DNA of 40,700 bases, from positions 1 to 40,700 of the IMG/VR virus record IMGVR_UViG_3300023092_000003, one strand, 5' to 3'. This DNA comes from a virus. Taxonomy: Duplodnaviria; Caudoviricetes. The position numbers and the translations under genes are program-made. The notes beneath the pieces were generated by a model. That model did not search any database. It saw only the letters and a list, made by a program, of their open reading frames with translations, and was not told the DNA's origin. This document shows, piece after piece, positions 1 through 40,700 of the stretch (its first letter is position 1; every line of letters starts with the position of its first letter).

Positions 1-16
1 CCCGAGGCGGTGGCAA

Positions 17-241
17 GTGCTCCGGCTGAGTGAGGTATCCGAGGACCTCCAGGAGGCAATCGACACGGGCGACACCGTCACGCTGACGCTCCGGGACGGC
101 GAGAGCCGTATCTCCTCGACCCTCACTGGGACGGTCCTGGAGCACGCCTACGACCCCGAGCGTTACGTCGTCCTCCTCTTCGGCACGAGCTACCGCGTCG
201 CCGTCCACCCCGACGACGTAACGGGGGTGCGCTGGGAATGA
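17..241 (+). CDS. hypothetical protein
   Basis: 74 aa ORF, GTG start, stop overlaps the next start (ATGA). Confidence 0.7.
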   Translation: MLRLSEVSEDLQEAIDTGDTVTLTLRDGESRISSTLTGTVLEHAYDPERYVVLLFGTSYRVAVHPDDVTGVRWE

Positions 242-393
242 ATGACGACGACTACGCCGCCATAGCCCGCGAGTGGGAGGCACGTCGCCGACTGCGCGCC
301 CGCTGGGTTCCCCTCTTCTGCCTGGTCAACGGCGCGATAGCGCTAGCGGCGGGCTACGTCCTCATGTTCGTGCTCCCGGTCGGTTTCGCATGA
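238..393 (+). CDS. small membrane protein (51 aa, not in ORF track)
   Basis: MNDDDYAAIAREWEARRRLRARWVPLFCLVNGAIALAAGYVLMFVLPVGFA; ATGA overlaps at both ends; one hydrophobic segment. Confidence 0.7.
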   Translation: MNDDDYAAIAREWEARRRLRARWVPLFCLVNGAIALAAGYVLMFVLPVGFA

Positions 394-617
394 CCCCGTG
401 CGACTGCCAGCCATGCCGAGAGGCGCGCAAGCTCCGCGCTAGCTGGCCTGACCTAGAGGAGACCGTCCTGGAGAGCCAGCACCGGCTCAACGCTGCCGCC
501 CAGGAAGCGGGCCAGCGTATCGGCGAGGCCGTCCGGCTTGCCGTGTTCCGCATTACCCACCGTTTCGCCCGCACCACTCCCGAGGAGGGACCGCATGGCA
601 ACCAGATTCAACCCTGA
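390..617 (+). CDS. hypothetical protein with CxCxxC motif
   Basis: MTPCDCQPC...; ATG at 390 coupled to the upstream stop. Confidence 0.6.
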   Translation: MTPCDCQPCREARKLRASWPDLEETVLESQHRLNAAAQEAGQRIGEAVRLAVFRITHRFARTTPEEGPHGNQIQP

Positions 618-921
618 CAAAGTCGCCGACAACGAGCGCGAGGTCTACCTCAAGGGGTACGCCGACGGCTACGAGGACCAGCGAGACGACGGCTTCCGCG
701 TCGACCCGGCTAAGCGGTTCCAAATCCTCTCGCCGTCCACGCCGACTCCCGGCGTCCCGCTTGTGGTCCTCGACCACCTGTCGGCCCTGTCCTATTCCTT
801 CGACAACCTCCAGGCCGCGCTTATCTGCGTCGGCCTCTTCGCTACCAACCCGACCTACGCCCGTCGGCGCTACGTCAACTCCTCCCCCATCAACTACAAG
901 TCGAAAGAGACCGACCAGTGA
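595..921 (+). CDS. hypothetical protein
   Basis: MATRFNPDK...; GAGGAGG RBS before ATG 595. Confidence 0.7.
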   Translation: MATRFNPDKVADNEREVYLKGYADGYEDQRDDGFRVDPAKRFQILSPSTPTPGVPLVVLDHLSALSYSFDNLQAALICVGLFATNPTYARRRYVNSSPINYKSKETDQ

Positions 922-1130
922 ACGCCGCCCCCGAGACAACTGACGCCGTCGTGCCGCTCCGCGAGCACCCGGTAGACCTCCTCGCCGGAAACCCCTTCCA
1001 GCGAAAAATCCTCTTCGCCCTCAACTTCCAGGGAAAGCACATCTACTACGGCACCGTTCCGGCGTCGACCACCGCAAAACGACGCGCCCGCAACAAGGTC
1101 GCCAAGGCTTCACGAAAGGCAAACCGATGA
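918..1130 (+). CDS. small basic hypothetical protein
   Basis: C-terminal KRRARNKVAKASRKANR; GTGA/ATGA coupling. Confidence 0.75.
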   Translation: MNAAPETTDAVVPLREHPVDLLAGNPFQRKILFALNFQGKHIYYGTVPASTTAKRRARNKVAKASRKANR

Positions 1131-1570
1131 CCACGACAAACAAAATCGAGTTCGGCGTCCTGTACCCGAATTACGCGACGCCCACCTGGCCCGACGCCGA
1201 CGGCGAAATCCACCTGAAAGGCGCTGGCTACCGTTCCGCTGTCGCGACCACCGCCGCCCAGGCCGAGGCACTCCAGGAGGACCTCCTGGAGTATCTCCCC
1301 GCTGACAACAAGCTCTACCGCCGCGAGACTGTCTCGCACGTGTCCGCCGATGTCGAGGTCACCAAGCCCATCCCGACCCCGACCCGGTTCGGAGCCGTCG
1401 TCCGTGCGATCTACTGCGGCGTGCCTGTCCTCGCGACCCGTGCCGACACCACCGACGCGATCCCGTGGCGCATCGACAAGGGCGAGGACATCGACTCGGT
1501 CTGGACCTCCTGGGCCGCTGACCGCGACCTGACCGTGACAGAGGTTCTCTTTGAGGGGGTAGAGGCATGA
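1127..1570 (+). CDS. hypothetical protein, paralog family A copy 1
   Basis: 147 aa; shares EFG..TWPD.DGE and PT..GAV.RA...RADT...IPW with the next gene. Confidence 0.8.
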   Translation: MTTTNKIEFGVLYPNYATPTWPDADGEIHLKGAGYRSAVATTAAQAEALQEDLLEYLPADNKLYRRETVSHVSADVEVTKPIPTPTRFGAVVRAIYCGVPVLATRADTTDAIPWRIDKGEDIDSVWTSWAADRDLTVTEVLFEGVEA

Positions 1571-1971
1571 CCGCGACAAACACGGTCGAGTTCGGGCTCA
1601 GTCACCGCCCCGGCGTCGTGACCTGGCCGGACGACGACGGCGAGCTTTACCACGTCGGGCACGAGTGTTACGTCGCGGCCACCGCCGACGGGACTTCTGA
1701 CAGCGAGGCAGTCCAGGCGAAACTCCTCGACAAGCTCCCCGACGGCTGGACGGTTTACCGGCGCGAGGTCCTGGAGCCTGTCGAGGTCAAGCGCGCGACC
1801 CCGTTTCCGACGGGTCTCGGCGCTGTGATCCGAGCCCAGTACAGCGGCGAGGAGACTATCGCTGTCCGAGCAGACACGGACTCTATCCCGTGGCGTACCC
1901 ATGAGTACGGCTGGGTAGACGAGAGCGCTCTAACCATCCTGGAAGTCATCTCCGAGGGGGTGCACCTGTGA
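1567..1971 (+). CDS. hypothetical protein, paralog family A copy 2
   Basis: 134 aa; visible similarity to 1127-1570. Confidence 0.8.
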   Translation: MTATNTVEFGLSHRPGVVTWPDDDGELYHVGHECYVAATADGTSDSEAVQAKLLDKLPDGWTVYRREVLEPVEVKRATPFPTGLGAVIRAQYSGEETIAVRADTDSIPWRTHEYGWVDESALTILEVISEGVHL

Positions 1972-2165
1972 GCACCTCAGGAGACCGCTTCGCCCTCATT
2001 CTCCACACCGACGAGGAGGTCCAGATCACGGACACGGTAACGGGCCTGGTGTACCCGTTTGTCGGCTCGGAGACCCCCGCCGACGTACAGGAGCTGGTGG
2101 ACACGGCGAACGGCCACCCCGAGACGTTCCTATTCCTCTTTATCCCTCTCGTGGAGGAGCTGTGA
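1968..2165 (+). CDS. hypothetical protein
   Basis: 65 aa, translationally coupled. Confidence 0.65.
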   Translation: MSTSGDRFALILHTDEEVQITDTVTGLVYPFVGSETPADVQELVDTANGHPETFLFLFIPLVEEL

Positions 2166-2356
2166 GTCACCGCCAGATCAAGTACAAATTCCGCGACGAC
2201 GTAGCGGCCAAGCTCCTCGCCTGGGTCCTGCTCCTGGTCGCATCCGAGCAGTACCGCACCGCCTATTTCGAGGTCCTCGAAATGGGGTATATCGCCCGCG
2301 ACGGTCACGAAACCATAGCGGAGCGCAAGCGCAAAGAACGCAAGCGCACCTACTAA
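2162..2356 (+). CDS. hypothetical protein
   Basis: 64 aa, coupled, followed by a terminator. Confidence 0.65.
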   Translation: MSHRQIKYKFRDDVAAKLLAWVLLLVASEQYRTAYFEVLEMGYIARDGHETIAERKRKERKRTY

Positions 2357-2358
2357 GA

Positions 2359-2397
2359 AAAGGCCCTCTCCCTACCCAGGGAGGGGGCTTTTTTCTT
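2359..2397 (+). terminator. intrinsic terminator
   Basis: AGGCCCTCTCC...GGAGGGGGCTT stem followed by a T-run. Confidence 0.8.
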
Positions 2398-2411
2398 GCC
2401 CAAATTCTTTT

Positions 2412-2437
2412 GAGCAGCCCGGCGAACGTGGCCCCCT
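2412..2437 (+). promoter_or_regulatory. phage-specific promoter motif, class I (GAGCA-N13-GGCCCCCT)
   Basis: same motif at 29846, 31393, 35552, 37785 and 40281; here directly after a terminator. Confidence 0.7.
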
Positions 2438-2469
2438 CTGGAGCTAACCAACCCAACGAAAGGGAAATC

Positions 2470-2796
2470 ATGCACCCGCTTATGACCGTGGACGAATACC
2501 TCCAGATTCTCCACTCCGCATCCCCCACCGATCACCCGTTCCTCCAGCGTGAGGACGCCGAGGTACTCGGAGCCGCGTTTGTCCCCCTCGCGCACGCCAT
2601 GGCGAACTTTGTCGAGGTCATCCGCGTCTCCAGCATCGAGGGCGGCTACCCCGCCGCTCGCGGCTTCCTGGAGGACATGGTCCACACGTTCCCCGCTGAC
2701 GCCGACCCGGCAGACGTGCCCGACCCGCTGGCGGCGCTCCTCGCGATGCTCAACCGCAGCGCAACCGGCACCGTCCAGACGGAGGACCTCTTCTAA
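2470..2796 (+). CDS. hypothetical protein
   Basis: MHPLMTVDEYL...; GAAAGGGA RBS before ATG 2470. Confidence 0.7.
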   Translation: MHPLMTVDEYLQILHSASPTDHPFLQREDAEVLGAAFVPLAHAMANFVEVIRVSSIEGGYPAARGFLEDMVHTFPADADPADVPDPLAALLAMLNRSATGTVQTEDLF

Positions 2797-3026
2797 TGGA
2801 CGCTGCCACACTTGCCGCATTCCTGGACGACCTCGGCTCCATCGACCTGGCGAACTACGGCCAGGGTTATGCGGAGGAGCTGGACGACGACGGGCAGGCC
2901 ACGCACGCGGTAGTTGTCCGCGCTCTGGTCGACTCCATCCGGCGCGGTAACGCTCTCCTCACCCAGGCTGTCGTTGCCGTCCAGACCCTCCACGCCGAGG
3001 TTCACGCACTGGGAGGCCACCAGTAG
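2796..3026 (+). CDS. hypothetical protein
   Basis: 76 aa, TAATG coupling. Confidence 0.7.
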   Translation: MDAATLAAFLDDLGSIDLANYGQGYAEELDDDGQATHAVVVRALVDSIRRGNALLTQAVVAVQTLHAEVHALGGHQ

Positions 3027-3232
3027 TGGCGACGGACACCCAGAGCCCCGCCGAGCGACTGGCCGACCTCACGCCGGTCCAGTTGCTCGGGACGGCTCGC
3101 CTGTACTCCCCCGCGATTGAGCACGAGGAGACGCGGGCGCTGATCGAGGCTCTGGCCGCTCGCTTGGACGAGGCAATCGACCTCCTCAAGCTCTGCCAGC
3201 TCGCCATGCTCCTGGCCGACAAAGCCCGGTAG
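3026..3232 (+). CDS. hypothetical protein
   Basis: 68 aa, TAGTG coupling. Confidence 0.65.
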   Translation: MATDTQSPAERLADLTPVQLLGTARLYSPAIEHEETRALIEALAARLDEAIDLLKLCQLAMLLADKAR

Positions 3233-3293
3233 CTCCCATCCATAGAGGGGGCCGCGACCGTCCCGACGATCACAGCGGCCCCCTCCTCAACAA

Positions 3294-3303
3294 CGTTTAC
3301 ACG
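3294..3303 (+). repeat. first copy of the dispersed CGTTTACACG motif (about 16 copies in the window)
   Basis: copies at 3294, 6155, 8998(-), 11469, 12821(-), 12978, 15313, 18468, 20932, 22576(-), 25662, 27959(-), 29778, 35498, 36677, 40504. Confidence 0.85.
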
Positions 3304-3351
3304 CTCCAGACCTGAATAAAACCCATTCCTTTGTATGAAAGGCATCTGCTA

Positions 3352-3765
3352 ATGACCTACGGACTCCGTTACCGCCTCAAGGGAGAGACCATCGACGCGT
3401 ACCCCGACGAGGACGGCGACATTCTGATCCGCACCCGCTGGAGCCGCTACCTCCCCGCCCACGACCTGGACACCCTGACCGCCAACGTCCTCAGCTACCA
3501 CGCGAGCAAAGAGGACACCGACCCCACCGTCCAGATCATTCGCATCACGGCGACCGAGGTTGTCCACCCCGCTCCCCCGACGGCGTTCGCCACGGTCATC
3601 CAGGCAGAGGTCGCGGGCGTCCCCGTTCCCGTCGTGCTGGCCCGTACCGGCGACGAGGACTCCATCCCGTGGGTCACGCTGACTAGCGGCACCGACGCCC
3701 CGCGCTTTGTCGGCGACGACTCAATCGAGCGTTTCGAGGTCCTCTACGCTGGGCCGGCCAGCTAA
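3352..3765 (+). CDS. hypothetical protein, diverged paralog family A copy 3
   Basis: GAAAGG RBS before ATG 3352; YPDEDGDI, PTAFATVIQA, DSIPW and EVLYAG match family A. Confidence 0.7.
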   Translation: MTYGLRYRLKGETIDAYPDEDGDILIRTRWSRYLPAHDLDTLTANVLSYHASKEDTDPTVQIIRITATEVVHPAPPTAFATVIQAEVAGVPVPVVLARTGDEDSIPWVTLTSGTDAPRFVGDDSIERFEVLYAGPAS

Positions 3766-4394
3766 TGGGCCGCGTCTGGTTCACGTCGGACCTCCACCTG
3801 AAACACGCCAAGGTCGCCGAGTTGCGAGGGTTCAACTCCACCGAGGAGCACGACCAGGCGATTGTCGACAACTGGCGCTCTGTGGTGAACCCGAAAGCCG
3901 ACGATCAGGTCTGGGTCCTGGGCGACATTGCTGCCAGCGCCCCCGGCTACGCGCTGGACGTTATCCACTCGCTGCCTGGCACCAAGCATCTGATCCTGGG
4001 AAACCACGACGCCGCCCACCCCATGCACCGGAACGCGCACCACAAGCTCCGCCAGTACCTGTGGGCTTTCGAGTCGGTCGCCATGGCAGCACGTCGGCGG
4101 ATCGAGGGCGAGGAGGTTCTCCTGTCGCACTTCCCGTACCGGCGTGACCGGCACGAGGCCCGCCACAGCCAGTGGAGGCTCCGCGACGAGGGGCTCCCGC
4201 TCCTGCACGGCCACACCCACGGCGAGGAGCGACTCACCCTGGAGGGCTCCACGGTTGACAACCCGTTCGGCTGGTTGCTCGGGGGTAAGCCGACCGTCGA
4301 GTTCCACGTCGGACTCGACGCCTGGGACATGCAACTGGTCCCGCTGGAGACCGTCGCGAACGCGCTCTACATGGCACGAAAGGCAGCCGAATGA
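3765..4394 (+). CDS. metallophosphoesterase (calcineurin-like)
   Basis: SDLH, LGD, GNHD, SHFP and HGHTH motifs. Confidence 0.92.
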   Translation: MGRVWFTSDLHLKHAKVAELRGFNSTEEHDQAIVDNWRSVVNPKADDQVWVLGDIAASAPGYALDVIHSLPGTKHLILGNHDAAHPMHRNAHHKLRQYLWAFESVAMAARRRIEGEEVLLSHFPYRRDRHEARHSQWRLRDEGLPLLHGHTHGEERLTLEGSTVDNPFGWLLGGKPTVEFHVGLDAWDMQLVPLETVANALYMARKAAE

Positions 4395-4585
4395 CACACG
4401 AGCAATTCACCGGGTTCGCCTCGGGACTGGTTCTGGGAGGCCCGGTCTGGTTCCTGTTCTTTAGCCTCCTGCTCCTGTTCGTCTGGTCCATCGACGGAGT
4501 CCTCGCCTGGCTCCGGCGTGTGGACCGCCCCGCTTCCCCTCGCCGAGGGCGTCGCGCACTCCGAGAGAGCAATGGAAAGAGGTAA
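4391..4585 (+). CDS. small membrane protein
   Basis: hydrophobic stretch WFLFFSLLLLFVW followed by a basic tail. Confidence 0.65.
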   Translation: MTHEQFTGFASGLVLGGPVWFLFFSLLLLFVWSIDGVLAWLRRVDRPASPRRGRRALRESNGKR

Positions 4586-4587
4586 GT

Positions 4588-4776
4588 ATGCCGACCCCCA
4601 AAGAGGTCCAGCTGGAAATGTATTACACGACGTGGGAGGACTCCTGCCGCGAGCCCGCCGTGACACCGGAGGGCAGCCTCCGCGAGTGTCGGCGCTTTCG
4701 CGGTCACTGGCAGAATGGCTCGCCTTGTGCGTCCGGCTTCGGCGACAACTACCGAGAGTGGGAGCATTCAAGTTGA
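4588..4776 (+). CDS. hypothetical protein (Cys/His, possible Zn binding)
   Basis: 62 aa; GAGG RBS. Confidence 0.6.
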   Translation: MPTPKEVQLEMYYTTWEDSCREPAVTPEGSLRECRRFRGHWQNGSPCASGFGDNYREWEHSS

Positions 4777-5009
4777 CCGCAGAGGCGCGCATAGCCGCCA
4801 CGGCTGACCGCTACGGGGAACCGGGCGAGCTGGCCGAGGCAGCTATCCGTCGCGCCGCGTACCGACGAGCCCGAGGGGGTAAGACGTGCGCTCACTGCCA
4901 GCAGCACAAGCCGCTGGCGGACTTCGGTAAAGACTCCCGCGAGCGTGACGGACTACACCGGTTGTGCCGGGTATGTGTCGCCGCGCGGGATAGGGCCCTG
5001 TCTTCGTAA
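4773..5009 (+). CDS. small zinc-finger protein
   Basis: TTG 4773 coupled to upstream TGA; KTCAHCQQHKPLADF...DGL...CRVC resembles the Zn-ribbon N-terminus of HNH/EndoVII-type proteins. Confidence 0.7.
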   Translation: MTAEARIAATADRYGEPGELAEAAIRRAAYRRARGGKTCAHCQQHKPLADFGKDSRERDGLHRLCRVCVAARDRALSS

Positions 5010-5026
5010 CCCAGGCCCCCTACATA
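5002..5026 (+). promoter_or_regulatory. phage-specific promoter motif, class II (CTTCGTAASCCAGGCCCCCTAYATA)
   Basis: near-identical copy at 12837-12861; precedes the tRNA cluster. Confidence 0.65.
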
Positions 5027-5101
5027 AATACAGAGAGTTTGCTCCTGCCCGACTCGCGCCTCCCCTATGCCAGGGCGAGCGACGGAGCGGCTCTCTGCAA
5101 T

Positions 5102-5174
5102 GGTTTCGTTAGCTCAATGGCAGAGCGCCCGACTGTGTATCGGGAGGTTATGGGTTCGAGCCCCATACGTCACC
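5102..5174 (+). tRNA. tRNA-His(GTG) with two acceptor-stem mismatches
   Basis: G-1/C73, TAGCTCAATGGCAGAGC D arm, CCCGA-CTGTGTA-TCGGG anticodon arm, GGTTCGAGCCC T arm; no encoded CCA. Confidence 0.75.
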
Positions 5175-5254
5175 CTATGCGCCAGGACTTCCGATTGTGG
5201 GCTCCCCTGGCGCTCTTGCCCCTGTACCGGCCCGAGCGCTGGCCCAGGGTGCGA

Positions 5255-5327
5255 TCCCCCTTAGCTCAGTCGGTAGAGCAGCGCACTGTTAATGCGCGGG
5301 TCCCTGGTTCGAGTCCAGGAGAGGGAG
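5255..5327 (+). tRNA. tRNA-Asn(GTT)
   Basis: full cloverleaf; GCGCA-CTGTTAA-TGCGC; one C-A mismatch in the acceptor stem. Confidence 0.88.
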
Positions 5328-5379
5328 CGAGAGCAGACGCCCTCCGGCCCGCACGCTGGAGTCCGGCGTCTGCTCGTGA

Positions 5380-5451
5380 TAGCCCTTAGTCCAATCGGTA
5401 AGACCCCCGACTCTGAATCGGGTGATCTTGGTTCGAGTCCAGGGGGGCTAG
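5380..5451 (+). tRNA. tRNA-Gln(CTG)
   Basis: TAGCCCT/GGGGCTA acceptor, CCCGA-CTCTGAA-TCGGG, GGTTCGAGTCC. Confidence 0.85.
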
Positions 5452-5584
5452 CTACGGCGGCGAGAGTGACAACGTAACGGCGGGACCTGAAATCCCGACC
5501 TAGACTCTCGCACGCTTACCGCGTCACATTCGGCCCCCGGGTGTGACTTCTAAGGCGTGGCCTCGGCCATGGACGGGGGACTTG

Positions 5585-5661
5585 CGAGGGTTAGCTCAGT
5601 CCGGCAGAGCGACGGCCATTGGGGCCGTAGGTCACTGGTTCAAATCCAGTACCCCCGCCCA
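5585..5661 (+). tRNA. Pro-like tRNA with atypical anticodon loop (identity uncertain)
   Basis: C1-G72, TAGCTCAGTCCGGCAGAGC, GGTTCAAATCC, encoded CCA; loop ACGGC-CATTGGG-GCCGT places TGG off-centre. Confidence 0.65.
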
Positions 5662-5674
5662 TACTTGCGTCTAG

Positions 5675-5690
5675 TGTTTCACGTGAAACA
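5675..5690. promoter_or_regulatory. parS: parS palindrome, copy 1
   Basis: TGTTTCACGTGAAACA, exact match to the bacterial chromosomal ParB-binding consensus. Confidence 0.8.
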
Positions 5691-5778
5691 TTCCACGCAC
5701 CTTTGCCAGGCGTACCTCACCGAGAGGGCGACCTGGTCCGCTGACTGGGTAGAGCCCTTCCCCCTGCTCCTCAGTCAC

Positions 5779-5817
5779 GAGCCCTCCAGGCCCTCCCGCC
5801 TGGGGGGCTTTTTCTTT
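5779..5817 (+). terminator. intrinsic terminator ending the tRNA cluster
   Basis: AGCCCTCCAGG...CCTGGGGGGCT followed by TTTTCTTT. Confidence 0.75.
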
Positions 5818-5850
5818 GTCCCAGCCCACCCACAACCAGCAGGAGACCCC

Positions 5851-6078
5851 ATGGCACCTATCGAAAAGCGAAAAGTCACGATGACCTCAATTGGGCTCCT
5901 GCCCGACGGGTCGACGGCTACCTACCAGGCGACGGACTACGTCCCCCTGGACATTTTGGACTCCTACGTCGCGGACGCTGCGTCGCGCTGGCAGTCCGTC
6001 ACCGTCGGCGAGTCTCACGACCCCGGCCCCGCTGGCGACGGCGGAGAAACCATCACCCCCGATCACCTTAAGGACTAA
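5851..6078 (+). CDS. hypothetical protein
   Basis: AGGAG RBS, MAPIEKRKVT..., 75 aa. Confidence 0.7.
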   Translation: MAPIEKRKVTMTSIGLLPDGSTATYQATDYVPLDILDSYVADAASRWQSVTVGESHDPGPAGDGGETITPDHLKD

Positions 6079-6083
6079 CACCA

Positions 6084-6440
6084 ATGGCAATTCAGACAGC
6101 AGCTATGCGGAAGGCTCTCGCCACCGCTTACGGTTCCAGCGCCCCCTATGGAGCCGTTTACACGACCGCCCCTGGAGCAGCAGCGGGCACCGAGCCCTCC
6201 GGAGGCTCCCCGGCGTATGCGCGTAAGGCGCTGACCTGGTCGGCTCCCGTCACGACCGGCTCCACCGAGGTCATTACGTCGACCGCGACCTTCGACATTC
6301 CGGCAGGCACAACCGCCCTCGGCGCTGGCCTCCACTCCGCCGCGACTGGCGGGACCTACATGGACGGCGGCTCGCTCACGTCCCAGGCGTTCGCCTCACA
6401 GGGCACCTTCGCTATCACCTTCTCGCTCGCACTCGCATAA
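6084..6440 (+). CDS. small virion/tail-fibre-associated protein
   Basis: GTEPSGGSPAYARKALTW...TFDIPAG...GGTY.DGG pattern resembles small actinophage minor tail proteins. Confidence 0.65.
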   Translation: MAIQTAAMRKALATAYGSSAPYGAVYTTAPGAAAGTEPSGGSPAYARKALTWSAPVTTGSTEVITSTATFDIPAGTTALGAGLHSAATGGTYMDGGSLTSQAFASQGTFAITFSLALA

Positions 6441-6460
6441 GCCCTCAGGAGGCCCCCCTA

Positions 6461-7942
6461 TTGCGTAAATCCATTGCGGCTATTGCCGCCGCTGCCGTCG
6501 TTGCGGTTGGGCTCAGCGTGGGGGCCTCGGCCTCCGCAACGATCCCAACCGGCAACCTGGTAGCTAATCCATCCTTCGAGACCAACACCAGCGGTTGGTA
6601 CGGCGACCAGGCTTACCTCACGCGGGTATCCGACTCTGCCGCCCCGGACGGTAGCTACGTCGCCAAGGTCCAGGCGGGCACAAACTCCTATTACGGAGTA
6701 GGTGACACCAGCGCCGCCGTCCAGTCCGCACCAGCGAACCAGAGCTACACCGTTTCGGCCATGGTCAAGGCGTTCTCAAGCGTCACGACTGGCGACTGGG
6801 TCACGCTCGGCGTCCGAGAGATTGGCCCCCAGGGTGTCGTCCGCGAGGTAACGAACACTGCGGCGTCGACCAACGCCTGGGCGTCCCGGTCAATCACGGT
6901 CACACCGGCGACAGGTAACGCGCTGGCTGTGTTCGCGAGTCAGTCCTCTAACGTGACCTCGCTTGACGCGTTCCTGATCGACGCGGTTACGGTTGTCGCC
7001 AACGGCACGAGCACCCCGCCGACTACCGAGCCGACCACGCCGCCGACTACCCAGCCGACGACACCGCCGACTACTCAGCCGACGACACCGCCCACGACTC
7101 AGCCGACAACGCCTCCGACGACTCAGCCCACGACCCCGCCGACTACCCAGCCGACAACTCCCCCGGCTACCGGCACGGTCTACCCGCTGCACACCAATAT
7201 CGTCGCTACGACGTTCTGGGTCGGCGAGCTGTTCAACGCGAACCTGTCCGACGGGTCCCAGCTGTGCTCCACCTACGACAGCGACTGGGCCTATCACCAC
7301 ACCGGACGTAACCTCGGCACCACCCCGAGCAACGACCCCGGCTGTGGAGGTGCGATCTTCGGCGGTTGCGACGGTGTATCGACTGGCACCACGGCCTCGA
7401 CATTCAAGTGTCGGACCGAGGCTCGCACGGCGGCTAACGGGTACTTCCCCACCCAGCAGCCGACACCGCTCGAGAACCCGTTTTACGTCGACCTCCCCTA
7501 CGACGACCTCAACGACTCGACTGGATTCAGCCAGCGTTGCACGGTCATCCCATGGGCAGCAGCTGACAACGCCCGTACCGGCGTGAACAACTGCACCAAC
7601 GAGGACTACTCCTACATGAAAAACCGCTGGGTCAAGATCACCGGACCCAACGGCGCTACGGTCTACGCCCAAAACGAGGACGCTGGACCGTCGAGCGGCT
7701 CGCTGTACCACGACAAAAACTACGTCTTCGGTAGCAACGACGCCCGCCCGGCAAACAAAAAGTTCGGCCCGACTTCCGCAGAGGGAGCCGGTATCGACGT
7801 ATCCCCCGCAGTGAACGGAGCCCTTGGCTTCGCCGAGCTGGACGGCAACTCCGACAAGGTGTCGTGGCGCTTTGTGGATGCTGTCGACGTACCCGCTGGA
7901 CCTTGGAAAACCGTCGTCACGACGAGCCAGGTTCACAACTAA
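6461..7942 (+). CDS. secreted modular protein: signal peptide + CBM4/9-like domain + Pro/Thr linker + DPBB/expansin-like C-terminal domain
   Basis: MRKSIAAIAAAAVVAVGLSVGASASA; NLVANPSFE..SGW; (PTTQPTTP)n; YAQNEDAGP...GIDVSPAV. Confidence 0.7.
   Translation: MRKSIAAIAAAAVVAVGLSVGASASATIPTGNLVANPSFETNTSGWYGDQAYLTRVSDSAAPDGSYVAKVQAGTNSYYGVGDTSAAVQSAPANQSYTVSAMVKAFSSVTTGDWVTLGVREIGPQGVVREVTNTAASTNAWASRSITVTPATGNALAVFASQSSNVTSLDAFLIDAVTVVANGTSTPPTTEPTTPPTTQPTTPPTTQPTTPPTTQPTTPPTTQPTTPPTTQPTTPPATGTVYPLHTNIVATTFWVGELFNANLSDGSQLCSTYDSDWAYHHTGRNLGTTPSNDPGCGGAIFGGCDGVSTGTTASTFKCRTEARTAANGYFPTQQPTPLENPFYVDLPYDDLNDSTGFSQRCTVIPWAAADNARTGVNNCTNEDYSYMKNRWVKITGPNGATVYAQNEDAGPSSGSLYHDKNYVFGSNDARPANKKFGPTSAEGAGIDVSPAVNGALGFAELDGNSDKVSWRFVDAVDVPAGPWKTVVTTSQVHN
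7013..7166 (+). repeat. about 6 tandem 24-bp repeats encoding a PTTQPTTP linker
   Basis: visible in DNA and protein. Confidence 0.9.
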
Positions 7943-7980
7943 CAACTAGCACCATCTATCCCGAGGAGGACCAGTCAGTT

Positions 7981-10900
7981 ATGCGGTTTCTAAAAGACTG
8001 GTCCTCCGACGCGGATTCCACTACTTCTATTGGCTCTGGCTGGACACTCGCCGGAGCAGCTCTCCAGGTCATCGGCGGCGACGTTGCCCCGACGAACACG
8101 AGCACCGCCCAGGCACGCCGTAGCGACAGCGCTGCCGCGACTGGCGGCGAGGCATACGCCCAGGCAACCGTCCTCACCGCTGGCACCGCTGGCGAGGTCG
8201 GCCCGGTCCTCTTCACCGACGCGTCCACCACGACGGACTCCACGTCGGCCTACATTGCGTTCCGCTACGCTGCCGCGACTACCCGCTTCCAGCTCATGTA
8301 CAAGCCGACGGGCACCACCGCCCTTACCGGCATCGGTACCGGCGTCACGCGCACCCTGGCGGCTAACGATGTCATGCGCCTGGTTGTCCACGACGGTATC
8401 GCCTATGGCTACGTCAACGGCACGCTGGTAGTCCAGGGGAGCGTCACGGCCAACGCCGACGCGACTGCCTGGAAGTATCCCGGTTTCCGTTTCAAGGGTG
8501 ACGCCAGTTCCCGTATCTCCGCCGTCGAGGGCGGCGACTACTCGGCTATCGCCAACGAGGGCCAGGCTGGCTCTCCCGCGTCGCTCCTCAACATCGGCAC
8601 CGGAGCCGGACAAAACCACTTCGCTCTCCAGTACGCCCGTAAGGGTGCCTCTGCCTATTCGACGGTCCCTCAGGCGGACCTTATCGCTGGCTTTGAGGAG
8701 TCGCCCTACTTCGCCCGCACCACCGACGGCAAGCGGGTCGCGTTCCGCGTGGACGTGGACTCCCCGACGACTTCGGGCTCCAGCTTCCCGCGCGCCGAGC
8801 TGCGAGAGGTCAATGCCAACGGGACCAACGCGGCGGGTAACTACCTGTCTGGCACCCACTCCATTCGCGGTAAGACCCGGATTACGCACCTGCCGAGCGT
8901 CAAGCCCGAGGTAGTTGTCGTCCAGCTCTTCGACGGCGACAGCGACGCCATTGTCATCCGTACCAGCCTTATCTCCGGCGTGCCGAAACTGGTTGTGCGT
9001 GTAAACGGTACGACCCAGAGCCCGCGGCTTATGGAGAACTACGTCCCTGGTACTGAGTTCGAGTGGATGATCCAGCTTGTCGACGGTATCGGCAAGGTGT
9101 ACGTCAACGACATGACGACGCCAATCGTCACGACGACAGCGGGGCAGCTCCCAGCGGGCAGCGCCTACTACTTCAAGGCTGGTTGCTACGCCCAGAGCAA
9201 CACGACCTACGACGCCGCAAGCGAGTATGTCTCTCTGGAGCTGCGCGACCTCCAGGTCTCACACCCTGGCGTCACTCCTGACCCTGTCGGCACCATTGGC
9301 GGCGCATCCGTCCCAGCCGCTCCGGCCTACTCGGCCACCCTGGGGCTGTCGGCGACTGGCTCGCTGTCAGTGTCTGGCGTCAAGGGCGGAGGGGCGGTAA
9401 CACCGACCTACCTCTTCCCCAACGCGAACGCCGCGAACACCTGGAGTTCCACGGACGGCCCGGTCAACGTCGGTACTCGCTTCACGGTGGACACCGGAGG
9501 CGCTATCTCGGGTATCCGCTACTACAAGCGAGACACCCTCGGAGACGGCGCGACCATCAAAGCGTCCCTGTACCTGCCGAGCGGAACGGCCCTGGCGACT
9601 GCCTCGCGCGTCCAGCAGGCCAGCGACCCAATCGGTTGGGTTACTGTCCCGTTCGTCCCAGCCGTCCCGGTTACGACGTTCTACCAGTACACGGCGGCGA
9701 TCCTCTCGACCGCGACTAACTACACGGTCACGACGGACTACTCGCCGCTGGTCAAGGTAGACACTCCCCCGCTGCACGCGCCGGTTTCGTACTCGCAATA
9801 TATGTACGGCGCTCAGACCATGCCGAACAACCAGGGCGGTTACTCCTACCTGGTCGACCCGGTCTATATTCCGTCAACCAACGACTACGCGGCGGCACTG
9901 CCTGGCACAGCGGAGGCGACGCTCAGTCTGTCGCCCCAACCCAACGCCCAGAGCGTCCTCAACCTCTCCAGCTCGGCCACCCTGGCTCTCCAGGCGACGC
10001 CGAAACCCACCCGCACCGTGACCCTGTCCGGCGCGGGAAGTTTGGCCGTTACGGCTACTGGAATGAGTGTTGCGCCTACCCTGGCGCTGACGGGCGCTGG
10101 ACAGCTCGGGCTCTCCGGCTCGGCCTCACAGACGAGCGCGGCAAGCGTTCCGCTGTCGGGCTCGGGTCAGTTGACCGTTGACGACCTGGCGCTGTCCGCG
10201 TCGTCTACTGCGTCGCTCTCGGGCTCGGGAACGCTCTCGCGCATCGGTTCGCCCAACCTGGGTCGCTCTGTAGCCCTCTCGGGCGCGGGCTCGCTCACGA
10301 TGGGCGTTTCGTCGTTTATCGCGGCCAAGGTGAACCTGTCCGGTTCCGCCTCGCTGGCTGTGACTGGCTCAACCGTCATCAAGGCGTTTGACTCTGACCA
10401 GGTCCCCTCCGGCGCGGACTACTTTGTCCGGCGCTACGCCGAGGGGTTCCGGCTGTACGTCACAGCGGGCACCATGTGGGGCGTCTCCACTCCGGACCCG
10501 TCCGTCGAGCAAAAGCTCGGCTGGGCTCTGGACGCGGGACTCAAGATTGGCCTCTACGCACGAAACCCCAACTACTACGCGAGCGCCATTAGCGCCGCTG
10601 GTAAGTGGAGGGACCGTCTCCAGTTCTTTGCACTGGACGTAGAGACCGACCCAGGTATCCCCGTCACGCGTGCCATGGTCGACGGCGTCAAGGCTCTCGG
10701 CGTCCGCCCCATCATCTACTCCGGGTGGGGCATGTGGCCCAGCATCCAAGGCGCTACGGCCAACGACTTTAGCGACTTGCTCCTCTGGGACACGGACACG
10801 CGAGCAGAGCTGGACCTGACCTACAAAGCGGACATCAACTCGCCGACGCCGGTCGCCTATGGCGGCTGGAACGTCCCGGGCAATATGCGCTTTGGTATTC

Positions 10901-12009
10901 AGCAGAAATTCGAGCAGCCGCTAGACGGCATGAACGTCGACCTAAACTCGTTTGATTCTCAGTATTTCATCGAGACAGGCACGTTCCGCGCCGCTGCGCT
11001 GCCGCTGTCCGCCGAGGGCACGCTCTCCGCTACGGCGAGCGCTAAGCCCGTCCAGGGACTCGCGGCGACCGGTTCCGGTTCACTGAGTCTCGTTGGGAAG
11101 CCTAACGCGAGTCGCTCAGTGGCTCTCTCCGGGCTCGGGACGCTGGGGATGACTAGTAGGCCCAACCAGGCCGCAAACGTCGCCCTGTCGGCGGTAGGCG
11201 GGCTGTCCGTGGCTGGTTCTCCCAGCACGGTTGGCTCAGTCCAATCGGCCGGCACGGGAACCCTGGCAGTCGCCGGAGCAGACCCCGCCACAGCGGCGAC
11301 GGTTTCGCTCTCGGGTACGGCCTCGCTCGGGTTCTCTGCGATTGCCAACTCCAAGGCGTCCGCGTCTCTGGCTCTCAGTGCCTCCGGCACTTTGGGTACA
11401 GCGACCAGCGTCGCAACGACCCAATCCGTCTCCCTCGCCGGAGGCGGCATCTTGTCGTTGTCGGGCAGCGTTTACACGACCGCACAGACCAGCCTCTACG
11501 GCTCCGGCCAGCTCTCTATCGGGGGCAAGCCGTCGCCCACGGGCAAGGCGATCCTGTCGTCCTCGGGCACGCTGGTTATTACCGGCGCGCTCAACGCTCC
11601 AGGAGCTGTCTCCCTGGGCGGAGGCGGAACGCTTGACCTGACCTCACGGCCTGGCTGGCGTCCCTCGCTCGCGCTCTCCGGCGCTGCAACTCTCGCCATG
11701 GGGGCCAAGTGGGTTCCGGTCGAGAGGCTGTCACGCTCAGGCGCTGGAACGCTCTCCCTGGAGGTCGCCGAGCTGGACACGCTCCAGGAGCTGGACCTGT
11801 ACGGGCTCGGCTCGCTGATCCTGGCGAGCAAGCCCTCGACCCAGGTCTACCGCTCAGGCGCGGGAACGCTGACCATCATGGCGGGCGTTCCGGTCTACGA
11901 CCTGGAAGTGACCGCACAACTCGACCCGCGCTCCTACACCGGACGCACTAACCCCACGGTCCGTAGCGGCGTCCTCGCTGGCCGGACCTGGACAGGAAAG
12001 ATCAAATGA
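7981..12009 (+). CDS. large mosaic tailspike/fibre-like protein: lectin-like N-terminus, PL7 lyase-like domain, DUF4082-like domain, LSGxGxL repeats with an inserted GH25-like muramidase
   Basis: GAGGAGG RBS before ATG 7981; RAELRE and YFKAGCYAQ (PL7); VGTRFTVD..G.ISGIRYYK; ALDVE, PIIYSG..W and VDLNSF (GH25-like). Confidence 0.72.
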   Translation: MRFLKDWSSDADSTTSIGSGWTLAGAALQVIGGDVAPTNTSTAQARRSDSAAATGGEAYAQATVLTAGTAGEVGPVLFTDASTTTDSTSAYIAFRYAAATTRFQLMYKPTGTTALTGIGTGVTRTLAANDVMRLVVHDGIAYGYVNGTLVVQGSVTANADATAWKYPGFRFKGDASSRISAVEGGDYSAIANEGQAGSPASLLNIGTGAGQNHFALQYARKGASAYSTVPQADLIAGFEESPYFARTTDGKRVAFRVDVDSPTTSGSSFPRAELREVNANGTNAAGNYLSGTHSIRGKTRITHLPSVKPEVVVVQLFDGDSDAIVIRTSLISGVPKLVVRVNGTTQSPRLMENYVPGTEFEWMIQLVDGIGKVYVNDMTTPIVTTTAGQLPAGSAYYFKAGCYAQSNTTYDAASEYVSLELRDLQVSHPGVTPDPVGTIGGASVPAAPAYSATLGLSATGSLSVSGVKGGGAVTPTYLFPNANAANTWSSTDGPVNVGTRFTVDTGGAISGIRYYKRDTLGDGATIKASLYLPSGTALATASRVQQASDPIGWVTVPFVPAVPVTTFYQYTAAILSTATNYTVTTDYSPLVKVDTPPLHAPVSYSQYMYGAQTMPNNQGGYSYLVDPVYIPSTNDYAAALPGTAEATLSLSPQPNAQSVLNLSSSATLALQATPKPTRTVTLSGAGSLAVTATGMSVAPTLALTGAGQLGLSGSASQTSAASVPLSGSGQLTVDDLALSASSTASLSGSGTLSRIGSPNLGRSVALSGAGSLTMGVSSFIAAKVNLSGSASLAVTGSTVIKAFDSDQVPSGADYFVRRYAEGFRLYVTAGTMWGVSTPDPSVEQKLGWALDAGLKIGLYARNPNYYASAISAAGKWRDRLQFFALDVETDPGIPVTRAMVDGVKALGVRPIIYSGWGMWPSIQGATANDFSDLLLWDTDTRAELDLTYKADINSPTPVAYGGWNVPGNMRFGIQQKFEQPLDGMNVDLNSFDSQYFIETGTFRAAALPLSAEGTLSATASAKPVQGLAATGSGSLSLVGKPNASRSVALSGLGTLGMTSRPNQAANVALSAVGGLSVAGSPSTVGSVQSAGTGTLAVAGADPATAATVSLSGTASLGFSAIANSKASASLALSASGTLGTATSVATTQSVSLAGGGILSLSGSVYTTAQTSLYGSGQLSIGGKPSPTGKAILSSSGTLVITGALNAPGAVSLGGGGTLDLTSRPGWRPSLALSGAATLAMGAKWVPVERLSRSGAGTLSLEVAELDTLQELDLYGLGSLILASKPSTQVYRSGAGTLTIMAGVPVYDLEVTAQLDPRSYTGRTNPTVRSGVLAGRTWTGKIK

Positions 12010-12269
12010 TAAACACCTTCCAGCGGGAGACGGTCGAATTCCAGCCCGTCTCCCTGGCCGCTAACGGGGCTCCCGTTCTGGACGGCGTCGAATTCAGCAT
12101 TGTGCTGGAGGGACGCCGTCCGGATACCTGGATTCCTGCCGTGACCCTTTCCGGGAAGCTCGGCTTTATGGTCCAGGGCAAAGGCCCTGGCGCGTACCGC
12201 GTATGGGCGCGCATCACTGCCAACCCAGAAACACCCGTCATTGACTGCGGTATCTTCCGCGTTATCTAG
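12006..12269 (+). CDS. small structural protein (BppU/baseplate-upper-like)
   Basis: RETVEFQPV...GPGAYRVWARITANPETPVI; coupled to the large gene. Confidence 0.55.
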   Translation: MINTFQRETVEFQPVSLAANGAPVLDGVEFSIVLEGRRPDTWIPAVTLSGKLGFMVQGKGPGAYRVWARITANPETPVIDCGIFRVI

Positions 12270-12401
12270 CCCGAGAGAGGGGGTACCTATTCCCATGGCC
12301 CAGAACATAAGCCCCTGGATTATGTACCCCCCTCTATTAGCCCCTGGCTTTTATACCCCCCTGGTACACAGCAGGGCCTACCCATATGGGGTGGGCTAAC
12401 T

Positions 12402-12701
12402 ATGGGGTGGGATACCAGCAGCAGGCGGGAGGAGCTACCCGCTAACTGGTCTGTGTTGCGTGTGCGTGTGCTGCGCCGAGACGGTTACAAATGTCAGGCA
12501 CGAGACAGCACAGGACAGAAGTGTTTGGCTCCAGCCAACCAATGCGATCACATCGAGCGCGGCAACGATCACAGCATGGAGAACTTGCAAGCGTTGTGTC
12601 GTTGGCATCACGCACGCAAGAGTTCGGCAGAAGGAGCAGCAGCGCGAAAGCCTCGAAACCTCAGAGTCCGTGAACCTGAGAGTCATCCGGGAAATATCTG
12701 A
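12402..12701 (+). CDS. HNH endonuclease (packaging-associated)
   Basis: VLRRDGYKCQ...C...DHI...NLQALC.WHH..K; last gene before cos. Confidence 0.92.
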   Translation: MGWDTSSRREELPANWSVLRVRVLRRDGYKCQARDSTGQKCLAPANQCDHIERGNDHSMENLQALCRWHHARKSSAEGAAARKPRNLRVREPESHPGNI

Positions 12702-12745
12702 GTGCGGTTGACCCAGGACCCCCCTCCCCCCGTCTCCACCGTCCT

Positions 12746-12756
12746 CGAAGGGGCAT
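12746..12756. other. cos: probable cos site (11-nt cohesive end CGAAGGGGCAT)
   Basis: lies between HNH and the terminase region; matches, from memory, the 3' overhang of Arthrobacter cluster AZ phages. Confidence 0.75.
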
Positions 12757-12836
12757 AGCACCTCCGTGTGCGCCAGAGTCTGGGCTTTTCAGTAGAAATG
12801 CTCAGCTTTGGCGCCGAGGCCGTGTAAACGACGATC

Positions 12837-12861
12837 CTTCGTAAGCCAGGCCCCCTATATA
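12837..12861 (+). promoter_or_regulatory. phage-specific promoter motif, class II (late candidate)
   Basis: CTTCGTAAGCCAGGCCCCCTATATA upstream of the packaging/structural operon. Confidence 0.65.
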
Positions 12862-12916
12862 GCTACGGAGGGCCTTTAGTTCTGCGGTTTTTCAGCGTCC
12901 CGAGGAGGTCCGACCC

Positions 12917-13393
12917 ATGCAAGCTGGCGACATCGCAATGGTCAAAACGACCGCCATTTGGGGCGCACTTATCAGGGTGTTTACACGCTCTCGCTACGAC
13001 CATGCCGTCCTGATTCTCAACGACCGCGGGCTCGCCGTCGAGGCCGTCCCATCCGGCGCACGTTATTGCTACGTCCAGCCCGAGGACATCGTCGTCTCCC
13101 CTCCGCTGACCAGCGACCAGCGCCTGGTTGTCCGTGCCAAGGGCCACGCCCTGATCGGCACTCGCTACAACTTCCTGGACGTTGGCCTCCTCGGCCTCGC
13201 CCAGCTCGGCGTCCGCGCCGAATGGCTCCGCAAGCGTCTAGCTCGCGCGGACCGTCTCTTTTGCTCGCAACTCATTGACCTAGCCCTCCAGGACGCGGGC
13301 TATCACCTTTTCGAGGACGGGCGACTCCCCCAGAACGTCTCACCCGGCGACCTGGCCGACCTTGCATTCCGCGAGGGCTGGCCGCGCGCCTAG
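12917..13393 (+). CDS. permuted papain-like NlpC/P60 (YiiX/YebB-type) protein
   Basis: GDI, YDHAVL, VEA, IGTRYN, LFCSQLI, SPGDL: His before Cys, the permuted order. Confidence 0.8.
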   Translation: MQAGDIAMVKTTAIWGALIRVFTRSRYDHAVLILNDRGLAVEAVPSGARYCYVQPEDIVVSPPLTSDQRLVVRAKGHALIGTRYNFLDVGLLGLAQLGVRAEWLRKRLARADRLFCSQLIDLALQDAGYHLFEDGRLPQNVSPGDLADLAFREGWPRA

Positions 13394-13413
13394 CCCCTCG
13401 ACAGGAGGACACC

Positions 13414-13845
13414 ATGGCCGGAAACGGACCCCTTGCAAAGGACCAGCACCAGCGCGAGCGCAACACAAAGCGCCACCAGGCAGACACCGCCACGGTCTCC
13501 CAGGACGACGAGGTCCGAGGACCTGACCTGGAGGGTGACTACCTCCCTCAGACCCACCGCTGGTATAACACCTGGCGCACGTCCCCCCAGGCCCAGCTTT
13601 TCGAGACCACCGACTGGCTCCGCCTGATTCTCCTGGCGTCCCTGGTCAACCAGTATTTCGTTTTCCCCACCACGGCGGCTCTCGCCGAGATTCGTCTCAA
13701 CGAGGAGCGCCTCGGAGCGCTCTACGCCGACCGGCAGCGGGCAAAAATCCGCATCACGCCGCGCGAGCAGGACGACGAGACGCCCTCACTGGCGATTGTC
13801 TCCAGCGCCGACGACGCACGCGCCCGAATGCGAGGCGGCGTCTAA
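13414..13845 (+). CDS. terS: terminase small subunit
   Basis: MAGNGP.AK, WY.TWRTSPQA..F..TDW, AEIRL.EE.LG...DR; directly before terL. Confidence 0.85.
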   Translation: MAGNGPLAKDQHQRERNTKRHQADTATVSQDDEVRGPDLEGDYLPQTHRWYNTWRTSPQAQLFETTDWLRLILLASLVNQYFVFPTTAALAEIRLNEERLGALYADRQRAKIRITPREQDDETPSLAIVSSADDARARMRGGV

Positions 13846-13860
13846 CCCCCAGGAGGCCAC

Positions 13861-15555
13861 ATGGCAAAGAAGTGGAAAGCCGTTACATCGGTTCCCGACT
13901 TCCCCCTGGACGACTCCATAAAGACCCTCGGCTGGGACGTTATCCACTTCGCCGAGAGCTACCTCCTCCAGCCTGACGGCGACGACGCTGGCGAGCCCTT
14001 CCGCTTCACGCGCGAGCAGCTCAACTTTGTGCTCTGGTTCTACGCAATCGACGCGCACGGCAAGTTCCTTTACCGGCGAGCAGTGCTCCGCCGTGCAAAG
14101 GGCTGGGGCAAGTCGCCGTTCCTGGGAGCCCTCGCGCTTGCCGAGCTGTGCGGCCCTGTCCGCTTCGGCGGCTGGCGAGCTGACGGGACGCCTAAGGCGA
14201 TCCCCCACCCGCTCCCCTGGATCGTTATTGCGGGTGTGTCTGAGACTCAGACGAAAAACACCATGGACGCGATCCGCGCCATGGCCGAGGACTCCGCCCT
14301 GGTTGACGACTTCGGCCTAGACGTGGGTATGACCCGGATTCTGACTCCGGGCGGAGGCAAAATCGTCCCAGTCACGGCCAGCGCCGCGACCCAGGAGGGT
14401 GCACGCCCGACGTTCGCGATTATGGACGAGACGCACCACTGGACCGCCACAAACGGCGGTCACAAGCTCTCCCGCGTTGTCCGGCGCAACCTGGCAAAGG
14501 CCCGAGGCGGTGACGGTCGCTCAATCGAGACGACCAACGCGCACGAGCCCGGCCAGGACAGCACCGCCGAAAAGTCCTACCTGGCGTACCGCTCCATTCT
14601 GGAGGGACGCTCCCGCGCAACCGGCATCCTGTACGACTCCCGCGAGGCACCGCCCGACATCGACCTCTCCGACGAGGTCGCGGTCATGGAGGGCCTCAAA
14701 TGCGCTTACGGCGACAGCTTCTGGGTTGACCTGGAGCGCATCCTTGCCGAGGTCTACGACCCCGACACTCCCCCCGAGGAGGCGCGTCGCTTCTACCTCA
14801 ACCAGATCGTAGCCGCCGCTGACTCCTGGGTTACTCCCGCCGAGTGGTCCAAGGGCTGGGACGAGGACCTGGTCGGCCTCAAGCTGGGCGAGCCTGGCGA
14901 CAAGCGAAACCGGGGCGAGATTGTCACCCTGGGATTCGACGGCTCGCTGACCGACGACTCGACCGCCCTAGTGGCCTGTCGAATGTCCGACGGTGCCGCG
15001 TTCGTCATCGGCGTCTGGGAAAAGCCCGAGGGCCCCTCCGGCGCTAACTGGTCTGTCCCGAAAGAGCAGGTCCGCGAGGCGGTCGCCTGGGCGTTCGGAC
15101 ACCTGGACGTTATCGCCTTTTTCTCCGACGTTGCCTACTGGGAAACGGACGTGGACTCCTGGCGAGACACGTACAACGAGCAGCTACTCGTTAAGGCCAC
15201 CACACGGCACGCCGTGGGCTACGACATGCGAGGTCACCAGATGGAGACAACGCGCGCCGTCGAGGCACTCCACCGCGCTCTGATCGAGGGCGAAATGCCA
15301 TACGGCCCGCACCGTTTACACGCCGGTCCCCGACTCGACCTAGCCGCCGACGAGATCCTTACTCGCCACGTGCTGAACGCCCGACGCCGTCCCAACCGCT
15401 GGGGCGTGAGCTTCGGTAAGGAATCCCGAGAGTCGCCGAAAAAGGTCGACGTACTGGCCGCGCTGGTACTCGCCCGCATGGCCCGCTCCCGCGCCCTCGC
15501 CGAGAACGTCCTCAAGAAAAACCGCCGAGCGCCTGGTCGCTTGGTCGGTTTCTAA
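13861..15555 (+). CDS. terL: terminase large subunit
   Basis: RRAKGWGKS Walker A, IMDETH Walker B, LGFDGS..DDST nuclease, KKVD. Confidence 0.95.
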   Translation: MAKKWKAVTSVPDFPLDDSIKTLGWDVIHFAESYLLQPDGDDAGEPFRFTREQLNFVLWFYAIDAHGKFLYRRAVLRRAKGWGKSPFLGALALAELCGPVRFGGWRADGTPKAIPHPLPWIVIAGVSETQTKNTMDAIRAMAEDSALVDDFGLDVGMTRILTPGGGKIVPVTASAATQEGARPTFAIMDETHHWTATNGGHKLSRVVRRNLAKARGGDGRSIETTNAHEPGQDSTAEKSYLAYRSILEGRSRATGILYDSREAPPDIDLSDEVAVMEGLKCAYGDSFWVDLERILAEVYDPDTPPEEARRFYLNQIVAAADSWVTPAEWSKGWDEDLVGLKLGEPGDKRNRGEIVTLGFDGSLTDDSTALVACRMSDGAAFVIGVWEKPEGPSGANWSVPKEQVREAVAWAFGHLDVIAFFSDVAYWETDVDSWRDTYNEQLLVKATTRHAVGYDMRGHQMETTRAVEALHRALIEGEMPYGPHRLHAGPRLDLAADEILTRHVLNARRRPNRWGVSFGKESRESPKKVDVLAALVLARMARSRALAENVLKKNRRAPGRLVGF

Positions 15556-15577
15556 TTCCCGACCCGAGGAGGGTTGC

Positions 15578-16954
15578 ATGACGATAGACCCTAAGCTCGC
15601 CGGTCGGCTAGACGACTCGCTGGAGCTGGACCTCCAGGCGCAAGGTCGCCTGGGGCTCCCCCGGCGTTACCTCAAGGGCCAGCACGACCAGCCCTACATG
15701 CCGACCAAGGCCAAGGCCGAATACAAGCGCCTGGCAGAGGTCGCGATCACCAACTGGACGCCGCTCCTGTCGGACACGTACTCGCGTGGTCTGTTTGTCG
15801 ACGGCTACCGTCCGGCAAAGTCCACCGACAACGCCGAGGCATGGAGCTATTGGCAGGACAACGGCCTGGACGCCCGCCAGACAGTCGCCATTCGCGGCGC
15901 TCTGGAGTATGGCGCGTCCTACAACCTGGTACTGCCCGGCACGCTCAAATCTAAGCGCGTCCCGCTGATCCGCCCGCTGTCCCCGCTGCGCTCCATGGCC
16001 TGGTACGCCGACCCGGACGACGACTACCCCGAGCTGGCGCTCCTCCGCAAGGGAACGTCATTCGACGGCACCCGGCTTATCCAGGTCCTGGATAACCAGA
16101 CGGTCAACACCTACGCCAAGCCGAAAAACGAGGGGCTCTGGAGGCTGTCAAAGTCCGAGGAGCACGGACTGGGCGTTACGCCCTTTGTCCGCTTCCGCGA
16201 GCGACTGGACGACGAGAGCCTCGGCATCATTCGCCCGATTGTCCCTCTCCAGAACCGCATCAACGAAATCGTCTTTTCGACGCTTATCGCGATCCAGTAC
16301 GCGGCGTTCCGCCAGCGCTGGGCGTCCGGTCTGGTCATCCCCGAGGACGACGACGGCAACCCCATCGAGCCTTTCCAGGCGGCGATTGACCGTCTCTGGG
16401 TCTCCGACAACCCAGAGGCCCGTTTCGGCGACTTTAGCCAGACGGAGCTATCCGGCCACCACAACGCCTACGACTCCGCCGTCCGCACCATGGCGGCTAT
16501 CGCTCAAATCTCGCCGAACATTCTGACCGGCGACCTGGTCAACCTCTCCGCTGACGCCCTGGCTCAGATGGAGGCAGCGACACAGCGCAAGATCGGCGAA
16601 TACGAAACCATCTTTGGCGAGTCCTGGGAGTCCACCTTCCGCCTGGCATCCCTGGCAGCGGGCAACCGCGCCGGGGCGACTGACACGTCCGCCCAGGTCC
16701 GTTGGCGCGACACCGAGGCCCGTTCGCTGGCTCAGACGGTCGACGCTCTCGGCGTTATGGCTCAGACGCTCCAGGTTCCGGTCGAGGCCCTCTGGGAGAA
16801 AATCCCGGGCATCACCGACCAGGACGTTACCTACTGGAAGTCCCTTCGCGAGTCCGGCGACGTTATGGGCGAGCTGGTCGCACAGATCACCCGCCAGACA
16901 ACACCGCCCCCCGAGGAGACCCCCTCGCCGGACACCAAGGCAATTACCGCGTAA
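15578..16954 (+). CDS. portal protein
   Basis: 458 aa after terL; SPP1 gp6-like features (NLSADAL, WEKIPG). Confidence 0.9.
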   Translation: MTIDPKLAGRLDDSLELDLQAQGRLGLPRRYLKGQHDQPYMPTKAKAEYKRLAEVAITNWTPLLSDTYSRGLFVDGYRPAKSTDNAEAWSYWQDNGLDARQTVAIRGALEYGASYNLVLPGTLKSKRVPLIRPLSPLRSMAWYADPDDDYPELALLRKGTSFDGTRLIQVLDNQTVNTYAKPKNEGLWRLSKSEEHGLGVTPFVRFRERLDDESLGIIRPIVPLQNRINEIVFSTLIAIQYAAFRQRWASGLVIPEDDDGNPIEPFQAAIDRLWVSDNPEARFGDFSQTELSGHHNAYDSAVRTMAAIAQISPNILTGDLVNLSADALAQMEAATQRKIGEYETIFGESWESTFRLASLAAGNRAGATDTSAQVRWRDTEARSLAQTVDALGVMAQTLQVPVEALWEKIPGITDQDVTYWKSLRESGDVMGELVAQITRQTTPPPEETPSPDTKAITA

Positions 16955-16969
16955 CCCGAGGGAGGGACC

Positions 16970-17722
16970 ATGGCTGACTCAGACGTGGCCCTCGCTCAGG
17001 CGCACATGCGCCAGCAGGTAAAGGACGTGGCAGTTGTCCAGCGGGCGCTCGGCGTCGCATTCGACAGGATGATCGACCCGAGCCGCCCCTATTCCAACTT
17101 CGGCGAGTATCTCAAGTTCGCGCTGCGGATTATCGAGGCTGGTCGAGCTAAAGGCACGATCACCGCCGACCGGTATTACCAGGCGGCGCGACTCCTCGGA
17201 GGCGTCGGCGGCAAGCTCCCCGCTTTCGGCAAACCCGAGTTCGAGGCCGAGCGCTGGGCGGCAAGCCTTCGCGCTACCGGCCCCGCCAACCTCTACGACC
17301 GCATAGTCGCCGGGCAGACCCCGACAGAGGCCAAGGTGTTCGCCCAGGTCGCCACTCTCAGCGCCGCCAAGCGACTGATCCTGGACGCCCCCAGAGCCGA
17401 GCTAATCGACCTCACCCGGCGCGATACAGAATCGGCCGGCTGGGCTCGCGTGAGCGACGGCAAGCCCTGTTACTTCTGCGCCATGTTGGTCAGTCGCGGC
17501 CCGGTCTACTCCGAGGACACCGTCCGATTTATCGCCCACGACGGTTGCGGTTGCTCCGTGCGATCGGTCTGGAAAAAGGACCCGACGCGCGGCTGGGACA
17601 AAGACGCGAAAGCCCTCGCTGCCCTCTGGAAAGAGACAGGCGCGGACGGCTGGCGCTCTGCCTATACCAAGTCAATCAGCGCCGACGGCGCGACCCTCTC
17701 CAGCATCACGAAAGGCACCTAA
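16970..17722 (+). CDS. MuF-like minor head / capsid maturation protein
   Basis: GWARV..GKPCYFCAMLVSRGPVY...AHDGCGC. Confidence 0.8.
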   Translation: MADSDVALAQAHMRQQVKDVAVVQRALGVAFDRMIDPSRPYSNFGEYLKFALRIIEAGRAKGTITADRYYQAARLLGGVGGKLPAFGKPEFEAERWAASLRATGPANLYDRIVAGQTPTEAKVFAQVATLSAAKRLILDAPRAELIDLTRRDTESAGWARVSDGKPCYFCAMLVSRGPVYSEDTVRFIAHDGCGCSVRSVWKKDPTRGWDKDAKALAALWKETGADGWRSAYTKSISADGATLSSITKGT

Positions 17723-18435
17723 TGGCTACTCCAGGTAACGTCCTGGCCTTCTACGCGGAAAAGCGCTGGGGGAACCGCCACGGCATCAAAGGCCCGCTCT
17801 ACGGAGCAGCCGGACACCGAGGCCACGACATCAAAACCGCCGCACGCGAGGCCGTCCCGGCACTGCGCGGCGGAAAGGTTGTCTACACCGGGCGCTCCTC
17901 CGTCCTCGGCCCCGTCGTCGTTATCGAGGTCGGCCCCGGCAACTATGACGGCTACGCCCACCTGTACGGCCTCAAGGTCGAAACCGGAGACCACGTCGCC
18001 CAGGGCGAGATTATCGCCCTGACGGCTGGCGTCGGCGACTACCACGGCACCGCGTGGCTCGGCCCTCACCTTCACATCACCAACGGCGCACTGTCCGGCT
18101 CGGTATTCGCCGGAGCGACCCGCGACCCTGCCCCCGGCATCCGCGACATTCTCGCCGACGTTGCTGTCCTCGCCCCCGCGAGCACCCCGAGCAAGCCCGC
18201 TCCCGTTCCGGCCAAAGCCCCTGCACCGACTATCCGAAAGGAAGTACCTGAAATGTTCCTCATGCGCATCACGTCCGGCGAGGTCTACCTCATTACAAGC
18301 CGAGGCAAGGTCCAGCTCACCCACCCGTCGCACATCGTCCTCTTTCAGCGCATGTTCAAGACCTACCCGGACTTCGACACGTTCAACGCCGCAGAGCGCG
18401 ACATTCTCACGAGCTACATTCTCCGCGCGAGCTAG
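17722..18435 (+). CDS. M23 peptidase, probable endolysin
   Basis: ATG 17722 coupled to upstream TAA; HRGHD, YAHL, GPHLH; Pro-rich linker then a C-terminal domain. Confidence 0.85.
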   Translation: MATPGNVLAFYAEKRWGNRHGIKGPLYGAAGHRGHDIKTAAREAVPALRGGKVVYTGRSSVLGPVVVIEVGPGNYDGYAHLYGLKVETGDHVAQGEIIALTAGVGDYHGTAWLGPHLHITNGALSGSVFAGATRDPAPGIRDILADVAVLAPASTPSKPAPVPAKAPAPTIRKEVPEMFLMRITSGEVYLITSRGKVQLTHPSHIVLFQRMFKTYPDFDTFNAAERDILTSYILRAS

Positions 18436-18535
18436 CCCTCCCGCGTAAGAAACCCCACGCACTACCGCGTTTACACGCACCAACCCACTCGCCCTGGCAG
18501 GTCCAGGGCTGACCGTCCCAGGAGGACACAAACAA

Positions 18536-19042
18536 ATGCCAGACGCCCAGACCCCACCGTGGGGTAACGACTTCGACGCCGAAAAAGCCTGGACCTTGCT
18601 CCAGAACGTCCGCAAAGACAAGACCGACCTGATTGCCGAAAAGGCGACGCTGGTTGGTCAGGTCGCCGAGCTTCAAACCGCAATCCAGGCGAAAGCGGAC
18701 GAAAAGCTGGAGGACAAGTTGGCCGCCGCCGAAAAGTCCCTGTTTGTCGAGCGAGCGCTCCGCAAACACCCCGAGGCAGAGGAGTTCCTGGACTTCCTGA
18801 CTGGCGAAACCGAGGACGAGATTACCGCCAAGGCGGAGCGTCTCGCCAAGGCCGGAAAGCCCAAGGGCGACCCCAAGCCTGACGACAAAAAGGGCGACGA
18901 CAAAAAGGGTGACGAAACCCCTAACCCCGCCGACCTCCAGCGCCGTCCCGGCGAGAACCTCACGCCCGGACACGGCGGCGAGCAGACCGTCGCGTTCGAC
19001 GCGAAATCCATCGCCTCGGAAATTATCTCCGCCCCCCACTAA
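18536..19042 (+). CDS. scaffolding protein
   Basis: PPWG..FDAEKAW.L..N, coiled coil, L.GETEDEI..KAERL; precedes the capsid gene. Confidence 0.8.
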   Translation: MPDAQTPPWGNDFDAEKAWTLLQNVRKDKTDLIAEKATLVGQVAELQTAIQAKADEKLEDKLAAAEKSLFVERALRKHPEAEEFLDFLTGETEDEITAKAERLAKAGKPKGDPKPDDKKGDDKKGDETPNPADLQRRPGENLTPGHGGEQTVAFDAKSIASEIISAPH

Positions 19043-19078
19043 CCGTCCCTTCCTGGGACCCTCTCCCGAAAGGCTGTA

Positions 19079-20071
19079 ATGCCACAGAACCCCAACGACT
19101 TCTACACCCCGGCTAACGCCGTAGAGGTCCTCGCTAACCTCATTGCACAGCGCGGCGTGTTCTCCGCGCTTGTGTCGCGCAACTTCCAGAACGACCTCCT
19201 CGGAGGCGGCATGGGCGGCGCTCCGGTATCTATCAAGATGCCGACAACCCTTATCGCGCGTGACCGCGATATTGACGACGTGACGAGCACCATCGTGCTC
19301 GACAACATTGTCGAGACCCGCAAGACGTTCAACCTCGACCGGGTACACACCTACTCGGCGGTTGGCCTCTCGGAGGCGGACCTCACGCTCAACCTCAAGG
19401 ACTTCGGCGTCCAGGTCCTGGACCCCCAGGCCAAGGCGGTTGTCGACTCCCTGGAGTACAAGCTCACCCGCAAGGTCCTGGGCGTGCCCGTTACGGGTAT
19501 CGGCTCGGGCGCTGGCGTGCACTTCGACCCCGCGAACCCGATTCCGTACTTCACGGCGATTCGCAAGCAGCTGATCGACAACGGCGTCGCCGTCGCCGGT
19601 CTCCAGATGCTGGTCGGAACCAACGTCTACGCCCAGCTCCTGGACGCGGGCGCACTGACCGACGTGAGCCAGTCCGGCTCCACCGCCGCGCTCCGCGACG
19701 CGAGTGTCGGAAAGGTCCGCGACTTCACCGTTGTGGAGTTCCCCGCCCTGCCCGAAAACGAGATTGTGGCGTTCCACCGCGACGCGATCACGCTTATCAC
19801 CCGCGCCCCCGTGGTGCCCCAGGGTGCGAGCTTCGGCGCGACCATTGCGGAGGCTGGTTTCAACCTCCGCTACCTGCGCGACTACGACGCCAACCACACC
19901 CAGGACCGCTCCATCGTGAGCACCTTCTCGGGTGTCGGCATCCTGCCGACGTTCAAGGTCGAGCGCAACTACGACGACCGCACCGTCGAAACGACCGAGC
20001 TGGCGAACGGTGGTGTGCTCCACCTGGACACCACCCAGACCGCCCCGGCTCCGGCCAACATCGGCGAATAG
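19079..20071 (+). CDS. major capsid protein
   Basis: 330 aa; AFHRDAITL.TRAP..P.GA.FG, LRYLRDYD; synteny. Confidence 0.9.
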   Translation: MPQNPNDFYTPANAVEVLANLIAQRGVFSALVSRNFQNDLLGGGMGGAPVSIKMPTTLIARDRDIDDVTSTIVLDNIVETRKTFNLDRVHTYSAVGLSEADLTLNLKDFGVQVLDPQAKAVVDSLEYKLTRKVLGVPVTGIGSGAGVHFDPANPIPYFTAIRKQLIDNGVAVAGLQMLVGTNVYAQLLDAGALTDVSQSGSTAALRDASVGKVRDFTVVEFPALPENEIVAFHRDAITLITRAPVVPQGASFGATIAEAGFNLRYLRDYDANHTQDRSIVSTFSGVGILPTFKVERNYDDRTVETTELANGGVLHLDTTQTAPAPANIGE

Positions 20072-20091
20072 TCGAACGGAGTCGCGTCTAG

Positions 20092-20107
20092 TGTTTCACG
20101 TGAAACA
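20092..20107. promoter_or_regulatory. parS: parS palindrome, copy 2 (inside a 44-bp hairpin, 20078-20121)
   Basis: TGTTTCACGTGAAACA; shares 26 bp GCGTCTAGTGTTTCACGTGAAACATT with copy 1. Confidence 0.8.
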
Positions 20108-20142
20108 TTAGGCGCGACTCCCTCCCCGCCCAGGAGGCACAC

Positions 20143-20535
20143 ATGCCCGATACTCAGCTGCCCCCAAATGTCTCCGAGCTGGAGCGCCGTCTCGGCCTCC
20201 CCGTCGGCGACCTGATCGGCGAGGACAAAGCCCGCGCCGAGGACGCTCTCACTGACGCGACGACTACGGCCCTCGCCGAGGTCCCGCGCAACACCGCCAA
20301 CCTCTGGCTGGCCGACGCTCCGGCTATCGTCCGGCTGGTCATTCTCAAGGCCGCACGCCGAGAGTACGAAAACCCCCAGGGCCTCGAAACCGAGTCGCTG
20401 GGCGAGCACGCTATCGGCGGCATGGAGACCTCGGGTGTGTATCTCACGCCCCGCGAGGTCGCACAGATCAAGCGTGCCGCTACTGGTCGCCTGGGCGGCT
20501 TCACCGGGACGATCCGCACCCCGAGCGCCTACTAG
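20143..20535 (+). CDS. head-to-tail adaptor
   Basis: AARREYENPQG...ESLG...GVYLT.RE; synteny. Confidence 0.82.
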   Translation: MPDTQLPPNVSELERRLGLPVGDLIGEDKARAEDALTDATTTALAEVPRNTANLWLADAPAIVRLVILKAARREYENPQGLETESLGEHAIGGMETSGVYLTPREVAQIKRAATGRLGGFTGTIRTPSAY

Positions 20536-20543
20536 GAGGCCCC

Positions 20544-20636
20544 ATGGAAATCGACGGCACGATCTACGTCGAGAGCGACAACCCTGGCGGCGACCCAATC
20601 CCGTTTCTGGCGCTGGAGGACATCACATGCTCCTAA
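20544..20636 (+). CDS. 30-aa acidic peptide (not in ORF track)
   Basis: AGGAGG RBS; MEIDGTIYVESDNPGGDPIPFLALEDITCS fills the intergenic gap. Confidence 0.55.
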   Translation: MEIDGTIYVESDNPGGDPIPFLALEDITCS

Positions 20637-20989
20637 AGCCCACCCGACGCCGGGACCCGGTTTACAAACTGACTCCCCGCACCGTCTCAGACAGCTACGG
20701 CGACCCCGTCCTGTCCTGGGACGACGCCGATAAGGACGAGCTTCCCGGGGCGACCTGGGAGGACGTGACCAGCGAGGAGGACGCCAACGGCAACCGCCGT
20801 CTGGTGTCCAACACCCGCCAGCTATTCGTCCCCGGGCGCTGCCGCATTACCCAGCAGGACCGCGTCGAGATACGCGGCGAGGTCTGGCGAGTCGACGGCG
20901 ACCCCATCGACCGCGAGGGCATGGCAATGGGCGTTTACACGGTCGCCAAGCTCACTCGAAAGACCGGAGACGGGAGTCGAAATGGCTAA
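20627..20989 (+). CDS. head-to-tail stopper
   Basis: GGAGG RBS; DSYGD...DRVEIRGEVWRVDGDP. Confidence 0.8.
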   Translation: MLLKPTRRRDPVYKLTPRTVSDSYGDPVLSWDDADKDELPGATWEDVTSEEDANGNRRLVSNTRQLFVPGRCRITQQDRVEIRGEVWRVDGDPIDREGMAMGVYTVAKLTRKTGDGSRNG

Positions 20990-21287
20990 GAACAACCTCC
21001 GCCTGGACTCCCCCGGTATCGCCGAGGTTCTCGCTTCCGGCGAGGTTGCCGCCGAGGTCCAGTCCCTGGGCCGCGCGGTCGCCGCTCGCGCTAGCGGGCA
21101 CACGTTCCACGACGAGGTAATCCCCGTCCGCACCCGAACGCGTATCGCCTCGGGCGGTCGGCTCTCACCCCGTACCGCTGTCGACGTGTCGCTCGCGCAC
21201 TGGGCCGGAATGCAACTGGAGGGTAAAGAGGGCATCCTCTCGCGCGCTGCCAGCTCCGTCGGCCTCCAGGTCAGGAGCTACCGCTAG
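20982..21287 (+). CDS. neck/tail completion protein
   Basis: LDSPGIAEVL.S...GILSRAA; synteny. Confidence 0.7.
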   Translation: MAKNNLRLDSPGIAEVLASGEVAAEVQSLGRAVAARASGHTFHDEVIPVRTRTRIASGGRLSPRTAVDVSLAHWAGMQLEGKEGILSRAASSVGLQVRSYR

Positions 21288-21700
21288 TGGATACCGCGAT
21301 CCTCTTCCCCGACGCCCAGCTCGCCGGGCGTGACCTCCTCCGGCGTCTCCTCGCCGGTCGGACCGAGCCCGTCGTCCGTAACGTCACCGTCTCCACCCGA
21401 GGCCCTGACGACAATGACGATAAGCCCGCGCTCCCCTATATCCAGGTTGTGGTCGACGGCACTTACCGCGACTCGCGCCTGAACGGTCGAGCGACCCTCC
21501 GCGTCATCGTCTGGCACACCGACGAGGGCCTGGGCCAACGCCTCGCGCTCCTCTGCGAGGCCCTCCTCCTGGCGTCGTCCTCCGACGACATCAGGGGCTT
21601 TTCCCCGCTGGTCGGCCCAATCCCGACGGGCGACCCGGACACGCAAGAGCCCATGTCCTATTTCACCCTCACGGCGCGACTGCGCCCTAAAAACCTCTAA
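21287..21700 (+). CDS. tail terminator
   Basis: FPDA..., GPIPT.DPDT..P; directly before the major tail gene. Confidence 0.78.
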   Translation: MDTAILFPDAQLAGRDLLRRLLAGRTEPVVRNVTVSTRGPDDNDDKPALPYIQVVVDGTYRDSRLNGRATLRVIVWHTDEGLGQRLALLCEALLLASSSDDIRGFSPLVGPIPTGDPDTQEPMSYFTLTARLRPKNL

Positions 21701-21718
21701 CGAAAGGCAGGTTTCGCT

Positions 21719-22270
21719 ATGGCTGGCGACTCCAAGCAGACTCAGCAGTGGGGCGGTGCCGACGTATATATCGGCGCGGACGGCCTCGCTGGACCCACAA
21801 CTCTTACCGGCAACTGGCCCGCTGGCTTCTCCGCCGTCGGCCTTCTGGACGGCGAGGAGGGCTTTACCGAGGCCCGCGAGGGTGACACCAACGAAAGTTA
21901 CGCCTGGGGCGGCATTCTCTTCCGCCGCACGACCTCAAAGCACAAGCGGACATTCACGTTCACGATGCTGGAGGACAACGCCGTAACGTTCGGCCTCATC
22001 AACCCCGGCTCCACCCGCACGACCGCCTCCGGCGTCCGTACCTCCGTCGTCAAGGTCCCGCAGAACCTCAACTTTTCCGTCGGGTTCGAGCTGCGCGACG
22101 GCTCCCGCGTCAAGCGCCGGAGCATCAAGTCGGCGACCGTCCAGGAAGTGTCCGAAATCAAGGAAAGCGAGACGGACCCCACCGTCTACGCCGTAACCGT
22201 CGTGATCTTCCCCGAGTCGGACGGAACGCTCTACCGCACCGTCGAAACCGACCCGACGGCGACGGTCTAA
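21719..22270 (+). CDS. major tail protein
   Basis: W.GADVYI, VGLLDGEEGF, YAWGG, F..LEDN. Confidence 0.88.
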   Translation: MAGDSKQTQQWGGADVYIGADGLAGPTTLTGNWPAGFSAVGLLDGEEGFTEAREGDTNESYAWGGILFRRTTSKHKRTFTFTMLEDNAVTFGLINPGSTRTTASGVRTSVVKVPQNLNFSVGFELRDGSRVKRRSIKSATVQEVSEIKESETDPTVYAVTVVIFPESDGTLYRTVETDPTATV

Positions 22271-22280
22271 CCACCATCCA

Positions 22281-22318
22281 GGGGAGCCAGTCCGCGCGGG
22301 GCTGGCTCCTCTTTTTCT
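22281..22318 (+). terminator. terminator/attenuator after the major tail gene
   Basis: GGAGCCAG...CTGGCTCC followed by TCTTTTT. Confidence 0.65.
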
Positions 22319-22365
22319 CATACCCGCGCACCCCTCCCAACCCGCGCTAAGGAGCACAAAAACAC

Positions 22366-22632
22366 ATGGCTACAAAGAACCCCACCGCCGCAGAAGTTCT
22401 CGGCGACAAGATCCCCTTCACTTTTGACGGCGTCGACTACCTGATCGAGCCCTCCAGCGAGTGGGACTACACCCTCGCCGAGGACCTGGAAGCTGGACGC
22501 GTCGTCGCATTCCTCAAGGGCATCCTGGGCGAGGACCAGCACGAAAAGTTCAAGGCGACCAAGCCGAAACTGAACCGTGTAAACGCCCTCATTGAGGCAA
22601 TCCAGACCGCCTCGGGCATCCAGGGAAACTAA
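22366..22632 (+). CDS. tail assembly chaperone (G)
   Basis: 88 aa ending IQGN over the slippery GGGAAAC. Confidence 0.85.
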   Translation: MATKNPTAAEVLGDKIPFTFDGVDYLIEPSSEWDYTLAEDLEAGRVVAFLKGILGEDQHEKFKATKPKLNRVNALIEAIQTASGIQGN

Positions 22633-22994
22633 CGACGGTTGTCGTGCTACTGCGCGAGATTCCCGGCGCTGTAGAAGCTGACCTCAAGCGCTTCTACGGT
22701 GCCGACCTCGGCGACCTGTGGCGCGGCAACCTCTCGTTACGACGGCTCTCCGTCTACCTGCACAACCTGCCTCCCGAGTCCGCCGTGCACCAATGGCGCT
22801 CCGGACTCCCGACCGGCTGGGACCTGCACGCGCTCCTCCTGGCCGACCTCTTCCACGCCTTCACCGGCCAGCCTCACCCGAGCCGCCCCAAGCCAAAGAA
22901 TCCGGCCCAGAAGTCCGCACACGCTGACTTGCTGCGCCGCCTCAAAGAGCAGCGGGAGCGCCTCGGTAAGCCGGAGCCGGTCCAACCTGACTAG
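22623..22994 (+). CDS. tail assembly chaperone frameshift extension (GT), programmed -1 frameshift
   Basis: G GGA AAC at 22623-22629; downstream ORF (EADLKRFYG.DL..LWRG.LS.RRL) is in the -1 frame. Confidence 0.8.
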   Translation, partial: GKLTTVVVLLREIPGAVEADLKRFYGADLGDLWRGNLSLRRLSVYLHNLPPESAVHQWRSGLPTGWDLHALLLADLFHAFTGQPHPSRPKPKNPAQKSAHADLLRRLKEQRERLGKPEPVQPD

Positions 22995-23002
22995 GAGCCG
23001 CA

Positions 23003-25198
23003 ATGGCAAACGTGGGGTACGCAACCCTAACGATTCTCCCCTCCGCGCGAGGTTTCGCGACCGCGCTCGGCTCGGAAATCAACCCCCAGCTTGCCGCCGC
23101 CTCCGGCGAGAGTGGTCGCCGTTCTGGCGGCGCTTTCGCCGGAGGCTTCCTGCCGCTTATGACCAAGATGATTGGTCCGCTGGCAGGAATCGGCGTCGGC
23201 GTCGCCCTCGGTAAGGGCATTCTCTCGGGCCTCAAAACCTCGGGCTTCCTGGAGCAGGCGACTATCTCGTTTGAGACTCTCCTGGGCTCCAGCGGCGCGG
23301 CCCAAAAGATGATTGCCGACCTCTCTAACTTCGCGAAAAAGACGCCGTTCGAGCTTCCCGGCCTGATCGACAACGCTCGCGCCCTGGTTGGCGCTGGTAC
23401 CGCCGCTGGCAACGTCATCCCGACGATGACCGCCCTGGGCGACACCGCTGGCGCTCTCGGCCTCGACCAGGAGCGGCTCAACCGCGTAATGATCGCGTAC
23501 AACCAGATTCAGACCAAGGGAAAGCTCCAGTCCGAGGAGCTAATGCAAATCACCGAGGCCGGTATCCCGGTCTGGCAGCTCCTGTCTAAGGCGCTGGGCC
23601 AGCCCGCCTCGGAGATTCAGAAGCTCGCGACGGACGGAAAGCTCCTCGCCGCTGACACCCTCCCGCTCCTCCTCGCTCAGATGAACGCGGACTACGGCGG
23701 GAGCATGGTCAAGCAATCGCAAACCCTCAACGGCGTTTGGTCCTCATTCAAAGACACCCTGAACATTGCTATGGCTCAGGGCCTCCAGCCGCTTATCCCC
23801 ATCCTGACCACGATCCTCCCTCCCGCCGCTGCACTCCTGGCGGGGGCGATCACCGGTCTGTCCGACGGGTTCTCCTCCCTCTTCACCGCTGCCTCTGGCG
23901 GCGGAGGGGCGCTGGCTCCACTCTTCGACATGCTCCGGCCCATCGGCCTAATCATCGTCGGCGAGCTGATCCCCGCGCTGGTCGCTTTCGGCCAGGCGAT
24001 CTACACCGGAGTCCAGCCAATCGTCGCCGTGCTGGTCGACATTTTCCAAAACTCCCTCATTCCCGTCTTCCAGTACATGGTGGACACGACCGGCCCGCTG
24101 ATCCAGAAACTGGTCGAGACCTTCCAGGTACTCGGCACGGCGGTCGGTCCGATTTTCCAGGGAATCGCGGACATCATCCAGGCGGTGTGGGGCTTTATCG
24201 GCCCGTTCGTAATCGACATCGTCAAGGGCCTGTGGGACAACATCATCGGCGCTTTCACGGGTATTTTCAACGTGATCCAGGGCGTCGTCACTTTGGTCTC
24301 CGCACTCTTTACCGGCGACTGGGCCGCGGCCTGGGAAGCGCTCAAGCTGATCGTTAGCGGCGCGCTGGAGGCAGTCTGGAACATCGTCAACCTGCTCCTG
24401 GTCGGTAAGGTCCTCGGCCTCGGAAAGTCGGCGCTCAAGGGCCTCGGCGACATCTTCGTCGGCGGCTGGAACTGGATTGTCGGCGTCGTCAAGGGCGCGG
24501 GCGAGGGAATTTGGCTGGCGGTCAAGTCCTCGCTGGAAACTGCCGCGCTCCGCGTCATGTACGGAATCGACGCTATCAAGGCGTTCTTTACCTCGGGCTT
24601 CGGTAACGCCGTAACCACCGTGCGAACCGCCTTCGGAAACATCGTCTCCGGCGTCGCTACTGGTATTTCGGACGCCGTCGCATTCGTCGGCAGTCTCCCC
24701 GGAAAGGTCCTCGCCGTCCTCGGCAACCTGCCCGGAATGCTGATCCGCGTCGGTAGCCAAATGATGGAGGGATTTATCGAGGGCGCGAAAAGCATGGCGG
24801 GCAAGATCGGTAACGCGGTCCTGTCCCCCATCAAGGATTCCGTCGAAAAGGTCAAGAACTTCCTCGGCATCCACTCGCCCTCTCGCCTCATGCGCGGCTT
24901 TGGTCGCAACACGTCACAGGGTTACGCCCTCGGTATCGAGGACGACGCCAGCAAGGTCTCCGACGCAATGATGGACCTCGCTCCCGACGCTCCGAGCTTC
25001 CAGGCTCCAGGCGTCGAGGCAGGCGGACTCGCCGGAACCCTCGCGGCGCTCCTGGCGGCTAACACTGCCAGCGACCAGCCGATTTACATGGACGGGAGCC
25101 TGTTTGGCATCCTGCGGAAGCTCGCTAACGGCGAGGCCCGAATCGTACTCAACCAGGCCGCCGAAACGCGCGCCGCTGGCTTCGGAGGTCTGATCTAG
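23003..25198 (+). CDS. tape measure protein
   Basis: 731 aa; VGYATL.I.PS, FAKKTPFEL, GKLQSEEL.QI.EAGIP, LGIHSPSR. Confidence 0.93.
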   Translation: MANVGYATLTILPSARGFATALGSEINPQLAAASGESGRRSGGAFAGGFLPLMTKMIGPLAGIGVGVALGKGILSGLKTSGFLEQATISFETLLGSSGAAQKMIADLSNFAKKTPFELPGLIDNARALVGAGTAAGNVIPTMTALGDTAGALGLDQERLNRVMIAYNQIQTKGKLQSEELMQITEAGIPVWQLLSKALGQPASEIQKLATDGKLLAADTLPLLLAQMNADYGGSMVKQSQTLNGVWSSFKDTLNIAMAQGLQPLIPILTTILPPAAALLAGAITGLSDGFSSLFTAASGGGGALAPLFDMLRPIGLIIVGELIPALVAFGQAIYTGVQPIVAVLVDIFQNSLIPVFQYMVDTTGPLIQKLVETFQVLGTAVGPIFQGIADIIQAVWGFIGPFVIDIVKGLWDNIIGAFTGIFNVIQGVVTLVSALFTGDWAAAWEALKLIVSGALEAVWNIVNLLLVGKVLGLGKSALKGLGDIFVGGWNWIVGVVKGAGEGIWLAVKSSLETAALRVMYGIDAIKAFFTSGFGNAVTTVRTAFGNIVSGVATGISDAVAFVGSLPGKVLAVLGNLPGMLIRVGSQMMEGFIEGAKSMAGKIGNAVLSPIKDSVEKVKNFLGIHSPSRLMRGFGRNTSQGYALGIEDDASKVSDAMMDLAPDAPSFQAPGVEAGGLAGTLAALLAANTASDQPIYMDGSLFGILRKLANGEARIVLNQAAETRAAGFGGLI

Positions 25199-25995
25199 TG
25201 CCAATCGCACTTACTCCCTGGTACAACGCCAACCCGTGCCCGCGCGTGGACGTGACCATAACTGGACTCGCTACGGCGGTCCAGACGGTCACGGTCTGGC
25301 AGATCACCGACGAGGGTCGAGTCCCGGTCCGAAATGCAACCAACGTCTACGCCGTGGGCGGCTTGTTTGTCACTGACTACGAGCCGCCCCTCGGCGTGAC
25401 CGTGAGCTACGCCGCCGAGCAATTCAACGCGGCGGGAGCGTCCCTGGGCTGGACAGAGAGCACGTCGACTTACCTAGTCTCGGGCGCTCTGACTGCCTGG
25501 TTCCAGGACCCGCTAGACCCGGCGTCCGCCGTAATGACGACGATGGACGCCAGTTTCGCCGACGAGGTTAGCGAGACACGCGAGGTCAAGCTCCACCGAA
25601 TCGGCAACGAGACAATCGCACTCATGGGTTACCAGGGCCTGATCGAGGGGCTCAACCTACGCGTTTACACGACCTCCGCTGTCGACGCGGACCGCCTCCG
25701 GGCTGTCCTCCGCCGTACTCAGGTTCTGGTCCGCACGGTCCCACCGGTCCCCATTCCGCGCGCGCTGCACGTCGTGATTCCGAAAGTCCCCCAGAAGGGC
25801 ATCGACATCACGGGCGGCGGCGAGGTCTACGTCTGGGACCTGGAGGGTGACCAAGTCACCCGCTCCAGCCTCGACCTCACGATTCCCGTCGTGAGCTGGC
25901 AGCGCTACATGAACAAATACGCCACCTGGGCCGACTTTATCGCGGCCTATCCCACGTGGTTTGACGCCATAAAGAACCCACCCCCGGAGGCATAA
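25198..25995 (+). CDS. minor tail protein (distal tail-like)
   Basis: follows the tape measure gene; DYEPPLGV.VSY. Confidence 0.75.
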   Translation: MPIALTPWYNANPCPRVDVTITGLATAVQTVTVWQITDEGRVPVRNATNVYAVGGLFVTDYEPPLGVTVSYAAEQFNAAGASLGWTESTSTYLVSGALTAWFQDPLDPASAVMTTMDASFADEVSETREVKLHRIGNETIALMGYQGLIEGLNLRVYTTSAVDADRLRAVLRRTQVLVRTVPPVPIPRALHVVIPKVPQKGIDITGGGEVYVWDLEGDQVTRSSLDLTIPVVSWQRYMNKYATWADFIAAYPTWFDAIKNPPPEA

Positions 25996-27090
25996 ATGCT
26001 GAACGCTGACCCCGCGCTCCTCCAGGCGCTCCGAGAGCACCACGTAGGCGGAGTCCGGGCTCAGGCGTTCTACCTCGGAAAGCCGACAGCCGACGTGACA
26101 CTCGCGCCGGGGGCTTCGCTCCGGTTCTCCGGCGACGCCGAGGTCCAGGCAACGGGCAGCGTTACCGCCGTCGGCCAGGCCCCCTCGCTGGTGCCTCGCG
26201 CCAAGACTGACCCGCTGGCGACCTATGGTCAGGAGCTTGCAATCTGGCGCACGGTCGAGACGACGGTCGGCTCCTGGGAAATCCCCCTGGGCCGCTACCG
26301 CATCACCGACGCCGGGCCGTCTCAGGAATACATGGAGACCTATAACGGCGAGCTGCACGTGCGCGCCTGGGAAGTCGGACTCAAGCTGTCGGACCGTTTC
26401 GAGGCGATCCGCGCCGACGACTTCCTGGAGGCCGAAAGCCCTCGCATCGGCAACTCCGTTTGGGCCGAGATTCAGCGTCTGTCGCGCTTCCCCGTCCAGC
26501 GCAAGGGCGGCGACACGACCGTCCCCGCTGCCACCGTCTACGACTCCCGCCTCGGCGCGATCCGCACCTTGGCCGGCCTACTGAACGGCGCACCACACCT
26601 GACCCGCGAGGGCGTCCTCACCATCCGAGATAAAGACGCCTGGATGACTCAGACCTGGGTCGACTTCGATATCCCTGGCGTCATCGACTGGGACGAAAGT
26701 ATGAGCAACGACTTTTACAACCAGGTCCAGGCCACGTCCAGCAACAATAACCAGCTGGTCGCGTTCGCCCGTATCACTGACCTGTCGAACCCGCTCGCAA
26801 TCGGCAACGCCGGGGGTCGCACTCTCAAATACTCGAGCCCGGTTCTCGACACGCCCCAGGCGGTCCAGGAAGCGGCCCAAACGATCCTCACCCGAGTGTC
26901 GACACGGCGCTCTCGCATCGTCACAGTCACAGCCGGACCCGAGGCGCTCCTCCTGGAACTGGGCGACTTTGGCTGGGTCCGCGACCCGCGCACTGGGCGT
27001 GCTGCCCTGGGCGAGGTCACGTCTATGAGTGTCCCGCTCTCGGGTGTCGAGGGCGTAGAAATCGCACTAATCGTTGCGGAGGAATCGTGA
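25996..27090 (+). CDS. minor tail protein (hub-like)
   Basis: LATYGQEL, IPLGRYRI, YNQV, LELGD. Confidence 0.78.
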   Translation: MLNADPALLQALREHHVGGVRAQAFYLGKPTADVTLAPGASLRFSGDAEVQATGSVTAVGQAPSLVPRAKTDPLATYGQELAIWRTVETTVGSWEIPLGRYRITDAGPSQEYMETYNGELHVRAWEVGLKLSDRFEAIRADDFLEAESPRIGNSVWAEIQRLSRFPVQRKGGDTTVPAATVYDSRLGAIRTLAGLLNGAPHLTREGVLTIRDKDAWMTQTWVDFDIPGVIDWDESMSNDFYNQVQATSSNNNQLVAFARITDLSNPLAIGNAGGRTLKYSSPVLDTPQAVQEAAQTILTRVSTRRSRIVTVTAGPEALLLELGDFGWVRDPRTGRAALGEVTSMSVPLSGVEGVEIALIVAEES

Positions 27091-27965
27091 GTTTCGGAGC
27101 TGACTCAGCACGCGCCGAGGCCGAGCTAAAGGCTGGCCTCTCGGAGACGTTCGAGGGCACGTGTGTCTCGACCGACTGGGAGAACGGCCTGGTAACGGTG
27201 AACATCGGCGGCGGTATCGTCGTCATGCCTATGGTCGGCGACGCCCCCTGGGCTAATGACCGGGTGCGCGTTATCTACGTCGGGAAAAAGCCTCTGTGCC
27301 TGGGAGCCCGTACCCGGGCAAACATCGGCACCGTGACCGCTGCGCCTTCCGGTGGGTCGGTCCTGATCCAGGGCGACGACGGCGAGAAATACAACTACCA
27401 GTACAACGCCGCTCTGACGCTGTCCTCGGGAATGCGCGTCCTCATGGACCACGCGGGCCGCGTCGTCGTCTGCCAGGTCTCCGGCGAGCGTCCAAAAGCA
27501 ATCGTGACGGCCCCGAACCCGCCGAGCAAGCCTCGGCAGTATGAGCAGACCTTCTACCCCATCGGCTCCGCCAACTACCAGTCCGGCGCATACGTCGACA
27601 ACTACGCGGAGGTTTCGGCTAACCGCTCGGCGTTCTACTACTACGGCACCCAGATACGCGACAGCGTCCCGGACACCGCCGCAATCGAAAGCGCAACCAT
27701 CGAGCTAAACCAGCTCTGGGACCAGACGCCGACCACGGCATCGAGGCTCGGCACCCACGGCGACCCGTACCCGCTGTCTGGGCCTCCCGTGCTGGCTAAC
27801 GCCGTGAGTATCGCGCCTGGCTCAGGAGCGCGCGACATTCTCCCCGTCGCGACCCTCCTCCAGCTCGGCCAGGCCGTCGCCGTCGGTTTCTACAGCGGCT
27901 ACGGCTGGCGACGCTACGCGCCGTCGACCAACTCCGGCGCAATCACCCTCCGCTGGACCGTGTAA
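27087..27965 (+). CDS. minor tail protein
   Basis: 292 aa, coupled, synteny. Confidence 0.72.
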   Translation: MSFGADSARAEAELKAGLSETFEGTCVSTDWENGLVTVNIGGGIVVMPMVGDAPWANDRVRVIYVGKKPLCLGARTRANIGTVTAAPSGGSVLIQGDDGEKYNYQYNAALTLSSGMRVLMDHAGRVVVCQVSGERPKAIVTAPNPPSKPRQYEQTFYPIGSANYQSGAYVDNYAEVSANRSAFYYYGTQIRDSVPDTAAIESATIELNQLWDQTPTTASRLGTHGDPYPLSGPPVLANAVSIAPGSGARDILPVATLLQLGQAVAVGFYSGYGWRRYAPSTNSGAITLRWTV

Positions 27966-27988
27966 ACACCCTTTCACTTTCACCCCTC

Positions 27989-28014
27989 AAGCCTCGCTCA
28001 CGCGGGGCTTTTTC
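27989..28014 (+). terminator. intrinsic terminator
   Basis: AAGCCTCGC-TCAC-GCGGGGCTT followed by TTT. Confidence 0.65.
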
Positions 28015-28027
28015 TATTGGAGGACCA

Positions 28028-28633
28028 ATGGCCGGACGTACTGGCTACACCGCACTTAGCAACTCTTCGCCCATGGCTGGGCCTACTCAGATCAACGCCG
28101 TCTCTTCCTGGTTTGACACCCTGGTCGGCGAGGAGCGCGCGACCGTCGCCGCTCTGCCGTCGTCCGGCAACTGGGTTGGGCGCACGATCTACGTTCGCGC
28201 CGACCGCTCCCAGCGCGTATGGTCCGGCTCCGGCTGGGAAATCGTTGGGCGCATCCGGTCTACCGACTACATGATCGGCGCGACGGACGGTCGAGTCATC
28301 AACCCCGGGACGGACTTCAACCTGGGCTTTATCTCCAAAACCCTCCCCCTCGGCGGAGACGCGCTGGTGACGGCCTCGGTCAACATTTGGAACAACGGAA
28401 ACAACGCCGCTGGGCAACTGTCGATTCTGCTCGGAACAACTATCGTCCGTTCTCGCCGCTGGCACACGCACGCCAAGGCAACCGGCCAAATGACGGGCTA
28501 CACAGTCGCGGCCGATTTTGCCGTCCCTGCCAGCTCCTCGGGCCAGGCGATCCAGTTTGTCGTCGCTAGCGATTCCAACTCCGGCGCTGGCGTCGAGGTC
28601 TGGGACGCTGAAATGAAAGTGAGCATCCTCTAA
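28028..28633 (+). CDS. minor tail / receptor-binding protein
   Basis: ATVAALP.SGNWVGR...WSGSGW fibre-like motif. Confidence 0.65.
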   Translation: MAGRTGYTALSNSSPMAGPTQINAVSSWFDTLVGEERATVAALPSSGNWVGRTIYVRADRSQRVWSGSGWEIVGRIRSTDYMIGATDGRVINPGTDFNLGFISKTLPLGGDALVTASVNIWNNGNNAAGQLSILLGTTIVRSRRWHTHAKATGQMTGYTVAADFAVPASSSGQAIQFVVASDSNSGAGVEVWDAEMKVSIL

Positions 28634-29082
28634 TGACCAAGCTTGTCGCTTGGTTCAAGCGCCGCCTGGGACGGCGAGGCGCTGCCCTGGCGACTCTCAG
28701 CGTGGCGTTTCTCCTCCTCGGGCTCCGGGCTGCAGTAGCCCCCGTCGACCCCGAGCCCGACCGGATTCTCCTGCACACCCTCATGCCGCACCAGCTCCGC
28801 GCGGCTATGTGGATTGTGCCCGCCGTGATTGGCCTGGCCGCTGCCTTCCGGCGCACCGGGCGCGACTGGTACGGGTTCGCCGCCCTGACCGTTCCGCTAA
28901 CCATCCTCTGGTTTTCGTATACGTGGTCATTCGTCTGTTACCTGGTCGGCGCTACCGACTACCCCCTCGCCTGGACCTCGGGCGTTATCTGGTTTCTTGT
29001 CCTCGCTCTAGTCCTCAACATCTCAGGTTGGGCGGAGGTAAAGCCGGACACCGCCCCGACACTGTCCGAGGAGGATAAATGA
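28633..29082 (+). CDS. membrane protein (about 4 TM, lysis-associated)
   Basis: RRGAAL.., several hydrophobic helices. Confidence 0.75.
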   Translation: MTKLVAWFKRRLGRRGAALATLSVAFLLLGLRAAVAPVDPEPDRILLHTLMPHQLRAAMWIVPAVIGLAAAFRRTGRDWYGFAALTVPLTILWFSYTWSFVCYLVGATDYPLAWTSGVIWFLVLALVLNISGWAEVKPDTAPTLSEEDK

Positions 29083-29480
29083 ATGAGCCCGTCCTGGGCT
29101 TCCTAGGTATCGCCGTCGGCGCGCTTTTCGCGTACCTCGCCAGTCGATTCACCGCCCGCCAGTCGACCAAAGCCGCCGCACTGACGGCCCAGACCAACGC
29201 CGCCAACACGGCCCGCCAGGTCGACGTAACGGAGTGGACGGCCCTGGTCGCCGCCCTCCAGTCCCAGCTCCAAATCCTCACCGCTCGCGTCGCTGCACTG
29301 GAGGCAAAGGGCGAGGGCGACCGGAGCCGTATCGACTCCCTGGAGCAGGAGCTGGCCGCGCGCGACGTTCGCTACCACGCGCTGGTCCTCTACACCCGCG
29401 AGGTCCTGGCCTGGGCCCGCACGATCCCCCTGGCAACTCCTCCCCCGGTTCCGACGCTTTTCGCCGACGAGCTGGCGTAA
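29079..29480 (+). CDS. membrane-anchored coiled-coil protein (lysis-associated)
   Basis: N-terminal TM, coiled coil, PPP C-terminus. Confidence 0.72.
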   Translation: MNEPVLGFLGIAVGALFAYLASRFTARQSTKAAALTAQTNAANTARQVDVTEWTALVAALQSQLQILTARVAALEAKGEGDRSRIDSLEQELAARDVRYHALVLYTREVLAWARTIPLATPPPVPTLFADELA

Positions 29481-29507
29481 CACCCACCCCCTATCGAAAG
29501 GCAAGAA

Positions 29508-29777
29508 ATGGCACTCTCCACCCGCGAGCCCCTCGCAATCCGTGGCGCTATCGTCGCCGCAACAACCGCAATCGTCCACGTCGCCGTCGTGCTCGGCCTG
29601 GTCCACCTGGACGCTAGCGCCGAGGTAGCTATCGGCACCGCTATTGACCTCTTCGGTACTGCCGTCCTGGTCATTTGGACCCGTGGCGTCGTTACCCCCG
29701 TCGCGGCTCCTGTCCTCCCCGAGGACACCGTCGTGACTATCGCCGAGTCCGGCGAACCTAAGCACCTGGCCGAATAG
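29508..29777 (+). CDS. holin-like protein
   Basis: REP..IRG, 2 TM segments, R..VTP. Confidence 0.7.
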   Translation: MALSTREPLAIRGAIVAATTAIVHVAVVLGLVHLDASAEVAIGTAIDLFGTAVLVIWTRGVVTPVAAPVLPEDTVVTIAESGEPKHLAE

Positions 29778-29802
29778 CGTTTACACGCTCTCGCCTGCTC
29801 CT

Positions 29803-29840
29803 AGCCCCGCTGACCCTCACCGGTCGGCGGGGCTTTTTGT
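29803..29840 (+). terminator. terminator ending the late operon
   Basis: AGCCCCGCTGACC...GGTCGGCGGGGCT followed by TTTT. Confidence 0.82.
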
Positions 29841-29845
29841 CGTTT

Positions 29846-29871
29846 GAGCAGCTCCCCCGTGCTGGCCCCCT
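29846..29871 (+). promoter_or_regulatory. class I promoter motif
   Basis: GAGCA-N13-GGCCCCCT. Confidence 0.7.
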
Positions 29872-29905
29872 TTGGGGACACCAAACCCACGACCTGGAGG
29901 GCACC

Positions 29906-30562
29906 ATGCCAAACACCCCACTTATCGGCTTGATCGGAAAGAAGCGCGTCGGTAAAGACAGCTTCGCGTCCGCTCTGACCGCCCACTACGACTACCAGCG
30001 CGTAGCGTTCGCTGACCCGCTGAAAGAGGCCAGTTACTTCGCCAACCCCATCATGGGGACCTTTTCCCTCATGCCCGAGGGCCACGACCACCCCGTTACC
30101 CAGGAGTGGCGACTCCAGGAGGTCATCGACACGCTCGGCTGGGACGCCGCTAAGGACCTGATCCCCGAGGTTCGTCGCTTCCTGGAGGACCTCGGCACCG
30201 GGGGTATCCGCAAGCTGGACGAGGGTTTCTGGCTCCGTATCGGCCTGGGCCGTATCGACAGCTTTGCCACCCACGGCGTACCCGCCGTTGTGACCGACGC
30301 GCGATTCCCCAACGAGGCCGACGCGATCCGCGACCGGGGCGGGCTTATAGTCCGTATCCTTCGCGATAACCCAGAGCTTGACCAGGGCGGGCACGTAAGC
30401 AACACTGCACTGGACGACTACGCCGAGGACTTCACCGTCCCCAACGACGGCACCCTGGCCGACCTCCAGGAAGCGGCCATTATCGTCGCCGACCAAGTAG
30501 CCCGAATCTCCGCCCGCGCCAACTCCACCCGACACCGCCACGGCGGACTACAGCACAACTAA
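29906..30562 (+). CDS. deoxynucleoside monophosphate kinase
   Basis: IGLIGKKRVGKD, FADPLK, RRFL..LGT, VVTDARFPNEA. Confidence 0.9.
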   Translation: MPNTPLIGLIGKKRVGKDSFASALTAHYDYQRVAFADPLKEASYFANPIMGTFSLMPEGHDHPVTQEWRLQEVIDTLGWDAAKDLIPEVRRFLEDLGTGGIRKLDEGFWLRIGLGRIDSFATHGVPAVVTDARFPNEADAIRDRGGLIVRILRDNPELDQGGHVSNTALDDYAEDFTVPNDGTLADLQEAAIIVADQVARISARANSTRHRHGGLQHN

Positions 30563-30572
30563 GCACTACCAC

Positions 30573-30614
30573 AGGCCCGTCTCCCAATCTACCGGGGGAC
30601 GGGCCTTGCTTTTT
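30573..30614 (+). terminator. intrinsic terminator
   Basis: AGGCCCGTCTCC...GGGGACGGGCCT followed by TGCTTTTT. Confidence 0.7.
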
Positions 30615-30662
30615 GAGAAAACGTAACTAGCGTTGGGCGGCTATCGCGGCTATATTCGCACC

Positions 30663-31277
30663 ATGACTAATCCCCCGAACGGACTCGCGGCACTGCAAAA
30701 CTCCGCTGTCGTCGCACTCCGCGCCTACTTACAGGCGGAGGATAGCGAGGACAAAACCAAAGCCCTCAAGCGCACGTCATCCCTTTTTGTCCAGGCACGC
30801 GCTCACTTTTTCACTAAGGAGGGCGAGCCTGACTGGATGGGTCGCACCTACGCATACCGCCAGTGGGTCCGCGAGGTACTCGACACGGCGGGCGTCGACC
30901 GAGCCGACGTAACCAGCCTCCAGTCCTCCCTCCGCTACCACTCCGGGGCAGCGCTCCGAGAGCTACTCCCCGACGAGACTCGCGAGGACCTCGGCCTGGT
31001 CGAGCAGTCGCCGCGCGAGCGCTCCCGTGAGAAGCGCGGACGCCAGCTAGAGGCGATCCAGGTATTCAGCGGCGGCGGGCAAGAGATTACCGACAGCGAG
31101 GAAATCCTCAACGCCGGAAACATGATGATCGTTGCGCTGCGCCGGGTGAGCGTGGACGGCGTCGCGGCACTGACGGCAAAGGACCGCGCCGTGATCGAAA
31201 GCACGTATAAGCACGTCTGCGCCCTCGCCGCTGCGATCCAGGACGCCGCCGAAAAGAACGGTTCCCGCCAGAAGTGA
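30663..31277 (+). CDS. hypothetical helical protein, probably leaderless (possible DNA-binding/regulatory)
   Basis: TATATT -10-like box 6 nt before ATG 30663, no RBS; PDW.GRTYAYRQWV. Confidence 0.7.
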   Translation: MTNPPNGLAALQNSAVVALRAYLQAEDSEDKTKALKRTSSLFVQARAHFFTKEGEPDWMGRTYAYRQWVREVLDTAGVDRADVTSLQSSLRYHSGAALRELLPDETREDLGLVEQSPRERSREKRGRQLEAIQVFSGGGQEITDSEEILNAGNMMIVALRRVSVDGVAALTAKDRAVIESTYKHVCALAAAIQDAAEKNGSRQK

Positions 31278-31381
31278 CGAAAGTGACGTTTGAACCGTCA
31301 CTTTCCTATTCCCCTCTTAAGGTGTGTCTCTCTTAAGCAAGTAATAGGAAAGTGACGTTCAATTCGTCACTTTGTCACTTC
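31271..31381. repeat. 111-bp nested inverted repeat containing two AAAGTGACG-N7-CGTCACTTT palindromes
   Basis: read directly from the sequence; AT-rich core. Confidence 0.9.
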
Positions 31382-31392
31382 CCGCTCCGCGC

Positions 31393-31418
31393 GAGCAGAT
31401 AGCGCCTCTAGGCCCCCT
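31393..31418 (+). promoter_or_regulatory. class I promoter motif
   Basis: GAGCA-N13-GGCCCCCTCTGTAGCTGTCCC, same tail as the 35552 copy. Confidence 0.72.
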
Positions 31419-31462
31419 CTGTAGCTGTCCCTATTCGACAGCTAATGAGGAGGCCCGTCTCT

Positions 31463-32305
31463 GTGACGACCCCGAAAGTCAACACCATCAAGCGCGGCGG
31501 CGCTCGGTTCTACGTGAGCCCCGCTACCGGCGAAAAGTCGCCCGGCGTTACGTCCATTCTGGATATGTCGCCAAAGCCGTTCCTGGCACCCTGGAACGCA
31601 AAAATGGTTGCCGAGGAGGCAGTCAACAACCTCGGCGCGGTTGTCTCAATCGCAATGAACAACCGGCAGGCTGCCGTCGACATGCTCAAGGGCGCGGCCT
31701 ACCGGAGCACCGCGCACAGCGCCGAGGTCGGTACCGACGCACACGACCTGTTCGACAAGCTCGCCAATAGCGAGCCCATCGGTCGCGTAGCCGCCGAGCT
31801 GCAACCGTTCGTTGACCATTTCAACGAGTTCCTGGACACGTGCCAGCCCGAGTACGTCCACACCGAGCGGACTATCTGGTCGACTAAATACGACTACGCC
31901 GGAACCTTCGACGCGTTCGTAATCATCGACGGCGTCCGTTACTGGCTGGACAACAAAACGACCAAGTCCGGTATCCACGAGGAGGTCGGCCTCCAGCTCG
32001 CGGCGTACCGCTACTCCGACGTTCTTATGAACCCGGACGGCACGACCACGCCGACCCCCGAGGGTGACGGCGGAATCGTCCTGCACATTCGCCCCGAGGG
32101 CTGGCAGCTGGTCCCGGTCGACGCCGGGCCGGAGTCATTCGAGCAGTTTCTCCGCTTCCGCGAATCCTTCCGCTGGGACCGCGAGGCCAAGCCGCATATC
32201 GTCGGCCAGCCCGTCGCGTTCGGCCCAACGGAGTCCACCCTCAAGAAACCAGTAAAGCGTCGCGTCCCGCGTGCGCTCAAGCCCGCAACGGAGGTAGCCA
32301 AGTGA
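31463..32305 (+). CDS. Cas4-like PD-(D/E)xK exonuclease
   Basis: PGVTSIL, VGTDAH, YAGTFD, LDNKT, LQLAAY. Confidence 0.88.
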   Translation: MTTPKVNTIKRGGARFYVSPATGEKSPGVTSILDMSPKPFLAPWNAKMVAEEAVNNLGAVVSIAMNNRQAAVDMLKGAAYRSTAHSAEVGTDAHDLFDKLANSEPIGRVAAELQPFVDHFNEFLDTCQPEYVHTERTIWSTKYDYAGTFDAFVIIDGVRYWLDNKTTKSGIHEEVGLQLAAYRYSDVLMNPDGTTTPTPEGDGGIVLHIRPEGWQLVPVDAGPESFEQFLRFRESFRWDREAKPHIVGQPVAFGPTESTLKKPVKRRVPRALKPATEVAK

Positions 32306-32523
32306 GTTACGGAATTCTGACAACGACCGCCCAGGGTGACTCCATGGTCATCCTGGGCGACCTGAACCCGGTTGGTATCAACTCCCAGCCGTACCCGACC
32401 CCAGAGAAAGCGTGGGAGGAGCACACCTTCCAGCTTGCTCTCCTCCCCGCGAGCGTGAGCACCGAGGGCTGGACTTCCCAGCTGGTCGAGCTGGTCCCGG
32501 TCGGCGAGGTGGTGCCGCTGTGA
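32302..32523 (+). CDS. hypothetical protein
   Basis: 73 aa, coupled. Confidence 0.6.
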   Translation: MSYGILTTTAQGDSMVILGDLNPVGINSQPYPTPEKAWEEHTFQLALLPASVSTEGWTSQLVELVPVGEVVPL

Positions 32524-33128
32524 GCCGCTATGTGATCCACGCGACCGGGCCGCTCGGCTCCATGCTCCTCCTGAATGACGCGGAAGCGGGCGGCGACAAC
32601 TCCCAGGCATTTGACACCGTCGAGGAGGCGGAGGAGTACCTCGCCGGAGAGCTTGCGGCCCTCACCACCTGGGGAGAGGACGTGAGCGCGCTCACCTACG
32701 AAATCCTGGAGCTGGTGCCCGCTTTGGCGAGCACGCACACGCCGCCCCTGGAGGGTCAGACCTACCGAATCGTCCCGGACATTGACCAGGTCGACTCCAG
32801 CAAGGGAGACCCGACCTACGCCATTCCGACGGACGACCTGGAAGAGGCCACGGTCATCACGTCCCGCGTCGCTGGAGAGGGCGACCTCCACAAGGTTGTC
32901 CTGGACATCGACCTCCCGGCCCAACTGATCCCGTCGAGCACCCCGGGGCACTTCCACCTGTATATCGACAAAGAGATCCCATGGCGGGAGTATCGCCACC
33001 TTCTGCACGCCCTCGCAAACGCGGGAGTGATCGAGGAGGGTTACGCCGGGGCGAGCACCGCGCGCGGATATACCGCCGCACGGCTCCCCTGGGTCCGTAA
33101 GCCTGAGCCGGAAGTCGGGACGCTCTAA
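32520..33128 (+). CDS. hypothetical protein
   Basis: GTG 32520; HKVVLDID, PSSTPGHFHLYID (DxD plus HxH, metal-binding/primase-like motif). Confidence 0.7.
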   Translation: MSRYVIHATGPLGSMLLLNDAEAGGDNSQAFDTVEEAEEYLAGELAALTTWGEDVSALTYEILELVPALASTHTPPLEGQTYRIVPDIDQVDSSKGDPTYAIPTDDLEEATVITSRVAGEGDLHKVVLDIDLPAQLIPSSTPGHFHLYIDKEIPWREYRHLLHALANAGVIEEGYAGASTARGYTAARLPWVRKPEPEVGTL

Positions 33129-33319
33129 TGGGCCGCCACACCCACGCGGACGGCGCTTACCGCGTCCGCGTCCAGCCCACGGGCCGGGAGCCTTACTTCC
33201 TGGGCCCATACAGCACCCCCGGGCCAGCGAAAGCCGCTGCAACCCGGGCGCGCAAGTCCCCCTATACCCGCGAGAGCGTCCAGGTCGAACGGTCGACCGG
33301 ATGGGAGGTAGTCGAATGA
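33128..33319 (+). CDS. hypothetical protein
   Basis: 63 aa; GPY.T.GPAKAAAT; coupled. Confidence 0.65.
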   Translation: MGRHTHADGAYRVRVQPTGREPYFLGPYSTPGPAKAAATRARKSPYTRESVQVERSTGWEVVE

Positions 33320-33645
33320 GCCGCGACCTAGAAAAACTGGCCGAGGTATTCCGCAAGGCATGGCACGAGGCCGACGAGCGAGGCGACAAGGGAGGCCGCG
33401 TAACGGCTGGCCTCGCCGCCGTATTCGAGGTCGAGGACGCCGACAAGGCGGACGGACGCCCTGAGTACGAAAAGCGCATTGACGCAATGAGCCTGGACGA
33501 AATGCTCCATAAGTGGCGCTTCGCCCCTCTCGGGACGTTCCAGGTCGGCGACCCTGAGACGGAGTATTTCCAGGTACGGCTTTTCCAGCTCCGGGACGAG
33601 GACCCCGCCCGCTGGGTCGCGTCATCCAAGGCGGCGAGCTATTGA
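33316..33645 (+). CDS. hypothetical protein
   Basis: GGAGG RBS; coupled. Confidence 0.65.
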   Translation: MSRDLEKLAEVFRKAWHEADERGDKGGRVTAGLAAVFEVEDADKADGRPEYEKRIDAMSLDEMLHKWRFAPLGTFQVGDPETEYFQVRLFQLRDEDPARWVASSKAASY

Positions 33646-33920
33646 CCGTCTATGACGCGCGCGGAGCGGAAATCTTCCCCGGCGATATTGCTATCTACGT
33701 CTCGGGCGGGCGGTACACCAGCCGCCACGTCGTGCGCGTAGCGGAGACCCGCGCCCAGGTCCGTATCGACCGAATCGACAACCTGGGCCGACAGCCCTAC
33801 GACGAGCACCAGGAGGCCCTCAACTGGGGGCGTCCCCAGTGGGTCGGCGGAGGGTCGCTATTCGTCGTGACAGGGCTCCCCTATGTCGAGCACCGTCTCA
33901 ACCGAAAGGCAGGCACGTGA
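33642..33920 (+). CDS. hypothetical protein
   Basis: DARG.EI.PGD..Y N-terminus. Confidence 0.65.
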   Translation: MTVYDARGAEIFPGDIAIYVSGGRYTSRHVVRVAETRAQVRIDRIDNLGRQPYDEHQEALNWGRPQWVGGGSLFVVTGLPYVEHRLNRKAGT

Positions 33921-34297
33921 CCCGGCTCTATATCGCTGGACCCATGACGGGATACCCCGAGTGGAATTTTCCGGCCTTCGCGGATGCTGCCGAGCGGCTC
34001 CGAGCGATCGGTTACGACGTGGTCTCCCCCGCCGAGGAGGACCTCTCCTCCGGCTTCGACCCGTTGGCTCCGGTCGCGCAATACACCCCCGCCATGTACC
34101 AGGCCGCTATGCGAAAAGACATCGGGCTTGTGCTCGCGTCTGACGGCGTCGCTGTCCTGACTGGCTGGGGTCAGTCCCGAGGCGCTCGGGTCGAGGTCGC
34201 CGTCGCTCAAGCCGTCGGCCTGACCGTCCGCTACGTGGACGACTGGGAAGACTACCCCCTTACAAAGAACACCCCAACGAAAGAGAGCACTAATTGA
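33917..34297 (+). CDS. nucleoside 2-deoxyribosyltransferase-like (DUF4406-type) protein
   Basis: LYIAGPMTGYP..NFPAF, V.SPA, L.GW..SRGA..E. Confidence 0.85.
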   Translation: MTRLYIAGPMTGYPEWNFPAFADAAERLRAIGYDVVSPAEEDLSSGFDPLAPVAQYTPAMYQAAMRKDIGLVLASDGVAVLTGWGQSRGARVEVAVAQAVGLTVRYVDDWEDYPLTKNTPTKESTN

Positions 34298-34686
34298 TCC
34301 ACGGCGACCGCGACGACCTCCTCTGGCTGGCTGGCCTTCTGGAGGGCGAGGGTGCATTTGACGCCCACCGGGGTAAGTACGCCCGTATCCGCCTCGCAAT
34401 GACGGACCGCGACATCGTCGGACGGGCGGCGTCCCTCATGGACTCCACCATCCGCCTGTCGCTGCACCCGGCACCGAACAAACCGACCTGGCACACCGAA
34501 ATCTCCGGGGCTCGCGCCGAGGGAATCATGCGCGAGGTACTCCCCCACATGGGAGCGCGTCGCTCGGCCAAGATTGCCGAGGTCCTCGCGGTCGCGGCGT
34601 ACCGCAAGGCTCCCGAATTCAAGTCGACGCCGGGGCCGCTGGTCACGCGTCCGGCTGGAATCGCAAAGCCGGTGACGGCGGCATGA
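34294..34686 (+). CDS. LAGLIDADG-family endonuclease-like protein
   Basis: WLAGLLEGEG.F, MTDRD.V. Confidence 0.82.
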   Translation: MIHGDRDDLLWLAGLLEGEGAFDAHRGKYARIRLAMTDRDIVGRAASLMDSTIRLSLHPAPNKPTWHTEISGARAEGIMREVLPHMGARRSAKIAEVLAVAAYRKAPEFKSTPGPLVTRPAGIAKPVTAA

Positions 34687-34832
34687 AAGACACGGTGATT
34701 CTGTTTGGGTTGATTCTCTTCCTGGCCGTCGTCGTGGCAGTGCTTATCTGGGCCGCTGTCTACGACGTGCGCTACCTGGTTGATACCGGAGTGATCCCGA
34801 CCCTGCCCGACCTGGAGAGGAGGACTCAGTGA
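34683..34832 (+). CDS. small membrane protein (49 aa, not in ORF track)
   Basis: MKDTVILFGLILFLAVVVAVLIWAAV...; coupled at both ends. Confidence 0.65.
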   Translation: MKDTVILFGLILFLAVVVAVLIWAAVYDVRYLVDTGVIPTLPDLERRTQ

Positions 34833-35032
34833 TTTACCTCCTCGGCGCTGCCCTCCTGATCCTGGCGCTGATCTGGGCCGTCATGTTTATGAGGCTCTGG
34901 GGCGACGATATGCCCGCGACCGAGGCGGCACTCGGCGCACTCATAGCGGCTCCTCTGGTCCTGGTCGCGGTTGTCGTGATCGGCGCAATCGGCGGTGTGG
35001 CTGTCCATCTAATCGGGCTGGCGTTCGAGTGA
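34829..35032 (+). CDS. small membrane protein (2 TM)
   Basis: hydrophobic; GAGGAGG RBS. Confidence 0.7.
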   Translation: MIYLLGAALLILALIWAVMFMRLWGDDMPATEAALGALIAAPLVLVAVVVIGAIGGVAVHLIGLAFE

Positions 35033-35235
35033 GCCAGTTTTTCGCCACCTTGGCGCTATGGGCGATTGGCCTCTGGGTCCTGGTGTTCCTCCGCAACTGG
35101 ATGGAATCCCCCCGGGACGCGGCTGGTGCGGCGCTCTGGGCGACGATCACGGTTCCGATAACGATTGTCCTAATTGCGCTGGTGGTTGGCGTTGTCTGGG
35201 GCATTGGCTGGTTGTTTTCGGTGGCACTTGGATGA
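35029..35235 (+). CDS. small membrane protein (2 TM)
   Basis: hydrophobic; coupled. Confidence 0.7.
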   Translation: MSQFFATLALWAIGLWVLVFLRNWMESPRDAAGAALWATITVPITIVLIALVVGVVWGIGWLFSVALG

Positions 35236-35495
35236 CCGCCGAGGAGCGCCCCGTCCCTGAGTCCGTCCTGGACGCCCAGGGAGCAAAGGTCCACGCTGGC
35301 GACCGAATTGCCTACGCCGTCCGCATTGGCGATTCCGCTGGCCTCCAGCTCGGAACCGTCCTCGCGGTCCAGTGGAGCAAAACCGGCTACGGCGAACCCG
35401 AGCTAAAGCTCAAAGTCCAGCAGGAGCGCGTCAAGTATCGAGGCCAACGACCTGGCTACCTGCACGCGAACCTCAAGCGGTTTATCAAGCTCTAA
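35232..35495 (+). CDS. hypothetical protein
   Basis: ATG 35232; DAQG..V.AGD.IAY. Confidence 0.65.
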   Translation: MTAEERPVPESVLDAQGAKVHAGDRIAYAVRIGDSAGLQLGTVLAVQWSKTGYGEPELKLKVQQERVKYRGQRPGYLHANLKRFIKL

Positions 35496-35511
35496 CCCGT
35501 TTACACGATCT

Positions 35512-35541
35512 AAGCCCCTCCCTCACCGGAGGGGCTTTTTT
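35512..35541 (+). terminator. intrinsic terminator
   Basis: AAGCCCCTCC...GGAGGGGCTT followed by TTTT. Confidence 0.82.
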
Positions 35542-35551
35542 CGTTTCCGGC

Positions 35552-35577
35552 GAGCACCTTCGGCCTCCTGGCCCCCT
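35552..35577 (+). promoter_or_regulatory. class I promoter motif
   Basis: GAGCA-N13-GGCCCCCT directly after a terminator. Confidence 0.72.
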
Positions 35578-35632
35578 CTGTAGCTGTCCCCCGCTGGGGA
35601 CGGTCCACTAACTGAGAGGAACCGCTCGCCCT

Positions 35633-36331
35633 ATGGCTAGCTCGCTTCGTATTTTTGCAAATGACCCCCAGACCGAAAAGCGCCCCCGCCAGAGCTACGC
35701 AGACGACGTTGTCGGACGCTTCCGCTCCGGCCACGTAGTGAACGGCAACCCGCAGTCGCTGGAAGAGTTCCGCGTCACCACCGGCGACCCCGCCGTCGCC
35801 GAGTCCATTTACGACCTCCTCGGAGGCGACGCTCCCCAGAAGTGGGAAGCAAAGGGCGAGGACGACATCGAAATCTTCACCGCTGCCGCGTCGGTCAACA
35901 TCATCATCCCGGACTCCGACAGCCTCCAGCAGCGCCTTGTGCTCTGGGGACGCTCGGGCAAGCCCATCTACACCACCGACGGCGAGACAAAGGACGACGG
36001 CACGCCGGACCCCGACGCTCACCTGACCATTGCCGAGCGTAAGGAATTGGCTCGCCAGGAAAAGGGACCCGCGCCCGATATCCAGCTCTTTTTCCGTCTC
36101 GCCGACGAGCCCGACCTCGGAATTTTCAAGTTCCAGACCGGCTCCTGGTCGCTGGTCACTGACCTGGAGCGCGACGGCGTAAACGACGAGCTGGCCGACC
36201 TCCGAGGAGAGGGCCCCATCAAGGCCACCCTCAAGCTGGAGCGCGTCGAGTACACCGCTAAGAACGGACCTCGCGCCGGAAAGCTGGTCTCCTACGTCAA
36301 GCCGGTCCTCAAGATTCACGGCAAGGCGTAA
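35633..36331 (+). CDS. recombination directionality factor-like / ssDNA-binding protein
   Basis: DVVGRFRSG, FRVTTGDP.VA, FRLAD.PDLG.FKF.TGSW, KPVL. Confidence 0.8.
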   Translation: MASSLRIFANDPQTEKRPRQSYADDVVGRFRSGHVVNGNPQSLEEFRVTTGDPAVAESIYDLLGGDAPQKWEAKGEDDIEIFTAAASVNIIIPDSDSLQQRLVLWGRSGKPIYTTDGETKDDGTPDPDAHLTIAERKELARQEKGPAPDIQLFFRLADEPDLGIFKFQTGSWSLVTDLERDGVNDELADLRGEGPIKATLKLERVEYTAKNGPRAGKLVSYVKPVLKIHGKA

Positions 36332-36350
36332 CCCGCACAACCCCACCCAT

Positions 36351-36390
36351 AAGCCCCCCGCTCGGCCTAACCGCTGATCGGGGGGCTTTC
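36351..36390 (+). terminator. probable terminator
   Basis: AAGCCCCCC...GGGGGGCTTT. Confidence 0.55.
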
Positions 36391-36421
36391 CCGTACCCCC
36401 TCCGACTTGAGGAGTTCTCCC

Positions 36422-36655
36422 GTGCCACTTCCCACCATCCCCGCACTCAAGCAATCCGACCGCTGCGACAGCTGCGGAGCCCAGGCATACGCCGCTGCCT
36501 GGTTCGGCGGCTCCCCTGGCCCTCTCCTGTTTTGCGGCCACCACTTCACTCGCTGGGAGGCGCGCATCCGCGAGGACGCCGTCCAGGTCCGCGACGAGCG
36601 CCACCGCCTCGCCGAGGAGGAGCGCGCCCGCAAGTCGAGCACCCACACCCACTAA
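36422..36655 (+). CDS. small zinc-binding protein
   Basis: DRCDSCGAQAY...LLFCGHH; GAGGAG RBS before GTG. Confidence 0.75.
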   Translation: MPLPTIPALKQSDRCDSCGAQAYAAAWFGGSPGPLLFCGHHFTRWEARIREDAVQVRDERHRLAEEERARKSSTHTH

Positions 36656-36662
36656 GGACACC

Positions 36663-36908
36663 ATGCGAACTACCACCGTTTACACGAAATACGCCTGCCA
36701 GCCGTGCCGCGCAACCAAGCGCAAGCTGGACCAGCTCGGCATCATCTACACCGAGATAAACGTCGAGGACGACGAGCTGGCACTCGAAACGATCAAGGCC
36801 ATGGGGTTTCTCCAGGCCCCCGTCGTCGTCCCGGCGCACGGCGAGCCCTGGTCCGGATTCCGTCCCGACCTCATTACGGCGCTGGCCGCTGTGGAGGGCG
36901 TCGCGTGA
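36663..36908 (+). CDS. nrdH: NrdH-like glutaredoxin
   Basis: VYTK..CQPC.ATK, QAPVV, WSGFRPD. Confidence 0.92.
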   Translation: MRTTTVYTKYACQPCRATKRKLDQLGIIYTEINVEDDELALETIKAMGFLQAPVVVPAHGEPWSGFRPDLITALAAVEGVA

Positions 36909-37057
36909 GAATCAGCCTCACCCTGGAAATCACCCGCACTCCGCACCCCGAGCCCGAGCAGCACGAGCACCGCGACACCGAGAGCTACGTCGAGAACGCC
37001 GCTCCGCGCATGATCGGATTCACCCCCGAGGAGGACCGCCTACGTGAGCGCCAATAA
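36905..37057 (+). CDS. hypothetical protein
   Basis: MRISLTLEI...IGF; coupled GTGA. Confidence 0.55.
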   Translation: MRISLTLEITRTPHPEPEQHEHRDTESYVENAAPRMIGFTPEEDRLRERQ

Positions 37058-37484
37058 GTCCAAGGGCACCAAGTGGGAAACCGACCTGGTCAAAGGGCTC
37101 GGCGGGTTCTTTGGCGGTCGCGCCGGGTTCGCTCCGCGTCGAGTCGCCCAGGAGGGTTTCAAAGACACGGGCGACATTCACGGTATTTCTCCCTTTATCG
37201 GCCAGGCCAAAAACTGGAAGTCCTGGGAGGACGCCATGCGCGAGGGCCTGGACGGTGCCGAGAAACAAAAGGTGCACGCGGGCGAGCCCTTTGGCGTCGC
37301 GTTCGTCAAGCGCGTGAGAAAACCCGTCGGCAAGGGTTACGCGGTTATGACCGTCGAAACCTGGGCCCGCCTGGTCATGCGCCTGGCTCGCGCCGAGGAC
37401 CTTGTCTATCGCCTGGACAGCTCCGGCGACGCCGTTGCCGCTCTAGAGGCCGAGAGCTTCGAGGACCTCAGCCGGCCGATTTAG
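37044..37484 (+). CDS. Holliday junction resolvase (archaeal-type)
   Basis: NKSKGTKWE, DTGDI.G, QAKN. Confidence 0.82.
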   Translation: MSANKSKGTKWETDLVKGLGGFFGGRAGFAPRRVAQEGFKDTGDIHGISPFIGQAKNWKSWEDAMREGLDGAEKQKVHAGEPFGVAFVKRVRKPVGKGYAVMTVETWARLVMRLARAEDLVYRLDSSGDAVAALEAESFEDLSRPI

Positions 37485-37780
37485 CCGTCCTGATTACTCC
37501 CATTTTTGGGAACCCAACGGGCCCAGCTGCCGTCTATGAACACCGCGAAAAAACACCCTGGTTCTCCGATAACGGGGACCAGGGTGTAAAGCGATTCCGT
37601 GTTCGTGGACGGGGCTTCTGGGGTCTCGTTTTCAATCATGGTTCACCTTCGGGGGTACGGCGCTGCACCCGGGGTAAGTCGAGTTTAAACGCCTTTGGTT
37701 CGCTACAACAGCGGCAATCATAGGCACCCTTTTGCGGCAATCCCTATGCGCGAACCCGCAATTCTCCCTCACCTGTCGAT
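37485..37780 (+). ncRNA. candidate structured RNA in a lower-GC intergenic gap
   Basis: nested stems 37530-37543/37599-37612 (two G-U pairs) and 37553-37562/37578-37587. Confidence 0.4.
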
Positions 37781-37784
37781 CAGT

Positions 37785-37810
37785 GAGCACGCGGCCTGTC
37801 TGGGCCCCCT
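37785..37810 (+). promoter_or_regulatory. class I promoter motif
   Basis: GAGCA-N13-GGCCCCCT upstream of the primase gene. Confidence 0.7.
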
Positions 37811-37849
37811 CTGGTGACACCAATCCCCCATAACTTCACAGGAGCACTT

Positions 37850-40378
37850 TTGAAACTGTCCGACCTGCTCACGCGCTTTGACGGCGTAGAGACCACCCCC
37901 GACGGCTACCTGGTCCACTGCCCGGCGCACGACGACGCCCAGCAGTCCCTCCGGCTCACCGTCTCCGACACCGGGAAAGTCCTGGTCCGTTGCCGCGCGG
38001 GCTGCGCGACGCCAAAGGTCATGGACGCCCTCGGGCTCACCATGCGCGACCTCGCGACGATGGAGGCAGGCGACGCTCTCCCCGACCACACCGCGACCTC
38101 CCAGGACGTGCCCGCTGACCCCGGCGCTGTCGCCGCTCTGGCTGTCCAGTTGGATGGCTGGTATGAGGCTCTGGAGTCAGGCTCCGAGGCCGCTCGCTAC
38201 GCGTCCGACCGTTTCGGCGTGAGCCGTGCCGACTCTGACCGTCTCGGCCTCGGGTACGCCGTGGACGCGATCTACGACCGAGAGGGCAACATCACTAACG
38301 GCGGTCTCCCTGGAGGCCCCCGGCTGGTTGTCCCGTTCCGCGATAAGGCTGGTGTCGCTCGCGGCTTCCAGGCTCGCGCGCTGGCTCCCGACGCCCAGGT
38401 CCGTTGGCTCGGCCCAAAGTCCCCCGACAAACAGTCCTGGGCTAAGGTCGGCTGGTTCCCCGGCTCGGCTGGTTTTGACGAGGTCATAATCACCGAGGGA
38501 CCCGGCGACGCGCTGACCGCTGCCGCTGCCCTCGGCTTCGACACCATCGGAATCCGTGGGGCGGGCCTGTCGGCTAACCCGCACGTAATCGAGGCGCTGG
38601 TCCAGCTCCTGGACGGACGCGAGGCCGTTATCGCTGGAGACGGCGACCCGGCTGGCCGTCGGTTCTCGGGCCAGCTCGCGGACGCGCTTATCGCGCACGA
38701 CCTCCGCGTCCGTATCCTCGACCTGCCCGACGGCCTAGACCTGTCGGATTGGCGGGCTCTGAACCCGACCAAGTTCTACGCCGAGGCGCACCGTGCAATC
38801 GCCCAGGCCGCGCCGGTCAAGTCGCGCACCGCTGCACTCCTGGCATGGGAGGAGGACCGCTACAGCCTCACCGACCTGGGAGCCGCGCGCTACCTCCGCG
38901 ACTACATCGAGAGTCTCGGCTCTGGCGTCCGCTACTCCGAGGAGGTCGGTTTTTTCCTTCTGGAGGAGGGAATCTGGCGACGGGATGACCGGCAGGCTGT
39001 CCGCACGCACGCCCAGAACGTCGCCGACATTGTCGCCGCATTGGGCCGGGAGGTTGCCTACCAAGCTGCCGCCGACGGCTCCAGCGATAAGGACAAAAAG
39101 CGGGCCGCGCGCCTGATCCGCTACGCGGCGCACGCTCAGACGTCAAAGGGCCTAGACGCCATGCTCCGCGAGCTACAGGCGGTGCGCGGAGTCCCGGCCA
39201 ACATTGAGGACTTCGACAAAAACCCGGACCTCCTGGCCGTTAGTAACGGCGTGCTCAATCTCAGGACCGGCGTCCTCGGGCCGCACGACGCTAACCTCCT
39301 CCTCACCAAGCGCGTCGCCCTGGACTACGATCCCAACGCCAAGGCTCCCCGCTGGGAGGCTTTCCTGGAGCAGATTTTCCCGGCTTACCCGCACCTACCC
39401 GGCTACATTCGTCGCCTGGTCGGCTACGGCATTACCGGGCACACCGTAGAGCAGTGCTTCGCGGTCCTCTGGGGCAAGGGCGCTAACGGCAAGTCCGTCC
39501 TGACGGACACGCTCACCGAGGTATTCCGGGACCACACCGTGACCACCCCGTTCTCGACATTCGAGGATCGGGCCAGCGGCGGAATCCCCAACGACCTCGC
39601 GGCGCTCAAGGGTGCCCGTCTGGTCATGGCGTCCGAGGGTGAGGCCGGTCGACGCATGGCGGAGGCAGTCCTCAAGCGCGTGACCGGTCGAGACATGATT
39701 AGCGCCCGGTTTATGCGTAAAGAGTTCTTCGAGTTCCGGCCCACGTTTCTCCTCATGCTGGCGACGAACAATAAGCCGGACTTCCGAGGCCAGGACGAGG
39801 GCCTCTGGCGTCGCGTGAAATTCATTCCGTTTGAACGGTTCTTTGCGCCGAGTGAGCGCGACCACCGTCTCGGCGACAAGCTCCTCGCGGAGGCCCAGGG
39901 CATTCTCACCTGGGCGGTCGCCGGAGCCCAGGAATGGTACCGCGAGGGCCTCTCCGACCCCGAGGTAGTCCAGTCCTCGACCAAGGAATATCGCGAGACG
40001 AGCGACGCCCTGGCGGGCTTCCTGCCTGGTGTATTCGTCAAGGTCGAGGGCGGACGCACCGACGGTAAGACCCTCTTCGATGCGTACCTGGAATGGGCCG
40101 ACGAGGAGAACCTCCCTCAGAGGGAGCGCTGGACGCGGCGGACGTTTTTCTCCGAGCTGGAGAACCGCGGATTTACCAAGCGCAAGACCAATAAGGGCGT
40201 CGCGTTCGACGGTCTGGGACGCGCCCGCGTGACGCGCCACGAGCCCGACCACGACAAGCCCGAGGCTCCCGAGGTCGGCAGAGCAGGAGAGGGCTTCCTG
40301 GCCCCCTCTGTAGCCAAGAGTGACCAGCCCGGCGAGGTCCCCGCAATCAACGGCGTGGACTTCACGGACTACCTGTAA
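37850..40378 (+). CDS. DNA primase/helicase (Zn finger + TOPRIM + D5/SF3 helicase)
   Basis: AGGAG RBS + TTG; CPAHDD, CRAGC, ITEGPGD, GDGD.AG, GKGANGKS, TNNKP. Confidence 0.93.
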   Translation: MKLSDLLTRFDGVETTPDGYLVHCPAHDDAQQSLRLTVSDTGKVLVRCRAGCATPKVMDALGLTMRDLATMEAGDALPDHTATSQDVPADPGAVAALAVQLDGWYEALESGSEAARYASDRFGVSRADSDRLGLGYAVDAIYDREGNITNGGLPGGPRLVVPFRDKAGVARGFQARALAPDAQVRWLGPKSPDKQSWAKVGWFPGSAGFDEVIITEGPGDALTAAAALGFDTIGIRGAGLSANPHVIEALVQLLDGREAVIAGDGDPAGRRFSGQLADALIAHDLRVRILDLPDGLDLSDWRALNPTKFYAEAHRAIAQAAPVKSRTAALLAWEEDRYSLTDLGAARYLRDYIESLGSGVRYSEEVGFFLLEEGIWRRDDRQAVRTHAQNVADIVAALGREVAYQAAADGSSDKDKKRAARLIRYAAHAQTSKGLDAMLRELQAVRGVPANIEDFDKNPDLLAVSNGVLNLRTGVLGPHDANLLLTKRVALDYDPNAKAPRWEAFLEQIFPAYPHLPGYIRRLVGYGITGHTVEQCFAVLWGKGANGKSVLTDTLTEVFRDHTVTTPFSTFEDRASGGIPNDLAALKGARLVMASEGEAGRRMAEAVLKRVTGRDMISARFMRKEFFEFRPTFLLMLATNNKPDFRGQDEGLWRRVKFIPFERFFAPSERDHRLGDKLLAEAQGILTWAVAGAQEWYREGLSDPEVVQSSTKEYRETSDALAGFLPGVFVKVEGGRTDGKTLFDAYLEWADEENLPQRERWTRRTFFSELENRGFTKRKTNKGVAFDGLGRARVTRHEPDHDKPEAPEVGRAGEGFLAPSVAKSDQPGEVPAINGVDFTDYL
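40281..40307 (+). promoter_or_regulatory. class I promoter motif (N14 variant) inside the primase 3' end
   Basis: GAGCA-N14-GGCCCCCTCTGTAGC. Confidence 0.55.
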
Positions 40379-40419
40379 CACCCACGGCCCAACCTCACTA
40401 CTCCGAGGTTGGGCCGCGA

Positions 40420-40500
40420 GGCCGGGGGCGGACGCGTCCACCTGGTGAAAGCCGTTAGCGAGCACGCGCGGCGAGCGGTTCGAGTCCGCACCGGCCACAA
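40420..40500 (+). ncRNA. tRNA-like RNA (acceptor stem + T arm, no canonical D or anticodon arm)
   Basis: GGCCGG/CCGGCC-A-CAA; GCGG-TTCGAGT-CCGC; CGCGT/ACGCG helix. Confidence 0.5.
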
Positions 40501-40530
40501 CCCCGTTTACACACCCCGAGAGGACCCTCT

Positions 40531-40700
40531 TTGCTCACGTTCAACTACACCCTGGCGGGCGAGGATTGCGTCATTTACTTCCCCGAACGCCGCGACGAGC
40601 TGGCCGGGTTCGAGCGCTTCCTCGCTCGCGGCGATAAGGTCCTGGGCCTCGACACCGAGACAAACAACCTGGACACCTACTCGCGCGGCGGCGGTCTCCG
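40531..40700 (+). CDS. DNA polymerase I-family, N-terminal 3'-5' exonuclease domain (partial, runs off the window)
   Basis: GAGGA RBS + TTG; VLGLDTETNNLD ExoI motif; follows the primase as in related phages. Confidence 0.8.
   Translation, partial: MLTFNYTLAGEDCVIYFPERRDELAGFERFLARGDKVLGLDTETNNLDTYSRGGGL

What the first reader, a model, noticed from the sequence alone, without database searches (positions are those of the whole stretch)
5667..20121. Phage carries two perfect host-type chromosomal parS sites but no parA/parB in the window
Seen: TGTTTCACGTGAAACA at 5675-5690 and 20092-20107. Both are intergenic (after the last tRNA; after the major capsid gene) and share the 26-bp context GCGTCTAGTGTTTCACGTGAAACATT. 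Established: this is the chromosomal parS consensus bound by ParB/Spo0J in Bacillus, Streptomyces and other Actinobacteria, and ParB-parS complexes engage ParA and load SMC. Known parABS actinophages use their own ParA/ParB and different repeats. Inference: the phage may hijack the host ParABS/SMC machinery with cis sites alone, to position or segregate extrachromosomal phage DNA (carrier state), to look like chromosome to plasmid-restricting systems, or to titrate ParB as copy number rises and so block host segregation and division. Two AT-rich 16-mers in a high-GC genome are very unlikely by chance.
Basis: partly seen in the sequence, partly recalled or inferred. Interest (0 to 1): 0.88.

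Follow-up and report, generated by a model that had tools for sequence, protein, structure and literature searches.

The report
Host centromere sites in an actinophage
A phage related to Arthrobacter and Curtobacterium phages carries two exact copies of the DNA site that such bacteria use as their chromosome centromere, and it likely borrows the host's ParB protein, probably to keep its DNA inherited without integrating, as suggested by cultured relatives that lack an integrase yet carry six or seven such sites.

Summary
Confirmed: two perfect TGTTTCACGTGAAACA sites (5675, 20092), intergenic, each inside a stem-loop; chance about 1e-6. The phage is cluster AZ/EH-like. The same 14-bp core clusters around chromosomal parB in 5 of 5 Micrococcales genomes tested. 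No ParA/ParB is seen here or in complete parS-bearing relatives. The contig stops inside DNA polymerase I, so the integrase slot (10-15 kb) is unseen. Site 1 is kept in a 90-92% identical relative while its flank diverges. Site 2's position recurs in Curtobacterium phages (7 of 7 fetched) and two metagenomic relatives; most relatives keep only the hairpin. New here: the integrase-less AZ4 clade (Emotion 7, VroomVroom 6, JasmineDragon 6 sites) is the group a 2025 preprint suspects of non-integrated lysogeny without noting parS. Against a simple swap: Cappuccino has both an integrase and one site. Best reading: cis-only loading of host ParB (about 0.85), most likely to partition or anchor non-integrated phage DNA (about 0.5 overall). 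This scan has noted orphan phage parS on other DNA many times. New variant; testable in cultured phages.

The parts
5675..5690 (.). parS copy 1, perfect 16-bp palindrome
   Evidence: no difference listed across it in contigs of runs X2, X3, X4, while 20 substitutions and several indels are listed at 5691-5798 in X2
5667..5698 (+). 26-bp context shared with copy 2 (5667-5692) and weak outer stem around copy 1
   Evidence: pair I3; RNA fold z -3.0
20092..20107 (.). parS copy 2, perfect 16-bp palindrome
   Evidence: same position in L152, L181 and 7 of 7 Curtobacterium phages fetched
20078..20121 (+). 20-bp RNA hairpin after the major capsid gene, with parS as its inner stem and loop; a hairpin at this place is family-wide
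   Evidence: -39.8 kcal/mol, z -6.7, two G-U pairs
5103..5661 (+). four tRNA genes (His, Asn, Gln, Gln) directly upstream of copy 1
5779..5810 (+). terminator-like hairpin with T tract downstream of copy 1
   Evidence: consensus scan only
19079..20071 (+). major capsid protein, 64-65% identical to Arthrobacter phages Emotion, MaGuCo, Liebe
30663..31277 (+). context: family-wide gene, candidate immunity repressor (homologous to a Streptomyces phage protein annotated as phiC31-repressor related)
   Evidence: hhalign probability 98%, E 3e-13; function untested
35633..36331 (+). context: recombination directionality factor-like gene; also present in integrase-less AZ4 phages, so not proof of an integrase
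   Evidence: (PF18897)
40531..40700 (+). first 56 codons of DNA polymerase I; the contig ends here, so the sigma-like/SprT/integrase region is missing
   Evidence: 72% to Soondubu gp37

Best explanation
The two palindromes are exact copies of the chromosomal parS core found around parB in Micrococcales, and they likely load the host's own ParB onto phage DNA, probably so that the host ParA/SMC/pole-tethering machinery partitions or anchors a non-integrated phage genome during a lysogenic or carrier state. Steps: (1) sequence identity with host-group parS: shown. (2) Selection on the DNA sequence itself: shown by comparison. (3) No phage reader in complete parS-bearing relatives: shown at profile-search sensitivity; for this phage only for the 40.7 kb held. 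(4) Host ParB binds and spreads in vivo: inferred (about 0.85). (5) ParB-coated phage circles are moved by ParA or held at the pole and so inherited: inferred (about 0.55 given step 4). The sites were placed where they cost nothing: in this phage at the tip of existing RNA hairpins; in the AZ4 clade in disordered protein tails read as V-S-R-E-T.
For: Host side: 5 of 5 genomes holding prophages of this family have 2-10 exact 14-mers, all within about 7 kb of chromosomal parB, reversed-pattern control 0; their ParB helix-turn-helix has the R and G that PMC7383237 names as parS contacts (positions matched by eye); 36 of 61 genomes of the Microbacterium host's family hold the full 16-mer. Selection: site 1 unchanged in a 90-92% identical relative beside a diverged flank; over 1.85 Mb of (partly overlapping) family loci the parS palindrome occurs 27 times and the other 419 same-composition palindromes once in total; in-gene AZ4 sites use rare codons (GTT 5% of Val, TCA 2-6% of Ser); in Cappuccino and G044 half of the site lies in the hairpin loop, so pairing does not explain it. 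No reader: ParB_N 0 of 5, HTH_ParB 0 of 5, ParA-type ATPase 0 of 5; AZ4 'DNA binding proteins' are sigma-like; no gene is shared only by parS-bearing lineages. Lifestyle: all 4 complete non-proviral relatives without a serine or tyrosine integrase (Emotion, VroomVroom, JasmineDragon, G045) carry 6-7 sites, while 19 of 19 records with a serine-integrase domain have no exact site (one has a 1-mismatch site). The AZ preprint reports that Emotion and VroomVroom lack an integrase yet give turbid plaques and may form non-integrated lysogens. A candidate repressor is kept in this phage and in AZ4. Precedents: phi29 uses five parS sites and host Spo0J for segregation into the prespore; one parS suffices for ParB spreading and SMC loading in Corynebacterium; parAB plus one parS stabilises an unstable plasmid.
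Against: No binding or phenotype was measured. Whether this phage has an integrase is unknown (10-15 kb missing). The four integrase-less records form one clade (quick tree), so that association is a single evolutionary event. Cappuccino has both a serine integrase and an exact site, and G044 has an integrase and a 1-mismatch site, both at the same post-capsid position as site 2, so this site type does not mark integrase loss. G017 (89% complete) has neither. The site is rare in the family: 3 of 47 and 0 of 17 virus records. Absence from proviruses is not significant (0 of 17 vs 3 of 47, p 0.56). Many other carriers listed belong to groups I recall as lytic (Arthrobacter AK/AP, Gordonia CS, Microbacterium EC; recalled, not checked), which fits a lytic-phase use as well. 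No plasmid-type replicon was identified. The host of this phage is not determined.
Confidence: 0.5

Rival explanations
1. Host ParB is loaded, but the benefit is in the lytic cycle: replicating genomes titrate ParB from the origin and stall segregation and division, or ParB/SMC position and organise the replicating phage DNA.
For: Hosts hold only about 2-10 sites, so amplified phage DNA would outnumber them (arithmetic inference). Loss or displacement of parS-ParB gives 20-25% anucleate cells in Corynebacterium. Integrase-bearing Cappuccino has a site too. Carriers include many phages of groups recalled as lytic.
Against: Copy number per genome rises to 6-7 exactly in the integrase-less, turbid-plaque clade; most relatives, which also grow lytically, have none.
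Confidence: 0.22
2. ParB-loaded SMC makes the phage circle look chromosomal and shields it from SMC-family anti-plasmid defence (MksBEFG/Wadjet).
For: MksBEFG lowers plasmid copy number and SMC is loaded through ParB-parS in an actinobacterium. Patchy occurrence across the family would fit host-specific defence.
Against: I found no paper showing that parS protects from MksBEFG (listing; passages of PMC7083940 only). Presence of the system in the hosts was not tested.
Confidence: 0.1
3. A phage-encoded ParB-like or other DNA-binding protein in the missing part of the genome reads the sites.
For: 10-15 kb is unseen. An earlier scan note (e1-6308841) reported such a binder in another phage. 2 of 49 parS-bearing virus records have a ParB_N match.
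Against: Complete relatives with 1-7 sites have no ParB_N, HTH_ParB or ParA match and share no exclusive gene; a private binder would have no need to match the host consensus exactly.
Confidence: 0.07
4. ParB bound at the sites acts as a roadblock or silencer that tunes late-gene transcription.
For: Both sites sit in stem-loops at transcription junctions, after the tRNAs and after the capsid gene; ParB spreads 32 kb from one site in Corynebacterium.
Against: No promoter-like match near site 1; AZ4 sites are scattered through genes and intergenic gaps with no common promoter context.
Confidence: 0.06
5. The palindromes are only RNA hairpin stems (terminator or processing site) that match parS by chance.
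For: A strong hairpin follows the capsid gene in essentially all relatives and 50 of 54 rows lack parS there; some are 4 substitutions away; site 2's outer stem has G-U pairs.
Against: 27 versus 1 in the permuted-palindrome control; off-axis sites in Cappuccino and G044; in-gene, hairpin-free sites in AZ4; four separate lineages reach the same 14-mer.
Confidence: 0.05

Closest known systems
parS sites of Bacillus phage phi29 read by host Spo0J/ParB (PMC2731898, passages read; the primary study is seen only as its reference 21)
   Same: Host-consensus parS on phage DNA, no phage ParA/ParB, proposed use of host segregation machinery during a non-lytic state.
   Different: Here a long-tailed AZ/EH-like phage of Micrococcales, hosts I recall as non-sporulating, so prespore entrapment cannot be the purpose; no Spo0A switch; sites sit in RNA hairpins; binding not shown.
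Chromosomal ParABS-SMC of Actinobacteria (Corynebacterium glutamicum, PMC7083940, passages read)
   Same: Identical 14-bp core; likely the same reader.
   Different: Site is on a phage, not near oriC; no parAB operon beside it; two copies 14.4 kb apart.
parABS extrachromosomal mycobacteriophages such as RedRock (PMC7157519, passages read)
   Same: Actinophages that lack an integrase and persist as extrachromosomal prophages, the state proposed here.
   Different: They encode ParA and ParB and use eight direct repeats of an 8-bp motif; this family has neither gene and uses the host palindrome.
Cluster AZ4 Arthrobacter phages Emotion, VroomVroom, JasmineDragon (bioRxiv 10.1101/2025.05.26.655371, passages and the Lysogeny section read)
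   Same: Same phage family, same site, no partition genes.
   Different: 6-7 dispersed sites, many in genes; integrase known to be absent. The preprint's main text has no occurrence of parS.

Membership tests
Chromosomal-type parS site | Matches the 14-16 bp palindromic consensus used by the host group | tested here: met
Chromosomal-type parS site | Cognate ParB with parS-type recognition residues exists in the likely hosts | tested here: met
   actual host of this phage not determined
Chromosomal-type parS site | Lies near oriC/parAB of a chromosome | tested here: not met
   flanked by phage tRNA and capsid genes; it works like a parS but is not a chromosomal centromere
Chromosomal-type parS site | Bound by ParB in vitro and in vivo | not testable with these tools
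   needs EMSA, ChIP or imaging
phi29-type cis-only use of host parS | Host-consensus parS on phage DNA, kept by selection | tested here: met
phi29-type cis-only use of host parS | No phage-encoded ParA/ParB | tested here: inconclusive
   none in the 40.7 kb held or in complete relatives, but 10-15 kb of this genome is missing
phi29-type cis-only use of host parS | Sporulating host, Spo0A boxes, entrapment in the prespore | tested here: not met
   relatives infect Arthrobacter, Microbacterium, Curtobacterium; that these do not form endospores is recalled knowledge
parABS extrachromosomal actinophages (RedRock type) | Phage parA and parB genes with 8-bp direct-repeat parS | tested here: not met
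parABS extrachromosomal actinophages (RedRock type) | No integrase; extrachromosomal prophage | tested here: inconclusive
   integrase slot missing from this contig; absent in AZ4; prophage state untested
Cluster AZ/EH-like phages | Shared core genes and gene order | tested here: met
   long branch of its own in trees

The most novel reading that the evidence does not exclude
A minimal phage-plasmid lifestyle with no partition genes: lineages of AZ/EH-like actinophages have swapped their integrase for copies of the host centromere, keep a phiC31-like repressor, and persist as extrachromosomal prophages carried by the host's ParABS-SMC; this phage is one of at least four lineages to acquire the site, by tuning the tip of an existing RNA hairpin into parS.
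Probability: 0.3. Interest if true: 0.82.

Novelty: new variant of a known kind. Interest (0 to 1): 0.6.

Why it matters
It extends host-centromere piracy from spore-formers to actinobacteria where spore entrapment cannot be the reason, and it offers a concrete answer to a stated open question: how integrase-less AZ4 phages could form lysogens. Cultured phages, hosts and a small number of mutable sites are in hand, so the test is direct. If true, phages annotated as lytic because they lack integrase and parAB may include hidden phage-plasmids, detectable by a 14-bp motif (about 5,700 stored stretches of the viral collection are estimated to hold the 16-mer; 47 of 49 sampled have no ParB match).

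Tried and rejected
Recovering the missing 10-15 kb: capsid query, 24-bp context pattern, close-clade alignment and primase query found no near relative in the viral collection; the metagenome scan returned only the window's own contig (L232) and distant relatives. 'parS only where the integrase is lost': rejected as a rule by Cappuccino and G044. 'parS excluded from proviruses': 0 of 17 vs 3 of 47, p 0.56; 0 of 49 parS-bearing records are proviruses but so are 0 of 50 control records, so uninformative. AZ4 tandem 'DNA binding proteins' as ParB: sigma-like. A 90-aa gene that seemed shared by Cappuccino and Emotion was a common zinc-ribbon domain, and the AZ4 90-aa gene is private to AZ4. ORF 32688-33128: unnamed phage family, no ParB likeness. 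Host assignment by tail protein or endolysin gave no named host. Rfam: only tRNAs. No RNA holder listed; run X5 laid nothing on site 1. The careful terminase tree did not finish; only the quick tree and a FastTree are used, with weak deep nodes, so gains versus losses are not resolved. BLAST counts of 312 and 320 phage records are rough, near the detection limit, contain duplicate records, and include unannotated Listeria fragments that may be host DNA (not checked). Scan look-ups by place and sequence were blank.
Full report
Observation. Expected count under Markov orders 1-5 is 0.9-5.4e-6; because the copies share 26 bp they should be counted as one origin plus a duplication (inference). Site 1 follows tRNA-Gln(ttg) and precedes a terminator-like hairpin. 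Site 2 follows the major capsid stop and forms the tip of a 20-bp RNA hairpin with two G-U pairs.

What the phage is. Capsid 64-65% identical to Arthrobacter phages Emotion, MaGuCo and Liebe; terminase matches 97 records at E 1e-150 or better: 71 Arthrobacter, 15 Microbacterium, 10 Curtobacterium, 1 other. It is an AZ/EH-like phage on a long branch of its own; the host is inferred to be in the Micrococcales and was not determined. The window is the entire record but not the entire genome: it ends 56 codons into DNA polymerase I, and the same capsid sequence is on record on a contig of 55,645 bp and a 99% identical one on 51,100 bp. The missing part is where relatives carry the sigma-like gene, SprT and the serine integrase. 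In what is held there is no ParA, ParB or integrase (68 ORFs; six-frame searches).

Is it the host's parS? In 5 of 5 bacterial genomes that carry prophages of this family the exact 14-bp core occurs 2-10 times, the reversed control never, and every copy lies in a cluster at the chromosomal parB gene. Their ParB proteins have the arginine and glycine that PMC7383237 (passages) names as parS contacts (matched by eye). 36 of 61 genomes sampled from the Microbacterium host's family hold the full 16-mer (misses may be flank variants or incomplete assemblies).

Is the sequence selected? A relative 90-92% identical over long contigs (runs X2-X4, possibly one campaign, counted once) shows no listed difference at 5664-5690, against 20 listed substitutions and several indels at 5691-5798; the X3 contig spans the site well inside its ends. 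A strong hairpin follows the capsid gene throughout the family, but only 4 of 54 rows carry parS there: this window, L152 (G015), L181 (G044, one mismatch) and Curtobacterium phage Cappuccino. Ten Curtobacterium records match that region; I fetched 7, and 7 of 7 have the exact core, once per genome, though they are 93-100% alike there. In Cappuccino and G044 half the site is in the loop, so base-pairing does not account for it. G015 and its sister L150 (a provirus) share the 15-nt left arm but L150 has a degenerate core. Among 420 same-composition palindromes, parS occurs 27 times and the rest once in 1.85 Mb of partly overlapping family loci. The site is nonetheless rare: 3 of 47 and 0 of 17 related virus records, 0 of 50 unrelated controls.

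The AZ4 link. Emotion has 7 exact sites, VroomVroom 6, JasmineDragon 6, G045 5 exact and 1 near. Several lie in genes, in frame as V-S-R-E-T in tails and linkers, with codons that are rare in these genomes. None of the four has a serine or tyrosine integrase match and none tested has ParB_N, HTH_ParB or ParA; their two 'DNA binding proteins' are sigma-like, and no gene is exclusive to parS-bearing lineages. Of 27 records, 19 have a serine-integrase domain and none of those has an exact site. Against over-reading: the four are one clade, so one event; Cappuccino has an integrase and a site; G017 has neither; the provirus contrast is not significant.

Mechanism. Shown: identity with host-group parS, selection, absence of a phage reader in complete relatives. 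Inferred: host ParB loads at the sites (about 0.85). In Corynebacterium one parS suffices for ParB spreading over 32 kb and SMC loading, and ParB-parS is tied to polar DivIVA (PMC7083940 passages); parAB with one parS stabilises an unstable plasmid (PMC4368675 passage). I commit to partition or anchoring of non-integrated phage DNA in a lysogenic or carrier state (0.5 overall), ahead of a lytic-phase use (0.22), shielding from MksBEFG (0.10), a phage reader in the missing part (0.07), a transcription roadblock (0.06) and hairpin coincidence (0.05). A family-wide gene at 30663-31277, also kept in AZ4, is homologous to a Streptomyces phage protein annotated as related to the phiC31 immunity repressor (hhalign 98%, E 3e-13; Atlas likeness under its bar; that protein itself has no repressor Pfam hit); if it is the repressor the preprint could not identify, these phages keep a lysogeny switch.

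Comparison with what is known. The closest system is phi29, whose five parS sites recruit host Spo0J for segregation into the prespore (PMC2731898 passages; primary study not seen). This works like it but fails its sporulation feature. It is not a RedRock-type parABS phage, which encodes ParA/ParB and uses 8-bp direct repeats (PMC7157519 passages). Host-type sites are widespread on phages: roughly 310-320 cultured-phage records give short matches, among them Clostridium, Bacillus, Microbacterium, Arthrobacter and Gordonia phages (rough counts), about 5,700 stretches of the viral collection are estimated to hold the 16-mer, and of 49 such records searched (the longer ones among the first 80 of 139 loci) 2 have a ParB_N match. 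Nine literature searches returned no paper on host-type parS in actinophages; the library lacks most subscription papers. This scan's own notes list 33 findings with these words in at least 32 other genomes, so the general observation is recurrent; they are not independent support.

Verdict. Real, selected, most likely read by host ParB; a new variant of the phi29 strategy in hosts recalled as non-sporulating. What raises it above another instance is the link to the integrase-less, turbid-plaque AZ4 phages, which makes a published open question testable in culture. Interest 0.6.

Noticed in passing
window 30663-31277: Gene conserved in 100 AZ/EH/Curtobacterium phage records and annotated 'hypothetical' is homologous to Streptomyces phage Samy's 'putative immunity repressor' (phiC31-related by its annotators); both precede an exonuclease gene. 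Candidate for the AZ repressor that the 2025 preprint says is unidentified.
   Followed up: partly
window 31280-31373: AT-rich imperfect inverted repeat of about 95 bp directly after that gene, made of two smaller palindromes; similar structures at the same place in Emotion, MaGuCo, Soondubu, VroomVroom, Cappuccino. Operator or replication origin candidate.
   Followed up: partly
window 2430, 12849, 31411, 35570, 40300: Recurrent 15-bp motif GGCCCCCTCTGTAGC, three exact and several near copies, mostly upstream of genes (10 matches at 3 mismatches, 2.4 expected); likely a phage promoter or regulatory element, perhaps for the family's sigma-like protein.
   Followed up: partly
window 6084-12009: Structural-looking block between the tRNAs and the terminase, absent from the cultured relatives compared: a protein with a carbohydrate-binding domain and Pro-Thr repeat (6984-7199) and a 1,381-aa ORF with alginate lyase and DUF4082 domains. 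Possibly a virion-borne polysaccharide-degrading appendage.
   Followed up: no
window 17545-18435: M23 peptidase/endolysin between the maturation protease and scaffold genes, the same odd position as the endolysin of Curtobacterium phage Cappuccino, though not a sequence match.
   Followed up: partly
runs X2 and X4 at window 5664-5690: Contigs of the relative break exactly at site 1, which may mean a further copy of this context in that genome or an extended palindrome.
   Followed up: no
phage collection hits: Small rodent-gut phage records of about 6 kb show 10-12 parS-like places each, Clostridium phi29-like phages 5-9, several Microviridae 1-2, and a Vibrio phage has hits in its terminal repeat.
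   Followed up: no
L140 33922-35778, L339 33099-35061, L340 33132-35137: The integrase-less AZ4 phages carry a tandem duplication of the sigma-like gene (also stated in the preprint).
   Followed up: partly
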